From IMG/VR virus record IMGVR_UViG_3300017917_000715, positions 7,169 to 71,168 of that record: a DNA stretch of 64,000 nucleotides; one strand, 5' to 3'. The DNA comes from a virus. The notes under the pieces are model-generated. The model saw only the letters and a program-made list of their open reading frames with translations, was not told where the DNA came from and searched no databases. A program made the translations under genes and the position numbers. Shown piece by piece: positions 1-64,000 of the stretch; within the stretch, counting starts at the first letter, position 1, and the number at the start of each line of letters is the position of its first letter.

Positions 1-2
1 TT

Positions 3-875
3 GATAGCAATGTTAATAAAATGGTTTGGGCGCCTCCGCTCGAACTTCCCGATGCTCAAACTGCATCCGAACATAAACAAATTATTCTGTTTATGGACGA
101 AATGAACTCAGCGGCTCCTGCTGTACAAGCGGCGGCTTATCAGCTGGTTCTTAATCGTCGTGTTGGTACTTACCAACTTCCAGATAATGTTGTAATGGTT
201 GCCGCTGGTAACAGAGAGTCAGACAAAGGTGTTACTTATCGTATGCCTGCTCCGTTGGCTAACCGTTTTGTTCACTTGGAAATGGCCGTTGATTGGGATG
301 ACTGGCAAGAGTGGGCTGTAGAAAATCGTGTTCACAAGGATGTTGTTGGTTTCCTTACTTTTAGCAAGAAGGACTTGTACGATTTTGACCCTAAGTCAAT
401 TAGCCGTGCATTTGCTACACCTCGTTCTTGGTCTTTTGTTAGCGAATTGCTTATTGATGATGACACTGATGCTGACACTTTAACTGACCTTACTTCTGGT
501 GCTATTGGCGAAGGTCTTGCTGTTAAGTTTATGGCTCACCGTAAACATGCTAGTAAGTTGCCTAATCCGTCTGATATCCTACAAGGCAAAGTTAAAAAGT
601 TAGATACTAAGGAAATTTCAGCTCAATACTCACTTGTTGTTAGCCTATGCTACGAGCTCAAAGATGCTTGTGACAAAAACGCTAAAGACTGGAACACTCA
701 AGTAAACAACTTCTTCCAATTTATGATGGATAATTTTGAAACTGAGCTTGTTATTATGGGTACTAAGTTGTCGCTCTCAACTTATAAACTACCGCTGGAT
801 CCTGATGAGATTAAGTGTTTTGATGACTTCCATGCTAAGTATGGTAAGTACATTGCACAGGCTACTGAAAAGTAA
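3..875 (+). CDS. MoxR-type AAA+ ATPase, 5'-truncated by the window edge
   Basis: Walker B ILFMDEMN, sensor I AAGNR, arginine finger PLANRF and TPRSW motif. The frame is open back to base 3 and Walker A is absent, so the true start lies upstream. Confidence 0.9.
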   Translation, partial: DSNVNKMVWAPPLELPDAQTASEHKQIILFMDEMNSAAPAVQAAAYQLVLNRRVGTYQLPDNVVMVAAGNRESDKGVTYRMPAPLANRFVHLEMAVDWDDWQEWAVENRVHKDVVGFLTFSKKDLYDFDPKSISRAFATPRSWSFVSELLIDDDTDADTLTDLTSGAIGEGLAVKFMAHRKHASKLPNPSDILQGKVKKLDTKEISAQYSLVVSLCYELKDACDKNAKDWNTQVNNFFQFMMDNFETELVIMGTKLSLSTYKLPLDPDEIKCFDDFHAKYGKYIAQATEK

Positions 876-891
876 TTTGGCATTGGACCAA

Positions 892-920
892 TTGACAGGA
901 CCTACGGGTCCTGTTATAAT
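892..920 (+). promoter_or_regulatory. sigma70-type promoter with a palindromic spacer
   Basis: TTGACA (892-897), 17 bp spacer, TATAAT (915-920), 25 nt upstream of ATG 946, which has an AAAGGA RBS. Confidence 0.85.
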
Positions 921-945
921 ATATACATACACTAAAGGAATATAA

Positions 946-2130
946 ATGGCACACGCAGATCCAATTATTGATAAAATTATTGTAGCAAGAGTTGGCTTGC
1001 TACTTCGCCATCCGTTCTTTGGTAACCTCGCAACAAGGTTACAAATTAAAGAAGCAAGCGAGTGGTTACCTACAGCCGCAACAGACGGCCGCCACATTTT
1101 CTTTAATCGTAAGTTCTTTGAACCGCTTACAGTCAAACAAGTAGAATTTGTCATTGCACACGAAATTCTACACGCTGTTTTTGACCATATGGGCCGTTGC
1201 GAAGGGCGTGACCGTAAACTGTTTAACATTGCATGTGACTATGCAGTAAACGGACAAATTGTACGTGATAAAATTGGAGATCATCAACTACCCGATATCA
1301 AAATTTTCCACGATCAAAAATATTATGGAATGAGTGCAGAACAAATCTACGACGATTTGTATGACAAATATGATGATGAGCAATTGGCCGCATTAGGTCA
1401 AATGCTCGACGAACACTTGGATCCAGACGGCAATGGCAAAGATGGACAGCCTCGTTACTCTAAAGAAGAACTCAAACAAATTCGCGATGAGATGCGCGAA
1501 GCTGTAATGCAGGCTGCACAAGCCGCAGGTGCTGGTAATGTTCCTGCTAGTGTTGCACGTATGATTAAGGAACTTACAGAGCCTAAAATGAATTGGCGTG
1601 AAATCCTACGTCAACAAATTCAAAGCACTATTAAAAACGATTATACATTTATGCGTCCTAACCGCAAGGGTTGGCACATGAGTGCAATTCTTCCCGGTAC
1701 TAACTACGACGAGACTATTGATATTTGTGTGTCAATTGATATGTCAGGCTCTATTGGTGATGAGCAGGCAAAAGATTTCTTATCTGAAATCAAAGGTATT
1801 ATGGAAGAATATAAAGACTTTAAGATCAAACTTTGGTGTTTTGATACCCAAGTCTATAACGAAGCAGATTACGACGGATACAACATGGATTCGTTTATGG
1901 AATATGAACCAATGGGTGGTGGTGGCACTGAGTTTGATGTAAACTGGGATTACATGAAAGAACGTGGCATCCAACCTAAGAAGTTTATTATGTTCACAGA
2001 CGGCTATCCGTATGGTAGTTGGGGTGACGAACTTTACTGTGATACAGTATTCATTATCCACGGTAACGATACAGTTGTTCCTCCGTTTGGAGAATATGCT
2101 TACTACGAGGCAATTAAGGAAAATGCTTAA
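946..2130 (+). CDS. DUF2201-like HEXXH metallopeptidase fused to a vWA domain (MoxR partner)
   Basis: TAATDG, HEILH zinc motif, NIACDYAVN; C-terminal MIDAS DMSGS, GGGGT and FTDG. Confidence 0.88.
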   Translation: MAHADPIIDKIIVARVGLLLRHPFFGNLATRLQIKEASEWLPTAATDGRHIFFNRKFFEPLTVKQVEFVIAHEILHAVFDHMGRCEGRDRKLFNIACDYAVNGQIVRDKIGDHQLPDIKIFHDQKYYGMSAEQIYDDLYDKYDDEQLAALGQMLDEHLDPDGNGKDGQPRYSKEELKQIRDEMREAVMQAAQAAGAGNVPASVARMIKELTEPKMNWREILRQQIQSTIKNDYTFMRPNRKGWHMSAILPGTNYDETIDICVSIDMSGSIGDEQAKDFLSEIKGIMEEYKDFKIKLWCFDTQVYNEADYDGYNMDSFMEYEPMGGGGTEFDVNWDYMKERGIQPKKFIMFTDGYPYGSWGDELYCDTVFIIHGNDTVVPPFGEYAYYEAIKENA

Positions 2131-2417
2131 TGGCGTTAAAAAACGGCAAACCAAACCCACTTAATTATTATGGATTGCGGAGGGTAGAGTTTGCCGCTCC
2201 GCATTTTAAATATACAAGCATAGACAAGTATAACCCAACACTAATCAGAAATTTAGATTACTGGATTAAACATAATCTAAATAATAGATATTATATAGGG
2301 CAAGGTCTAGCTTTAGACCTTAATAATACAATTATATACACTACAAAAATTGGATTTGAGTCTGAAAAAGAACTCAGTTTCTTCACGATTGCTTGTCCAC
2401 ATTTACAGACGAGATAA
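2130..2417 (+). CDS. hypothetical phage protein
   Basis: 95-aa ORF coupled to the upstream gene by a TAATG overlap. Confidence 0.7.
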   Translation: MALKNGKPNPLNYYGLRRVEFAAPHFKYTSIDKYNPTLIRNLDYWIKHNLNNRYYIGQGLALDLNNTIIYTTKIGFESEKELSFFTIACPHLQTR

Positions 2418-2446
2418 TTATATACGTACATTTCAAAGGAGATACC

Positions 2447-2683
2447 ATGACTGATAAAGTACAAGAAAACGAAGTTGAACAAACACAGGAAGCACCAAAA
2501 GCTGATGCTAACGAATTAACAATCAACGACTTAAACGCAATGAAGGTCATTATTGACATCGCTAGCTCAAGAGGAGCATTTAAGCCTAATGAAATGACTG
2601 TAGTTGGTCAAACATATACTAAGCTAAGTGCATTTTTAGATCAAGTTGCTAAACAATCAGAAGCATCTAAAACAGGAGCATAA
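2447..2683 (+). CDS. hypothetical phage protein (start re-assigned to MTDKVQ)
   Basis: AAAGGAGA RBS precedes ATG 2447. Confidence 0.75.
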   Translation: MTDKVQENEVEQTQEAPKADANELTINDLNAMKVIIDIASSRGAFKPNEMTVVGQTYTKLSAFLDQVAKQSEASKTGA

Positions 2684-2685
2684 TT

Positions 2686-3315
2686 ATGCAAGCACTAAAA
2701 CACGTAGGTAGAATTAAAGGTTCAAACAGAAAATGTTTAGTTGCCTTTAGAACTCTGCCAGGGGATGCGTATCATGCCCTAGTTATACAAACAGAATCTT
2801 TACCAGATGATATGCACAATGCTATTATTAATTTGGTAGAAAGTAATGCGGCACAAACGTCATACGAATTTGCAGAAGCGTTAGATCGCACACAATTCCC
2901 AGACGGTTCACGTATGCTTCCAAATTTGCATCAAAACGGAAAACTAATTAAAGTTCCAACTAACCAAATTGAAATGACTCCAAATGTTGGTGCTTCAATT
3001 TTGTTGTCAGAACTTAATCAGATTATTGCCGAGCAAAGAGGAATAGCTGTTGACGATTTGCATATTCCGCCTAGCAGTCAAGATAAAACCACAGTAACAG
3101 AAGTTGCTAGTGCTAAAGAAATTCCTGCAGAAAAAGCAGATGTTAGTAAAACAACATCAGCAAGTGTAAACGAAACTGCGGCCGAAGTTACTTCATTTGA
3201 TACTGTAGAAGCAGAAGCAAAACATTATCGTAGCCAAGCGGATAAGTTAGCAAAACAAGCTGCCGAGTTCCGTAGAAAAGCCGAGGAGTTGGTTCCGACC
3301 AAAAAAGCTAAGTGA
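2686..3315 (+). CDS. hypothetical phage protein with C-terminal coiled coil
   Basis: 209-aa ORF, AGGAG RBS, operon packing. Confidence 0.75.
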   Translation: MQALKHVGRIKGSNRKCLVAFRTLPGDAYHALVIQTESLPDDMHNAIINLVESNAAQTSYEFAEALDRTQFPDGSRMLPNLHQNGKLIKVPTNQIEMTPNVGASILLSELNQIIAEQRGIAVDDLHIPPSSQDKTTVTEVASAKEIPAEKADVSKTTSASVNETAAEVTSFDTVEAEAKHYRSQADKLAKQAAEFRRKAEELVPTKKAK

Positions 3316-3632
3316 TTGAACAGGGAAGAACTCTTCCCAAGGATGTCATAGATGCATGGCCGGAAGTATTTGGAGAGGTAAAACTTCATGTTCTACCACT
3401 ACGGTATCTCAATGCGGTAATGATTACATTCAAAGATGGCAAGGTTTGGGAAGTAAAAATAACAGCGGAAACGCAAAGAAAAGGTTGGGATTCTTTTGAA
3501 TCCTCGTTGTCTGAGCTTTTTAAAACATACGAAGCTCGTATAGATAATATTGACTTTAAATTAGACACTGATCGAATTAGAAAAGATATCGAACGTGGGA
3601 CTCAAAAGTTCCTAAGAAAGAAAAAACTATGA
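3312..3632 (+). CDS. hypothetical phage protein
   Basis: GTGA and ATGA overlaps with both neighbours. Confidence 0.7.
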   Translation: MIEQGRTLPKDVIDAWPEVFGEVKLHVLPLRYLNAVMITFKDGKVWEVKITAETQRKGWDSFESSLSELFKTYEARIDNIDFKLDTDRIRKDIERGTQKFLRKKKL

Positions 3633-4321
3633 ATGTAAAACTTATATCTTCAAGCAAGGCTAGCCGAGAAATGGCAGATGAAGGTATTTACGATGCACAA
3701 GAGCTTATTGCATTTTGTGCCCGAGTAAGTAATCCTTCAAATCAATTTAACACAGAGACAAGCGAAAAACTAATCAGGTATCTAATCAAACACAAACATT
3801 GGTCTCCTTTGGAAATGGTTAGTGCCTGTTTAGAAATCGAAACCACAAGAGACATTGCTAGACAGATTTTAAGACACAGAAGTTTTAGCTTTCAAGAGTT
3901 TAGTCAACGGTATGCTGACCCAACTAAAGATTTAGATTTTGTATTACGCGAAGCAAGACTGCAAGATACAAAAAATCGTCAAAATAGTGTTGAACTAGAT
4001 CTACACGGTAATGATGATCACAGACGCCTAGCGTACCAATGGCAACAAATGCAACAACGAGTTATTGATGCTGCCAAAGAAGCATATAGTTGGGCTGTTG
4101 ATCATGGTATTGCAAAAGAACAAGCCCGAGCTGTTCTTCCAGAAGGTAATACAGTTAGCCGTTTATATATGAATGGCACATTAAGAAGCTGGATTCATTA
4201 CATTGAACTTCGTGCTTCAAACGGTACACAATTAGAGCACATTGAAGTCGCAAAAGCATGTGCAAAAGTCATTGCTGAAGTATTTCCAATGGCTGCTGAA
4301 TTTGTTTCATCAAACGAATGA
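3629..4321 (+). CDS. thyX: flavin-dependent thymidylate synthase ThyX
   Basis: RHRSFSFQEFSQRY signature, HWSPLE, EQARAVLP and LRSWIHYIELR. Confidence 0.97.
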   Translation: MNVKLISSSKASREMADEGIYDAQELIAFCARVSNPSNQFNTETSEKLIRYLIKHKHWSPLEMVSACLEIETTRDIARQILRHRSFSFQEFSQRYADPTKDLDFVLREARLQDTKNRQNSVELDLHGNDDHRRLAYQWQQMQQRVIDAAKEAYSWAVDHGIAKEQARAVLPEGNTVSRLYMNGTLRSWIHYIELRASNGTQLEHIEVAKACAKVIAEVFPMAAEFVSSNE

Positions 4322-5538
4322 ATATAGGCATTATTGGAGCGGGATCGGCCAGTGCAGTTGCGATACTTGCTATAGCAAACAAAAGACTTTCCGATCCTAG
4401 CTTTTTTCAAAGTTTACATATTACATGTATTAGCGATTCTAACATACCTATAACACAAGTAGGGGAAAGTATTAGCCCGTCTATTATAGCAATAATGGAA
4501 TATGTGCTTGGGCTTGATTTCTTACAAGGACTACCTAATTTTGACGGTACTCCTAGATATTATTCTAAATATTTCTTATCCGAGCAGGGCGGTGAAAACT
4601 TCCATACATGGCACATGCGCCCCGGAGCTCATGTTAATAGCCAAAAATTTAGTAGATTTATTATTGACTCTATAAAAAAGCGTCATGAATTTTTTACTGA
4701 AATTAATGATACTGTTATCGATATTACCAATTTTGATAGTGGTGTTATTGTAAATTGTAAAGAAAATTCTTATAAATTTGATTACTTAATTGATTGTCGA
4801 GGATCTCCTTCAAAGGAAGAATTAGAGTCAGGTGCTTACATTACTGATCCCTTTGAATCTGTAAATTCTGTAATATTATTTCCAGATTTTAAAAAATACG
4901 AAGAGCCGTTTACATCTGTACACTTTCACGACAACGGGTGGATGTTTGGTGTGCCTTTACAGCATCGAAAGGCTTGGGGTTATCTATATAACAACAATGT
5001 AACAACTAAAGAAGAAGCATGTGAAGGATTTTCAAAACTAAAAGGTATTGATACCAATAACCTTACTAAATTTTCTTGGAAGCCGTATTATAAGAAAAAT
5101 GCGGTTGAAGGAAGAATATTATCATTAGGAAATAGACTTTATTTCTTTGAGCCGCAACATGCTATTCCTCTACATTATTATCTAAACTTAACTGCACAAT
5201 TTGTACACGAAATAATTTACTTACCTACTGATAGATTAAATTACATGCTTAATAATTTTCATCTAGAACAAATGGAGCAAATACAAAATTTAATTGCTTT
5301 AAATTATATTCGAGATCCAGGGCTCAATACATCATTTTGGAATTACATAAGACCAAAGGCAGTAGAAAAGTTAAAAACGTCAAAAAATTTTCAAAAATGG
5401 ATTGTTAAATGTCAAACTCATAATCGTCTGTTTGATTACTTTACACACGATAGTTTTATTATCAAATTTTACTTAGACGGGTACGGCATTAATTTAAATG
5501 ATTTAAAAAATAAAGATTCAAATTACTTTTTAAATTGA
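4318..5538 (+). CDS. flavin-dependent tryptophan-halogenase-like oxidoreductase
   Basis: N-terminal Rossmann motif IGIIGAGSAS, VGES, LIDCRG, GWMFGVPLQHR (variant of WxWxIP) and GNRLYFFEP. Confidence 0.75.
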   Translation: MNIGIIGAGSASAVAILAIANKRLSDPSFFQSLHITCISDSNIPITQVGESISPSIIAIMEYVLGLDFLQGLPNFDGTPRYYSKYFLSEQGGENFHTWHMRPGAHVNSQKFSRFIIDSIKKRHEFFTEINDTVIDITNFDSGVIVNCKENSYKFDYLIDCRGSPSKEELESGAYITDPFESVNSVILFPDFKKYEEPFTSVHFHDNGWMFGVPLQHRKAWGYLYNNNVTTKEEACEGFSKLKGIDTNNLTKFSWKPYYKKNAVEGRILSLGNRLYFFEPQHAIPLHYYLNLTAQFVHEIIYLPTDRLNYMLNNFHLEQMEQIQNLIALNYIRDPGLNTSFWNYIRPKAVEKLKTSKNFQKWIVKCQTHNRLFDYFTHDSFIIKFYLDGYGINLNDLKNKDSNYFLN

Positions 5539-6875
5539 GAATACAACCAATCATAATCATTAATTAAAGATAACGCCGGTAAATTGCCGGCATTTTCTTG
5601 GCCGTATGCTCGTCCAGCGAGTGCGCCAGATATAGCAAATTCACCGTATGGCCTATCTTTACCTTTAGAACACCAAATGTTTAAGCGTTCTTCTGTTTCT
5701 GCATCAACTTGTCCTTGAATACTTTTAGATGCTAACTTAACGCATTCTCTAAATGCACTACGCCATGTAGTAAACTCATCTGTATTGAATGCTGCAATAT
5801 TTGAAATTTCTGGCATTGATTTAAAAGATGCAGAAATACTAGTAGTCATATCAGGCTTAGAAAGATCCATATTTAAGGTTAAATTACGTGGTAATAATTT
5901 AACTCCTCCGTTACCATACTCTAAATCATTAATCGGATTTTTACTTGTCCATACATGAACTATAGATTTTGTATAAGTGTCGTGGTAAACAACCTGCGGA
6001 AATTCAAAATTAAATGTGGGTTCTAATAAGGCATCAGCATCTACTACCCAGAACAGATCTGATTGAACCATTTTAGCTGCTTGAATGTGTGCGTTATGAA
6101 TGCCCTTGACTCCACTGACCCTATACACGTTACGATTAACTTTATCGACAAGTTTTTTATAGTTTTGATCTGCAAATGGCTCAAAGTAACTAATAAACAC
6201 AATATCAAAAGGTTTAGGTGTGCTTGCTTCAATGTCTACTTCTTTTTTATTTGTAAAAAATCTATAATTAAACTCTCGTTCGGATACTTTAGTTTTTTTA
6301 GAAAATAAACAAACTCCGTCAAAATAATTTCCATTTCTAAAAACATGAGTAATATTTTTATGAAAACTATCGTAAAAAGGTATATGGTACTCAAAAGAAA
6401 AATTATCTTTTATATCTATATTTGGCCATACAACCCAAAACATATCTGTAGTTGGTTGTTCTAAAATAGAAAGATATGCTTTATAGGAATCAATATAAAA
6501 AATATCGTATCTCTTAGGATTACTTGCTACTATATCAATTTCTTTTTTGTTTCGAAAAAAACGATGCTCTATTTCTCTACTGCTGACATTTAACTTTTTA
6601 GGAAACAAGCAAATTCCATCAAAGTACTCTCCATTTTTAAAAATATGTACATATTCTTGATCCCAATCCGGAACTTTAAAATCAAATTTAAAATTAGAAT
6701 TTACTACAACATCGTCCCACACAAGCCAGAACATATTTGTATAGGCTTTCTTGTTAGCAGCAGATACAGCATCAGCAAGTGTAGTTTTAACATACACCCG
6801 CTTAATTGTAGGGAATCTTTCTTTTAAATTAGCAAACGAATTGTCATCGTTTCCAATAAAAATAATATCATACAT
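5523..6875 (-). CDS. GT-A fold glycosyltransferase-like protein with two tandem N-terminal repeats
   Basis: C-terminal DIVFISY...GVKGIHNAH...FWVVDAD (DxD)...YGNGGVKL...WRSAFRECVKL; paralogous to 6875..7774. Confidence 0.75.
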   Translation of the reverse strand: MYDIIFIGNDDNSFANLKERFPTIKRVYVKTTLADAVSAANKKAYTNMFWLVWDDVVVNSNFKFDFKVPDWDQEYVHIFKNGEYFDGICLFPKKLNVSSREIEHRFFRNKKEIDIVASNPKRYDIFYIDSYKAYLSILEQPTTDMFWVVWPNIDIKDNFSFEYHIPFYDSFHKNITHVFRNGNYFDGVCLFSKKTKVSEREFNYRFFTNKKEVDIEASTPKPFDIVFISYFEPFADQNYKKLVDKVNRNVYRVSGVKGIHNAHIQAAKMVQSDLFWVVDADALLEPTFNFEFPQVVYHDTYTKSIVHVWTSKNPINDLEYGNGGVKLLPRNLTLNMDLSKPDMTTSISASFKSMPEISNIAAFNTDEFTTWRSAFRECVKLASKSIQGQVDAETEERLNIWCSKGKDRPYGEFAISGALAGRAYGQENAGNLPALSLINDYDWLYSQFKK

Positions 6876-7774
6876 TATCTTTTACGAATAATCCTCGGTG
6901 TATTATTGTATACCGTTTTAAAAAATCTACTGCCGGCAGGATCTAAATTAGAAATTTCTAACCCGCATTTTTCTCTTAATTCTTTTCCGTAAAAATTAAT
7001 TTGCTCTGTAAATATATCCGATGTAGCATTTTCATAATGCTCATTCCAATATGTTGTTAAGTAATCAAAATCTCGAACATTCGCATAGTCCCAATCTGTA
7101 CAATTTGTTAATGCTGCACCTTCTCTAGCCCCAAGTATGCTATACATTCCATTTTCAACATCTGCTCCAACAGTACACCAAATTAATAATCGATGATAAT
7201 TTTGCCACCATACTGTTTTAAGATTTCCAACCTTTGCTCCTTGATCCAGTGACATTTTTACACCTTCACGGAATCCCGCTCTCCATGCTTGGAATGGGGT
7301 AGCATTAGTAAAGCTCTCTGAGTAATTTTCATTAAATTGGTAATAACGATCATCAAAGCAAAATTCTACTTTTCCTTTAACGTCGGCGGGATCTGAATTT
7401 TCATGCGTTTTCATTTCGTTAACAAACTTGCGTGTCCATAATTTAAGTCCGCCATTTCCGTACATTAAACTGTTAACGTGAACTTTTCCGCACCACGAAA
7501 ATACATTGTCACTAGTTAGCCCTAGTGCATCTAAATCAATTTCAACTTCTAAAAAAGCAGGATCTATAATGTTGTCAGCATCAACAGTTACAAAGTATTC
7601 TGTATCACTTTTAGCTGCACAGGCTTTATGTGCCGCATCGCTACCTTTAACTCCGTGTACACGTTTTGCCCACGGTGCTTTACTTAATAAATCTGCGTAA
7701 TTTTTTTCAGCATTAGGTTCGTCATAACTCAAGAACACAATGTCTTGATCTATAACTTTAATTACATTACTCAT
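6875..7774 (-). CDS. GT-A (GT2-like) glycosyltransferase-like protein
   Basis: DIVFLSYDEP, GVKGSDAAH, FVTVDAD DxD motif, YGNGGLKLW and WRAGFREGVKM. Confidence 0.78.
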   Translation of the reverse strand: MSNVIKVIDQDIVFLSYDEPNAEKNYADLLSKAPWAKRVHGVKGSDAAHKACAAKSDTEYFVTVDADNIIDPAFLEVEIDLDALGLTSDNVFSWCGKVHVNSLMYGNGGLKLWTRKFVNEMKTHENSDPADVKGKVEFCFDDRYYQFNENYSESFTNATPFQAWRAGFREGVKMSLDQGAKVGNLKTVWWQNYHRLLIWCTVGADVENGMYSILGAREGAALTNCTDWDYANVRDFDYLTTYWNEHYENATSDIFTEQINFYGKELREKCGLEISNLDPAGSRFFKTVYNNTPRIIRKR

Positions 7775-8336
7775 TTATAATCCTTAAATTATATGTTTTA
7801 AACACTAGTTTTGACGAAATAGATATTTTGTTAATTTTATTTTCAAGTGTACTTGTAAAAGGTATTGAGATATAATCACTTGACACTAAATCTTGTGTAT
7901 CTATAAAAATTGTTCTAATTAAAAAATCAAAATCTGTTTCTAGTGTTACAAAGAAAACAAGTTTAGGTGTTAATACCTTATCGCTTGTCTCTTTGAATTC
8001 TTTACTTAAACTAAACTGCCATTCTTTATTTGGATAATTCCATGTTACTAAACATTCTGCATTTCCTGCGTTTTCGGTGATCCATTCAAACACATTATTC
8101 TTAAATGCATATCCTTGATCTGTGCTAGGCACTATAGACAGTACCGAAGTGCCGTCTGGTTGATTTTTATATCCAACTACGTAATCTTTAAATTTCCATT
8201 TGCCTGTAAGAAAATTTTCAACTTCTTCAAACGTAGTTCGTATTCCATGCTCGTATCGTTTATCCTCTTCGTTGCCTACAGAGTGTATATATCCGCTTTT
8301 TTTATCGTAGTAAACATAATGTGTTAGATTAGACAT
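7767..8336 (-). CDS. hypothetical protein in the glycosyltransferase operon
   Basis: 189-aa ORF overlapping both neighbours by 8 nt. Confidence 0.7.
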   Translation of the reverse strand: MSNLTHYVYYDKKSGYIHSVGNEEDKRYEHGIRTTFEEVENFLTGKWKFKDYVVGYKNQPDGTSVLSIVPSTDQGYAFKNNVFEWITENAGNAECLVTWNYPNKEWQFSLSKEFKETSDKVLTPKLVFFVTLETDFDFLIRTIFIDTQDLVSSDYISIPFTSTLENKINKISISSKLVFKTYNLRIINE

Positions 8337-9171
8337 TTGCTAACTCCTCTAATCTAGATAATATTTTTTTTGACAAAAAGTTTTTTTCAACATAATGAAA
8401 CAATTTTGTTTGTTTTATATTTCCAACAATAAGATCGCCTCTGCTGTTTAATACAAACGGAACAGTATCTTGCCAAGATTCGGGTAATAAGTCCCAACCC
8501 TGCAAAGGCAACTTCATATGAATAAACTCTAAAGGACTACAACTATCTATTACTGCTTCATGGCATCCTACAACTTCTATAGCAATCGCCGATGCTAAAT
8601 CCATACTTAACCAGTCTTGATATGCAACCGGAGCAAACTTATCATAAAACCATTCCCAATTATTGCAAACAAATTCTAAAGTCTTATAAAAATTAAGTGC
8701 TTGCTCAGACTTTTTAAAATAATGCAAAGCAAAATAAGGATTAGTTAACTTATTTTCAATAAATGCTTTTCTATGAAATGTATCGCTAACAATGGGCTCT
8801 AGTTTGTAATTTTTAACTTGATTACAAAATTTTAAATCAAAGTTTTTACAATAATTCCACCAATCAGTTATATCTTCTAACAATAACATATCAGCATCAA
8901 GGACAATAGTTTCATCATAAGGACTAACATGAAATAGTTTCCAACGATTTTCTACAGCATATCTTGACTCAACTTTTCTCTCAGTCCAGGGAATTGAGAT
9001 AATTTGATCAAATACCTTTGCAATGCGTTTAGGCACCTTATCATTAGTAACCAAAGATATACTAGTTGTTTCTTTTTGGCTCATCTTAATGCTCAAGGCA
9101 AGTGCGTATGCTTGTTTAATATAGTCAACTGATTTAGAATTTTCTGCAATAACTAAAAAGCCTTTAGACAT
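8329..9171 (-). CDS. GT8-like glycosyltransferase (start re-assigned to MSKGFL)
   Basis: YIKQAYALALS, SPYDETIVLDAD DxD motif, FIHMK; GAGGA RBS upstream of ATG 9171. Confidence 0.75.
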   Translation of the reverse strand: MSKGFLVIAENSKSVDYIKQAYALALSIKMSQKETTSISLVTNDKVPKRIAKVFDQIISIPWTERKVESRYAVENRWKLFHVSPYDETIVLDADMLLLEDITDWWNYCKNFDLKFCNQVKNYKLEPIVSDTFHRKAFIENKLTNPYFALHYFKKSEQALNFYKTLEFVCNNWEWFYDKFAPVAYQDWLSMDLASAIAIEVVGCHEAVIDSCSPLEFIHMKLPLQGWDLLPESWQDTVPFVLNSRGDLIVGNIKQTKLFHYVEKNFLSKKILSRLEELANV

Positions 9172-10009
9172 GTTGTTCCTCATCTATAACTCTAATCAAA
9201 CTAGATTTATTCATTACATGTACATCTATACCATTTGTTTTTGCTGCAATATATTCGCCTAAGTGATCTTTTTTCTCAACTAGAAAGTTCATTTTCTTTT
9301 CTTTAATGCTTAGTAAAATGTCTCTATCTTGTATGTACGTCATTGTTCCTGGCAATTCAGCAGCAAACTCGCCATTAGTCTTACCGTTCATAATATGAAT
9401 TGCAATGCTAAAAGCAAAATCATTTCTAAATGTAGTTGTTTCAATGCTATACAATACTCTAAAGTATAACCAATTCTCTTTAATATAGGACACTAAATCA
9501 AAGAAGGCTTGTGTTATTGCGTTTTTTTCAAACACAAATACAGTAGCCCAATAGAATGGAATAGAATAAGAATTTATACGTTGGAAAGATTTTGTATCTC
9601 TCCAGCCTGCAACATCAAAACTTTGTTTGTAAATCTGAAAGATCTCGTTTTTACAAAATGCCAATTTTAAAATATCAGAACTAATAATATAGTCACTGTC
9701 AAGGACTAATGTTTTATCGTATGGTGTTAAATCGTAAGCAAGATTTCTTGTTACATTTTTCCATTCAAACTTTTTTGAACTTAATGAACCGTCATAAAAT
9801 ATTTTTTGTGTTGAAGGGCCAACTGATGTTGTTATGACTTGATCAAACGGGTGATTAGGATATGTTTTTACTAACCAGTCAACATCATCTGTGACTAAAC
9901 TTACTGGAATATTTAAATGTTCTTTAACACGACTAGCAGCAAATACTGCTAACTTAACATAATCAATTCCAGGATTATTATGAGCAAATATTAATGCGCC
10001 TGTGCTCAT
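9164..10009 (-). CDS. GT8-like glycosyltransferase
   Basis: TPYDKTLVLDSD DxD motif, FRNDFAFSIA, HVMNK; paralogue of the downstream gene. Confidence 0.75.
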   Translation of the reverse strand: MSTGALIFAHNNPGIDYVKLAVFAASRVKEHLNIPVSLVTDDVDWLVKTYPNHPFDQVITTSVGPSTQKIFYDGSLSSKKFEWKNVTRNLAYDLTPYDKTLVLDSDYIISSDILKLAFCKNEIFQIYKQSFDVAGWRDTKSFQRINSYSIPFYWATVFVFEKNAITQAFFDLVSYIKENWLYFRVLYSIETTTFRNDFAFSIAIHIMNGKTNGEFAAELPGTMTYIQDRDILLSIKEKKMNFLVEKKDHLGEYIAAKTNGIDVHVMNKSSLIRVIDEEQHV

Positions 10010-10356
10010 AACTCAACTATGTCGCTAATTTTTCTTTTTGATTTTATTTCAGCAAACTTAGCAGCATAATCATTAACTGCCTGCATATAGTTTAATAAAA
10101 TGGTATCAAAAAACTTTTGTACATCGTATATTAGAACAGGAAAGTTGTTTGCGTCAACAAATGGAACATCTTCTTCATATCCCATATCTAATAAAGACTT
10201 TGTAAAAGAAATTAGCTCAGGACTGATTTTAAACGTACCACCGTTTTCGTAGTATACTAATTTTTGATTAAATTCTTCTAATATAATTCTGCGCTGATTT
10301 GACAACGTAGCCATATAATTGGCTACAGCAAATGCTTTTTCAATTCTTTCGTCCAT
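10006..10356 (-). CDS. hypothetical protein, first gene of the GT operon (start MDERIE)
   Basis: GGAG RBS at 10364-10367 (minus strand) precedes ATG 10356. Confidence 0.72.
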   Translation of the reverse strand: MDERIEKAFAVANYMATLSNQRRIILEEFNQKLVYYENGGTFKISPELISFTKSLLDMGYEEDVPFVDANNFPVLIYDVQKFFDTILLNYMQAVNDYAAKFAEIKSKRKISDIVEL

Positions 10357-10376
10357 AAGATAACTCCGTAGCATAC

Positions 10377-10405
10377 ATAATACACTACAGTAATTATCTT
10401 GTCAA
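10377..10405 (-). promoter_or_regulatory. sigma70-type promoter for the glycosyltransferase operon
   Basis: Minus strand TTGACA (10405-10400), 17 bp spacer, TATTAT (10382-10377). Confidence 0.78.
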
Positions 10406-10424
10406 GCTATGTGGTGAAAAATTA

Positions 10425-11336
10425 TTAAACGATTGCCGTAGTTGAAGCACTAGGAATCGGAACTGTTACATTAGAACCAGTTGCTCTGTAACATTGAACT
10501 GTACTAGTTAATGTACCATCAACGTTTTCATCGATACCAAATCCTGGATCTGGATAACTTGGAGGTGCTAAAGATGCATCATCAAAATGGATTGTAAAAG
10601 TTGCAATGCGTCTATCTGTCGTGCTGTTAACACGAGCATAAATGTAGAATTTATTTTGAGAATATGCACCTGCTGGGGCATCTTTTTCAAAAATAAGGTT
10701 ATCAGATGTTGTTAAATCATACCAGCCAATTGTAGAAGTTGTTCCTGTACCTGTACATGATGTGTTTGTATAGTTAAACACAATAGTACCCATGTTAGTT
10801 AACATAGTTGTCCAGGTTGTATTTTTAAGACCGGCTGTTCCACCGCTACGATCAGCACTAAATTCAAATTGGCCGCCGCTATTAAAGAAGTAACGTGCAT
10901 CATCTGAAGAACTGAATGTTACTACGACTGTTTGTTTAATAACACCGTTCCATGCTGTGTTTCTAATTTGCTGTGAAACTAAGTCTGCTCGTGTTGCTTG
11001 GCTAGCTGGAGGCGGTACTGTTAGTGCATTTGATTCTGCATCAGTTGCAACTAATAAATATTTTGCTCTATCTGCTTCTGAAATTTTAACACTAGCAGTA
11101 GGAGTTGTTAATTCTGTTGATAAATCTGTACCTGTTTGATGCTGGCGAGCACGTAAAATATCATTACGTAAATTTGCCCATTGAGTTGTTGTAATTTTAG
11201 CGTTAGCGGCTACTTGATTGCTGGATACGCTTTGTCCGTAACCTGTTGTTCCAGAACCAGATCCTAAAACAAGAGCGATCTTAGATTGAATTGCATTGTA
11301 ATCACTTGCTATAATTAGTGTATTTTGTCCAGCCAT
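10425..11336 (-). CDS. virion structural protein, tail-fibre associated
   Basis: Thr/Ser/Gly-rich, last gene of the tail operon, preceded by a late-promoter motif and AAGGA RBS. Confidence 0.65.
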   Translation of the reverse strand: MAGQNTLIIASDYNAIQSKIALVLGSGSGTTGYGQSVSSNQVAANAKITTTQWANLRNDILRARQHQTGTDLSTELTTPTASVKISEADRAKYLLVATDAESNALTVPPPASQATRADLVSQQIRNTAWNGVIKQTVVVTFSSSDDARYFFNSGGQFEFSADRSGGTAGLKNTTWTTMLTNMGTIVFNYTNTSCTGTGTTSTIGWYDLTTSDNLIFEKDAPAGAYSQNKFYIYARVNSTTDRRIATFTIHFDDASLAPPSYPDPGFGIDENVDGTLTSTVQCYRATGSNVTVPIPSASTTAIV

Positions 11337-11360
11337 CTTATATCCTTAATGTGCGTGTAT

Positions 11361-11368
11361 TATTTATC
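11361..11368 (-). promoter_or_regulatory. T4-type late promoter (GATAAATA)
   Basis: Variant of the gp55-dependent TATAAATA box in a short intergenic gap upstream of 11336. Confidence 0.65.
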
Positions 11369-11370
11369 GA

Positions 11371-12888
11371 TTACAAAACTAAGCACTCTACTAGTTTGAC
11401 ACCTGTATCGTCATTAGATTCTAATGCAATGGCAAAAACACCGCTTGAATGAGGAACGCCAACAACTGCACACCCATTATCTGAAGCAATTAACTCGTCA
11501 CCTTTCTTAACACTTCCAGTAACTTTCATTGGAATACGACCTTTTAGAGCAACTATTGTGCCACCTTCTAAATCTTTATTCATTAAGTAAGCAGGATTTG
11601 CTGATACTGCGCCAATTGCACGTTTACCCCACTTGCTCGCAGTAACTTCTTTTTCTCCACCTACCATTAAAACTGTGCCAACTTCGTACTCTGCATCTGC
11701 AAGATACATTTCTGCTAGGTCGGCGTAGTTTGCTGCTGTAGCCGTACCAACAAAATATGTTGCTTTAAGTGCGCCAGCTGTAATGTTTACGCCATTTAGT
11801 ACTTCAGGTGCTGATGTTCTAAGGGCGATTGTGCCAGATGTTGCTGCGTTACTAGCTGTTCTATAATCATCTTGTGCAACATATAGAGAATCTGCTCTAG
11901 TAGCAGTACCAGAAAATGTTACTGCATTGATAGTTTTAAATCTTAATGCACCAGAACCAATATCTGTTTGGTTATCTGCGCCAGGTAAAATGTTTGCGCC
12001 AACTAACTGTAACGGAGTTCTTGTTGCTTGCCCTACAGTAGTTTGGAACTGAATTGTGTCGTTTAACTGATTTTGAATAACAGGAACTGTTGTTACGCCA
12101 GATGTATTGTTATAAACACGCAATCTTGGAGTATCGCCAACTGTAAAACCAGCGTCTGAAAACTGTACAATCTGGTTAAATGTTGCGCTACCTTTTTGTA
12201 CAAAGTTAGCAGCTTCTACACCGCCTAATCTATCAGCATCTGATGCTGTTCCCCAGTATCTGTGATTGCCGTTTGATGTTCTGCCAGGTGTATTATCATT
12301 GTTTGTATATGCTAATGTAACACCTTGATGTATCTTTGAGAAGCCATTAATTGCACTAGTATTTGGATCTAGTACGTATTCTGGATCTGTACTAATAATA
12401 AAAATTGTATCGCCATCAACAATAGCTTCAATAATAGCATGTGTACCGTTATAAGTATCTTTAACACTTCTACTACGCATCTGTGTAGTACCTTGGCCGG
12501 CAACACCCTGTGGGCCAACTAAAATGTAAGTTGATCCGTCCCAAGTATATAACTGTTTGTTAATAGTATCCCACCAAAAATCACCAACTGTTAATCCAGT
12601 AGGAGCATTTGCACTAATTTCTGCGCCGCCAGTTGTACGGAATTTTGCGCCATCATAAAATTTTAACTTAGCGTTTCCGCTATCATACCAAAGTTGTCCT
12701 GGTAAAGGCTTTGGTGGCTGGGTTGTATTAGCAAAATTTTCTAATAAAAATAGAAAGTTTTCGTTTTGAACTTCACCGTAGCCAGCGTAATTCTTACCGA
12801 TAAATTTTAAATCAGTAGTACTATCAATGGTACCATCAGCGACTGTTGCTACTACGGCTCCGTTGTATTTGTTAATGGTATATGGCAT
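11371..12888 (-). CDS. tail fibre protein with C-terminal intramolecular chaperone/autocleavage-like domain
   Basis: Shared N-terminal GKNYAGYGE...ENF...LLENFA...GQLWYD module; C-terminal YADLAEMY...YEVGTV...VALKGRIP. Confidence 0.72.
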   Translation of the reverse strand: MPYTINKYNGAVVATVADGTIDSTTDLKFIGKNYAGYGEVQNENFLFLLENFANTTQPPKPLPGQLWYDSGNAKLKFYDGAKFRTTGGAEISANAPTGLTVGDFWWDTINKQLYTWDGSTYILVGPQGVAGQGTTQMRSRSVKDTYNGTHAIIEAIVDGDTIFIISTDPEYVLDPNTSAINGFSKIHQGVTLAYTNNDNTPGRTSNGNHRYWGTASDADRLGGVEAANFVQKGSATFNQIVQFSDAGFTVGDTPRLRVYNNTSGVTTVPVIQNQLNDTIQFQTTVGQATRTPLQLVGANILPGADNQTDIGSGALRFKTINAVTFSGTATRADSLYVAQDDYRTASNAATSGTIALRTSAPEVLNGVNITAGALKATYFVGTATAANYADLAEMYLADAEYEVGTVLMVGGEKEVTASKWGKRAIGAVSANPAYLMNKDLEGGTIVALKGRIPMKVTGSVKKGDELIASDNGCAVVGVPHSSGVFAIALESNDDTGVKLVECLVL

Positions 12889-12911
12889 TTTCCGTTATTC
12901 CTTATTCCTAG

Positions 12912-12919
12912 TATTTATG
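12912..12919 (-). promoter_or_regulatory. T4-type late promoter (CATAAATA)
   Basis: Motif in the intergenic gap upstream of 12888. Confidence 0.6.
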
Positions 12920-12945
12920 CTATTTTGGCTAGTTAATATATGCTG

Positions 12946-14628
12946 TTATAGATCCGATTGATACGTCCAAACGCTGCTGACTAACTTGTAATATTTGCCT
13001 ACGTCAATATCTAAACACCAAACACGCAATTCAGTGTTTTCATCAAATAGTGCCGGCGGAAAAATCTTAGATAGTACGTTAATTGCAAGTTGTTGCTCGG
13101 ATTGTGCTCCAATATTTACGCTAATGCTTTGAGGCACAGTCCTTGTAGCAAAAGAAAGCGTACTTAAATTTACTGCATCCGATAAATCAACAGGATCTGC
13201 AAGGCTAGAAATTCTAGATGATGTTACATCAACTGTACCCCTAGTAATTCCAGTACCTTTTGGATTTAATGTAATTGTTCCTGTACCAATACTAGGATTT
13301 AAAAAGCTAATAGTGCTGTCAATAAAGTATAAATTTTTAACTTGTAAATCGTTTAGTGTTCCAATTGACGATAATCCTGGGGCACTATTAACAGTATATC
13401 CTAACTGCGATTGACTTAATACTTCATAGTTTGCAATTTTAAAAACTTTACCGCCAACTAAATTAATATTTTCACTTGAATCCCAAGCTTCTGAAGTAGA
13501 GCTCCATGTTAGAGTTTTGTCTCCACCGGGCCCGGCAACTAGTTTGATACCGCCACCGTTTGCTGTACTATTTGTAGGTGTAGCAACTTTTCCTAATTCA
13601 ATTAATAAATCTTCAATTGCTAAATTAGTAGTGTTAATTGTTGTAGTAGCGCCTTCAACTAACAAATCACCCCTAATTCTTGCATCACCGTTAACATCTA
13701 ACGTGTGAGTTGGAGTGTCTGTGTAAATTCCTACTAGCTGATTAGCTGCAGCAACGTGTATACTTGGCAACAATCCTGAACCGTTAAAACTATTAACTTG
13801 AAAATTTTGATTAATTATGTTTGAATTAATCGAAAATGTTGAATTTTGTATTTTAATTTCGTTGTTTTGGTTTGCACCAATAATTAATGCTTGATTATTT
13901 AAAATTCTAATTTGTCCGTTTGCGACAGTATAACCATCTGCTGGACTAACTTGTAAGAATGATTCTGCTGTTTTAGACGATCCGTCAGCAGCAATAATAG
14001 AATCTGCTTGACTTGCTGGTACATTAAACTTAATTGAAGCGTTTGGTGTAACTGTAAATCCTTTCTTTACAGTTCCTGACCATGCACTTGAAATGTCGCT
14101 ATCATTTAAAGGAGTAAATTCAGCATTACTAAAAACTCCCATCGGAACTTGTCCAACATATAAAACTAGAATAGTACGTTGAATATTGTTAGTATCAAGT
14201 AAATCTAAACTTTGAAAACCTGATATACCTTGCTGGTATGTATATAGAGGGCCAGCTAAAATTGTTTGCGATCCGTCATTAAAATATAATTGTTTTCTAT
14301 AACTGTCAATCCAAATATCACCCTGGGCAATGCTACTAGGAACTGTAGATGCTACAATAGTACCGCCACTAACTTTAAAACCAGTACCATCGTAAACTTT
14401 TAATCTACCTTCTGTAGTATCGTACCATAATTGGCCTTCGATAGGCTTGTTTGGTTGTGTTGTGCTGGCAAAATTTTCTAAGAGCTTAATAAAATTTTCG
14501 TTGAATAGCTCTCCATACGAAGATGCGTTTTTGCCAATTAATGTTATATCTGTTGATATCTGATCAATTGATCCGTCAACTATTTCTGTTAATACAGATC
14601 CGTCAGTTTTATTAATAATATAGCTCAT
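12946..14628 (-). CDS. tail fibre/baseplate structural protein
   Basis: Same N-terminal module as both neighbours (GKNASSYGE...LLENFA...GQLWYD); fibre-type motif LVGIYTDTPTHTLDVNG. Confidence 0.72.
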   Translation of the reverse strand: MSYIINKTDGSVLTEIVDGSIDQISTDITLIGKNASSYGELFNENFIKLLENFASTTQPNKPIEGQLWYDTTEGRLKVYDGTGFKVSGGTIVASTVPSSIAQGDIWIDSYRKQLYFNDGSQTILAGPLYTYQQGISGFQSLDLLDTNNIQRTILVLYVGQVPMGVFSNAEFTPLNDSDISSAWSGTVKKGFTVTPNASIKFNVPASQADSIIAADGSSKTAESFLQVSPADGYTVANGQIRILNNQALIIGANQNNEIKIQNSTFSINSNIINQNFQVNSFNGSGLLPSIHVAAANQLVGIYTDTPTHTLDVNGDARIRGDLLVEGATTTINTTNLAIEDLLIELGKVATPTNSTANGGGIKLVAGPGGDKTLTWSSTSEAWDSSENINLVGGKVFKIANYEVLSQSQLGYTVNSAPGLSSIGTLNDLQVKNLYFIDSTISFLNPSIGTGTITLNPKGTGITRGTVDVTSSRISSLADPVDLSDAVNLSTLSFATRTVPQSISVNIGAQSEQQLAINVLSKIFPPALFDENTELRVWCLDIDVGKYYKLVSSVWTYQSDL

Positions 14629-16781
14629 TAGATTACACCAGTGAAAATTATGTAGTTAACAGTTAAATAAGGATTCATTGCGTTAAACGGCTGTCCTGTG
14701 ACAGGGTTTGCTATAGAACCGCTATTTCTTAAACCAGATCCAGTACTTGAAGCCGGCATACCTAAATTAGGTTCAGCGCCTGGGTCGGATCCTGCTCCAG
14801 GAAGACCAGCGGCATAGTACTGAGCAAAACCGCTGTTTAAATTATGTTTGTGATCAGGTAAATTATCAACTGATAATGTTCTATACTCGCCCGACGATGT
14901 ACCGGCTCCTAATGTGTCAGCGACAACATCTGTAACTCTATTAGCACTTCCGCCGCCTGCAGGTACTTGAATTCTTGGATCAACTTTGTCCGGAACCGTA
15001 TTAGTATTATCCATATTGTCTCGGCCTAAACCAAAACGTCCCCTCATGTCAGGAAGTGCAAATGTTGATTTTCCAATAAGCTCAGACGGTGGTTTGTAAA
15101 TATATCCAATTACACTGAATAAGTCTGGATAATCGCCAATGGGTAGTTCAGAACCGTCGCAGAACAAATAACCAGTTGGCGGTGTTGGGCCAGCATATGG
15201 GAAGAACACACCAATAGGTACTGTAGGAATATTTGAAATAAATGCTTGTTTAGTTATTGATTTTAAACTGCCTGCACGACTAATTAACAATTTATCTGAA
15301 CTAAGAGAATCAGTTGCAGGAGTTTTTTGATCTATAATATCGGCCGTTGCTGATATTTTAAAAATTTGATATCCGTTAAGAGCGTAATCAGTAGTTTGAG
15401 GCAACTGCCCATCAAATACTACATCATCAATACTAGATACATCACCTCGAATACGGAATCTTGTTGGACTTGCTAATTTAACAGACGATCCTGTAATATT
15501 TCCAGATAACGAACCAGTAAATGCTCCGTTAAAATTTCCAACAAAGTTTTGAGCATATATATTTCTAAACTTTCTTGTACTTGAACCAATGTCATACAAC
15601 TCTGTAGCATCATCGCTTGCAGGTTGAATTACTGTACCAGCAGTTGGGTCTCCGTTAGTGTCTAAATTATTAAAATGTATTCCGCCATTAACACTAATGT
15701 CTCCACCAAATTGTGATTGCTTTTGAACACTCAAACCACCATTTGTACTAATACTACCAATGCCTAATGCTGTTGCATCAGTTGTTCCTAAGATATTTAA
15801 ATTGCCGTCTGCAGAAATAGTTCCGGCAACATCAAGAGCAGTTAACGGGTTTGAATTGTTTGGCCCGATGCCAACATAACCATTAGGATCAATATGAATT
15901 GCTGTAACAGGAGCTCCGCCTGTTGTTGTCATCTTAAACTCAACGTAACTTCCGCTAGTTTTGTTATATAAAATTGTTGAATTAGTATCTGTTGATATTG
16001 TAAAACTTCTATCAGTACCTACAGTAAGGCCACCGTTGTTAAGAATATAAACAGGATAATTTGTAGTACTTGCTTGATCGCTTCTTAAAAAGTTACTAGC
16101 AAGAATTTTAGATCCGTTTACGTTTAATGCATCAGCTGAGCTAGCAGTACCCCAAAACTTTGTAGGTGCTGTTGAGCTTGTAGCGTCAACTGTGCTTAAA
16201 GTAATACCTTGATTAATATTTGCAAATCCAAGAATTGCGGTCTTAGGTGTAAATGCTGACTTGCTAACTATTGCAATACGATTATTTTCTGAATATAGCG
16301 TAACTACGTTATGATCAATATTTGCAATGTCTGTAATTGTTTCAACATCAGGGCCTGTTTTTAATCCAGAGCTAAACTGCGGACCAATTAATAACCAGTT
16401 GCTTCCAGAATAAACATAAAGCTGTTGGTTCTTTGTATCAACCCATAAGTCACCTAATATACTGTTTGCAACTAATGGGGCACTAATTGATTTTTTAACT
16501 GAGCCAGCAGCTGTCCAACCGGTGCCATCATAAACTTTTAATAAGTTAACACCTGCACTATTGTCGTACCATAACTGTCCCTGAACTGGGTTGCTTGGCG
16601 CAGTATTACTAGCAAAATTTTCTAGTATGTGTAAAAAGTTTTCAGCAAATACTGGACCGTATCCCGAATAATTTTTACCTGGAAATACTAAACTTGTTTC
16701 CGTATTAAGACTTTGATCTTGTACAGTATACGGAGGCTTAGCAGGATTTGTTGTTTCTGTATGATTAACTTGATAAGCCAT
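14628..16781 (-). CDS. tail fibre protein with tail-collar domain (T4 gp10/gp12-like C-terminus)
   Basis: PIGVFFPYAG..PPTGYLFCDG...YPDLFSVIG...FALPDMRGRF collar motif; terminal NPYLTVNYIIFTG. Confidence 0.82.
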   Translation of the reverse strand: MAYQVNHTETTNPAKPPYTVQDQSLNTETSLVFPGKNYSGYGPVFAENFLHILENFASNTAPSNPVQGQLWYDNSAGVNLLKVYDGTGWTAAGSVKKSISAPLVANSILGDLWVDTKNQQLYVYSGSNWLLIGPQFSSGLKTGPDVETITDIANIDHNVVTLYSENNRIAIVSKSAFTPKTAILGFANINQGITLSTVDATSSTAPTKFWGTASSADALNVNGSKILASNFLRSDQASTTNYPVYILNNGGLTVGTDRSFTISTDTNSTILYNKTSGSYVEFKMTTTGGAPVTAIHIDPNGYVGIGPNNSNPLTALDVAGTISADGNLNILGTTDATALGIGSISTNGGLSVQKQSQFGGDISVNGGIHFNNLDTNGDPTAGTVIQPASDDATELYDIGSSTRKFRNIYAQNFVGNFNGAFTGSLSGNITGSSVKLASPTRFRIRGDVSSIDDVVFDGQLPQTTDYALNGYQIFKISATADIIDQKTPATDSLSSDKLLISRAGSLKSITKQAFISNIPTVPIGVFFPYAGPTPPTGYLFCDGSELPIGDYPDLFSVIGYIYKPPSELIGKSTFALPDMRGRFGLGRDNMDNTNTVPDKVDPRIQVPAGGGSANRVTDVVADTLGAGTSSGEYRTLSVDNLPDHKHNLNSGFAQYYAAGLPGAGSDPGAEPNLGMPASSTGSGLRNSGSIANPVTGQPFNAMNPYLTVNYIIFTGVI

Positions 16782-16784
16782 TTA

Positions 16785-17393
16785 TTAAACTCCTGCTAAG
16801 CCAGTTAAACTTTGTATGCGAACCGTATAATCAATTTGAATTAAACGATTTAAAGATTTTTGTACAGGGTGAAAAATAACATGAGTCAATAATAAACTAT
16901 TTCCAGATGAGCTGTATGATTTCAATCCAAGTTCATCAAAAATATAAGAACTATTAGAGTTATTTGCGTTGTCAAATGCTTGTTGTCCGCTCGGCTCACC
17001 GTAATCTAATAAACAAGTTACAAATACATCAGTATAATTTGTACCTGTTACATGGCGAGTTTCAATAAAATTACGTGTAGGATCAGTGTTATTACTTGAA
17101 CGATCATCAACAACTTTACTATATGTTGGGTTGTACAAACTAGCATTAGAACCTGAGCTATTTGGCGTTAAGTATGTAATAATACCTGTAGGATCAACAG
17201 CAGTACCACCATTTCCAAACGCCATTTCGTAGATAAAACCTTGTCCTGAATTAGCTAAACTCTGTGCTAAGGCAATACTAATATTTTCGTAGTGGATAGC
17301 ATTACGTTTATTGATGAGCACTTCTCCAGTTTCTGGGTCGTGGATCTTAATGTGTCCTTCGATATGTACGCCTGTTACGTCTTTACTCTGCAT
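16785..17393 (-). CDS. virion structural protein (baseplate/tail fibre associated)
   Basis: Beta-rich, NAIHYEN...MAFGNGG...FDELGL motifs, located in the structural operon behind a late promoter. Confidence 0.65.
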   Translation of the reverse strand: MQSKDVTGVHIEGHIKIHDPETGEVLINKRNAIHYENISIALAQSLANSGQGFIYEMAFGNGGTAVDPTGIITYLTPNSSGSNASLYNPTYSKVVDDRSSNNTDPTRNFIETRHVTGTNYTDVFVTCLLDYGEPSGQQAFDNANNSNSSYIFDELGLKSYSSSGNSLLLTHVIFHPVQKSLNRLIQIDYTVRIQSLTGLAGV

Positions 17394-17413
17394 AGTAATC
17401 TCTCTTTATTCAG

Positions 17414-17421
17414 TATTTATC
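17414..17421 (-). promoter_or_regulatory. T4-type late promoter (GATAAATA)
   Basis: Motif upstream of ATG 17393. Confidence 0.65.
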
Positions 17422-17490
17422 TGTTTTCATTAAGTGCTACTATATCGACAGCACCGCAATTATAATATATTTAGCTGGTCTTAGATCTAC

Positions 17491-17498
17491 TATAAATA
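17491..17498 (+). promoter_or_regulatory. T4-type late promoter (perfect TATAAATA), probably giving a leaderless mRNA
   Basis: Exact T4 late consensus 5 nt before ATG 17504; no Shine-Dalgarno sequence. Confidence 0.7.
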
Positions 17499-17503
17499 TC
17501 TCC

Positions 17504-17956
17504 ATGAGCATACACAGCGATAAGGAATTTTGGACTAATTTAAAGTGGCCTGCGGCTCCTAACGAGGAAGATTATGCTGTATTTAAAAGTTATTGTACAG
17601 GGCATGTATTGCTTTTAGGTAGTACAAAATTGCTTCTCCCGCTGGCCAACGAAGCTTGGGATTTAGAACCTAAATATCCTGATCCCAAGATAAAAAATAA
17701 AGATTGGTTTGAGCTAGATGAGCACTTTGATACTATCATAATAGATGGCGGGTTAGCGTTTGGTAAAGAGTTTACAGAAAGATTGTTGCCTGTAGTTCTA
17801 GCAAATTGCGATACATTCGTTGCCAGAGTGTTTTTAAACCCCAACTGGCCTACAAAATATGCTGTGTACTTCCCCCAAGCACACGAACTAACACCCGAGC
17901 CTAAAGAAATAAAAATTAACGAAGTTTACTCATTTTACATATGGAACAACAAGTAA
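17504..17956 (+). CDS. small class I SAM-methyltransferase-like protein
   Basis: HVLLLGST (motif I-like), WDL and FDTIIIDGG (motif IV-like). Confidence 0.5.
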   Translation: MSIHSDKEFWTNLKWPAAPNEEDYAVFKSYCTGHVLLLGSTKLLLPLANEAWDLEPKYPDPKIKNKDWFELDEHFDTIIIDGGLAFGKEFTERLLPVVLANCDTFVARVFLNPNWPTKYAVYFPQAHELTPEPKEIKINEVYSFYIWNNK

Positions 17957-18543
17957 TATTAGCCATGTATTCTGGAGGTCTAGACAGCCTGGGAATGATT
18001 TATAAATTATTGACAGATCCTGAATATAAAGACTACGGACTACATATACATCACGTACACAATCGTAACGTAGAAAACAGAGATCGTGCCGAAGCCATTG
18101 CTGTAGAACTGGCACTTAAAGAACTAAGACGGTTAGGATTCTCATTTGTCTACAGCGAAAGCGAAATAGCCAGTCACCCTTACGGGCGTAACTTTTTATA
18201 CGACAGCGACACCATGAATTTCTTTGCTGGATATATCTGTCTAGCCAATCCTAACATTGCGAAAGTTGCCATGGGTATGCAGGCTAATGACGGCAACCAC
18301 AGTTTGGAAGAGCGCCGAAAACGTGCTGACAAAATACTTAGAGCATTTACACCTGTGGAAAAGATCTATCCTGTGCTGAACATGACCAAGCGTGAGATCT
18401 ATGACAGTTTGCCAGAGTCAGTGCGCGATATGTTTTGGTCGTGTCGCAAGCCTATCTACTCAGAAAAAAGTATCGCACCTTGTGGACGGTGCGATACTTG
18501 TGTGAAGTTAAAAGAACAAGGTATTAAGGGAGTCCAAACTTAG
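17941..18543 (+). CDS. QueC-like PP-loop ATP pyrophosphatase
   Basis: SGGLDS PP-loop, YPVLNMTKREI and C-terminal Zn site WSCRKP...CGRCDTC. Confidence 0.8.
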   Translation: MEQQVILAMYSGGLDSLGMIYKLLTDPEYKDYGLHIHHVHNRNVENRDRAEAIAVELALKELRRLGFSFVYSESEIASHPYGRNFLYDSDTMNFFAGYICLANPNIAKVAMGMQANDGNHSLEERRKRADKILRAFTPVEKIYPVLNMTKREIYDSLPESVRDMFWSCRKPIYSEKSIAPCGRCDTCVKLKEQGIKGVQT

Positions 18544-19246
18544 TCTTATAGGTATTATATGCTGACGGCGCGGTATAATCACTAATTTCTATATAGCCAA
18601 TCTTACCTTGAAATCTGCCAGTATTTCCTGAATTAGTAGGGTCACTTAGACCAATAATAAAGTATTCACTTGTAGTTCCTGGCCCTGTTCGTGTAGTATA
18701 ATTTTGAATGCCAATAGATGTGTCATTAAGAGCAAGATACTTGCCTCCATTCCAATCTGTTGCGAAATAAATGTGATTCCATGCATTCAAATTTACTGTG
18801 TTGCTGGATGTATTATATGGTGCGTTATAAAACCTTGCCAGCACATAGCCCAAACTGTCAATCTCTAACATAGAGTAATGATAACTGTTAAAGTCTTGTT
18901 GATTACATTCGCTTATTATTTGAATACCGTAAGCAGTTGGATAGAACCATATGTTAATAGCCATAGCGGTCCCGTTGGCCCAAGCACCGCCAAATCCAAG
19001 ATTAGGGCTAAGGTAATATTCGAGACCTGTAAATTCTAATACACTTCCTATAGTAGTATCTGGAAATGTATAATTTGAATTCACAGTTGCTGAAGTAGTG
19101 CCAACACTTTGTAGGCCGCCAAATGCTACCCAGTTTGGTGGATTGACATAATATCCAAACGTGTGTTCCGTGGAAGGTGGAGGAGGTGGAGGTCCACCTC
19201 CGCCTGTTGAACCTGCTGTTGCTATGATTGTTTGTAGTACGCCCAT
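18524..19246 (-). CDS. LamG/ConA-like lectin-domain adhesin (candidate fibre-tip protein)
   Basis: Short hydrophobic N-terminus and GGGGPPPPP linker, then INIWFYP...LNAWNHIY...FQGKIG LamG pattern. Confidence 0.72.
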   Translation of the reverse strand: MGVLQTIIATAGSTGGGGPPPPPPSTEHTFGYYVNPPNWVAFGGLQSVGTTSATVNSNYTFPDTTIGSVLEFTGLEYYLSPNLGFGGAWANGTAMAINIWFYPTAYGIQIISECNQQDFNSYHYSMLEIDSLGYVLARFYNAPYNTSSNTVNLNAWNHIYFATDWNGGKYLALNDTSIGIQNYTTRTGPGTTSEYFIIGLSDPTNSGNTGRFQGKIGYIEISDYTAPSAYNTYKTKFGLP

Positions 19247-19255
19247 TGCTGATCC

Positions 19256-22200
19256 TTAGTCTGTATTATCACAGTTGCCAGTTAGCAACCATTCGTCACG
19301 TCCTACTTTCATCAGTGTAGCAGTACCACGACCTTTTAGTCCCCATGAATAACTAAAACCTCCGTTGTAACCTGCTAGATAAATCCTAGGTTGTGTGTCA
19401 TATCCATCAAACTGAACTTCAGAGTCGTTATCTGATACAGAGTTGATATACATATAAACACCGTTGCTGTCATAATCCCACATGTTGATGAGAGTAATTA
19501 CAGTTCCTATTGGGAAGTTAACTTGGCTTTCTGGTGGAACATACACAGTAACGTTACTGTCATAACTAGGCATTGTTCTAATAAACTTGCCAGCGTCTTC
19601 TAGTCGTAGTGTATATTCATTGCCGTTGTTGCCAAAGTCAGCACTTACTGGAGGAACATACGCTGGATTATGACGTAGGTCTAGTGTATTGTCGTTGAAG
19701 GAAATGCCCTTAGTATCCAACGATGAGAACTGCATGGCAAACTTAGGAAATATAGTATCTGATGATTCGCCACCGTTATAGACAATGTCACCGTCAAGCC
19801 ACTTGTCTTCGGTTCTGTTTGCCAAGGACCAAAGGTCATCAGTTTGACGATAGTATGCTAATTCGTCTCCACCGTACTTACTATAGATGAACCAGTGATT
19901 GTCAAACTTTGTAAAGTCTCTGTCATTGTAGTCAACACCTACGCCTGGAGGATTATCTAATGGTAGTTTGATAATAGCACCATTGCGATAGTTGTCGTCT
20001 GCTCCAAAGTACCCGTAGGTAGTGATAAACACACCTTCGCTGTTGACGTCCATTATCTTGCCATCCCAATCATCTCTGTTGACATTGGTAGTAGTAGAGT
20101 GGATGTGTCTTGCCCATACAACGCTGAAGTTTGAAGGGTTGATCTTTTCTACACGTAGTTCAGGACCTTCCCAGTTAGAGTAGATAAAGCCAGCGACGTA
20201 CAGATAACCGTCATAGTATTTGACACAACTAGCACCGCTGCCATAACAGTTGTTCAATGATGTCTGTAGTGTGATAGCACCTGCTGACGTGATCTTAAAC
20301 AAACGTAGCACATCGTCAACAGCAAAAATATTAGATCCTGATGAAGTTATTGATTGGAATACTGTGGCATAACCGTCGTCTATAGTCTTGTTCCACAATA
20401 CTTCACCATTTGTATTGACCTTAGTAAGTGCGGCATATTGATTTGGTTCAACATCACCTTGATATACTTCACCTCCTAGATAGTAGGCATTGTCTGTAGC
20501 GTTCCATAGGCCAGTTACATATCTACCATTGCCTCTGTTAGACAGTAGTTTCATCCAGCCATCAGATTCGTTAAAGATAAATGCTTCTTGACCTAGTGTT
20601 TTAGTTAAAACATAAGTGTAGCCTGTTGTAGCATGATTTTCTGTGTCGCCGAATTCCGCGGCAAAGTTAAATCTAATATAGGTTGTGTCTGGTGTTCCAG
20701 TGCTATTTTGGAAACTGCTAAACTGATCTGGAGATACTGAACCACCCGAAGTGAAGATAAGTGTACATGTTAGGTCATTACCTGGAGCAGTAAATGTATA
20801 AGAATCAGCAAGAGTGATACCGCTTAGGCTACCGCTGACAGTTACTTCAATAATGCCGCCATTTTCTACCACGTTGTTTACAGTTGCGTTGGTCAATACT
20901 CCGCCGTTAATAGTCCAAGTTCTACCATCTGTTATAGCTGCCAACAATGTTGGATTAGCGGGCGCCGGGAAATCTAAACGAAAGAGTTCAATGTCATAAC
21001 CGTTGATAGTAGCACCTTGTATTAGACCATTGTCAAGACCGCCTAACTGTGAACCTTTGACAGTGAGTATGTCGCCATCAGCCCAACCAGTTCCTAAACT
21101 GCCCCAACGTCTGATCTTATATGAGTTGTTATTATAATCAACAAACACATCAATGTGTATGTCTGCGCCACTGTTGTTTGTGGTCCAAGTAACATCGGTG
21201 AACAGTCCAAGATTATTTGCGGTAAGTTCATGTGAACTGCCATTGTAATCTAAATACCAGTTGTACCCATAATTACTAACTATGTTTGCTTTTGGATATT
21301 CTGTTCCGTAAGGTGTAATGTCTTCCTTGGCAATGTTTACAATACCAACATTAGAACCTCCCACTGCTGGTCCACTGTATGCTGTGATGTTTTCACTATT
21401 AGATTGACCTAGGGCAATTAAGTTTCCATTCTTGGTAAACATGAATTTTGTCGAAACATCGCCATCTTGCTGATCATCACGTAGGTTCAACTTGTCACTG
21501 TCGCCTAGTATGTACCAGAAATTGTGTTTGCCTGCGTTTGCTGGCTCGTTAAAGAACTTGTAAATTCTTGTGCTGTAAACATTAGCACCGTCCCATCCCC
21601 ATGCGCCTTCTACAGCAACCAGTAGTCGGTTGTTGTCGCTGTCCCATGTGATAGCAGTAACAGCAGAATCATTACCACTTGCCGCCATCCAGCGCCATAG
21701 TTCTCGACCATTTTTATCAAACTGGAATAGTACAGCGTTGTCATCATTGCGCCAACGTCCGCCTACCATAACGGTTCCATTAGGCAAGGCGCAGGTTACA
21801 CGAGTTTGTATAGCATTTGTTATGTCACCATCTGTTCCAGCATCATTATAACCATCACCGATAATAGTTGCCCATGAACGATTGAATGTGTCATTTAGTG
21901 GAACATAAGCAGTATCCTGCTCTGTAGCATCTGGGAACTGTAGTGTACCGTCTGGCTTAAACTGCCAATTTTTGCTGCCGGCATTAAATTCAACTTTACC
22001 TGTTGTAACTGAGCCAGCACCTGCTTGTATACGAACATCGCCTCCTTGGCCACCACTGCTGTAGCCGCCATCAATGTGTACATGTCCTCCATTATTAAAA
22101 CCTCTACCGCCTTCAATGTTTACATAACCGCCATAGCCGTTTGATCCGCTATCGGCATCTCCTGCGTAGATTTTAATATCGCCACCGTCTGTTTGAGCAT

Positions 22201-24976
22201 CACCTGCCCATAAGTAAACGTCACCGCCTTCGCCTGTGCCTCCATTTTGTCCTTGGATGATTAATCGCTGTGCGTTGTCGCCTTCTGCCGGTGTTGGTCC
22301 TGTAATGATAGCCTGTTGATTTGTGTCTCCAAACTGTAGTACTTGACCTGATTGATTACCACCATTGTGTAGATTTACTGTCAGTGTTGGAAATATTATG
22401 TTACCGTATGGGTCAAACTGCCAATCATGTGTAGTAGACGTATCAGTGTCAAATGTACGAATCTTAACATAGTTGCCGTGATTAACATCAACGTGTGAAT
22501 TGTCTGTACCTAGAATTAAATCACCACCTTCACCTGCTGCCACGTGGATGTGTGGAGCATCGTTGTTGTTTGTTGGATAGATTTCTAAATACTGTCCAGC
22601 ACCTTTTAGCGTTGGACTAGGTACTAGATTGATACTGCCAAGAGCGTTGTTAGTTGTAGCACCTTGTATGTCTACACCGTTGAAAGTAATATCACCAGTT
22701 GATGCAGATCCTAGTCTATATATTGTAGGTACTAGGAAATTAGTACTGTCAGTGTCTGGACTAAAATCAGTTACTGTGATACTACTGCCAATATCGCTGT
22801 CTGTTTTGAGAGCATCAGTTACAGTGAGATCACTAGCATCAGTATTCAAGAAGCCACTAAATGATGCCTGTTTGTAGTCCCAGTTGTCAACAGCAAACAA
22901 TGTACCTGCTGTGTCAAGTTGTGCCATCATAGCAAAAGCACCCGTGCCCGGATCACCAAATCCGCCGCCAACGACTACATATCCGTCTTTGACTGCGATA
23001 TTGCTACCACTGCCAGTATTGTTAAAGAATGAGCCGGCAAAACTCCAAGTGGTAACATTGTCTAGTAGACGTTGCCAAGCCACTTGTCCGTTTTGTTGAT
23101 ACTTGGCTACAACACAGGCAAAGTCGCTGGTAGCCGCAGTACCAGCCATTCCTGTTAGATACAGATAATCATCTGGACCTACTACTACACTAGTACTCCA
23201 AGTATCGCAATCGCCTACTACACGACGACTCCATTGTGCTACACCAGTTGAGTCAAATTTAACTAGATTCATTGCCGCGTTGGTACCGCCCTGACCGTTG
23301 TCTCGACGATATTGACCAACTACATAAATGTTACCTGCGCTGTCTATATCAGCATCTGCTCCGTAACAGTCATAAGTTGAATCAAACAATACTGCTTTTT
23401 GCCAAGCGATAGTTCCATTGTTGCTGTACTTGGCTACTAATATACGGTCTTCTGTGTCACCAGATTCGCCTAGTTGACTCATGTAACCAATGACTACCAC
23501 TTCACCACTGGATCCAATAGCCATACCGTAGGCTTCATCGTAGCCCTGTCCGTCTAGGCCTCGAGCCCAAATTACAGATCCATTCTCGCCTGATATCTTA
23601 ACAACAGTTACTTGATTTTCTACACCATTATTAGCATATCCGACAAAGACAGCATCACCGTCAAAAGCATCAATAACACCATTGGTGCTGGCATAGCCAA
23701 AGTCATAGACCTTGCTCCAATTGATAGAGCCATCGGCTAGATTAAACTGTGTTACCGTTGTTCTATCATAGCCCATAGGGTCAGTTGTTCTTGCGGTAAC
23801 ATAAATTACTCCAGTAACATAACTAGTTGAATCTACTGCTACACCCCAACCGTCTGTGCTTCCGCTGCCGTCGTATCTAACTTGCCATAACTTTGTACCT
23901 GTGCTGGTAAACTTGGCCAACGCGGTATAGTTGTCACCGCCCTGTGGAGGATAGACTACAAATAAAGCAATAATATTACCGTCAGCATCGTATTCAACGC
24001 TGTTGACACTTCCTGGTCTGTCTGTTTCTGGAGTATCTGTTAAAAATGTCTGTATCCAGATGTTTTGATCTGAAGTGGTGCCGCCACCTAATACTGAATC
24101 ACCGTTGCTGTCAAGGATGTCTCCACCTGCTGGGAGAGTTAAATTTCCGCTAGAATCAAACAGCCAACGCTTGCTGTCTTCCCCAGCATATAAACTAACG
24201 CTGTCACCACCGCTTAGACGCAGAGTGTTATTATCAAATCCTGAGTCTTGGTCTATGTAACCATAATTTGTCCAGATAGCACCGCCGTTTGGAAGAGTTA
24301 GATTACCGTTGCCGCTAAAGTCCCAGTTTTTACCGTTAGCTCTCAGTTGTATGTTGTTCTGTGTTTTTATTGCAACATCAAGAGCAGTACCGCCATCAAT
24401 CTCTAGACTGCCGTTATTGTGATCTAATAAGACCTTGCCAATTTCATTATAGATGAATTTGATCGACGTGACAGTATCTGGACTTTCAACTGGAGGATTT
24501 TCAACGTTAAATTGTACATAACCTGGGCCAGTATTGGCTCCGTAGTATGCTCCAGCATTCTGACCATTTACTTCTATGGTAATGTTATCGCAGTAGACCA
24601 GTGTATTGTGTAGGAAATCTAAAAGATTCTGGCTGGTAAAGTCTACTCGTCCACCACCACCGTTGACAATCCACTGTGCTGTACCAGTCCACGCATCATC
24701 ATAAAATGTTCTATCGTTGGTATAGGCTGTTTGTAATGTAGCAATAGGATATCCGTCGCCTGGATCAAACGTTAGACTAGCTCTTATATTATCGCTATCA
24801 TCCTGAGCATACAAACGCACAACTTCATTGCTGGGTCCATAGATATCAGTATTGTCAAAGTTGATTTGACCAGTGTTGGCATTGCCACCTAATACTGAAT
24901 CACCGTTGCTGTCAACAATGTCGTCGCCAGCTTGTAATCTAATACCGTCTTGTGTTTCAAATTTTTTAATTGCCAT
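19256..24976 (-). CDS. 1906-aa modular tail fibre/receptor-binding protein with beta-propeller and Gly-rich segments
   Basis: Repeated KY/KF..G...W propeller blades, GGDVxI..G repeats, WxFxxxGxLxxP junction motifs and a C-terminal FPIGTVITL...ATLMKVG..EWLL domain. Confidence 0.75.
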   Translation of the reverse strand: MAIKKFETQDGIRLQAGDDIVDSNGDSVLGGNANTGQINFDNTDIYGPSNEVVRLYAQDDSDNIRASLTFDPGDGYPIATLQTAYTNDRTFYDDAWTGTAQWIVNGGGGRVDFTSQNLLDFLHNTLVYCDNITIEVNGQNAGAYYGANTGPGYVQFNVENPPVESPDTVTSIKFIYNEIGKVLLDHNNGSLEIDGGTALDVAIKTQNNIQLRANGKNWDFSGNGNLTLPNGGAIWTNYGYIDQDSGFDNNTLRLSGGDSVSLYAGEDSKRWLFDSSGNLTLPAGGDILDSNGDSVLGGGTTSDQNIWIQTFLTDTPETDRPGSVNSVEYDADGNIIALFVVYPPQGGDNYTALAKFTSTGTKLWQVRYDGSGSTDGWGVAVDSTSYVTGVIYVTARTTDPMGYDRTTVTQFNLADGSINWSKVYDFGYASTNGVIDAFDGDAVFVGYANNGVENQVTVVKISGENGSVIWARGLDGQGYDEAYGMAIGSSGEVVVIGYMSQLGESGDTEDRILVAKYSNNGTIAWQKAVLFDSTYDCYGADADIDSAGNIYVVGQYRRDNGQGGTNAAMNLVKFDSTGVAQWSRRVVGDCDTWSTSVVVGPDDYLYLTGMAGTAATSDFACVVAKYQQNGQVAWQRLLDNVTTWSFAGSFFNNTGSGSNIAVKDGYVVVGGGFGDPGTGAFAMMAQLDTAGTLFAVDNWDYKQASFSGFLNTDASDLTVTDALKTDSDIGSSITVTDFSPDTDSTNFLVPTIYRLGSASTGDITFNGVDIQGATTNNALGSINLVPSPTLKGAGQYLEIYPTNNNDAPHIHVAAGEGGDLILGTDNSHVDVNHGNYVKIRTFDTDTSTTHDWQFDPYGNIIFPTLTVNLHNGGNQSGQVLQFGDTNQQAIITGPTPAEGDNAQRLIIQGQNGGTGEGGDVYLWAGDAQTDGGDIKIYAGDADSGSNGYGGYVNIEGGRGFNNGGHVHIDGGYSSGGQGGDVRIQAGAGSVTTGKVEFNAGSKNWQFKPDGTLQFPDATEQDTAYVPLNDTFNRSWATIIGDGYNDAGTDGDITNAIQTRVTCALPNGTVMVGGRWRNDDNAVLFQFDKNGRELWRWMAASGNDSAVTAITWDSDNNRLLVAVEGAWGWDGANVYSTRIYKFFNEPANAGKHNFWYILGDSDKLNLRDDQQDGDVSTKFMFTKNGNLIALGQSNSENITAYSGPAVGGSNVGIVNIAKEDITPYGTEYPKANIVSNYGYNWYLDYNGSSHELTANNLGLFTDVTWTTNNSGADIHIDVFVDYNNNSYKIRRWGSLGTGWADGDILTVKGSQLGGLDNGLIQGATINGYDIELFRLDFPAPANPTLLAAITDGRTWTINGGVLTNATVNNVVENGGIIEVTVSGSLSGITLADSYTFTAPGNDLTCTLIFTSGGSVSPDQFSSFQNSTGTPDTTYIRFNFAAEFGDTENHATTGYTYVLTKTLGQEAFIFNESDGWMKLLSNRGNGRYVTGLWNATDNAYYLGGEVYQGDVEPNQYAALTKVNTNGEVLWNKTIDDGYATVFQSITSSGSNIFAVDDVLRLFKITSAGAITLQTSLNNCYGSGASCVKYYDGYLYVAGFIYSNWEGPELRVEKINPSNFSVVWARHIHSTTTNVNRDDWDGKIMDVNSEGVFITTYGYFGADDNYRNGAIIKLPLDNPPGVGVDYNDRDFTKFDNHWFIYSKYGGDELAYYRQTDDLWSLANRTEDKWLDGDIVYNGGESSDTIFPKFAMQFSSLDTKGISFNDNTLDLRHNPAYVPPVSADFGNNGNEYTLRLEDAGKFIRTMPSYDSNVTVYVPPESQVNFPIGTVITLINMWDYDSNGVYMYINSVSDNDSEVQFDGYDTQPRIYLAGYNGGFSYSWGLKGRGTATLMKVGRDEWLLTGNCDNTD
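24083..24915. repeat. perfect 32-bp direct repeat (24083-24114 and 24884-24915), 801 bp apart and in frame
   Basis: gccacctaatactgaatcaccgttgctgtcaa occurs at both positions and encodes DSNGDSVLGG on the minus strand. Confidence 0.92.
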
Positions 24977-24991
24977 TTTTTTCGCTTCCTA

Positions 24992-26017
24992 TTATGGTTG
25001 TGTTCCGTACATTTCGGTAACTTGTGTTCTTATTGATATATTATCTGACCCGGTTGGTGATGCTTTAATCTGGTAACTTTGTGTTTCTAAATCATAATCA
25101 CTCGTAATTGTAAATAAAGGTGATCCGCCCGTGTAAACAAGACCATATGTTGTTGTATAAATTACATTAGCATTTTGATCAATTGTGCTAACTATTTCAC
25201 ATGCTTGAGATTCATATCCGTTAATTATTTTTTCTGCAAAAACAAATATTTTAATTGCTCTTACATAAAGATTGTTTGTAGTATAAATTACAGTATTTGC
25301 TGATGCATCAGCAAACAATTCTGAACTAAATGCTGATCCAGAGGTTGGTAAAAATAATCGTCCAGTTGAATTAAGAGATACAACATGTCCATTATTTGTT
25401 AATTGTGCAACACTTCCTACTTGCAAATCTGCATCTAATACACCGTTTGTAATTGTAAGACGTTGTCCTATTTTTATGCCACCTAGCACCGTATCTGATG
25501 CTGTTGGCAATGTATACTGAGTAATGGTTGACGATAAAATACCGTTACCGCTTATAGATAAACCTGTACCAACTCGAATTCCGCCAAGGGTGTTGCTTGT
25601 TGCAGCTGGTAATGTGTATGCTCCTGGATCTGCACTTAACACCCCGTCAGGAGTAATACTTAATCTTGCACCAACTTTTATACCACCTAATATATTGCCA
25701 TCTGCAACAGGCAATGTATATATTGGTGCTGACAACACCCCGTCGTTAATATTTAAACCATTGCCAATTTGAACAACGCCTGCTTCGTTAGCAGTCGCAG
25801 TTTTTGCTGTAATTAATACTTCGCCAGTTTTGCTACTAACAATAATACCATTTCCTGCTAGTAAACCAGAAACAATTGATAAAGGTGCACCGTTTTCACC
25901 ACCTAAGGCATTGTATAGTTCAGTAAAATTACTATTAATTTTCTGTCCACCGACACGCAAAATATCGCCAGTGCCGTCGTTTAATGCGTTTCCTAAGTTA
26001 ATGAGTTGCTTCGCCAT
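24992..26017 (-). CDS. baseplate wedge/tail fibre connector-like protein (gp9/gp10-type N-terminus)
   Basis: MAKQLINLG..NDGTGDILR.GGQKINSNFTELY N-terminus; four ~31-aa repeats of (YTLP.A)....LGGIK(V/I)G..L.I..G(V/I)L. Confidence 0.72.
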   Translation of the reverse strand: MAKQLINLGNALNDGTGDILRVGGQKINSNFTELYNALGGENGAPLSIVSGLLAGNGIIVSSKTGEVLITAKTATANEAGVVQIGNGLNINDGVLSAPIYTLPVADGNILGGIKVGARLSITPDGVLSADPGAYTLPAATSNTLGGIRVGTGLSISGNGILSSTITQYTLPTASDTVLGGIKIGQRLTITNGVLDADLQVGSVAQLTNNGHVVSLNSTGRLFLPTSGSAFSSELFADASANTVIYTTNNLYVRAIKIFVFAEKIINGYESQACEIVSTIDQNANVIYTTTYGLVYTGGSPLFTITSDYDLETQSYQIKASPTGSDNISIRTQVTEMYGTQP

Positions 26018-26020
26018 GCT

Positions 26021-29000
26021 TTATCCTTGATCAAATGTTGATGTATCGCCGTCAAATGTGCCGTTACTATCAAACGATGATGCAGTTCCTATTGTGATAT
26101 CATATTTACCAATATCTGTATACCATACACCTGGAGCAGCTTTAATGAACCTTGCAATTTTGCCGTCATCATCAAGGATATTTGTTTTAGAATCCCAGCT
26201 AGTTCCTTGTCGTTTTACTACAGTAACTCTTGTTCCAAAAGTTAAAGTATTAGTTAATTCAAGCTGGGTGCTTAAATTATCAACTGTAAAATCTGCAGGG
26301 AAAGTTACATCGCCTTCGGTACTTTCGGGATGAATATTAACATTATGTACTTTGTAAGAATCTTTCTTGAGGCGAATATTTCCTACAAAAAATACCCAGT
26401 TATTAGAATCAGTTGTAAAACTTGTTGAGCTTGTATGATTAGATACACACTTATATGTGTAAGACCCAACTTCTACTACATCATTTACTTTGTAATCTAC
26501 GTTTGGCGACCATGCTGCTGAAGCGTAACCTCCAACAAATGCTTCTACTGCACTCTTAGCTAAATCTACGGTTTCAGTTTGAGTCATCTGACGGCCTTGA
26601 TATTCCCAATCAGTAGTAAATCCGCCTGGAACAAACGATAATGATACAACATTTGTACCATCAGATTTAACTTGTTCAGTAGTATTACTTTCAACATATG
26701 GAATAGTTTCTGAAGCGCCAATATCTTGAACATAACTTCCTATTCTATGTATGCCTGGAACCCCGGTACCTAATGTACCGCGTCTTAACTGGCTTAAGAG
26801 GTAAGTTGTTATACCGTCTGTAACCTTTGGTTCAAGTTTAAAGTACTCAATGCGTTCTCCTCGTATTTCAATAATACCAGGTTTGTTGTTTGGTATACTT
26901 GGAATGTCAAAATTACTTGCATCTTCAACTTCTATGCTGATATCAGTATATTTTAACGGTCTAACTAATCTAGTTTTCTTATTTGCGTTTAAACGTTTAA
27001 AGTGTGTTCTGTTTAACATATCTTTAAACTGCATATAAGAAATATTTGCCCCAACAACATTACTACTGAATGTTATTAATGTAAATTGATCAGCTGCATC
27101 TGGGTAGAATGCTAATTTAATACTCTTTTTATCTTCATTTAACTTAAAGTCTGCAGAAGGTGTTAGTAAAGATCCGTTCTTAATTACCCAAATGTAGTTG
27201 TCGTCCAATACTGTGCGATCAAGTTGAATTATGCCGCCAGACACACCTTTATAATAATAGTATTCTGCTGAGTTTGGTACTAAGTTAGATTGTGTAGTAA
27301 CGTTAATAACTGTACGTTGCAAATCAAGAACATCGTGTCTGTAAGAGCTTACAACTTCAATAATATTTGAGCTGTCATATGGTGTTGCAAATACAATCTG
27401 AGGACTTGTTGTTGAAGTAGCTGGGACATAAACATATCCTAAGTCTTGTCTAACACTAACAACGAGAGATTTATTTTGATATTTCTTACGAGTGTTTGTG
27501 TTTATCTTAACTGTAATACCGCTGAGATCAACAATATAATCTGTTCCGACAGTTAACAAATCACCATCTGCAATTACAACAATATCAGTTACTGACACAC
27601 TATACGGAAGATACTTTGTTGCATCAAGTGTGTAGTTTAACTTTGTTCCTGTAATTGTAAAATAACTGTTAGTTGGGCCATTTAAAATAGTATTACCAAC
27701 TCGAACAATCATGTTTGACTCAATTGGTAAACTATCTCCTATTTGATAGGATAGGTCATAAGTAGTTCCACCGTTGCCTACAATTCTTTCTGTATTAGTA
27801 ATTGCATAAGTTTGTGCAGTTCCCTTTACAATGATATATGTAATTAAAGCGCCATTTGATGGCGGAACACTAAATTTCAAACCTGTTCTGTTTGCACTAT
27901 CGTAAGATGAATCTGTTTCAAATACTGCAGGTGTGCCTGGCTCTGCTGGCAATCCATCAACAGTAACATAATAGTTGATACTAGATAACCAAGGAGCCTT
28001 TGTTATAAATTCTGTTGTTGATCCGTCTCCAATGAAGTAATCAAAGTCAAGAATGTCTGTACCGTTTGCGCCAAAACTGAATATTGAAATCATTTTTCCT
28101 TCAGTTGGTGCTGTATTAAAAATAACTTTTCTATTTCTGTAATCAACAGAATAATCATCATTTAGAGTAGCAATAGTTGAAATTGAACCTAATTGTCCAG
28201 TTATTAGATCTTTTTGCCCTTCAGTAAATTTAACGATTACCGCTGTGCGACTATTTGGTTGTTGGGTTATATCGAATTCTTGTTGGACCCCGTCGGCAAT
28301 ATAACTGTCAACTTTAATATTAGCAGATCCCGATCCAACTCTATCATACACTTTAATTGCCACTGCATCGACTACTTGTCCTGGAACTACTTCTTCTGGT
28401 GCTGGGCTAGAAATAGGTGTTACAAATCCGTCACCATCTACTAAAATATCGTCTGCAGATAAACCTGTAGCAGTTGAATATGCCATATTACCGCCAGACA
28501 ATGCCGTATCGTAGTCAGTATCTTGCGGAGTTATACTTCCATCACTAGTGCTCTTACGCCAAATAAACTGATCGCCTTGTGCTACTACAAATGATCCAGG
28601 AATGCTAAATGTTTTTGTTGTTGGGTTTATTAAATTATCAGGTACTCCGTCTGATATAATTGTTTGCATTATTGCTGTGTCAGGATTTGCGATTGGTGGC
28701 AATCCAGTTAAAGCATTATCTGCAGCCAACACTTCTGCTTCTTTTGTAGTAACTTCTAATTGTTTTGCATCAATTTCATCATTTTTATCTGCTAAGTCAG
28801 CTGTTGTGCTATCTATATTAGATTGTATTGCAGGATTAGCTGTATTAACTAGATAATTAATTTGACTCACTGTTGGCAAATATTCAGGATCTCCCGGTTG
28901 AAGTTGGGAAAGAATAATATTCAAAGTATTAAGTTCTAATTGATTATCATATAAATCAGCATTCAACTGTGCTAATGTATCTTCAATCACTGCTTTTTCG

Positions 29001-32000
29001 TTTTCTAAAACTAATAGCTGACCTTCTAATACTGTTAATTCTGCCTTCTTGGTGTTTAGATTATTTCTTGCAACACCAGTAACATTATAATTAGGATCAT
29101 CTAATCTTACAGGGCTTAAGAATGCTTTAATTGTAATTGTGCTGCCAACTGGCACTGGTTCTTCTAAGAAAACTGTACCGTTACCGTTAATACGGCAATC
29201 AATTGGATCTACTAGATCTCTAGTAAAGATTGCAACAGAAGAATCTTCAACATCACTGAATAAAATTTGATTAATTTTAATGTGTGTTGCATCAATAATT
29301 TGAGTTACAAGAGTATTATAACCTAATTGCTTTTCAACAATAGGAGTAATACTCACTCGGTCTCCAATTTTTAAACCGTCTGTGCTGTCAACTACTAACA
29401 CATCAGTACCAGCTAAATTAGCTGCATCAACTAAATTAACTGATCTTGTAATTGTAACAGTTGGTGGATATAAATCATAAACATTAAAATTATAAATTAG
29501 TGTAAATCCGTCTCCCGAATATGAATCAATGTTTACACCTGACCAATAAACGTTAAGTTCTGTGCCGGCTGCAGGAACATATGGCAATGTAAATGAATGG
29601 GTGTTTGCAGCAACGGTTACAATGTAATCATCAAATTTTTCATCATAACTATCCCACTTATCTGTGTAATAAGGAACACTATCCCAGCCTTGATTAGATT
29701 CAAATCCTAGAGAATTAATTACAACGCCACCATAATCAATACCAGTCATTAACTGAGCTAAGTCTTTTCCTAACTCACCAGCAGATGGAGTATAGTAATG
29801 CTGTATTCTATCCGCTGCATTAAGAGTAGACCAATCTTTAATATAATTAATAGTTATTGTTGATCCTTTTGCAGGTGCTGTTGTAAATGTAATAGCTCCG
29901 CTATATGTTGTGTAACCTCTTGATGTAGATTTAACAATTGATAGCTTATAATTTGCTCTTAAAGTTTCTACACCATTAATTAATACTGACGCTTTATTGA
30001 TGCGTAAGTCAGGTGCCCAAATTAGAGGAAATTGTAATCTAGATCCTGAAACTTCTGTTTCGCCAGAATAAATCTGAGTTGCTGACAAGTCAGTAACAAA
30101 ATATGCTTGTGTTACTCTATCAAATTTAATTTTTACAAGATTAGATCGCACAACACCATTGCCAATAATAGCAAATGCTTTTGCAGGTGTACTATTTTGA
30201 GTGGTTCCTCCTTCAAGAATAACTTTTGGAGCACTTAAATAGTTTGTTCCTTTGTTTAATAAAACAATGCGATTAACTTTTCCGTTTGTAATAAACGCTC
30301 TAGCCTTTGCACCAGATCCTGTATTGCCTACAAATTTAACCACAGGCTCTGAAACATAACCACTTCCTTGATCAGCAATAACTAATTCAGTTATTGAATA
30401 TCCTAAATTATCATACCAGTGCTTCCATGGATATTCAATTACTTTACTGCTATCGGCTTGAATAATTCCGTCAACTGCATTAACTGTAATTGGTAATAAT
30501 TTTCCATTTTCGTATACAGGAGGTAAATCAAAATCAGTAGTCGACAAATAGTTTGTATCTACTTTATCGTATGCACTTACGTATTCTCTAATTTTTGTTC
30601 TGTAAGGTTTAACTTCGTCAATATAATCTTCAAAATTAGATAAATTGTCATTGTTATAAGTAACTTTTTGTTTTAATTCACCAACTTGATGTTGAGCTTT
30701 TACAAAACTAGTTTTAAAAATCCAATCAACATACGTTTGTTCGCTTAAAATGTATCGAACTGAACTAAAGAATAGATCAAGATATGTGCCTCTAAGATTA
30801 TCAATTAGTATATTATTTTTTAAAGTATCTAAAATAATTCTTAATTCAGTAGACGCTGAATCATCAAATATACCGGCGTCGTATAAAGAACCGTCAAACC
30901 CATACTTACTATCACTGAACTCATATAGAGTTGACGAAAATTGTATTGTTCCTTTTTCTCTACCAACAACTCGATAACTTTGTGTCCAGTCTACACTATT
31001 TGAATCTGCATATTTTTCTACTAATACCCATGTACCCAAATTGGTAGTTCTAATTTTTACTAACTGTCCTACAGAAGATTCAATGTTATTAAGTTCTGTA
31101 AATGAGTTTACTGAAAAATCAATAGCTGTAAACTGATTATATCCTGTAGCATACCAATCAGCATATGACCAATAATTTCTAACGTCATATGATCTGCTAT
31201 GAACTCTTGACCATGTTAGCGTAGTTGGTTCATATGAATATATACTCCAGCTATTATTTGCAACAGAATCGCTATGTACTAAAACACTATAGCTTCTTAC
31301 AGATATAGTTGTATTTGAATCATAGCCGTAACCGCCAGATATAATTTCTGCACCAATAATCTGTCCACGGTTGTTTATTTTTGCTCGAATTTTTGCGCCG
31401 GTACCAGAACCAGTAATATCAAAATATGGAGCAATAATGTATCCGCGGCCTTTAGCGTTTACAACCACATCAACAATTCGACCATTTTCTATTATTACTG
31501 AAAGATTTGGTTTTTCATAAGAACCAATATTAATAAATCTTAATTCTGCATCTGTATCGAGAGTTGTATCATACAGTCCAGTAATAGTACTTGGTTCTTT
31601 TTCAAAAGATTCTAATGCGCTAATATTTCTGTTTTCAACAATTAGTTCAGTTGCTAATTTTCTATTAACTTGTTCAATAAATTGTTTTAAAGCTTCAAAA
31701 CGATTTACAAACATTCCTTGTCGAGGTCGGTCCTCTATACCATATTTTAATTTAGGTGGAAGGACTGGATCAGGAACAACTCGTCCAGCAAGATCTTTAC
31801 CGCATAAACTATCAAACCATTTTTCTTCAATTGCTGATGGTAATATTGTTTCTGTATCTTCATTAACAATTCTCCATTGGCTATGAATCTTTTTATCAGT
31901 TTCTTCACTTGTCCAGTATTCAACTGACAAGACAATATCTGTATCATTTAATAAAGGTTTAACGTTTACTAAACTAAAAGAATTACTGCTAGTTAATGCA

Positions 32001-35000
32001 AGATACTTATGGCCGTATCCTCTCGGATTGGCTATTAAGTTTGCAACACTATCCGCTGACATTTTTCTGTTGCCTATTGACGGAACAGTTCTCTTATTCT
32101 TAACCCAGAAATAATACGTATTTTTAAAAGATTTACTAATGTTGTCATATTTTTTAACAACACTATAAACATTGTTATCATACAAACTAGTTCCGCTGAT
32201 GCCTAGTGCTATTCCGGTTTCAGTATCTGCTTGTTCGTTCCACTGAGCAGGTGTAAGTTTTGTTTCAACCCATTCATAAATGTCAACACTTGCCCCTGGA
32301 AATAATGTATTCCATGTGCTGTTTCTATAAATTAAATTATCATCGTAACTATTAAAGAACTTAGCAGTTCTTAAATCCCACCACAACATTCCAACTTGAG
32401 ACGATGTCCATGCCATGCCGTCATCAACGTTAACGCTAGTATCTCCAACAGAATAAGTTGCTGGATCATAAAAAGTTTTATATTTTATTTCTGTATCAGC
32501 AATACCTGGAATTTTTCCTTGTACAGAATCAATAACATCTAGATATGATACTAGTTTATTTGTAGTTTTGTTATATAAGAACGCTCTCTTAATCTTTGTT
32601 AAATCAACTCTATCAATTTCTGCACGGAGTTTTTTCCAACTTAATGTATTAGGTTTCTTACGATATTCGTAAACTTTGCCTGAAATAATACCTTGATCAA
32701 TAGCGTAAGGTGCACCAACTAAAATGTGATTAGAACTTACTGCAAATCCTTCGTTATACCCAACTGTTTTATCATCAGTATTAGATAGGCTTTCACTAAA
32801 AATCCAGCGAGAATTGTACATATCATAGATATCAATTCTTCCAGTATCTTCTTGTAAGTCAGTAACTCTAGTTAGATCATTATCAAATGTTGTTGGTGTA
32901 TTAGGAACTTGTTCTAGATCTATTACTGTTCCAGTGCCTGTACCAACATTGACTGCCGTAAATAACTGTCCTTGGGTATATATTAATCCCGTTGTACCAG
33001 CAACTAAATTCCAATTGGTATTACCTAATTTTCGAATCTTATAAGACATGCCGGTAACGATTGCACTAGCCGGAATAGATGTATATAAATCAAATGTTGA
33101 AATAACTCTACTGTCTGCGCCTTTACTGTAAACAACTAATGTTTGGTAGTCGTTCATAAAACGAATTTTTGAACCAAAGAAACCCGATGGTTCAGGATTA
33201 ATATTTTTTAGTCCAAAGCCAGTAGTTGTATACGTTGTACCATTAAACTTATAAGTGTACACTTGGCCTTGATCTATTAATTTTTCAGTATCTTTATATA
33301 TTGAAGAAATTGCAATGTATGTTCCGCTGTCAGAAACAGTTACACTACTTCCAAATTCTACTTCGTCTCCTACAATAGTTTGTAACCAATTAAATACACC
33401 GCTAGTATTTTTCTTATAAACAAATACTTTACCTACTGATGCTAAGCCGGGTGCCGAAATTAATAATGTTGATCCGTCTTTGCTTATTGCTAATACAGAA
33501 CCAAATCCTTCTGCCTGTACACCGACTGGTAAACTAATAACATTATTGTCATATCTCCACTCGGTTTGTGTAAATTCTAAAATACCAGAAGGTTCAGAAT
33601 CTGGCGGTGTATTAATAATAATTGTAGTATCATCAACTACTTCAGCTACATATTGTTTAGAATTAAATCCTGTACCTCTAATGTACATACCTGCAATAAT
33701 ATTTAAAGTGCTTGAAAGTTTAATTGTTGATCCTAAGCTTCCAATAGGGTTGTACGCAGTTGAGGCTTCTACTCTTGTAGAATATGTTAATCTATAAACA
33801 ACGCCTTTACCGCTATCTGCGCCTGGGGCGCCAACAAATAATGTGTTATCACCAAAAATTACGGTTGATCCAAATTTTTCATTTGCCGATGGTGCTGGGC
33901 TTAATATTGTTGAAACTAAACTAAAGTTATTGCTTGAATCTTTACTATAAAGAGAAACAACACCCATATTTTCAAAACTTGCATTAGTTGCCTGTGTGGC
34001 GTTGTTTGCTGAAATAAATGGAGACTCAATCCAGTAATTTACTTGAGATGTTGGATTTTTATTAGTAGATGCTTGAAGAGCAGTATATGGAGTTAATCCT
34101 ACAACAACTACATCGCCTGTACTATAAGTTGTTGCTGAATCCCAGTTTGCAGAGCCATTAACAAATACACATCTTGAAGATACGTTTGATGCTAATGGTG
34201 TTGCTGTAACAAACCACTGGCTATCCGGAGAAATACTAATTGCTCCTCCTGTTAAGCTAGGCGGTGTTGGATTGTAATCTCCAACATCTTTAGAAATAAA
34301 CGGTACTGTAATTGTTTGGCGAAGTAACCACGGAGCATTAGGACCTGCTTTATCGTAAACAATAGTTTCTCCTAAATCATTAGTGATCATTGCAATATCA
34401 CTAGAATAATTTAATGTTGTTTGTCTACCATATGACGCACCAGCTTGTGGAAATAAATTAGTCAACTCTGTTTTTGTATATGCAGAATTAAACTGCCATG
34501 TAGCCCACTTTCCTGAACCATCGTCGTCTGTCCATAGTAATTCGCCTTCTAACGGTGAAGAATTAAAATTTTGATCAGCAATATCAATTGCCTTAACTAC
34601 ATTTCCATTTTCTACTGTGTTTTTAATACGCTGACTTCTAAATATAGCCACTGTAATTTTATTTCGATATTGGAATGGAACTGTAAATGAAGATAAATTA
34701 GGTGAAGATAATGTTATAGTTTGCAATCCTACAGAAACAACTTTATAAAAGCCATTAATTTCAGTAGCTTGATCAATACCGATGATATCATTAATTTCTA
34801 TTGTGGTATTTTTTGAAAATTTAACAGTTATCTGTGCATCTGGTTTAGAGTATGTAACATCTGTTACCTCAACATTAAGTCTAGTATAACGATAAACATT
34901 CCACTCTCTACCTTCAAATCCAACCCAAACATAATCTCCGTCTACAAAATCTGTTGAGTCTTTTGTTAGCACTTCGTCAAATTCTTTTAAGACAAATTTT

Positions 35001-38000
35001 ACATCATCTGGACGTACATATCCTGGAGTTCTCAAATATTGAGAATGATTATTTGTAGTAGGCCATGGGTTATTATTGTATCCAATAGGTTTTAAATACA
35101 CATCATTTGGAGTTTGGCGAACAATAAAGTCAACTGCGGCTGGATCTACTTGATTAACTAATTCAAATCCTTGAGGATTATTTTTAATTAACGATTCGTC
35201 AATAATAAATTCAATATTTTCAAATGCTTGACTTGCACCATATTGTCCTACACGCAATGCCCACTCTTCGTAGAATGTAATACTTTCCTTTCCGTCGGCG
35301 CTTAATACATCAAACAATTTATTGAGTACATTTTGAGTACCTTTTTCAACAATCATACCTTGATAAAATTTAAATTCACTAACATCATCTTTAATAATAT
35401 TAGATAGGTACTGTCTCTTTTGGTATCCAATGAGATGCTGGGCAACTGTTTGCTGATCAGCATCAAAGTTATCGCTGTCCAAGCTATAAAAATCAGTAAA
35501 TTGACTGGCTTTATAAGTCCAGTTTGGCAATAATTGCGGTGTTGGTTTGTTATCTAATTTAATCCATTGCGTTAAATCAATTGTTTCTGATCCGGCAACT
35601 TTACTAGCGGCGCTTAGATAAAATTGTTTGTGTCTTACAATATCCCCAAGAGAGTAATCTTTCCAAGGTTCCCATTCTAAAACTACTGCTTGATCAAATA
35701 TAAATCCAGGAATGTTAAATGATCCATTCCAGTCGCTACTAATATATCCAGAAACTAAAATACGCTCTTGTCTATATCCGCTTTCTGGATTATAAATTGT
35801 ATCATTAAACATTGTAGTGTTGTTTAAGATAGCAACTTGTTCTTTTTGTACTAGATAGAATGTGGCACCGTATATGCCATCGCCTGTACTAGGAGCATAG
35901 CTTACACTATTATCATCTCTATAATTGTTTAAGAAATTTGGTTGAATTGGTGTTCCGTCAACTTTAAAAATTTCATAACCGTAAAATGGATTACGAATAT
36001 CGTCAACTACAGAAAGAGGAGACGAGAATGTTAACTTTGCCGCGGCTGGGCTTAAACTAATAACAGCACTACCAACTTCACTTAAACCGTCAAGTTTATC
36101 ATAGTCTTCTTCATTAAATGCAATTGATGCATTTAAATTTCTTAATGCTCTATAGTAATCACCTTGATATCTAACAATAGATCCTGCTGCAACATCTTGA
36201 TCTGGTAGCCATTCAGCCCATTTATCTTTGCCTGTACTCCAGTTTTGTGTTGACCAGAACATAAATTCTTTCGCACTAGTTTCCCAGTTACTAATAGTAT
36301 TCAAGTTATTATTGAAGTCATCGAATATAAATCCTTCATCTTTTAACCATTCGCCATAACCAACTAAGAAATCAACAACATCTTGTACTGAAGTAAATTT
36401 AGTACCGTAAGGAATTGTAATAGTTTCTGATTTATCCCAGTCTCTTCTAATATATGCATCTCTGCCGCCTATTACTGGCAAGGCAGGTAAGGGTTGATAA
36501 TAATTTATTTCAAAAGTATCAGTTGTTGTGTGTAAAACTTTAGAACGATAATACTTATTACCATAAGACACAACTTTGCCTGCAGCATATTGATATTGAG
36601 GCGTCCAAATTGAAAAACTTTCAGAAATTCCACCTACATTAATTAAATTACCTAATTTTACATAAGGGTAATATTTAAAAAATGGTTGAGTTTTACTATA
36701 ACCTTTTACAGTATATCCATCGCCTAGGCGAGTAATAATTACACCACTATAAGTTATTTTTTTAATTGGACTAGATGTATTTGTAACAATGTTATAGTCT
36801 TCTTGCGGAACAAACACGCTTCCAGAACTTAATGGTGTTTTGCTGTCTAGTAATAATTTAAATTTTTCTTTGCTAGTAAACGAACCAATTCTATGGCTTA
36901 GATTAGTGCCTAATGTTGATAAGTCAGACACATACTCGCTATATGATTTTAAGTTATCGCTTAAAATATAATCAACGAGATAATTAATAATTCCAGATGT
37001 GTTTACACTACTAGCACTTGAATATATGCTTGGTAATTTTATATCTTTAGGACGAATACGGATGCCAGTATCTTTATATATGAGTTGTCCTGCTAAATTT
37101 CTTACCGTTCTAGATCTGTCTAAAAGTAAACCAATTGATTTAGCTGGATATAATAATAAGGTAGTTATTAACACACTAAATGGATAATAGCTGCTTCTTC
37201 TCCATGCTGATTCAACAGGGCTTACATCACCAAATATATAATCTTCTGCGGTTGAGTTTGTAATCACACCTGTTGCTAGTCCTGACATTATTGGACTCTT
37301 GATATTTCCAAACTCATCTACAGGTATACGGTTTCTTAAGTAAGGTCTAACAAATTCTTTAAGTTGTCTTTGCGGTTTTCCTGGTTCTCTAACCATACCG
37401 TCTGCAATGTCATTCCACAACACTAAGTTATCACTTGTGTAAGGTGCTGGCCCGTATACTTCTTCCCACCACTTAGGCATAATGCTAAATCCTAGCATTT
37501 CCCAAGGACAGATATTTGGACGATCAGTGTCAAGCATCCAACGATGTATACCTTTCCAGTATCCAGGCAAAGGTAGCATGCCGTCTGGTGTTGTTAATCC
37601 TCTATGGTTAAATGTTAGTGGATCTCCTTTATTATAAGAGATAGGTTTTGTAAAATCTCTATCTACTAAAGAAAGCCACTTATAAAAACTTGTTGCCAAT
37701 ACTTCATTAAACTCGTCTAAAGAATAAGGAGTTTTGCGACTATAGGAAGGAATAACACTATGAATGTCAAAAATTTCTGGATTGTATTCAATTTTAATAT
37801 TATTAAAAATACGTTTTTCTAATTCTAAAATTAAATCATCTCTATAATCGCCGTACGCTAATACTTGACTGCCGTCATGACATTGAATCATTTGTCTTGG
37901 AGTCACTAGACTTGTATCAAGATATAGTTTAGGTTCAAACTTTGGCCAAATTCCTAACTTAGTAGGTGTTGGAGGAATATAAGACCCGTTTGTATTTTCA

Positions 38001-40861
38001 AATTCGTATATAGTAATTGCATCATCATTTGCTAAATCAGCAGAAATAACAACAAACCCTTGACTATTAAAAGTGTAGTCTCGTTGGTATAACAATTGAG
38101 TATTGTTTAAGTACACTAATACTGATTTAGTTGATAGACTATCTAAATTAAATGTACTACTTAACGGATATGTTTTTATTCTATAATCAAAAACAACTAA
38201 GTCTGTTCTCACACCACCATTAAAAGGAACCATATCGCTAAAATAATAAGGAGCAGTCTTTGGTTTGTCTTTAGTTATTTCTTGTAAAATTAAATTAACC
38301 TGTGTTACAGGATCAGTATCAATGCCTAAATTTTCTGCAACTGTTATAAAGTTATGTTTAAATTTATTATAGTCTTCTCTTGCAGATTCAATTGCATTTA
38401 CAATATTGTTTCTTTCAGATGTAATATGATAAAGTGCTAAACTAATTGGGCCGCTGTGTTGAACAAATTTAGTTCCGTATGGTGTTATGTTACCAAGACT
38501 TTGTAAATTACTTGGGCCTGGATACAGCCCAGAAAAATCAGGAACATTCTCTACAATAGATCCAACATGGTCAATTACTTCACCAAGTGTAAAATCTGTA
38601 ATCTTATCGTTAAAAGAATTGTTTTGTAAATTAATTGGAATTTCATAGAACCCGTTATCATTAATAGGTTGATTTGCGTATGCTTTTATTGTTAGAATAT
38701 CGCTAGTTAATATGTCATTTGATAACACAATAGTCTTGTAATATGAACCGTCTACTACTGACCATTGTGTAGTATCTAAACGATTTCCATTTACAAAAAC
38801 TTTTATTCTTAAATCTTCAAGATTGTTAATATCATCAAAAATATCTAATTCAAAGTTATTAACTTTATTTGATTTCTTATAAATTCGTAAGGCTGCTTGT
38901 GTATTTTCAACGATTGATTTTTGCCAGCCGTTAATATACGAAACTTCAAATGTTGGCTCTGTTTTAACCAGATAACCAACTTCAGTGTTGCCTGTTAAGA
39001 TATTTGAAACATCTTTATACTGAAAAGTATCTGTTGCTAAATTAAAATTAAAAAGTATATCGCCAACGTTTGTAATATTTTTGTATGATAAAGGAAAACC
39101 TAAAACACTATCCGATGTTCCTGTTCCAACTTTATAAGAAAATAATTTTGTACCAATAAATGTTGAACCTTCATATACAGATTTATCGCCGTAGCTATAA
39201 CCATTAGAATCAACAATATCAAACAATGGTGCTTGATTCAATGATGTTTTTTCTTGTGCTACATTCCAGTTAGATCCGTTAAACCAATAAGTTTTTCCTT
39301 GGTTTTTATTGCCTTGGCGAATTAGTACAACATCATTTTGTTGAGGTATTGTTTCTTCAACTAAATGGATTTGACGAACACCGTCAAGTATTAAAAAATC
39401 AACTTTATAAATTCTGTTTTTAACAAGAATATCAGTATCGGCTATAAACAAAATTCGCTGACCTTGTGCTACTGGTATTCCGTCAATGTTATAACCTAGT
39501 TGTCCTTCAATTGTAGAAAACACATCAACTGTATAATCGTCTACAAGGTCAACATCGTTTACTGCTCTTGTGCCGTAATTAAAAAGTCTAATGTTTGGTT
39601 CAAACTCAATGATAGGACGTACTGCTCGAGCAGTTTGATCAATGTTTGCTATTTTACCGTTGTAGGTTGCGCTAGCTTCAATAACATCTTTGTGGAACCA
39701 TCTGTTATAACGAGACCATGGATTGTTATCATAGCTTCCTCTATTGATTAATACATAATCTTTATTTCCAGCAAAACTAGTTGCATCGCCAAATGGCAAA
39801 CTATCAAAAGGTGTACTGTCAAACGGAATTGCTTGTGCGGTTGTAAACGGTGAAAGAAGTTCTAATATTCTTTCGTCTACTAAACGAATAGAATCACCAA
39901 CGCCTTCAACAAAATATTGACTAGATTTATATGACTCTGGAATAACTTGTCCTTTAAAAGACACTTTCATTCCATTACGCAACTCTGTTCCATCAGGTAA
40001 AGTATAAGTTCTTTTACCAAGAATTTCTGTGTTGATATCAAATGTTGTATTTTCATCAATAGATAAAATCTCAAATACTCCGCCTAAATCAATGTCTGAC
40101 TCGCTGACATAGTAAAGGACGTCTGGAGAATTATATGGAACTGTAAATTCAATTACACCGTTTTCAACAGCATAACCAATTAATCCTTCATCTTGATATC
40201 TATCAGCAGGGCCTGCTGTTCTTTTAGTTTTAATTGAAAAAGGATTTCCCAAACTTGTAATTTCAAATCTATATGTTTCCCCCCTGTATAATCTAATGCT
40301 TGGATTTTGTTCTAAGCCAGTTGGAAAAAATACATAAGTGTTATTATCTGCTTCTGCACGTACTTCTACACGATAAGTACTGGTAATTTCTTGCTGTTTA
40401 CCTGTAATTGTAATAGTATCAGGGCCATATGGTAACCAGTAATAATTTTGAAAATTTACAAACTTATCCCAGTCGATGTGCGGATCCCAAGAATAAAATT
40501 CTTGAGAATTTAATCTTGAATGATTTGAAGTATTACCTCCAAATACCTTAAGTTGATTAATATAGTCTTGGTAATCTTTAAAGAAGGTAACATTACCTAA
40601 AGTATCAGTTACAGTATATCCTGGTTCAAGTTGATAATTTTGTCTATCATTACTTGGGGCTTTTATAAAAATGTCGTCACCGGTAGTTGCTTTAGAATTT
40701 TCTCTACCAATATATCCATTAATTTTTTTAACTGTACCCGGTTGTACTAGTTGATTGACCGTAGCTTGTAAAAACTTTTTATTAGAATCAGTTCTAAAAT
40801 ACTTGGGTAATAGATCTGCACTATTAGTTTTTTTGCCTTCTGAATTGATGCTATCAGCCAT
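26021..40861 (-). CDS. giant 4946-aa baseplate/structural protein (gp7-like position)
   Basis: Uninterrupted 14.8-kb ORF directly downstream of the gp6-like gene, with FG-GAP-like propeller repeats, CBM5/12-like modules, G.GY...P repeats and GDG....F Ig-like repeats. Confidence 0.8.
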   Translation of the reverse strand: MADSINSEGKKTNSADLLPKYFRTDSNKKFLQATVNQLVQPGTVKKINGYIGRENSKATTGDDIFIKAPSNDRQNYQLEPGYTVTDTLGNVTFFKDYQDYINQLKVFGGNTSNHSRLNSQEFYSWDPHIDWDKFVNFQNYYWLPYGPDTITITGKQQEITSTYRVEVRAEADNNTYVFFPTGLEQNPSIRLYRGETYRFEITSLGNPFSIKTKRTAGPADRYQDEGLIGYAVENGVIEFTVPYNSPDVLYYVSESDIDLGGVFEILSIDENTTFDINTEILGKRTYTLPDGTELRNGMKVSFKGQVIPESYKSSQYFVEGVGDSIRLVDERILELLSPFTTAQAIPFDSTPFDSLPFGDATSFAGNKDYVLINRGSYDNNPWSRYNRWFHKDVIEASATYNGKIANIDQTARAVRPIIEFEPNIRLFNYGTRAVNDVDLVDDYTVDVFSTIEGQLGYNIDGIPVAQGQRILFIADTDILVKNRIYKVDFLILDGVRQIHLVEETIPQQNDVVLIRQGNKNQGKTYWFNGSNWNVAQEKTSLNQAPLFDIVDSNGYSYGDKSVYEGSTFIGTKLFSYKVGTGTSDSVLGFPLSYKNITNVGDILFNFNLATDTFQYKDVSNILTGNTEVGYLVKTEPTFEVSYINGWQKSIVENTQAALRIYKKSNKVNNFELDIFDDINNLEDLRIKVFVNGNRLDTTQWSVVDGSYYKTIVLSNDILTSDILTIKAYANQPINDNGFYEIPINLQNNSFNDKITDFTLGEVIDHVGSIVENVPDFSGLYPGPSNLQSLGNITPYGTKFVQHSGPISLALYHITSERNNIVNAIESAREDYNKFKHNFITVAENLGIDTDPVTQVNLILQEITKDKPKTAPYYFSDMVPFNGGVRTDLVVFDYRIKTYPLSSTFNLDSLSTKSVLVYLNNTQLLYQRDYTFNSQGFVVISADLANDDAITIYEFENTNGSYIPPTPTKLGIWPKFEPKLYLDTSLVTPRQMIQCHDGSQVLAYGDYRDDLILELEKRIFNNIKIEYNPEIFDIHSVIPSYSRKTPYSLDEFNEVLATSFYKWLSLVDRDFTKPISYNKGDPLTFNHRGLTTPDGMLPLPGYWKGIHRWMLDTDRPNICPWEMLGFSIMPKWWEEVYGPAPYTSDNLVLWNDIADGMVREPGKPQRQLKEFVRPYLRNRIPVDEFGNIKSPIMSGLATGVITNSTAEDYIFGDVSPVESAWRRSSYYPFSVLITTLLLYPAKSIGLLLDRSRTVRNLAGQLIYKDTGIRIRPKDIKLPSIYSSASSVNTSGIINYLVDYILSDNLKSYSEYVSDLSTLGTNLSHRIGSFTSKEKFKLLLDSKTPLSSGSVFVPQEDYNIVTNTSSPIKKITYSGVIITRLGDGYTVKGYSKTQPFFKYYPYVKLGNLINVGGISESFSIWTPQYQYAAGKVVSYGNKYYRSKVLHTTTDTFEINYYQPLPALPVIGGRDAYIRRDWDKSETITIPYGTKFTSVQDVVDFLVGYGEWLKDEGFIFDDFNNNLNTISNWETSAKEFMFWSTQNWSTGKDKWAEWLPDQDVAAGSIVRYQGDYYRALRNLNASIAFNEEDYDKLDGLSEVGSAVISLSPAAAKLTFSSPLSVVDDIRNPFYGYEIFKVDGTPIQPNFLNNYRDDNSVSYAPSTGDGIYGATFYLVQKEQVAILNNTTMFNDTIYNPESGYRQERILVSGYISSDWNGSFNIPGFIFDQAVVLEWEPWKDYSLGDIVRHKQFYLSAASKVAGSETIDLTQWIKLDNKPTPQLLPNWTYKASQFTDFYSLDSDNFDADQQTVAQHLIGYQKRQYLSNIIKDDVSEFKFYQGMIVEKGTQNVLNKLFDVLSADGKESITFYEEWALRVGQYGASQAFENIEFIIDESLIKNNPQGFELVNQVDPAAVDFIVRQTPNDVYLKPIGYNNNPWPTTNNHSQYLRTPGYVRPDDVKFVLKEFDEVLTKDSTDFVDGDYVWVGFEGREWNVYRYTRLNVEVTDVTYSKPDAQITVKFSKNTTIEINDIIGIDQATEINGFYKVVSVGLQTITLSSPNLSSFTVPFQYRNKITVAIFRSQRIKNTVENGNVVKAIDIADQNFNSSPLEGELLWTDDDGSGKWATWQFNSAYTKTELTNLFPQAGASYGRQTTLNYSSDIAMITNDLGETIVYDKAGPNAPWLLRQTITVPFISKDVGDYNPTPPSLTGGAISISPDSQWFVTATPLASNVSSRCVFVNGSANWDSATTYSTGDVVVVGLTPYTALQASTNKNPTSQVNYWIESPFISANNATQATNASFENMGVVSLYSKDSSNNFSLVSTILSPAPSANEKFGSTVIFGDNTLFVGAPGADSGKGVVYRLTYSTRVEASTAYNPIGSLGSTIKLSSTLNIIAGMYIRGTGFNSKQYVAEVVDDTTIIINTPPDSEPSGILEFTQTEWRYDNNVISLPVGVQAEGFGSVLAISKDGSTLLISAPGLASVGKVFVYKKNTSGVFNWLQTIVGDEVEFGSSVTVSDSGTYIAISSIYKDTEKLIDQGQVYTYKFNGTTYTTTGFGLKNINPEPSGFFGSKIRFMNDYQTLVVYSKGADSRVISTFDLYTSIPASAIVTGMSYKIRKLGNTNWNLVAGTTGLIYTQGQLFTAVNVGTGTGTVIDLEQVPNTPTTFDNDLTRVTDLQEDTGRIDIYDMYNSRWIFSESLSNTDDKTVGYNEGFAVSSNHILVGAPYAIDQGIISGKVYEYRKKPNTLSWKKLRAEIDRVDLTKIKRAFLYNKTTNKLVSYLDVIDSVQGKIPGIADTEIKYKTFYDPATYSVGDTSVNVDDGMAWTSSQVGMLWWDLRTAKFFNSYDDNLIYRNSTWNTLFPGASVDIYEWVETKLTPAQWNEQADTETGIALGISGTSLYDNNVYSVVKKYDNISKSFKNTYYFWVKNKRTVPSIGNRKMSADSVANLIANPRGYGHKYLALTSSNSFSLVNVKPLLNDTDIVLSVEYWTSEETDKKIHSQWRIVNEDTETILPSAIEEKWFDSLCGKDLAGRVVPDPVLPPKLKYGIEDRPRQGMFVNRFEALKQFIEQVNRKLATELIVENRNISALESFEKEPSTITGLYDTTLDTDAELRFINIGSYEKPNLSVIIENGRIVDVVVNAKGRGYIIAPYFDITGSGTGAKIRAKINNRGQIIGAEIISGGYGYDSNTTISVRSYSVLVHSDSVANNSWSIYSYEPTTLTWSRVHSRSYDVRNYWSYADWYATGYNQFTAIDFSVNSFTELNNIESSVGQLVKIRTTNLGTWVLVEKYADSNSVDWTQSYRVVGREKGTIQFSSTLYEFSDSKYGFDGSLYDAGIFDDSASTELRIILDTLKNNILIDNLRGTYLDLFFSSVRYILSEQTYVDWIFKTSFVKAQHQVGELKQKVTYNNDNLSNFEDYIDEVKPYRTKIREYVSAYDKVDTNYLSTTDFDLPPVYENGKLLPITVNAVDGIIQADSSKVIEYPWKHWYDNLGYSITELVIADQGSGYVSEPVVKFVGNTGSGAKARAFITNGKVNRIVLLNKGTNYLSAPKVILEGGTTQNSTPAKAFAIIGNGVVRSNLVKIKFDRVTQAYFVTDLSATQIYSGETEVSGSRLQFPLIWAPDLRINKASVLINGVETLRANYKLSIVKSTSRGYTTYSGAITFTTAPAKGSTITINYIKDWSTLNAADRIQHYYTPSAGELGKDLAQLMTGIDYGGVVINSLGFESNQGWDSVPYYTDKWDSYDEKFDDYIVTVAANTHSFTLPYVPAAGTELNVYWSGVNIDSYSGDGFTLIYNFNVYDLYPPTVTITRSVNLVDAANLAGTDVLVVDSTDGLKIGDRVSITPIVEKQLGYNTLVTQIIDATHIKINQILFSDVEDSSVAIFTRDLVDPIDCRINGNGTVFLEEPVPVGSTITIKAFLSPVRLDDPNYNVTGVARNNLNTKKAELTVLEGQLLVLENEKAVIEDTLAQLNADLYDNQLELNTLNIILSQLQPGDPEYLPTVSQINYLVNTANPAIQSNIDSTTADLADKNDEIDAKQLEVTTKEAEVLAADNALTGLPPIANPDTAIMQTIISDGVPDNLINPTTKTFSIPGSFVVAQGDQFIWRKSTSDGSITPQDTDYDTALSGGNMAYSTATGLSADDILVDGDGFVTPISSPAPEEVVPGQVVDAVAIKVYDRVGSGSANIKVDSYIADGVQQEFDITQQPNSRTAVIVKFTEGQKDLITGQLGSISTIATLNDDYSVDYRNRKVIFNTAPTEGKMISIFSFGANGTDILDFDYFIGDGSTTEFITKAPWLSSINYYVTVDGLPAEPGTPAVFETDSSYDSANRTGLKFSVPPSNGALITYIIVKGTAQTYAITNTERIVGNGGTTYDLSYQIGDSLPIESNMIVRVGNTILNGPTNSYFTITGTKLNYTLDATKYLPYSVSVTDIVVIADGDLLTVGTDYIVDLSGITVKINTNTRKKYQNKSLVVSVRQDLGYVYVPATSTTSPQIVFATPYDSSNIIEVVSSYRHDVLDLQRTVINVTTQSNLVPNSAEYYYYKGVSGGIIQLDRTVLDDNYIWVIKNGSLLTPSADFKLNEDKKSIKLAFYPDAADQFTLITFSSNVVGANISYMQFKDMLNRTHFKRLNANKKTRLVRPLKYTDISIEVEDASNFDIPSIPNNKPGIIEIRGERIEYFKLEPKVTDGITTYLLSQLRRGTLGTGVPGIHRIGSYVQDIGASETIPYVESNTTEQVKSDGTNVVSLSFVPGGFTTDWEYQGRQMTQTETVDLAKSAVEAFVGGYASAAWSPNVDYKVNDVVEVGSYTYKCVSNHTSSTSFTTDSNNWVFFVGNIRLKKDSYKVHNVNIHPESTEGDVTFPADFTVDNLSTQLELTNTLTFGTRVTVVKRQGTSWDSKTNILDDDGKIARFIKAAPGVWYTDIGKYDITIGTASSFDSNGTFDGDTSTFDQG

Positions 40862-43800
40862 TGTTTACTCCGTAATTTGAACTTGTAATATTTTGTTGTG
40901 CTGTTACATTAGATTGAACAGTTGTTCCGGCTACTGATTTAATTGATGTTGATGTAATACCCGAAATAATTTCAATGTCATCAACTGTTGCTCCGCTAAC
41001 AAATAACTGATCGCTAGCTGATTTAATTTCAAATAAACTACCAAAACCAAGTCCGCCTAATCGTGGAACTATTACAAAACTTGAAATGTCAGGACTTAGT
41101 TGTGTCATAACGTATGTTGCAAGCTCTGTAAAATAGAATGTATCTCCAAAGTCCCAATTGTCAATTGAGAAAAATTCTTCAATTGCTACAATAATTCTAG
41201 TCTTAATATCGTTATCTGAAACAACTTGATTAGGATTTTTGATTACTTTAAAACTTGCTTGTAAATCCGGTGTTGCTTGAGCTCCAAATAAAACTTTATA
41301 ATTTGCTGGATGGAAAATAACTTCATCAGAAATTGTTTTAATTAAATTTAAATTGCTAGAAACTAAGTCATAAAGTTCACTAGAACTTGGCGGTAATGGT
41401 TTTGTTAACAACGAACCAGACAACCACTGTCTAAACTCTATGTCATACGTCTTTGTAAGAACGTAGACATCAATGATATTGCTTACACCTGGATCAATTC
41501 TACTTTCATAATCAGCATTGTGTATGTATTGGAATTTTAGGTTGTCTCTACCAATGTAAACTTTATAATCCAAAGTTGGAACAAATGGATTTGCTAATAA
41601 TTTGTTAAGTTTAACAACAGTATCTGTAGCGGTAAAGTAAAAATATTGTCCATCGTTATATTGAGTTAATGGATAAACAGAGGACTCAGTATCTTTAATA
41701 ATAACTATTTGACTACTATTATCAATATATCTATAATCTTCTTGACCTTGACTAATTGAATATTTTTCAAAGATTTTATATTTGTTTTGATCTGTAATTA
41801 TTGTACTATCTGGTGCTACAATATCGTTAAACACGTCTGGGTTATCAACAACTCCGTTGTCGTCAGAGTCTGCAAATGTTACAATTAATTTTTTATCGTC
41901 AACATATCCATCAAGACCAATATATTCTTTTGCAATATCCCAAGGTCTGTCAAAAGTTAAAGGATATGAATTTTCTGGTTGAGTGTTAACACTCAATATA
42001 TTAATTGAATCTTTAATTACAGAATTAGTTTTGCTATCATACACTTTATTGCTACTATCAAAGTAAAATCTAATTTGACTATCGCTTTCAAAGATATATT
42101 GTTGTTGACGTGTAGTTACAGTATAGTATTCGTTATCTGTTGTGAACAATAATAACCAACTTGCATCTTGTTGTAAGTTAGATTGATCGCCTTGTTTACC
42201 TAGGCTAAACGAATTTTTTGAATCTAAATTTAATTCATAAACAATAGTCCAGATTTGATTTACTGCATCGTAACGTAATCCAAATGGTTTGTTAGCAAAA
42301 ATTAAATCAATCATTGATGTAATAACGGAGCTATCAATTACAGTTCTCCACTTAGGAATAATCTGTATCATGATTGCATCCATTGGGACTACTGCATTTA
42401 GTGTAATAGGACCAAACCCAGTACTTAGTGTGCCAGTGCCTGCGCCGGTGCCGTCGTCTACAACAGATACTACTTCTGTCCAGATATACTTGCTTGCTCC
42501 GGGTGCTTGCGGATCTGTTAGCTCTAGTGCATTAGAATTTTTAGTATTAAAATAATATTGAACACTATTAATCATAGGTGCTTCAAATTTAACTAATGCG
42601 CCAGGTTTAAAATATTTTAAATCTGACTCTGTTGCGCCGCCTACTTTAAAAATAGTACTACCGTTAGATACATAACCAGTAGAAGAATTGCTATCAGATG
42701 TTGAGTTAACCCATTGGTATGATGAAGTATAAACTAAAAATTTAGAATAGTAAAAGTTTCTTAAATTAACATTTTTTAAAATGTCAAATATGTCATTGTA
42801 GATAATTCCTTCAATGTCAGTTTTGTTTTGGTAAGAAAATCTCATAGTATCTTGATATTCTTGTGTATATAAAATACCGTCATTACCAATTAAAATTGTT
42901 GAACTATATTTGCCTGTTGGATCTGACAAATCAAAATAACGACTTATGCCGCTACTAGTTCTGTTAAGTGCTTTTACTTTTGATACTTGTGAACTAACTG
43001 CCAGCGGAGCAATATTATAGTCTTCGCCGGTGATCATTCTATTCTGTGTATAATAAGTTGCAGGCGCATTTGTTTTAATGCTAGTACTAGATTCAGTAGT
43101 TGTAGCATTTGTTACACTTGTTGAAAGACTTAGACTAATTGTTAATTCTTCTTGCTGGCCAACATTTGATGTGTAAGGAAAACTTATACTTACATTTTTA
43201 ATATCTTGAGGATTTATTGAGTACTCAAGACCGTTACTAACTCTATAATAAGTTCTAAATGACCCTAATGGTAAGTCTCCAAATGTTCCATCGCTGAATT
43301 GCAAACTAACTGCATCATTCGCTTTTGTAATTACAGAATAAATGTTTCTAATATTTTTGTTAACGCTGTTATAGATAATGTTGTTTGCTTCAAAGTTGCT
43401 AACTTGTGTCCATAAGCTACTTTCTTTTGCTGCCTGGTCAAGTTTATACAACCACACGTCTGAATTGTTAATATTTTGAGCATCAATGTCAATAGACTGA
43501 TTACTGCTCGGCTGGGTTACTGTAAATTCTCCAACGTTAAGAGTTCCCTGAACAAATCTTAAAAAGAATCCTGAGCCTGCGCTGCTTGCGCCGCGGCCGT
43601 CGTCTCTATAAATGCAAGAAATTGTATTTCCTGATTTAGGAGCTTCTTCGTAAATAAAAGATTGTCCGCTAAAAGTAGTACTAACTACTTCAAATATCAT
43701 TGGACGGCCAGCTACTGTTTTTGTAAAACTAAAAACAGGAACCCCAGTAGTGTCGTTTTGAAATCTATATTGTTCAGTTGGTATTCCGTAAATTGTTGCG

Positions 43801-44327
43801 CTGTCAGCTGGACTGCCAAATTGTTGTGTCTTTGGCAATGCCGCATTCATTACCTTAATAAATTGGTCATACCAGTTTGAGTTTGATGGGTCGTTCCATG
43901 TAATAATTTGTCCGGATAAATTTCTACCGTTACTATCAATTACAGATTGTGTTGTTTGAACAGATGCAAACTTTAATAGACCGCTAGAAGCAATATTTCT
44001 TTTAGCATTATAAGAAAGCATACGTGCTAAACGTAGCACAGATTCGCGGCGTTCTGCTAATTCTAAGAAGTTGTCGCGAGCATTTAAATCAACACGGAAA
44101 GCTATGCTTTGGCCCAAGAACGCAATAAGGTCAATTAGGGCAAGGTATTCGCTTGACTCAATGTAATCGTTATAATCTTCAGGATAATTTTGACGAATGT
44201 AGTCAATCATTGTGCGACGAAGATTTTCAAAGTCATAGCTTTGAAAGTCTGCGTTGCGGAAACTTTGATATATTTTTTTCCAATCTTCAGATACTAATAA
44301 TCTGTTTTGTCTAGTAGTTACACTCAT
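40854..44327 (-). CDS. gp6: baseplate wedge subunit, T4 gp6-like
   Basis: YDFENLRRTMIDY, FLELAERRESVLRLARMLSY and APATYYTQNRMITGEDY motifs. Confidence 0.85.
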   Translation of the reverse strand: MSVTTRQNRLLVSEDWKKIYQSFRNADFQSYDFENLRRTMIDYIRQNYPEDYNDYIESSEYLALIDLIAFLGQSIAFRVDLNARDNFLELAERRESVLRLARMLSYNAKRNIASSGLLKFASVQTTQSVIDSNGRNLSGQIITWNDPSNSNWYDQFIKVMNAALPKTQQFGSPADSATIYGIPTEQYRFQNDTTGVPVFSFTKTVAGRPMIFEVVSTTFSGQSFIYEEAPKSGNTISCIYRDDGRGASSAGSGFFLRFVQGTLNVGEFTVTQPSSNQSIDIDAQNINNSDVWLYKLDQAAKESSLWTQVSNFEANNIIYNSVNKNIRNIYSVITKANDAVSLQFSDGTFGDLPLGSFRTYYRVSNGLEYSINPQDIKNVSISFPYTSNVGQQEELTISLSLSTSVTNATTTESSTSIKTNAPATYYTQNRMITGEDYNIAPLAVSSQVSKVKALNRTSSGISRYFDLSDPTGKYSSTILIGNDGILYTQEYQDTMRFSYQNKTDIEGIIYNDIFDILKNVNLRNFYYSKFLVYTSSYQWVNSTSDSNSSTGYVSNGSTIFKVGGATESDLKYFKPGALVKFEAPMINSVQYYFNTKNSNALELTDPQAPGASKYIWTEVVSVVDDGTGAGTGTLSTGFGPITLNAVVPMDAIMIQIIPKWRTVIDSSVITSMIDLIFANKPFGLRYDAVNQIWTIVYELNLDSKNSFSLGKQGDQSNLQQDASWLLLFTTDNEYYTVTTRQQQYIFESDSQIRFYFDSSNKVYDSKTNSVIKDSINILSVNTQPENSYPLTFDRPWDIAKEYIGLDGYVDDKKLIVTFADSDDNGVVDNPDVFNDIVAPDSTIITDQNKYKIFEKYSISQGQEDYRYIDNSSQIVIIKDTESSVYPLTQYNDGQYFYFTATDTVVKLNKLLANPFVPTLDYKVYIGRDNLKFQYIHNADYESRIDPGVSNIIDVYVLTKTYDIEFRQWLSGSLLTKPLPPSSSELYDLVSSNLNLIKTISDEVIFHPANYKVLFGAQATPDLQASFKVIKNPNQVVSDNDIKTRIIVAIEEFFSIDNWDFGDTFYFTELATYVMTQLSPDISSFVIVPRLGGLGFGSLFEIKSASDQLFVSGATVDDIEIISGITSTSIKSVAGTTVQSNVTAQQNITSSNYGVNNG

Positions 44328-44345
44328 GATTTATCCTATATCATG

Positions 44346-44353
44346 TATTTATC
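44346..44353 (-). promoter_or_regulatory. T4-type late promoter (GATAAATA)
   Basis: Motif upstream of the gp6-like ATG 44327. Confidence 0.65.
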
Positions 44354-44374
44354 GAACAAAATTATATGGGTAGT

Positions 44375-44818
44375 TTATCCTAGCAGTAAGCCGTTATTTT
44401 GATCAAATCTTAATTGCATTGACTGGCTAATATTGTAAGGCAAGTATGTTAGTAAACATTCAATTTGTATGCCTGATTCGTACTGCGTTACAGTTACCTG
44501 TGTTGCAGTTATTCTAGGATCATAGTTGATAATTTCATTAACGTTTTCAGTTATTAAATTTTTTATTTCTTCTGTTAGAGGCTCAAATAACAAATCCCAT
44601 ATAACTGTACCAAATGTTGGGTTCATTAATCTTTCGCCTTGTCTAGTATAAAAATGATTTAACAAATCTTGCTGAATAAGTTGAAAATCATAAAGAGCAA
44701 AATTTTCAGTATTTTCGCTTACTGTGCTAAATCCTTTGTACATTTTTGGAGCAATAGTATCTGCGCGGTTGTTCGGACGCAACACTATTTTGTTGTATAA
44801 ATTTGAATTACTACTCAT
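44375..44818 (-). CDS. gp25: baseplate wedge subunit, T4 gp25-like
   Basis: TRQGERLMNPTFG..IWDLLFEP and YDPRI motifs. Confidence 0.92.
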   Translation of the reverse strand: MSSNSNLYNKIVLRPNNRADTIAPKMYKGFSTVSENTENFALYDFQLIQQDLLNHFYTRQGERLMNPTFGTVIWDLLFEPLTEEIKNLITENVNEIINYDPRITATQVTVTQYESGIQIECLLTYLPYNISQSMQLRFDQNNGLLLG

Positions 44819-46293
44819 TATGCGTTTCCTCCTTGGTTTGACTCAGGTGGCACATACATTTTAAATGTGTCGCTTAATGTTGAATATTTGCCGTAGCTAG
44901 CTGGAACTTCAGGTGCTGCACCAGCGTCTCTATCAGTTTTAGTAGGTTTGGCAGATGCTGGATCTAAGTTTTCATGGAATGGCCAAGGTTCGTGTGTAGG
45001 AACACGTAGCATAATAGATTCAATATTAGGTTTTCCTGTTTGGTCAATTAGTTTAAATGTTGATAATACTTTTGCGGCTGTTGCCTCCAATGCGCTATTC
45101 ATATAAATTTTTCCAGCAGTTTCTCGATGTGTAGTACCACTCTTAATATGAGAATTATCGCCGCTAGTTATTAATGTATCTTTTCCAGATATGATTTCTG
45201 AATTTTGTCCTGCTTCGGTGTGAACTTTGCCAGTGGCTTTAAGATTAAAGTTACGACCTGCTTCTAGATTAATATCTCTATCAGCTTTAATGTTTAGATC
45301 ATTACTAGTATGAATGCTAATACTATCTTCAGCAAAAATATCTATTTTACCATCGCTAGATAATTCAATCCAAGCTGTTCCTCTAGCATTACCAACATAA
45401 ATCAAATCTTCACTGTTATGCATTAATATTTGATGCCCGGTTCTAGTACGTAATCTAATTAATTCATTGTGCGGTATATCTTTAAGGCCGCCCGTGTCGC
45501 CTTGCTCTAAACTAGCGTACTCAGGCGGACCGTCGCCGGCTGTTGTTTTACGAAGAAATTTGTCATCTCCGTCGTCCATAACAAATGTACTACCGCCAAG
45601 ACGACTAACAAAAACTTCTGCATACCCGTCAGCAGGACCAACACGGCCCTTTTTAGCTCCGTCTTGTTTGTCTACTGGGCCTGGTGTTGAAATACCAAAC
45701 ACCATACTTGGTGCTTCTCTTCTTGCAGAACTAGTTGTAATGCCTCTAATATCGTCTTTGCCTAATCCTTGAGTTGCTAAAACTTTAGCAAAAGGATGTT
45801 TTGGTTTTAATGCTTTTGTAGGTTCAGAGATTTGACCTGTAGCAATTTTGTTGTACTCTGCAACAGGTTCTCTTTTTTCTACACCGTCTACTACATATTC
45901 AGTTGCAGCTATTCCAGGAACCATAAAGTTCATTGCTTCGTCCGGAACGCAACCTATCCAATATCCGTATTTAGGATTGTCGTTAGCAAAAGCCACCATA
46001 ACTACCGTACCAGTATCAGGTGGTACCATCCACATTCCATAACTTTTTTGTGTATTATTATAATCGTTAGTAGAAGTTACATATTTAGAACTTGTTGAAC
46101 CGTAAAAAGGTGATAGATATTTAACAGGAATTATTTGTCCTGTTACCGGATTGTTGCCAACAGACCTTTCTAATTTCACAGATACCATACCCATGAATGT
46201 TTTATCAAGCACGCTCACTACTGTTGCAAGATATAAACCAGCTCGTATTTCTGGTATTTCTGAATTAATGACTTCTATGCCTTCGTTGCTCAT
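44818..46293 (-). CDS. gp5: baseplate hub spike, gp5/VgrG-like (OB fold plus beta-helix)
   Basis: PPDTGTVVMVAF...YWIG OB fold, RTRTGHQILM and C-terminal beta-helix-type repeats. Confidence 0.8.
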   Translation of the reverse strand: MSNEGIEVINSEIPEIRAGLYLATVVSVLDKTFMGMVSVKLERSVGNNPVTGQIIPVKYLSPFYGSTSSKYVTSTNDYNNTQKSYGMWMVPPDTGTVVMVAFANDNPKYGYWIGCVPDEAMNFMVPGIAATEYVVDGVEKREPVAEYNKIATGQISEPTKALKPKHPFAKVLATQGLGKDDIRGITTSSARREAPSMVFGISTPGPVDKQDGAKKGRVGPADGYAEVFVSRLGGSTFVMDDGDDKFLRKTTAGDGPPEYASLEQGDTGGLKDIPHNELIRLRTRTGHQILMHNSEDLIYVGNARGTAWIELSSDGKIDIFAEDSISIHTSNDLNIKADRDINLEAGRNFNLKATGKVHTEAGQNSEIISGKDTLITSGDNSHIKSGTTHRETAGKIYMNSALEATAAKVLSTFKLIDQTGKPNIESIMLRVPTHEPWPFHENLDPASAKPTKTDRDAGAAPEVPASYGKYSTLSDTFKMYVPPESNQGGNA

Positions 46294-46295
46294 TG

Positions 46296-48476
46296 TTAGC
46301 TCTTATTGTCTGTTACTTTGGCGTCTTCAGATTTTGAATCCGAACTTAACGCTTTCTTAGGATCAGGAGTCTTCTGTAATTCGTATAGCGGACGTCTATA
46401 ACCTAATAACGTTTGTGTAAATCTGCCACCTTTAAATACATTTGTAATTTGATTAATTTTGTACAAACCAGTAAAAGCAATAACAGGACTTGCTTTACCT
46501 GCTTTTACCAAATTAAATGTGTTTGCACTTTTAAAATCGTACAACCCTGTAGCAGAATTAATATCTAACGGGCTTCTAAAATAAACACCAATATCAACTT
46601 CTCCGTTTTGCCAATTTACTGATCCATCTTTGTTTAAATCTTTCACCCCAGGTTGAGGTTTTGATGTATAATTACCTACACCACTGTTTACAATCCAGTA
46701 AGGATCTCCCATAATTTCCATAGACAAATTAATCATGTCGTTAGGATTAGTAATACCAAGATGAAAAAATCTTCCTGCTCTGTTTGCTGCGGTTTCCTGG
46801 CCACCGCTTCCATAATTGTCAAGCGGGGCACTTGTTGCATCTTGACGAACTTGACTTGTTGTTATTCCTATAACGCCGTCAGGTTTTGAGCCTGTGTTTG
46901 TTTGAGTAGTAGCATTGCCAGGTTCTGCTTTGTTTGAATTTGCATTTGCTTGTTTATCAGCAAGGCTTTCGTCAATAGTGTTCTTACCGTCGTCGGCGGC
47001 TAACACGTTTGCAAAATTAATACTATAGTCAATGTCAAATTTTAAAATTTCACTATTCTTACCTGTATACAAGTAATCATAATTCTTAACAAGTTGTTGT
47101 TTGATGCCGTCATATCCCGGTGGCGGCTCATTGGCCGGCATTGATTTTCCTACATGAGCATCATACGGTACAACTCGATAAACAATTAATCTAGGATATG
47201 TACCAGTTTTTGGTAAGTTATCTTCCGAAGGCAAATAATATACCTGAGTATCAATTCTCCACCACTTTCTCATTCCTGTTGGGGAAATTGCTCCGGACTT
47301 TAATGCAACTTTAGGATAATTACTTGTTAGCAGTACTTGATTAATAACTGCAGGTATGTCCATGTTTTGAGTAAACTTCAATGTGCCTTCTTTAGAATTA
47401 ACAACCATTGACCCTCGTTTCCATATTCCTGTTTTTTCATCGTATGTTTCGCTTTCTTTTGCAGTAGACGAGTCACCTTTTCGTTCGTAGGTGTATCCCA
47501 TCTCTGCAGAACCTAATTGATTTAATTCTGTATTTTGTGCAAAATCTGATTCGTTGACGCCAATCTTTTCAAAAACAGTTCCGGCAGACTTAGCAACGGT
47601 AGTTGTTACGGTTGCACCGCTATCTGTTGTAGCGGTTGGGCCACCGCCGTCACTAGAAATGTCCGTTGGAAATAATATTACTACTTTGTCGGCAACTTTT
47701 ACTTGGCCATTTGTTACAAACTGTTCTAATCTTTCATTCACTACTGATTGCAAACTTTGTTTTCCTGTTTGCAAAACCTCTTGAACAGTCTTACCTTTAA
47801 TGACTGTTTCAGATTTTAAATTTGCATACTGTGTTGTTAACGCTTGGCCTTGAGAAGCGTATGCTTCTATAATATATTTTGATCCAGTTTCACTTGCTTT
47901 TAGTTGTATTGTTGTTAATCTAATTGGAATATATCTTGTTGAGAATGGAACTTTTAAAATTTGACCGGTTTCTGTATTCCCTCTAAACTCAATAGTTAAT
48001 AAAAACGGAGCATCTCTCCAATTTTTAAAACCACAACTTGCTGCAGCTGTTTGTAAGGCCATAACAAAAACACCTAAACTATAAGGTTCGTAGACTTCAA
48101 ACTTTACAGTTACTACGTTAGTTGCTCTCGCATCAGTTAAACCAATAACTGCATCCATTACTAAATTATCAATAAAGAAATCGTACTTTCCGTACGCAGT
48201 ACCTACTCGGTTGTTTGGATCTGCGCCTGCTGTTTTACAAATTAAAGGCATCACTTTACCTTTAATATAAGTTTGATCAGGAAAATTATAATCAGTGCGA
48301 GTCATTGCACTTAAACCAATTACATAATCATAACTTGCATATTTTGAAAGTACGTTAGGTGCTGGTAACGCACCGCCCAGTGGAGTTGCACCTACACCAA
48401 GAACATTAACTATTCCAGATTTAGCACCTAAGTTGCCTATTGCCGATACTGTTGCTCCTGCTGCTTCTAAGGTCAT
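46296..48476 (-). CDS. baseplate hub protein (gp27-like)
   Basis: Located between gp53-like and gp5-like genes; MEIMGDPYW and TGLYKINQITNVFKGGRFTQ motifs. Confidence 0.62.
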   Translation of the reverse strand: MTLEAAGATVSAIGNLGAKSGIVNVLGVGATPLGGALPAPNVLSKYASYDYVIGLSAMTRTDYNFPDQTYIKGKVMPLICKTAGADPNNRVGTAYGKYDFFIDNLVMDAVIGLTDARATNVVTVKFEVYEPYSLGVFVMALQTAAASCGFKNWRDAPFLLTIEFRGNTETGQILKVPFSTRYIPIRLTTIQLKASETGSKYIIEAYASQGQALTTQYANLKSETVIKGKTVQEVLQTGKQSLQSVVNERLEQFVTNGQVKVADKVVILFPTDISSDGGGPTATTDSGATVTTTVAKSAGTVFEKIGVNESDFAQNTELNQLGSAEMGYTYERKGDSSTAKESETYDEKTGIWKRGSMVVNSKEGTLKFTQNMDIPAVINQVLLTSNYPKVALKSGAISPTGMRKWWRIDTQVYYLPSEDNLPKTGTYPRLIVYRVVPYDAHVGKSMPANEPPPGYDGIKQQLVKNYDYLYTGKNSEILKFDIDYSINFANVLAADDGKNTIDESLADKQANANSNKAEPGNATTQTNTGSKPDGVIGITTSQVRQDATSAPLDNYGSGGQETAANRAGRFFHLGITNPNDMINLSMEIMGDPYWIVNSGVGNYTSKPQPGVKDLNKDGSVNWQNGEVDIGVYFRSPLDINSATGLYDFKSANTFNLVKAGKASPVIAFTGLYKINQITNVFKGGRFTQTLLGYRRPLYELQKTPDPKKALSSDSKSEDAKVTDNKS

Positions 48477-48477
48477 A

Positions 48478-48777
48478 TTAGATTCCTAACACAGTTCTTA
48501 AACTGCTATTCTTTGGAATGTAAATTTTCTTCCCTGGAACAAAATCAAAAATAGGATCTTGAAGAACATCTAGGTTTCGTTGAATAAACACCCACCATAA
48601 ACTTGCTTCTCCGTACAAGTCAAATGCAAGTAAGTCGGGACGATTTGTATACTGCGGTTCTATCACATATAGAAAATCGTCTGGTTCTGCACTAACGGGT
48701 CTAATTGATAAAATATCAAGATAGTTTTCTTTTAAACGTGTAGTGTACCAAGGACTAGTATTAGTATAATTTGCCAT
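48478..48777 (-). CDS. gp53: baseplate wedge subunit, gp53/LysM-like
   Basis: RPDLLAFDLYG..LWWVF..RN motif. Confidence 0.85.
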   Translation of the reverse strand: MANYTNTSPWYTTRLKENYLDILSIRPVSAEPDDFLYVIEPQYTNRPDLLAFDLYGEASLWWVFIQRNLDVLQDPIFDFVPGKKIYIPKNSSLRTVLGI

Positions 48778-48779
48778 AA

Positions 48780-49784
48780 TTAAATGTATCCAAAACTGTT
48801 ACTTAGATAACCACCAGTAACAAACTGATCAAGACTAAATTTACGAGCAGCAGTTCTGCTGTACATCGGTGTTAGTGTAATACTAAATGTGCTCTTTGCT
48901 GGAACATAAGCTAGGCCACCGCTAGTTTTTCCACCAATGCCAAACGCACCGCCTAATGCTGCAAGTTGACTTATGCCTCCTGCAATATCGCCTAACGGAT
49001 TTGTATAAGGTGCTATACCAGGAATAGTTGCACCTAGTGTTTCAGCTAAACCACCTAAGTTGTCAGCTACACTTGCAATAGAACCTGCAGCACTACCAAC
49101 TACTTCGGTTGAAATATAATCAGTATCGTTTGGTAGTTGGCAACTAAATGCTGTTACTGCTACCGGAATGTTCTTAAAAACATAGTTTCCGTATCCGTTT
49201 AGGAACACAATAGGCGGAGGATTTCCAGCTTTTGAATCATTTCCGCTGAACATTTTTTCAGCAGACCTTAAATAATGTAGAGCTGCGATCCAATACAACG
49301 CTTGTGAGCTGTCTTCTACGTTCATTGGCGCTTGTATATCAATAGTTCCTGGATCAGAACTCTTAAATGCGTTAAAAGGAAAGTTAGTGTGAACAACAGG
49401 TTCAGCACTATATTTGGCACTAGACTTAATCGTAATTGTAGGAGTATAAGGAAAAATTAACCCACCAGCATCTTTAAGTGGTTTTAGTACCGGGCTATTT
49501 TTAAAACTGATCCAATTAGGGAGACTTAATCTGACACGCCAATCGCCTGCGGCGGCATCGCCACCAAAGCTAGAAATTGCGCTTTCTAAATCGCCAATTG
49601 CTTCGCCTGCGGCTGGCAAATTGATTGCTCGAATTGCACTACCAATACTATTAAAACTATTCAAACTAGATAATGCTGAGCCAAGTCGCTGGGCGGTATT
49701 AATACCAGTTACTACAGCACTAAATGTTGCACCTGCTGCATTTATTTTAGTGTTTAAGTTCTGTCCACGATCAAATGTTGCCAT
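48780..49784 (-). CDS. baseplate/tail tube junction protein (gp48/gp54-like)
   Basis: LIFPYTPTI and GNPPPIVFLNGYG motifs; first gene of the baseplate operon. Confidence 0.65.
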   Translation of the reverse strand: MATFDRGQNLNTKINAAGATFSAVVTGINTAQRLGSALSSLNSFNSIGSAIRAINLPAAGEAIGDLESAISSFGGDAAAGDWRVRLSLPNWISFKNSPVLKPLKDAGGLIFPYTPTITIKSSAKYSAEPVVHTNFPFNAFKSSDPGTIDIQAPMNVEDSSQALYWIAALHYLRSAEKMFSGNDSKAGNPPPIVFLNGYGNYVFKNIPVAVTAFSCQLPNDTDYISTEVVGSAAGSIASVADNLGGLAETLGATIPGIAPYTNPLGDIAGGISQLAALGGAFGIGGKTSGGLAYVPAKSTFSITLTPMYSRTAARKFSLDQFVTGGYLSNSFGYI

Positions 49785-49805
49785 AATATTTCCTCTTTGG
49801 TGTAA

Positions 49806-49813
49806 TATTTAGT
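49806..49813 (-). promoter_or_regulatory. T4-type late promoter variant (ACTAAATA) for the baseplate operon
   Basis: TAAATA core ~20 nt upstream of ATG 49784, which has a GAGGA RBS. Confidence 0.55.
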
Positions 49814-49841
49814 TGACTTTTTAATATGCGTACATTATACT
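49813..49841 (+). promoter_or_regulatory. sigma70-type promoter for the gp55-gp47-gp46 operon
   Basis: TTGACT (49813-49818), 17 bp spacer, TATACT (49836-49841); GGAG RBS before ATG 49865. Confidence 0.8.
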
Positions 49842-49864
49842 GTAACAATCCGGAGACTTGATTA

Positions 49865-50698
49865 ATGACAACCAAAGTAAATTACCTAAACAACAAGGAT
49901 ATGTTGTTAGAGATACATCGAAGTAAAAGCTCATACTGTGTTTTTAAAGACCCTAGCTATCACCAATATGATATTATTCTACCTAGCTTAGAAAAAATTA
50001 ATATTCGAACTATTGCAGAAGCTAAAAGAAACAAAGCAAAACGGTTAGGAGATGCAGAATATGCTCGCCGAAAAGCTGCTGGTGAAAAGGTAAAACAAGC
50101 TGATTGTGAAGTTGACTATAAAAAGATTGCTAAAGAAGAACTAATATTTCGTATAATGACATACGATCATGTTCCAACGAATAATATTCGAAAGAAAAAT
50201 CCAAAAAGTACTGCTGACAAACACGATAAAGTAAACTTTCCCCCATTCCAACATTGGAAATTTAATGAAAACGATGAGCTAGTATGCGTTGGAAAAAGCC
50301 ACTGGAAGGGTTCGTTAGAAAAAGGTAAGTTTGACAAAGATGCTGGCCAAATTACTCCAACATTAGCAAGAATGATGTTAAAGTTGTGTGAGCGATATGC
50401 TACTCGTGGCAATGTCCGCGGCTATACTTACAATGACGAAATGAAGGGGCAAGCTATCTTGCAATTAACACAAATAGGACTACAATTTGATGAATCGAAG
50501 TCGGACAATCCTTTTGCGTATTTTACTGCGGCTGTTACTAATAGCTTTGTTCGTGTTATTAATATCGAAAAGCGTAACCAAAATATCCGCGATGACATTT
50601 TAGAAATGAACGGAATGAACCCAAGTTACAGCAGAACGGGGCAAGGTGAGCACGAAGCGGCTGTAAAAAGATACACTGAAGGTCTTAACGATGAGTAA
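49865..50698 (+). CDS. gp55: late transcription sigma factor, T4 gp55-like
   Basis: YLNNKDML N-terminus; RGYTYNDEM...FDESKSDNPFAYFT...SFVRVINIEK; synteny with gp47/gp46. Confidence 0.88.
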   Translation: MTTKVNYLNNKDMLLEIHRSKSSYCVFKDPSYHQYDIILPSLEKINIRTIAEAKRNKAKRLGDAEYARRKAAGEKVKQADCEVDYKKIAKEELIFRIMTYDHVPTNNIRKKNPKSTADKHDKVNFPPFQHWKFNENDELVCVGKSHWKGSLEKGKFDKDAGQITPTLARMMLKLCERYATRGNVRGYTYNDEMKGQAILQLTQIGLQFDESKSDNPFAYFTAAVTNSFVRVINIEKRNQNIRDDILEMNGMNPSYSRTGQGEHEAAVKRYTEGLNDE

Positions 50699-51704
50699 TT
50701 TATTTAAGAAGGTGGCTTGTTTTACAGATATCCACTTTGGATTAAAGTCAAACAGTTCAGTTCATAACAAGGATTGTGAAGATTTTATAGATTGGTATAT
50801 ACAAAAAGCCAAGGAGGAAGGATGTGACACAGGTATTTTTATGGGCGACTGGCATCACAACAGGAATAGTCTTAACATTACTACTATGGACTACTCCTTA
50901 CGAGCACTGGAGAAACTTGGACAGGCTTTTGATCAGTTTTATTTTTTTCCTGGCAATCACGATCTTTATTATAAAGATAAACGAGATATCCACAGCGTTG
51001 AATTTGGAAAGTATATTCCCGGAATCACAGTGGTACACGAACCGACTACCGTTGGGAACGTTACGCTCTGCCCGTGGTTAGTTAGTGACGAATGGAAACA
51101 AATAGGTAAAAAGAAAGCCAAGTATATCTTTGGGCACTTTGAACTTCCACACTTTTACATGAACGCTATGGTTCAAATGCCAGATCATGGTGAAATACAG
51201 TTAGATGCATTTGAAGGATACGAATTAGGATTCAGCGGGCACTTCCATAAGCGGCAAAGCAAAGGAAACATGCACTATATTGGTAATGCGTTTCCACACA
51301 ACTACGCTGATGCTTGGGATGATGACCGCGGTATGATGATTTTAGAGTGGGGGAAGCAACCAGAATACCATTCTTGGCCAGGTCAACCAACATTTCGCAC
51401 AGTAACTTTAAGCAGGCTCATTGACGAAGCTGACACATTAATTAAACCTAAACAACATTTGCGTGTTAGTTTAGACATTGACATTAGCTATGAAGAAGCA
51501 AGTTTCATTAAAGAAAACTTTATGGCCAATTATGACATCCGTGAGTTAACTTTAATTACAGAACGAAAAGAAGTTGAGATTAATACTAACATTGATATAC
51601 AACAGTTTGAGTCTGTTGACCAAATTGTATCGAATCAACTTGTAAGTATCGAAAGCGATACGTATAATAAGAATACGCTACTAGCGATTTATAACAGTTT
51701 ATGA
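50691..51704 (+). CDS. gp47: recombination endonuclease subunit, gp47/Mre11/SbcD-like
   Basis: Metallophosphoesterase motifs DIHFG, GDWHH, GNHD and SGHFH. Confidence 0.95.
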   Translation: MSNLFKKVACFTDIHFGLKSNSSVHNKDCEDFIDWYIQKAKEEGCDTGIFMGDWHHNRNSLNITTMDYSLRALEKLGQAFDQFYFFPGNHDLYYKDKRDIHSVEFGKYIPGITVVHEPTTVGNVTLCPWLVSDEWKQIGKKKAKYIFGHFELPHFYMNAMVQMPDHGEIQLDAFEGYELGFSGHFHKRQSKGNMHYIGNAFPHNYADAWDDDRGMMILEWGKQPEYHSWPGQPTFRTVTLSRLIDEADTLIKPKQHLRVSLDIDISYEEASFIKENFMANYDIRELTLITERKEVEINTNIDIQQFESVDQIVSNQLVSIESDTYNKNTLLAIYNSL

Positions 51705-53479
51705 TTAAAATAAAAGAACTAACAGTAAAAAACTTCATGAGTGTGGGCAACCAAACTCAAGCTGTTAACTTTAATAAAGAACACCTTACACTTGTATTAG
51801 GTGAAAACTTAGATATGGGCGGTGATGATAGTGGTTCCCGTAACGGAACTGGTAAGACAACTATTGTCAATGCACTAAGTTATGCTTTATTTGGTAATGC
51901 GTTGACTAACATTAAAAAAGATAATTTAATAAACAAAATCAATAATAAAAATATGTTAGTCACGCTCTCTTTTGAGAAAGACGGTATAGACTATCGCATT
52001 GAACGAGGACGAAAACCTAACATATTACAGTTCTTTGTTAACGATGAAGCACAAGAGCAAGAAGAAACCGACGATGCTCAAGGCGATATGCGTGAAACAC
52101 AAAAGGATTTAGATGATCTGTTGGGCATGAGCCACGATATGTTTAAGCACATTGTAGCTCTTAATACCTATACAGAACCATTCTTGAGTATGCGAGCTAA
52201 TGATCAACGTGCTATTATTGAGCAGTTGTTAGGAATTACCATTCTTAGTGAAAAAGCAGAAACACTTAAAGAACTAATTCGTCAGACTAAAGAATCTATT
52301 ACTCAAGAAAACGCAAATATTGAAGCAACTAAGCGATCAAACGAAAAGATTCAACAAAGTATTGATAGCTTGTTAACTAGACAGAACGCATGGAATACTC
52401 AAAGAGATAACGATTTAGAAAAGATAGGTCGTGCTATTATCGAACTTGAGGGTGTAGATATTGAAGCAGAGCTACAAGCTCACGCAGATCTTAAGATACA
52501 TCAAGAGCAGTCTACAAGACTGCGGAGCCTTAGCAAGGAGAGGGCAACGCTAGAAAGCGCAACAGCGCAAGCGGAGCGAAGCGTAGCAAAATACGCTAGC
52601 GAATTAAGTAAGCTGGCTAATAAAACCTGTCACGCATGTGAACAAGAGCTACACGATCACAAGCACGAAGAGATGACCACTACTGCTCAAAAGCATTTAG
52701 ATGAAGCTAATGCGTATGCTCTAAAGGTTGCTACTGACCTTGCTAAGATTCAAGATGAAATTACTGCTATTGGCGAGCTAGGCAAGCAACCTGATACTTA
52801 TTATGAAACTGTTGAAGAAGCTCTTAAGCATCAAAACAATTTAAAAACTCTAGAAACACAACTAACAGTTCGTGCAGGTGAAGTTGATCCATATCAAGAC
52901 CAAATTGATGAGCTTATGGAAACTGCTATGCAGGAAATTACTTGGGACAAGATTAACGAACTGGGCAGCTTAAAGGACCATCAAGAGTTCTTGCTTAAAC
53001 TGCTAACTTCTAAAGATAGTTTTATCCGTAAGAAAATTATTGATCAAAACTTGGCATACTTAAACAACCGCTTGACTTATTACTTAGACAAGATGGGATT
53101 ACCGCATACTGTCTTGTTCCAAAACGACTTGTCAGTATTAATTACCCAGTTAGGACAAGACTTAGACTTTGATAACTTATCGCGTGGTGAGCGCAATCGT
53201 TTAATACTTGGCTTGTCTTGGTCGTTCCGTGATGTGTGGGAGTCGTTGTATCAAAACATTAACTTATTATTTGTTGATGAGCTTATTGACAACGGCTTAG
53301 ATGCGTCAGGTGTTGAGTCTGCACTAGCAGTACTTAAGAAAATGGCTCGTGAACGTAGCAAAAACATATTCTTAATTTCGCACAAAGACGAATTACAAGG
53401 TCGTGTAAACAATGTACTTAAAGTTGTTAAAGAAAACGGCTTTACTTCATATGCTACAGACTTAGAGGTAACAGAATGA
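51701..53479 (+). CDS. gp46: recombination ATPase subunit, gp46/Rad50/SbcC-like
   Basis: Walker A NGTGKT, coiled coil with CHAC zinc hook, LSRGE signature, Walker B LFVDE and ISH. Confidence 0.95.
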   Translation: MIKIKELTVKNFMSVGNQTQAVNFNKEHLTLVLGENLDMGGDDSGSRNGTGKTTIVNALSYALFGNALTNIKKDNLINKINNKNMLVTLSFEKDGIDYRIERGRKPNILQFFVNDEAQEQEETDDAQGDMRETQKDLDDLLGMSHDMFKHIVALNTYTEPFLSMRANDQRAIIEQLLGITILSEKAETLKELIRQTKESITQENANIEATKRSNEKIQQSIDSLLTRQNAWNTQRDNDLEKIGRAIIELEGVDIEAELQAHADLKIHQEQSTRLRSLSKERATLESATAQAERSVAKYASELSKLANKTCHACEQELHDHKHEEMTTTAQKHLDEANAYALKVATDLAKIQDEITAIGELGKQPDTYYETVEEALKHQNNLKTLETQLTVRAGEVDPYQDQIDELMETAMQEITWDKINELGSLKDHQEFLLKLLTSKDSFIRKKIIDQNLAYLNNRLTYYLDKMGLPHTVLFQNDLSVLITQLGQDLDFDNLSRGERNRLILGLSWSFRDVWESLYQNINLLFVDELIDNGLDASGVESALAVLKKMARERSKNIFLISHKDELQGRVNNVLKVVKENGFTSYATDLEVTE

Positions 53480-53877
53480 AGATAGGGTTTACTTGTTCAA
53501 CGTTTGATTTGTTTCACGCTGGGCATGTTATGATGCTTAAAGAAGCTAAAGAGCAATGCGATTACTTGATAGTTGGACTACAAACAGATCCAACTATTGA
53601 CCGAGACTGGAAAAACAAACCAGTCCAAGGTGTGTTTGAACGATTTGTACAGCTACAGGCTTGTAAATTTGTTGACGAAGTTGTAGTATACGCTACTGAA
53701 AAAGAATTGCGTGACATATTATTGTCATATCCAATTAATATTCGCATACTAGGCGAAGAGTATAAAGACAAAGGATTTACTGGATGTGAAATTCCTATGG
53801 AATACTATTACAATCAGCGCAAACACTCGTTTAGTACAACAGAATTGCGCCAACGAGTGATCGATGCATCAAGATGA
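53476..53877 (+). CDS. cytidylyltransferase (TagD/glycerol-3-phosphate cytidylyltransferase-like)
   Basis: TFDLFHAGH HxGH motif, CDYLIVGL and RKHSFSTTELR. Confidence 0.9.
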   Translation: MKIGFTCSTFDLFHAGHVMMLKEAKEQCDYLIVGLQTDPTIDRDWKNKPVQGVFERFVQLQACKFVDEVVVYATEKELRDILLSYPINIRILGEEYKDKGFTGCEIPMEYYYNQRKHSFSTTELRQRVIDASR

Positions 53878-54091
53878 AGAACTACATGCTGAGTTGCTCA
53901 GAGTCTTTAGAGAATACTTTGAAGCAAACCAGCGTTGGATCAACGAAGGCACTAAGGTGTCGGCTATACGATTGCGACAAAAACTTTCAGAGATACGTAC
54001 CATTTGTAGCAAGCGGAGAGTTGTTGTCCGTGACTGGGCTGTAGAAAAAGAAGCGCAGTTAGCGGAACGTAAAGAAAAACGTAAAAAATGA
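53864..54091 (+). CDS. small basic Hc1 (histone H1-like) family protein
   Basis: GTKVSAIRLRQKLSEIRTICSKRR resembles the G.K.AG.RARK.L.EL...K..R Hc1 pattern. Confidence 0.6.
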   Translation: MHQDEELHAELLRVFREYFEANQRWINEGTKVSAIRLRQKLSEIRTICSKRRVVVRDWAVEKEAQLAERKEKRKK

Positions 54092-54840
54092 TTAGGCAAG
54101 TACCAATATCAGTTAACACTTTGTATATTAATGGTGATTCGTGGGCTTATGGTAGCGAGTTGCGTGACCCAACAGCTCTAGACATTACCAACGACTTTGA
54201 TCCAGTACATGACAACTACCGCAAGGCACACAACTGGACCGGACAGATAGCTAGAGCATATGACCTTGAGCTAGTAGACAGTTCATGGGCCGGTGGCAGT
54301 AACGAACGCATTGTTCGTACAACCATTGCTGACGTTACAAACTTATTACAGCAACGCAAGAAACCGTTTGTTATTATTGCTTGGACACAAATGCAACGCT
54401 TTGAGTTGTTTACCAATGGCTGTTGGAAAGAGTTTGTAGGACCAAATGATCGATCAACTCCCCAAATAGGATTCGAAATTTGGGAAAAGTACAGTTCAGA
54501 TCATTCAGACTTGTTAAAATATTTGCAACAAGTTATATTATTAGATGCATTTCTCAAAGTAAACAATGTTCCTTACTTTGGGACTAACGTATTCAGGCAC
54601 AATTATTCGATACTGGAGGACTATGCAAGAGATCCTGCATTTAAGCCCTACCTGTATCAACTAAACAAAGTAGTACAATTAGAAAGGCACATGTACAACT
54701 ATGCTATTAGCCAAATCTTAACTGCACATCTCGATGTTGAGTACGGTGTAGGAGGACATCCGCTAGAGCGTGGGCATACTATCATAGCAGAATATCTTAA
54801 AGCACAATTAGACCAAAGATTCAAAATCACCAAGGCATAA
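54088..54840 (+). CDS. SGNH/GDSL-hydrolase-like protein
   Basis: NGDSW block I, GGSNERI block II and C-terminal GHP...GH. Confidence 0.72.
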   Translation: MIRQVPISVNTLYINGDSWAYGSELRDPTALDITNDFDPVHDNYRKAHNWTGQIARAYDLELVDSSWAGGSNERIVRTTIADVTNLLQQRKKPFVIIAWTQMQRFELFTNGCWKEFVGPNDRSTPQIGFEIWEKYSSDHSDLLKYLQQVILLDAFLKVNNVPYFGTNVFRHNYSILEDYARDPAFKPYLYQLNKVVQLERHMYNYAISQILTAHLDVEYGVGGHPLERGHTIIAEYLKAQLDQRFKITKA

Positions 54841-54864
54841 CCAATCCGTGGCATACATAAGTGC

Positions 54865-55308
54865 ATGTCATGGTATTACAAAGATCAACTAATTGAAACC
54901 CTCCCTGAGGACTGTGTTGGCTTTGTGTATATCATAACTAACCTCTTAAGCGACCGGAAATACATAGGCAAAAAACTAGCTAAATTTTCCAAAACTACAT
55001 ATAAAACAGTAAAACTTAAAAACGGCACAAAGAAAAAGAAAAAGATTCGCAGTAAAATAGACAGCGACTGGCAAGAATATTATGGTTCTAGCCCAGAATT
55101 ATCTAAAGATATTGCGGAATTAGGCACAGCAAACTTCAAAAGAGAAATACTTTTTTACTGTACTAGCAAGGCAGAATGTAGTTATATCGAGGCTCGCGAA
55201 CAATTTTCCCGCAAAGTTTTAGAATCAAATGAGTATTATAACGGCCATATTCAAGTAAGAGTACACGGCTCACATATAATCAAGGCTCAACAAAAACAGG
55301 CAAAATAA
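54865..55308 (+). CDS. minimal GIY-YIG endonuclease (Seg-like catalytic domain only)
   Basis: GFVYIITN...RKYIGKK, YYGSS, FKREIL, EAREQF and YYN; Lys-rich insert; no C-terminal DNA-binding repeats. Confidence 0.88.
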   Translation: MSWYYKDQLIETLPEDCVGFVYIITNLLSDRKYIGKKLAKFSKTTYKTVKLKNGTKKKKKIRSKIDSDWQEYYGSSPELSKDIAELGTANFKREILFYCTSKAECSYIEAREQFSRKVLESNEYYNGHIQVRVHGSHIIKAQQKQAK

Positions 55309-55790
55309 CGCCAAATTAAGCCCGCACTGGCGACTGTTAAGTGCCCAAAATCCGTTCTGATGTGTGACGGTAAGGTAGTTCTGCTTGGCGCAGAGATGCA
55401 AATCACTATCCTTTACAGGACGTTGATGGGATATGCCTAAAGAAAAACCCGTTTGATTTGTAGCTATAGGATAAGAAATAGGCTAAAAGAAGGGAGAAAA
55501 ACCCTACGTTTGCAAGTCAGTTAGCGTTGATTTGTAAACCGCCGTCATGTTAAGACAGCACGATTAGGTACCGGATGACCGCCTAAGCTAGTAGAAATAC
55601 TTGTAGTGTAAACGCTAAGTGAACTGCTCAACTCAGATAATGTTCAACTTTTGCCCGCAAGGGCAAAGTGTGACTACACAATCTAGATAATATCTAAACG
55701 CTTCGCGTTTATCATATGTTTGTTGATTATGTAAAAAATAGAAAAAAGCTCGAGCGAAAGCGAAGAGCAGAAGAACGTAGTTCTTCTTTT
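55309..55790 (+). ncRNA. putative large structured ncRNA of unrecognised family
   Basis: Largest gap without a credible gene in the window. More than 10 hand-folded helices with G-U pairs on the + strand, GNRA tetraloops, three loop-to-distal complementarities and a terminal hairpin plus T run. Confidence 0.7.
55769..55790 (+). terminator. possible intrinsic terminator
   Basis: AGAAGAAC-GTA-GTTCTTCT followed by TTT, just before the next late promoter. Confidence 0.5.
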
Positions 55791-55796
55791 AACAGT

Positions 55797-55804
55797 GATA
55801 AATA
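55797..55804 (+). promoter_or_regulatory. T4-type late promoter (GATAAATA)
   Basis: Motif 20 nt upstream of ATG 55825, which has a GAGG RBS. Confidence 0.65.
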
Positions 55805-55824
55805 TCATACCACGAGGAATTATA

Positions 55825-57066
55825 ATGAAAGTCCATGAAATATTAGCAGAAGAAAGCCCTAAAGGTGTTGCATTTGAAATCTTTATAAAGATGTTGCCTA
55901 AAGAACTATCAAAAGCAGCATTAAAAGAAATTGATGATGCATTGCGCTGGTTAGCACGTACAGCTAAATCAAATCCTACTGTTGTTGAGGACTTAGCCAC
56001 TTCGTGGGTTGCTGGTTCTAAGCAATTAGGTATTAGTGTTCGCGAAATGGCACAAATGGCTGAACCTATTTGTAAGAAAGCTGGCATTGATGAGATGGAC
56101 ATTTATAAAGCTAAAGTGCTTGCTGAGAAATTAGCAGAGCCAAGCATGTGGCAAAAATTCAAAGATATGGTAGGCCTTGGTTCTAAGAAAGATCCTCTCA
56201 AACCTGCTGAAACTCCTAAGCCCGGTGAAGCTCCTGCGCCAGCACCTAAACCAGGTGAACCTCCTGCGCCTACTCCGACTCCTGAGCCAGCACCTACTAC
56301 AACACCTAAACCAAGTGAACCACCAGCACCAGCTACTCCTACTAGAATTGCTGAACTACAATCAACTGGTAGAAAATGGTTAGAAAAGTATAACCCAAAA
56401 TTGATGAGTTGGTGGCAAAGAGCTGATGTTATTGCTATGGCATACGGTATTATTGAGCCTTGGTATACATTTAAAAAAGATGCAGAATGGGCAATTGGCG
56501 CATTTACAACACAAGCTAAAAACCCAGACGGGTCGTTGATATTTAAAACTAAAGAAGAGTTGTCTAAAGGCGTACAGCAAGCTGCACAAGAAGCAATGGC
56601 ACAAACATTAGCCCTAATAGCAGGAAGAAAAATTATTGGATACTTTACCGGTGTCAACAGATTAAGAGCACTAGACAAGAAAACACAAGACGAGATTAAC
56701 GCTATCTATTCTACGTTAGGTGCAAAAGGACAAGTTGCCTTTGCCGCTTGGTTAGATACACCTCCAGGACGTCGTGCATTTGACGGATGGTTATGGGGTC
56801 AACTGTATAGCCAAACTGGACAAGAGGATACTGCTCCAGATTTGGCACTATCGCTTAACTCTGTACAAGGACAAGTAGCGTGGGCTATGCGTCAAGTAAG
56901 CAAATATTTAGGTGGATTTGTTAAGTCATTCTACGATGAAGCATTGCGTGCTGCAGGCGGAGTTGATAGCCAAGGCAACAATGCTGCACAAGCACAACAA
57001 CAACAGAATCAAGCTAGAGATTCTATTCCAGGCGGTGGTGTTATTCACTCAACTACTGAAAAATAA
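55825..57066 (+). CDS. hypothetical late protein with Pro-rich linker (start re-assigned to MKVHEIL)
   Basis: Late promoter and RBS; PKPGE(A/P)PAP repeats at ~56200-56340. Confidence 0.72.
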   Translation: MKVHEILAEESPKGVAFEIFIKMLPKELSKAALKEIDDALRWLARTAKSNPTVVEDLATSWVAGSKQLGISVREMAQMAEPICKKAGIDEMDIYKAKVLAEKLAEPSMWQKFKDMVGLGSKKDPLKPAETPKPGEAPAPAPKPGEPPAPTPTPEPAPTTTPKPSEPPAPATPTRIAELQSTGRKWLEKYNPKLMSWWQRADVIAMAYGIIEPWYTFKKDAEWAIGAFTTQAKNPDGSLIFKTKEELSKGVQQAAQEAMAQTLALIAGRKIIGYFTGVNRLRALDKKTQDEINAIYSTLGAKGQVAFAAWLDTPPGRRAFDGWLWGQLYSQTGQEDTAPDLALSLNSVQGQVAWAMRQVSKYLGGFVKSFYDEALRAAGGVDSQGNNAAQAQQQQNQARDSIPGGGVIHSTTEK

Positions 57067-57303
57067 TTAGACTAACGGCATTTGAGCTTCTTTAGTAAGC
57101 TCAATTCGTTCTTTGATTACAGTATACATTGCTTCGCGATCTTCAAAACTAAATTCGTGCAACAGCTGATGCACCGATACACCGCCTCGCATATACCAAC
57201 TGAGTCTTGCTAACTCTGTTTTAAAATCAATTATTTCTTTTTCAAGCCTAATTAAGTACTGTTCGATATCCGAGGCGGATAACCTAATTAGGCTGTTACG
57301 AAA
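57067..57303 (-). CDS. unannotated -1 frame extension of the gp26-like gene (78 codons; gp51/gpT-like position)
   Basis: Open frame FRNSLIRLSASDIEQYLIRLEKEIIDFKTELARLSWYMRGGVSVHQLLHEFSFEDREAMYTVIKERIELTKEAQMPLV* fills the 57067-57288 gap exactly; the first ATG is only at 57192. Confidence 0.78.
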   Translation of the reverse strand, partial: FRNSLIRLSASDIEQYLIRLEKEIIDFKTELARLSWYMRGGVSVHQLLHEFSFEDREAMYTVIKERIELTKEAQMPLV

Positions 57304-57309
57304 AAATTT
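57245..57309 (-). promoter_or_regulatory. programmed -1 ribosomal frameshift signal
   Basis: A_AAU_UUU_UUC (57309-57300), 5-nt spacer, then 13-bp stem AGCCUAAUUAGGU/ACUUAAUUAGGCU (57294-57245). Confidence 0.78.
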
Positions 57310-58115
57310 GACTGGTCTAAGTCAATACTTAAAGTAGACTCTTGACCGCAATGACTGCAAGTAACCGTTTGCGGAGGACTTGTCCAGATTTTTTGATTCT
57401 TTTCAATTTGCTTGCCAACAGCAGTCATAACACTTGAATCAGCGTTAGCAATAAATTCTTCGATAAATGCACGTTCAGTAACAACAACTTTGCCAGTGTC
57501 AATCGATTCAATGCCGCTTGCAAACACTTCATTTCTAACAGTTGCTAGTTTTTGGAAGATATCAGCCATAACTGTTTTCTTTTCAAGTTCGTCTTCCATT
57601 AGTACTGCTTGATTTAATTGTTGTTGTAGTTGAAAATTTTGTGTGCTAAAATCTGTACTTTGTTTGTAACTAAGAGGTTTGATAATAATTTTAAGATCTT
57701 GTAGCACTACAGTATTGTCGTATTGACATTGACTGTAATGATCAATTAACTTATTAAGATCCATTGAATACTCGTTATCCGTACCGCATTTTTTACACTT
57801 GTCTGCTAAATGTAATTCACTACCATATGTGGCTATTCTAATAGCTGCTAACACTAAATCAGTGTCTAAATTGCTTAGGTCCCATGGATCAGTAATGCTT
57901 GGACAACAACTTTGAATTACTTTAGCTGTGCTTTCTCCTGTTAACAAAGCGTCAGGAGTCTTTAACATGATTTCATCCATGCCAGTCATGCCAAACACTG
58001 GCAAATGTGCAGGATCACCTTGTAGTGTTCCTGGTTTATTGTACAGTCCACCGCTGGGTAAACTGATATAGATCTTAGGTTGTCTAAAGTATTGCTGTAG
58101 TGGATTTTGAGCCAT
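57288..58115 (-). CDS. gp26: baseplate hub/tail assembly chaperone, T4 gp26-like
   Basis: YISLPSGG, D.DLVLAAIRIATYG, two CxxC pairs (CKKCG, CSHCG), ending DQSNFF. Confidence 0.8.
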   Translation of the reverse strand: MAQNPLQQYFRQPKIYISLPSGGLYNKPGTLQGDPAHLPVFGMTGMDEIMLKTPDALLTGESTAKVIQSCCPSITDPWDLSNLDTDLVLAAIRIATYGSELHLADKCKKCGTDNEYSMDLNKLIDHYSQCQYDNTVVLQDLKIIIKPLSYKQSTDFSTQNFQLQQQLNQAVLMEDELEKKTVMADIFQKLATVRNEVFASGIESIDTGKVVVTERAFIEEFIANADSSVMTAVGKQIEKNQKIWTSPPQTVTCSHCGQESTLSIDLDQSNFFVTA

Positions 58116-58126
58116 TTTTAACTCCG

Positions 58127-58155
58127 GATAAATATTTAAGTACCAAGTATTTATA
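58127..58155. promoter_or_regulatory. overlapping divergent late promoters: GATAAATA (+, 58127-58134) and TATAAATA (-, 58155-58148)
   Basis: Both motifs lie in the 64-bp gap between the divergent gp26-like and tape-measure-like genes. Confidence 0.68.
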
Positions 58156-58179
58156 TACGTACTTTTTCAGAGAAAAATT

Positions 58180-60276
58180 ATGTCAGAATTAACCGCAGGG
58201 CAAATACGAGAAATTACTGAGATTGTTGATCAAGTAGTATCCCGCCGTTTGAGAGAAAACAGCACCAACAGAGTGACTAATTCAACAGACGGAACTAGAA
58301 GATCTAACTTCAGTGAAAATCTTGATTTAGCAGTTGGGGGAGTACTAACATCTTTAGATAGGATGGCATTTGGCATCTACGATACTTCAGATGCGTTTAG
58401 TGATGTTAAAAAGATTATTAAAGGTATTCTTCCTGATTTTCCCGGACGCGATGCATTTGCTACAGCAGTTGAAAAAATAGGTAATACTGGCCTTGCAATG
58501 AATCGCAGTATGATGGATTCAGCAAAGTCTGGCTTTACATTTTCTCAAAATTTAGGGTTATACGACGAAGCAGTTCTTTCTGCTAGAATGAGTTTAAAAG
58601 ATTGGAACGCAATGGTTCGCGAGTCTGGAACTCAATTAGTAGGCTTATCATCGGATGCAAATAAATCAGGACTTACATTTTTATCAGTTGCAAAAGAATT
58701 ACAAGAAGATCCAAAAGTACGTAATGCAATTATTGCAGGTGTGGGCTCGTTTGAAGAATACAATAATGCGTTAAAAATTGTTTCTCAGACAAATAAATTT
58801 AATAATCTTTCAGAAGCTCAAACTAGAAAAGACATGGCAGACTCTGCTAGGGGGTTAGTATTTGAGCTAGACATGATGGCTAAACTAACTGGTAAAAGCA
58901 GAGAAAAAATGGCTAAGGATATCGAAGAACAAAATGCTACAGCACAAATGAGACTACGTATTGCATCAATGACTAAGGAAGAACGTGATGCATATATAAA
59001 GAATCAAGCAGTCATACAAGGGTTACCAAAAGCAGCACAAGAGTTACTAACGGCATATAGTACAGGCGGTTTAAGAAATGCTAGAGATAGAGAAAATGCG
59101 GCTGCATTTACTGGAACAAACATCGAAGGTATTATTCAACGAATAGCTGCAATTAAAGAAGTAACTCCAGAAGCTGATGAGCAAAGAAGACAACTGTTTG
59201 CTAGAATGCAAGAAGAATTAGCCGCTATAGGAAACGATAGAGCTCGACTTGAAAGCATGTCAGTTCTAGCAGGTACAGACAACCCATTTGCTCAAAAAAT
59301 GGGGGCTGTCTGGGCAGACTTAGGAGATTTAAGTGCAGCTGCAGTTAAGAGACAAGACGAAGCATTCCAGCGCGGTGAAACAATGTCAACATACATTACT
59401 AGATTGTATGATGAAGCAATGGCTAAAATTAAACGAGTTGGTGAAAAACCCGAAACACCTGAGGAAAAAGCTGCCTCTGCTTCAAGGTTATTAAATTCAC
59501 TTGACGCTAAAATAAAAGATTTAAACGCCGGCGCTGCTGTATTATTTGTTGATAAGATAAACTCAGCCACTGGCGAACTAGTTACAAACTTTCAAGGATT
59601 GCAAGATGCAACTAGACCGTTTACAACAGAAATGTTTAAGAACATTGGTCCTAATCTTGAAAAATTCTTTAAATCATTAGGATATACTGGTGAAAATATA
59701 ACACCAGAAGACAGAGATAATCCAATGCGTCGTCGTAGACAACAACGCTTAAACAACGGCCAAGAAAATAGTGAAACTCCTCCAAGAACTTCGACAGAAC
59801 CGATAAATCCACAACCTGAAGGTAGAGGATCAAAAGACGTTTGGGGAGATTGGTTTGGTGGTAAACCAGGATTTACAATGATTAGAGAACAAGGCCCAGA
59901 AGCGGTTGTTCCTCAAGAAAAGATAGGCGAATTTATAAAAGACATGGTTGCTAAGACTCCTGAGCTGTTATCAGAATTACAAGGAACTTTAAAATCTAGT
60001 TTAGCAGAAGCTAGGTCTGCACAGCCAACAACAGAAGCACTTAGAGATATTTTTAGCAATATTGGCTCAGTTCAAGCTGTTCCTACTACCGAAGGCACTA
60101 GTACATCACCTAGTACCGTTTTTGGTTCTTCTAACCAAAATAACGATGCCATGACCGAACTGATTAAAGGAATGAATCAGTTAAATATAAGGGTAGAACG
60201 ACTAATTACAGCAGTCGAAGATGGCGCTGATAAGAACGTAAGAGCAACGAAAACTAAAGGTAATTTAATTGCCTAA
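58180..60276 (+). CDS. tape-measure-like alpha-helical protein (gp29-like)
   Basis: Ala/Leu/Glu/Lys-rich helical composition, EQGPEAVVP motif common near tape-measure C-termini, adjacent to the gp26-like chaperone. Confidence 0.62.
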   Translation: MSELTAGQIREITEIVDQVVSRRLRENSTNRVTNSTDGTRRSNFSENLDLAVGGVLTSLDRMAFGIYDTSDAFSDVKKIIKGILPDFPGRDAFATAVEKIGNTGLAMNRSMMDSAKSGFTFSQNLGLYDEAVLSARMSLKDWNAMVRESGTQLVGLSSDANKSGLTFLSVAKELQEDPKVRNAIIAGVGSFEEYNNALKIVSQTNKFNNLSEAQTRKDMADSARGLVFELDMMAKLTGKSREKMAKDIEEQNATAQMRLRIASMTKEERDAYIKNQAVIQGLPKAAQELLTAYSTGGLRNARDRENAAAFTGTNIEGIIQRIAAIKEVTPEADEQRRQLFARMQEELAAIGNDRARLESMSVLAGTDNPFAQKMGAVWADLGDLSAAAVKRQDEAFQRGETMSTYITRLYDEAMAKIKRVGEKPETPEEKAASASRLLNSLDAKIKDLNAGAAVLFVDKINSATGELVTNFQGLQDATRPFTTEMFKNIGPNLEKFFKSLGYTGENITPEDRDNPMRRRRQQRLNNGQENSETPPRTSTEPINPQPEGRGSKDVWGDWFGGKPGFTMIREQGPEAVVPQEKIGEFIKDMVAKTPELLSELQGTLKSSLAEARSAQPTTEALRDIFSNIGSVQAVPTTEGTSTSPSTVFGSSNQNNDAMTELIKGMNQLNIRVERLITAVEDGADKNVRATKTKGNLIA

Positions 60277-60284
60277 GGATTAAT

Positions 60285-62003
60285 ATGAGCTGGAAAAAAT
60301 ATTTCACACCTGTACCAACAGGCGGACAAGTTAGTGCAATTTCAGGAAACAATGCAACAAAGGCAGGCCCTGCTAAGACAAATTATTCTAGCTTTCTTCC
60401 CGATGTTTACTCAGGTAGTCCAAATCGTATTGAGCGTTATCAACAATATGAAGTTATGGATAGCGATCCAGAAGTTAATGCAGCTCTAGATATTTTAGCA
60501 GAATTTACAACACAAAAATTAAAAGACGGCAAAACACCTTTTAGTGTACAATGGCGTCATAAAGCAACTAATAGCGAAGTTCGTATTCTTGCAGAATACA
60601 TGCAACAGTGGTGTAAACTGAATAAATTTGATACTCGTATATTCCGTATAATGCGAAATACTTTCAAATACGGTGATGCGTTTTTTATTCGAGATCCAGA
60701 AACACAAAAATGGCACTATGTTGATCCAAGTAAAATTACAAAAATTATTGTTAACGAAAGTGACGGTAAAAAGCCAGAGCAGTATGTAATTAAAGACTTG
60801 GCACCAAACTTTGAAAGTTTAGTAGTTACACAAATTACACCAAATTTAAATCCAAGACAGCCGGGCAACGGTTTGTCTGGTGGTGCAGGATTTTTAACTA
60901 CTCCTACTATTGGAAAAGGCGGATCAACATCAACTGGTAACCGTTTTGGTACTACTGAAACTGAACATGCTATCGGTGCAGAACATGTTATACATTTGTC
61001 ATTATCAGAAGGTTTAGATAATAACTTTCCGTTTGGTAACAGTCTTTTAGAAAACATTTTTAAAGTTTACAAGCAAAAAGAATTGCTCGAAGATGCTATC
61101 TTAATCTATCGTATTCAACGTGCTCCAGAGCGTAGAGTATTCCATATTGACGTAGGTAATATGCCAAGTCACATGGCTATGGCGTTTGTTGAACGTGTTA
61201 AAAATGAAATTCATCAGCGTAGAATTCCAAGTCAAACCGGTGGCGGACAAAATGTAATTGACTCTGCTTATAATCCATTATCAATCAATGAAGATTACTT
61301 TTTCCCACAGACTGCAGAAGGTCGTGGATCTAAAGTTGAAACATTACCAGGCGGAACTAACTTAGGCGAAATTGACGATTTAAAATACTTTACTAACAAA
61401 TTATTCCGCGGCTTGCGTATTCCAAGTAGTTATTTGCCAACAGGTGCAGACGATAGTCAAGCTAGTTATAATGACGGTCGTGTAGGTACAGCATACATTC
61501 AAGAACTACGTTTTAACAAGTATTGTGAACGTTTACAATCACTTGTAAGAGCAGTATTTGACGAAGAATTTAAGATGTATATGTACACAAGAGGCGTTAA
61601 TATTGATGCTAGCTTGTTTGAATTAAAATTTAATCCGCCTTTAAACTTTGCAAGTTCTCAGCAAGCATCGCTTGACACTGAGCGTATTAATACATTTAAT
61701 ACAATACAGCAAGTTCCATACATGTCAAAACGCTTTGCAATGAAACGTTTCTTAGGTTTAAGCGAAGAAGAAATTGCAGAAAACGAACGCATGTGGGGCG
61801 AAGAAAGTGGCAAAGGACAACCTACATATACTGATGCCGCCGGCGAATTACGTAGTGCAGGACTGAGTGCAGCTGGTATTGAAGGCGATTTAGGAATGGC
61901 TGGTGATCTAAGTGCTCCAGAAGATATTGAAGGTGATTTAGGTCCAGAAGCAGGAGAACTCCCTCCTCCAGTTGCAGCGGCACCTGCAACTCCACCCGCT
62001 TGA
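60285..62003 (+). CDS. gp20: portal protein, T4 gp20-like
   Basis: LLEDAILIYRIQRAPERRVFHIDVGNMP, EDYFFP, TLPGG.NLGEIDD and KLFRGLRIPSSYL. Confidence 0.97.
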   Translation: MSWKKYFTPVPTGGQVSAISGNNATKAGPAKTNYSSFLPDVYSGSPNRIERYQQYEVMDSDPEVNAALDILAEFTTQKLKDGKTPFSVQWRHKATNSEVRILAEYMQQWCKLNKFDTRIFRIMRNTFKYGDAFFIRDPETQKWHYVDPSKITKIIVNESDGKKPEQYVIKDLAPNFESLVVTQITPNLNPRQPGNGLSGGAGFLTTPTIGKGGSTSTGNRFGTTETEHAIGAEHVIHLSLSEGLDNNFPFGNSLLENIFKVYKQKELLEDAILIYRIQRAPERRVFHIDVGNMPSHMAMAFVERVKNEIHQRRIPSQTGGGQNVIDSAYNPLSINEDYFFPQTAEGRGSKVETLPGGTNLGEIDDLKYFTNKLFRGLRIPSSYLPTGADDSQASYNDGRVGTAYIQELRFNKYCERLQSLVRAVFDEEFKMYMYTRGVNIDASLFELKFNPPLNFASSQQASLDTERINTFNTIQQVPYMSKRFAMKRFLGLSEEEIAENERMWGEESGKGQPTYTDAAGELRSAGLSAAGIEGDLGMAGDLSAPEDIEGDLGPEAGELPPPVAAAPATPPA

Positions 62004-62009
62004 TAAATA
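62002..62009 (+). promoter_or_regulatory. T4-type late promoter (GATAAATA), probably giving a leaderless mRNA
   Basis: Overlaps the portal stop codon; 5 nt before ATG 62015; no Shine-Dalgarno sequence. Confidence 0.6.
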
Positions 62010-62014
62010 ATATT

Positions 62015-62254
62015 ATGATTTTACGTGAATTGTTTTACATTGATCCAGATACTCGTCGTATTGCAAACGATTTGCGATATGCTCCGGATCGCGACCGTAC
62101 TACATTACATCGCGATGACACACGTAAAACACGTCTTACGTTAAGACAAATTAACGAACTTCGCAAATCAAGCGAAGCACATATTTTAGAGCAGGAGCGT
62201 GAATTAGAATTTATTCATAGTATGTACGGAATTCCAGCAGCTCCACCAGCTTAA
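62015..62254 (+). CDS. small head-module protein (start re-assigned to MILRELF)
   Basis: Between the portal and the acidic core protein; DTRKTRLTLRQINELRK motif. Confidence 0.72.
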   Translation: MILRELFYIDPDTRRIANDLRYAPDRDRTTLHRDDTRKTRLTLRQINELRKSSEAHILEQERELEFIHSMYGIPAAPPA

Positions 62255-62371
62255 ATAAATTAATTTAGAAAAAACACAAAAAACGATCGTTTTTAGGCTA
62301 TTATACGGCCGTTTTTGTTTTAATGTGTAAATATAATACAGCCTTGTATTACCATCACAGGAGATTTTAAC

Positions 62372-63274
62372 ATGACTGACCGAACACAATTTGAAGCCAT
62401 GCTTGAGGCGTTGATCAACGAAGATCAAGAAACAGCAAAAGAAATTTTCCATAATATCGTAGTTGCAAAATCACGCGAAATTTACGAAGAACTTCTAGAA
62501 TCTGATTTTAGCTTAGAAGAAGAATCTAAGGAAGAAGAAGAGGAAGAAGAATCACGTAAAGACGAAGCTCTTGAAGACGACGAAGAAGAAATGTCTGAAG
62601 AAAGTGAAGAAGAAGAAGGTGCAGCCGACGACGAAGAAGAAGGTGCAGACGATATGGATGCAGCTGACGACGAAGAAGGTGCAGACGATATGGATGCAGC
62701 TGACGACGAAGGTGACGCTACAGACGACCTAATGGGCGGAGATGATGCAGGTAGCGATAGCGAACTAGAAGACAAAGTAATGGATCTAGAAGACGCTTTA
62801 GAAGAATTAAAAGCAGAATTTGAGCAACTAATGGCTCAAGAAGAAGGCGAACCAGAACATGCTGACATGGGCAGCGACATGGGTGCTGATATGGGTGCTG
62901 ACATGGGCGGCGACATAGGTGCTGATATGGGTGCTGAAGACGAACTAGCAGGTTTAATGGAGTATGTTAACAAAGTTAATCCTCCAAAGCACGGTGATAA
63001 CGGTGTTAACACAAAGTCACCAGTAGCTGGTAAAAACGACATGGGTGGCACAACTGCTAACATCGCCAAAGGCGGAGAAAGCAAGTCAGGTGGCACACAA
63101 GGCGGTTTATTAAAGCCAAGCACACAGCTACAAGACGGCGGCAATATTAACGTACCAGGCGGCAACGCTGGCAAGACAGCTTTTAAGAAGAAAGAACCTG
63201 GCCACGGTGCTGAGAAGAAAGGTTCCGGTGATACAGCTCCTGATAAAAAGAGCTTAATCGGATCACGTAAGTAA
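62372..63274 (+). CDS. highly acidic prohead core/scaffold-like protein
   Basis: AGGAG RBS; E/D-rich low-complexity centre; position of T4 gp67/gp68 between portal and protease. Confidence 0.72.
   Translation: MTDRTQFEAMLEALINEDQETAKEIFHNIVVAKSREIYEELLESDFSLEEESKEEEEEEESRKDEALEDDEEEMSEESEEEEGAADDEEEGADDMDAADDEEGADDMDAADDEGDATDDLMGGDDAGSDSELEDKVMDLEDALEELKAEFEQLMAQEEGEPEHADMGSDMGADMGADMGGDIGADMGAEDELAGLMEYVNKVNPPKHGDNGVNTKSPVAGKNDMGGTTANIAKGGESKSGGTQGGLLKPSTQLQDGGNINVPGGNAGKTAFKKKEPGHGAEKKGSGDTAPDKKSLIGSRK
62636..62707 (+). repeat. exact 36-bp tandem duplication (EEGADDMDAADD x2)
   Basis: gaagaaggtgcagacgatatggatgcagctgacgac at 62636-62671 and 62672-62707. Confidence 0.9.
62861..62935 (+). 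repeat. degenerate 12-bp tandem repeat encoding about six (A/S/G)DMG units
   Basis: gctgacatgggc/agcgacatgggt/gctgatatgggt... series. Confidence 0.8.
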
Positions 63275-63295
63275 TTGAAAAGAGAACATAGCAAT

Positions 63296-63922
63296 ATGTT
63301 ATACCTCCGAGAGAATCTCAGTTTCAACGAAGCAAAAATGATCGTTGAGTCTGATGACAAAGAAGGGAAAAACTTATACATGTCTGGGATTTGCATCCAA
63401 GGCGGTATACGTAACGCTAACCAGCGTGTTTACCCTGTGAATGAGATTGGCAAGGCTGTCAAGACCCTTAACGATCAGATTCAAAACGGTTATTCAGTTC
63501 TCGGGGAAGTGGATCATCCAGATGATCTAAAAATTAACCTGGACCGTGTAAGCCACATGATTGTTAATATGTGGATGGATGGTCCAAATGGTTACGGTAA
63601 ATTGAAAATTTTACCAACCCCTATGGGACAACTAATTCGTACAATGCTAGAAAGCGGAGTTAAATTAGGTGTTTCGAGTCGCGGATCCGGAAACGTCAGA
63701 GATGACGGATCCGGTGAAGTATCAGATTTTGAGATTATCACAGTAGATATGGTAGCTCAACCTAGTGCTCCTGGAGCATATCCCACACCAATTTATGAAC
63801 ACCTGATGAATAGTCGCGGTGGTTATAATGCCTTACGCATAGCGCAAGAGGTTAAGGGTGATCCTAAAGCACAACAATATCTCAAAGAGAGCTTATTAAA
63901 TATAATAAGCAAACTCCAATAA
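63296..63922 (+). CDS. gp21: prohead core protease, T4 gp21-like (start re-assigned to MLYLRE)
   Basis: RNANQRVYP, LGEVDHP, INLDRVSH, LGVSSRGSG and DMVAQPSAPGA. Confidence 0.96.
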   Translation: MLYLRENLSFNEAKMIVESDDKEGKNLYMSGICIQGGIRNANQRVYPVNEIGKAVKTLNDQIQNGYSVLGEVDHPDDLKINLDRVSHMIVNMWMDGPNGYGKLKILPTPMGQLIRTMLESGVKLGVSSRGSGNVRDDGSGEVSDFEIITVDMVAQPSAPGAYPTPIYEHLMNSRGGYNALRIAQEVKGDPKAQQYLKESLLNIISKLQ

Positions 63923-63935
63923 CAAGGAGAATCAC

Positions 63936-64000
63936 ATGTTGGATGCACTAAAAACGTTATTTGAAAACAATGTGATTTCTGAAGAGATCAAAGAGTCTAT
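63936..64000 (+). CDS. start of the prohead scaffold protein, T4 gp22-like (3'-truncated)
   Basis: AAGGAG RBS, MLDALKTLFENNVISEEIKES..., directly after the gp21-like gene. Confidence 0.68.
   Translation, partial: MLDALKTLFENNVISEEIKES

What the first reader, a model, noticed from the sequence alone, without database searches (positions are those of the whole stretch)
54852..55790. Minimal GIY-YIG nuclease immediately followed by a large multi-pseudoknot ncRNA: candidate nuclease-RNA system
Seen: a genome otherwise packed with overlapping genes leaves ~515 nt without a credible gene after the GIY-YIG stop (55306-55308). Hand folding of the + strand gives GCACU/AGUGC (55324-44), CCGUU/GACGG (55352-70) and UUCUGC-UUGGC-GCAGAG (55379-95). 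A multibranch domain is closed by UGCAAAUCA/UGAUUUGUA (55397-405/55454-62) and holds UCCU-UUAC-AGGA and GAUGGG/CCCGUU. Further helices are AGGG/CCCU (55491-505), a 13-bp stem with three G-U pairs (55508-20/55527-39), UUAGG..CGG-AUGA-CCG-CCUAA (55564-86), AGUA-GAAA-UACU and UUUGCCC-GCAA-GGGCAAA. Three loops have exact distal complements: UUGGCG (55385-90) with CGCCAA (55309-14, the first bases after the stop), GCCUA (55435-39) with UAGGC (55479-83), and UUAGCG (55521-26) with CGCUAA (55613-18). The G-U pairs work only on the + strand. Established: free-standing Seg-type GIY-YIG homing nucleases usually carry extra DNA-binding domains, whereas this 147-aa protein has only the catalytic domain plus a KTVKLKNGTKKKKKIRSK insert. 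Inference: gene and RNA are co-transcribed from a late-promoter-like CATACATA box (54852-59) and may form a ribonucleoprotein (RNA-scaffolded or RNA-guided nuclease, by analogy to IscB/HEARO). The RNA could instead be an independent ribozyme or structural RNA. I do not recognise it as a known family.
Basis: partly seen in the sequence, partly recalled or inferred. Interest (0 to 1): 0.9.

Follow-up and report, generated by a model that had tools for sequence, protein, structure and literature searches.

The report
Full-length Polynucleobacter-1 twin-box phage RNA
The gene-free stretch behind a small nuclease gene of this uncultured T4-like phage encodes a real, knotted RNA of about 480 bases whose first third is an orphan motif catalogued in 2010; it is probably not a guide for the nuclease, and it carries one 7-letter word twice for a purpose still unknown.

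Summary
Window 55309-55790 (+) is a conserved, non-coding, multi-pseudoknot RNA. The remaining ~330 nt reaches no Rfam cut-off, yet it is conserved and covaries in more than 140 distinct phage contigs.

One is not. I add a fourth.

Linkage to the 147-aa SegE-type GIY-YIG gene is real (62 of 76 RNA loci) but not obligatory. Five loci carry a PDDEXK_15 nuclease instead and about four carry neither. The same GIY-YIG family sits in 492 cultured-phage records; the four loci examined there have no such RNA. No guide-like variable segment exists, and no nuclease residue tracks the RNA.

The oddest feature is two 7-nt boxes (55635-41 and 55685-91, AGAUAAU), identical in 133 of 133 relatives across 11 different words. 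I found no complementary partner in cis or in a 99%-complete genome.

My reading: a large phage RNA that works through its twin words, with the nuclease as a neighbour or processing partner, not an RNA-guided enzyme. This scan has found the same family before on other DNA.

The parts
54865..55308 (+). 147-aa minimal SegE-type GIY-YIG nuclease gene (the neighbour)
   Evidence: PF19835, E 5.8e-32, profile positions 1-123 of 123. phrog_447 matched over its full length.
55309..55314 (+). 5' strand (CGCCAA) of pseudoknot A, starting right after the stop codon
   Evidence: Covaries with the loop 55385-90: matched 5.32 against permuted 4.31.
55319..55463 (+). Polynucleobacter-1 domain (Rfam RF01718)
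   Evidence: 76.6 bits against a cut-off of 37; model positions 1-141 of 141. Helices covary.
55491..55505 (+). Small hairpin AGGG/CCCU
   Evidence: 55493/55504 shows G-C 26, C-G 11, U-A 5.
55508..55539 (+). 13-bp hairpin whose loop UUAGCG (55521-26) forms pseudoknot C
   Evidence: Helices 1 and 2: 84-86% paired, 12 of 13 pairs with changes on both sides.
55545..55548 (+).
   Evidence: 95.9% paired; U-A 41 / C-G 32 and G-C 46 / A-U 20 (helices 4 and 5).
55564..55586 (+). Near-invariant core hairpin GGUACCGG-AUGA-CCGCC
   Evidence: Invariant columns in 73 sequences. 55566/55584 covaries.
55613..55618 (+). CGCUAA, 3' strand of pseudoknot C
   Evidence: 96.3% paired; 6 of 6 pairs compensatory (helix 3).
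55631..55641 (+). Twin word 1: ACUC + box AGAUAAU (box = 55635-41)
   Evidence: Box identical to box 2 in 133 of 133 relatives. Prefix always CUC.
55649..55674 (+). Hairpin UUUUGCCC-GCAA-GGGCAAAG, then the near-invariant UGUGAC, between the twin words
   Evidence: Conserved; helix 9.
55681..55691 (+). Twin word 2: AUCU + box AGAUAAU (box = 55685-91)
   Evidence: identical box. Prefix always UCU. Box-to-box spacing 47-59 nt in relatives.
55695..55711 (+). Hairpin UAAACGC-UUC-GCGUUUA
   Evidence: helices 10, 11; the CGCUUCGCG core is conserved.
55748..55768 (+). GNRA hairpin GCUC-GAGC-GAAA-GCGAA-GAGC
   Evidence: The flanks covary in the alignment (GCUC/GAGC, GUUC/GAAC).
55769..55792 (+). Terminal hairpin AGAAGAAC-GUA-GUUCUUCU plus UUUUAA; probable 3' end
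   Evidence: 55772/55784, 55773/55783, 55774/55782 and 55775/55781 covary. A run of three or more U is present at this end in only 37 of 122 relatives.
55798..55804 (+). ATAAATA, T4-type late-promoter-like box of the next gene (start 55825); not part of the RNA
   Evidence: ATAAATA lies within about 70 nt after the RNA in 52 of 122 relatives, and 42 of those have an ATG 8-40 nt later. That this is the T4 late-promoter consensus is recalled, not from a call.

Best explanation
Window 55309-55790 (+) is the full-length form of the orphan Polynucleobacter-1 RNA. It is a ~480-nt, multi-pseudoknot non-coding RNA of uncultured T4-like (jumbo) freshwater phages. It sits in a fixed slot after the gp47/gp46-like recombination-nuclease genes and directly behind a small nuclease gene, and ends in a hairpin. 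In the window the next gene has its own late-promoter-like box.

Shown: the RNA exists as a conserved, covarying fold with at least three supported pseudoknots. Its 5' third is RF01718. It carries two single-stranded, purine-rich 7-nt boxes that are always identical. The nuclease gene beside it is replaceable.

Inferred: it is co-transcribed with the nuclease gene, because its 5' pseudoknot strand abuts or overlaps the end of that ORF. It is not a guide for the nuclease.

Mechanism I commit to (about 45% in all): the ornate scaffold displays the two identical words so that each base-pairs with a copy of one complementary strand. The candidate I favour (about 20%) is the template DNA strand of the other word in its own gene. 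That cross-pairing automatically demands box1 = box2. It would anchor an R-loop, as the upstream G-run of ColE1 RNA II does (recalled). The alternative (about 25%) is an outside RNA or DNA partner that I could not find. Confidence that this is an extended Polynucleobacter-1 phage RNA and not an RNA-guided nuclease system is about 0.9.
For: Rfam match of 76.6 bits over the full model. The whole gap is conserved behind the nuclease gene at 68-82% nucleotide identity.

Covariation: 80.6% of cells paired against 69.4% shuffled and 38-45% when partners are slid. 468 cells changed on both sides against 181 shuffled.

Twin boxes: 133 of 133 identical, 11 word types, A at -4 also concerted, spacing 47-59 nt. 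A twelfth word (AUGAAGA, in both copies) occurs in L118. The boxes are purine-rich (5-6 of 7), which favours RNA:DNA hybrids (established knowledge, recalled).

No covarying complement in the aligned RNA, in the flanking 3-7 kb, or in a 99%-complete 345-kb genome apart from the self sites and one chance coding match.

Nuclease independence. Slot between the SbcD/SbcC-like genes and the baseplate hub.
Against: No transcript data: no RNA run is listed, so ends, processing and expression are unshown. The R-loop idea has no direct support. GC skew shows no inflection at the locus in the window or in the 345-kb genome. The invariant prefixes (CUC against UCU) would not pair in a cross hybrid, leaving only 7-8 bp. 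A G in a box could wobble-pair with U, so a fixed partner would not by itself enforce strict identity.

The adjacency to a small nuclease is very persistent (67 of 76 loci with GIY-YIG nearby, 5 with PDDEXK_15), and one nuclease family is swapped for another in the same slot. That could mean a functional nuclease-RNA pair after all. Sequences are related, so covariation counts are inflated by shared descent.
Confidence: 0.5

Rival explanations
1. Nuclease-RNA functional module without guiding. The RNA forms a branched or R-loop structure at its own locus, and the adjacent structure-specific nuclease (GIY-YIG, or a PDDEXK_15 resolvase-like enzyme in other phages) cuts it. The cut starts recombination-dependent replication or creates a recombination hot spot.
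For: A small nuclease lies next to the RNA in 72 of 76 determinable loci. Two unrelated nuclease folds occupy the same slot. The slot follows the gp47/gp46-like SbcD/SbcC genes. Linkage persists to 37-56% GIY-YIG identity. Twin boxes fit RNA-DNA cross-pairing.
Against: About 4 loci have neither nuclease, and 5 have another ORF in between. Cultured phages with either nuclease showed no such RNA in the seven loci examined and the five genomes scanned whole. No GC-skew signal. No nuclease column covaries with the boxes.
Confidence: 0.15
2. The twin words read each other. The two direct copies form an intramolecular parallel-stranded helix of homo base pairs (A.A, G.G, U.U, with C.U in the prefix). 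Identity, not complementarity, is then what selection preserves, and no outside partner exists. The RNA would be a self-contained scaffold, possibly oligomeric like ROOL or GOLLD.
For: Identity at 8 positions in 133 of 133 sequences, and strictly pyrimidine-pyrimidine at the three prefix positions. The two copies run in the same direction. A 36-48-nt connector holding a hairpin could span a parallel helix. The words are purine-rich. No complement was found anywhere. That trans Watson-Crick homo pairs give parallel strands is textbook knowledge, recalled.
Against: I know of no natural RNA with an 8-12-pair parallel homo-paired helix. C.C (3 sequences) would need protonation. Nothing here tests geometry. 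A.G pairs should be tolerable but are never seen.
Confidence: 0.12
3. One reading: the GIY-YIG protein and the RNA form a ribonucleoprotein in which the RNA scaffolds or guides the nuclease (IscB/HEARO-like).
For: Tight adjacency, same strand, and an RNA that starts at the stop codon. The protein lacks any DNA-binding domain.
Against: The RNA occurs without the protein and the protein without the RNA. There is no long variable guide; only 12 short words were seen. No protein column tracks the words. The whole family profile (phrog_447, 148 positions) is equally minimal in phages that lack the RNA.
Confidence: 0.06
4. A selfish homing endonuclease merely parked beside a conserved RNA gene (intron-less homing, as T4 SegB sits in the tRNA cluster). 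On this view there is no functional tie at all.
For: The family is annotated as homing endonuclease and sits in many different contexts in cultured phages. Flanking genes vary between loci. A conserved motif precedes the gene like a cassette feature.
Against: Homing genes are usually sporadic. Here 62 of 76 RNA loci carry it, and linkage survives deep divergence. Replacement by another nuclease, not by nothing, hints at need.
Confidence: 0.12
5. A cis-regulatory leader (5' UTR) of the downstream gene. The table of the 2010 paper marks the cis-regulatory column 'y' for Polynucleobacter-1.
For: Table of PMC2864571 (passage seen). The RNA is upstream of, and on the same strand as, the 413-aa gene in the window.
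Against: 360 nt of further conserved RNA, a terminal hairpin and a separate ATAAATA box lie between the motif and the ATG. In about 25 of the 80 GIY-YIG loci the next ORF of 70 aa or more is on the other strand.
Confidence: 0.04

Closest known systems
Polynucleobacter-1 RNA motif (Rfam RF01718; Weinberg et al. 2010, Genome Biol 11:R31, PMC2864571; I saw only the table passage)
   Same: Window 55319-55463 matches the whole 141-position model at twice the cut-off. The habitat is freshwater-type: the paper's table says Burkholderiales and fresh water/estuary, and the one full DNA holder is labelled pond metagenome (it may be the source sample).
   Different: The catalogued motif is only the 5' third. 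The real unit runs about 30 nt further 5' and about 330 nt further 3'. It has three supported pseudoknots and twin boxes, lives in T4-like phage contigs, and is not a simple 5' UTR element.
cow-rumen-2 RNA motif (Rfam RF02947)
   Same: A sub-threshold match at 55508-55605 shares a hairpin with a UUAGC loop, then GCCGCCAU, then GGAUGACC. 22 of 40 related contigs give a sub-threshold match. In the four I compared, the match lies 37-44 nt 3' of the RF01718 match.
   Different: Best score 27.7 bits against a cut-off of 66, so it is not a member. At most it is a distant relative of the core module.
GOLLD (RF01998) and ROOL (RF03087), large ornate RNAs of phages and prophages (cryo-EM: bioRxiv 10.1101/2024.12.08.627333; listing and abstract seen)
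   Same: Large, intricately folded RNAs carried by phages, with unknown function and no protein partner required for the fold.
   Different: No Rfam match. This RNA is smaller, and identity-type covariation of two boxes is not a feature I know of in those RNAs.
ColE1 RNA II pre-primer and the T4 oriF/oriG R-loop transcripts (recalled, no paper read here)
   Same: A structured RNA of about 500 nt. In RNA II an upstream RNA segment pairs with template DNA further downstream, which makes two stretches of the RNA alike. The setting here is next to replication and recombination genes.
   Different: No evidence of a hybrid, an origin or RNase H processing here. The GC skew is silent.
IscB/HEARO (omega RNA) and TnpB/reRNA guided nucleases
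   Same: A small nuclease gene abutting a large structured RNA gene.
   Different: Different nuclease fold, no guide segment, and the linkage is not obligatory.
T4 mobE plus the gene 60 50-nt bypass cassette (recalled)
   Same: A free-standing homing nuclease next to a ~50-nt hairpin-bearing insert flanked by matched short words.
   Different: There the words are codons read by a ribosome. Here there is no ORF: a conserved in-frame UGA lies at 55620 and there is no conserved start.

Membership tests
Polynucleobacter-1 RNA (RF01718) | Covariance-model score at or above the curated gathering score | tested here: met
   76.6 bits against 37, E 1.7e-14.
Polynucleobacter-1 RNA (RF01718) | All helices of the consensus present over the full model | tested here: met
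   Model positions 1-141 of 141 aligned, not truncated. Pairs 55404/55455, 55428/55450, 55430/55448 and 55328/55340 covary.
Polynucleobacter-1 RNA (RF01718) | Proposed cis-regulatory 5' UTR role (table of PMC2864571) | tested here: not met
   The motif is followed by about 330 nt of conserved RNA, a terminal hairpin and a separate ATAAATA box. In about 25 of 80 GIY-YIG loci the next ORF is on the other strand.
SegE-type GIY-YIG nuclease (PF19835 / phrog_447) | Full-length profile match above the cut-off | tested here: met
   111 bits against 25; profile positions 1-123 of 123. phrog_447 E 4.2e-37.
RNA-guided nuclease systems (IscB-omega RNA/HEARO, TnpB-reRNA) | Nuclease and RNA occur together obligately | tested here: not met
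   The RNA occurs with PDDEXK_15 or with neither nuclease. The nuclease occurs without the RNA.
RNA-guided nuclease systems (IscB-omega RNA/HEARO, TnpB-reRNA) | A variable guide segment beside a conserved scaffold | tested here: not met
   The only concerted variable elements are two 7-nt boxes with 12 words in all. No 15-20-nt hypervariable end.
RNA-guided nuclease systems (IscB-omega RNA/HEARO, TnpB-reRNA) | Protein binds the RNA and cleaves in an RNA-dependent way | not testable with these tools
   Needs biochemistry.
Group I intron carrying a GIY-YIG homing gene | Match to the group I intron model and a split host gene | tested here: not met
   No such Rfam match even at E up to 10. The flanking ORFs are complete.
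cow-rumen-2 RNA (RF02947) | Score at or above the gathering score | tested here: not met
   18.6 bits in the window and 27.7 bits at best in relatives, against 66.
ColE1 RNA II-type R-loop primer | Upstream RNA segment able to pair with template DNA downstream | tested here: met
   Box 1 equals box 2 in 133 of 133 sequences, so either RNA box is complementary to the template strand of the other. This is a resemblance in logic only.
ColE1 RNA II-type R-loop primer | Persistent RNA-DNA hybrid and origin activity | tested here: inconclusive
   No GC-skew inflection at the locus. The hybrid itself is not testable here.
GOLLD / ROOL ornate RNAs | Match to RF01998 or RF03087 | tested here: not met
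   No match.

The most novel reading that the evidence does not exclude
The RNA reads DNA. Its scaffold presents two identical purine-rich words so that each pairs with the template strand of the other word in its own gene. This locks a programmed R-loop, which the neighbouring small nuclease (GIY-YIG or PDDEXK_15) then cuts to fire replication or recombination. That would be a nuclease-RNA system after all, but of a kind not described: self-addressed, not guide-programmed.
Probability: 0.1. Interest if true: 0.85.

Novelty: new variant of a known kind. Interest (0 to 1): 0.6.

Why it matters
An orphan Rfam motif, unexplained since 2010, turns out to be the front third of a ~480-nt knotted RNA. 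That RNA is near-universal in a clade of large freshwater T4-like phages and sits at a fixed place beside recombination nucleases.

Its two boxes show covariation by identity (133 of 133 sequences, 11 words). Ordinary RNA folding does not produce this. It points to an unknown partner, to RNA-DNA cross-pairing at the RNA's own gene, or to an unusual parallel helix. Each option is testable with one-box and two-box mutants.

It is also a caution: a nuclease gene next to an ornate RNA is not by itself evidence of an RNA-guided enzyme.

Tried and rejected
Searches that found nothing:
- blastn of 54865-55830 against cultured phages: no match.
- A near-consensus 196-nt core at E up to 10: only chance fragments.
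- Relatives of the downstream 413-aa protein: none by pattern scan, Pfam, PHROGs or Atlas.
- tRNA/tmRNA: none in the window.

Rejected readings of the boxes:
- Translational bypass or hop (gene 60-like). A conserved in-frame UGA lies 5 codons upstream of box 1, there is no conserved start, and box spacing varies from 47 to 59 nt.
- Boxes as promoters. The GAUGAA and GAUGAU variants lose the -10 character, and the promoter scan is at chance level (5 found, 5.2 expected).
- CRISPR-like repeat. There is only an 18-bit minus-strand match to CRISPR-DR57 over the hairpin.
- The helix between box 1 (RGAU) and the AUCU prefix of box 2 proposed by RNAalifold. It is broken in the GCAU, GAAU and AGUU variants, which still keep identity.
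- A third strand in cis. No column has mutual information above 0.5 with the box columns other than the twin column. No consistent reverse complement lies within the loci.
- A reader elsewhere in the genome. The 11-mer complement pattern in 5 large contigs gave only the self sites plus coding matches (both encode YYPD) in unrelated genes.
- Box-to-box deletion variants. 0 of 12 sequences lacking a box are precise deletions: 7 are contig ends, L086 and L106 are irregular, L004 and L066 keep only the 3' 100 nt, and L118 has its own twin word.
- GC skew as an origin signal: null.

Cultured relatives. Model R1 and RF01718 on Atu_ph07, MIJ3, Phosso, Melnitz and S-SRM01 (whole genomes), and on the phiN3 and P-HM2 loci, gave nothing convincing. 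The best were 18 bits in MIJ3 lacking the core and 17 bits in Phosso over 42 nt. I did not test E. coli or Cronobacter phages.

Bacterial genomes. One strict pattern scan gave 5 hits, all on MAG contigs. Looser bacterial forms were not searched.

Sequencing runs. No RNA holder is listed. Read laying was not used, because only DNA contigs were on offer. No protein fold or complex job was sent. Supplements of PMC2864571, which describe the motif, could not be seen.

Not-in-print claim. It rests on searches 11 (1 paper), 35, 43 and 89 only.
Full report
WHAT IS THERE. The window is part of an IMG/VR virus record of 71,168 nt, estimated 19% complete. Its genes are T4-like: SbcD/SbcC-like gp47/gp46 at 50691-53479 and a baseplate hub at 57288-58115. 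The ORF 54865..55308 encodes a 147-aa protein. It matches the SegE_GIY-YIG domain PF19835 end to end (residues 3-129 on profile positions 1-123 of 123, E 5.8e-32). It also matches the 148-position phage family phrog_447. The lysine-rich stretch is therefore part of the family, not an insert. The next credible gene starts at 55825. It is preceded by GAGGA and by ATAAATA at 55798-55804. Between the two genes every reading frame holds at least 7 stops. In 101 full-length relatives the longest ORF has a median of 56 aa.

KNOWN PART. Rfam's gathering-threshold scan of the whole window returns one match: RF01718, Polynucleobacter-1 RNA, at 55319-55463 (+). It scores 76.6 bits against a cut-off of 37 and covers model positions 1-141 of 141. 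The only paper in the library that names the motif is Weinberg et al. 2010. I saw its table row: RNA 'y', cis-regulatory 'y', switch '?', Burkholderiales and fresh water/estuary.

UNKNOWN PART. The rest of the gap reaches no Rfam cut-off. The best sub-threshold match is cow-rumen-2 (RF02947, 18.6 bits against 66) at 55508-55605. It shares a UUAGC-loop hairpin, GCCGCCAU and GGAUGACC. 22 of 40 related contigs also give a sub-threshold match (best 27.7 bits). In the four I compared, the match lies 37-44 nt 3' of the RF01718 match. This is a lead to distant kinship, not membership.

RELATIVES.
- Protein-first sample. A pattern scan of IMG/VR found more than 600 stretches encoding relatives of the GIY-YIG protein, and I kept the best 80 (74-88% identity). 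blastn of the window's gap matched about 55 of those 80 loci, starting right after the stop codon, at 68-82% identity over up to 510 nt. RF01718 is above its cut-off, once each, in 65 of the 80 contigs (35 of 40 and 30 of 40).
- RNA-first sample. 91 of them match an nhmmer profile of the whole RNA.
- Upstream neighbours. Of 88 distinct RNAs in the RNA-first sample, 12 lie at contig ends. Of the other 76, 60 have GIY-YIG directly upstream, and L104 and L110 bring this to 62 by the coordinates. Five have GIY-YIG with another ORF in between. Five have a PDDEXK_15 endonuclease instead (PF24608, E 2.5e-29). About four have neither.
- Persistence and exceptions. Linkage persists where the GIY-YIG is only 37-56% identical (11 loci). 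Conversely, five close GIY-YIG loci have the next ORF abutting (L004, L040, L041, L051, L066).
- Cultured phages. tblastn finds the family in 492 cultured-phage records. Melnitz, phiN3, P-HM2 and S-SRM01 have no comparable gap and no match to my model or to RF01718 at the loci. Melnitz and S-SRM01 were also scanned whole without a match.
- Bacterial genomes. A strict pattern scan of 185,579 species' genomes gave 5 hits, all on MAG contigs.

STRUCTURE. On a MAFFT alignment of 73 sequences covering 55506-55714 (each under 90% identical to the others), my structure gives 80.6% paired cells. The controls are 69.4% after shuffling (0 of 500 shuffles as high) and 38-45% when partners are slid. 468 cells changed on both sides, against 181 shuffled.
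- A further pseudoknot, UCAU (55545-48) with the AUGA loop (55575-78), is 95.9% paired (U-A 41 / C-G 32; G-C 46 / A-U 20).
- GCCUA/UAGGC is not supported (3.68 against 3.86).
- An AGGC motif 20-25 nt before the first helix occurs in 84 of 112 relatives. It lies inside the nuclease ORF in some and behind its stop in others, so the RNA's 5' edge overlaps the ORF end.
- Folding energy is better than shuffles on both strands (z -2.74 and -3.77). The strand call rests on Rfam and on the G-U pairs.

THE TWIN BOXES. Mutual-information analysis turned up pairs of columns that are identical, not complementary. Direct extraction from 133 distinct relatives shows the following.
- The 7 nt at 55635-41 and 55685-91 are the same in 133 of 133 sequences.
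- There are 11 different words: AGAUAAU, GGAUAAU, GGAUGAU, AGAUGAU, GGAUGAA, AGAUGAA, GCAUAAU, GAAUGAU, AGAUAAA, GGAUAAA and AGUUGAA.
- The A four bases upstream is also concerted.
- The three bases in between are always CUC before box 1 and UCU before box 2.
- The box-to-box spacing is 47-59 nt.
- L118 carries a twelfth word, AUGAAGA, in both places.

I found no partner for the boxes. No other column covaries with them. No reverse complement recurs in the flanks. No GIY-YIG alignment column tracks them (highest mutual information 0.18 and 0.39). In five large contigs, one of them 99% complete at 345 kb, the 11-mer complement occurs only at the self sites and in two unrelated coding sequences. 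A ribosomal hop is excluded by a conserved in-frame UGA and the lack of a start.

HOW IT MOST LIKELY WORKS.
- Shown: a conserved, knotted RNA with two identical, exposed, purine-rich words, and a replaceable nuclease neighbour.
- Inferred: co-transcription with the nuclease gene, and a 3' end at the covarying hairpin 55769-87. A run of three or more U is present at that end in only 37 of 122 relatives.
- Mechanism: I commit to base-pairing of the two words with one kind of complementary strand (about 45%). Within that, I favour the template DNA of the other word (about 20%). That pairing explains identity without any extra gene, fits the purine bias, and has a precedent in ColE1 RNA II (recalled). 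An outside partner takes about 25%.

WHAT IS AGAINST MY READING. There are no transcript data (one search lists no RNA holder). GC skew is silent. The cross hybrid would be only 7-8 bp. The persistence of a nuclease in the slot may mean more than neighbourhood.

NOVELTY. The 5' third is known. The full-length RNA, its pseudoknots and the identity covariation are not in Rfam, nor in the papers my four searches reached. This scan has reported the same family repeatedly on other DNA. I reached the boxes independently and agree with those notes. I could not confirm one note's claim of culturable relatives, at least in the Agrobacterium phage I tested.

Noticed in passing
window 54845-54864 and the same place in L002-L081: A recurrent motif (A/T)ACTAYAT (CATACATA in the window) lies 5-10 nt before the GIY-YIG start in many of the 61 distinct upstream regions. 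There is no Shine-Dalgarno sequence and no ATAAATA box there. It may be a cassette-specific start or promoter signal.
   Followed up: partly
window 55285-55318; An AGGC motif 20-25 nt before the first RNA helix occurs in 84 of 112 relatives. It lies inside the nuclease ORF in some and after its stop in others. A second AGGC (55479-82) follows the Polynucleobacter-1 domain.
   Followed up: partly
window 55617-55630 and 55665-55680: Each twin word is preceded by AAGUGA / AAGUGUGAC directly after a helix strand. The twin unit may therefore be a ~27-nt duplicated module, not just 7 nt.
   Followed up: no
L216:1590-2420 (Sinorhizobium phage Phosso, PV764938.1): An ORF-poor 1-kb gap beside the PDDEXK_15 resolvase gene holds an exact 11-nt direct repeat, GAATAGCGAAG, at 1713 and 1779 (66 nt apart), plus GC-rich hairpins. 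This could be an unrelated twin-box RNA in a cultured jumbo phage.
   Followed up: partly
L215:978-2491 (Pseudomonas phage vB_PaeM_MIJ3, LR588166.1): A 1.5-kb unannotated, ORF-poor gap (no ORF over 52 aa within it) lies between the baseplate-hub side and the D14/resolvase gene. There is no Rfam match and no convincing match to my model.
   Followed up: partly
L004 and L066 (IMG/VR loci): GIY-YIG is followed at once by a short ORF. Only the last ~100 nt of the RNA (box 2 and the 3' hairpins) survive, as if the 5' 350 nt had been replaced.
   Followed up: no
L112, L114, L124, L125, L160, L161 and others: A subfamily lacks the Polynucleobacter-1 domain. It has an unrelated segment of about 90 nt (~85 nt measured in L114) before the same 3' core and twin boxes, so the RNA is modular.
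   Followed up: partly
window 26021-40861 (-) and 19256-24976 (-): Giant ORFs of 4,946 aa and 1,906 aa in the structural region. Not examined.
   Followed up: no
window 53864-54091 and L127:3676-3957: A small conserved ORF (75-93 aa, motif EELHxELxxxxREYFxANQxW) sits between the gp46-like gene and the nuclease in both GIY-YIG and PDDEXK loci. It has no Pfam match.
   Followed up: no
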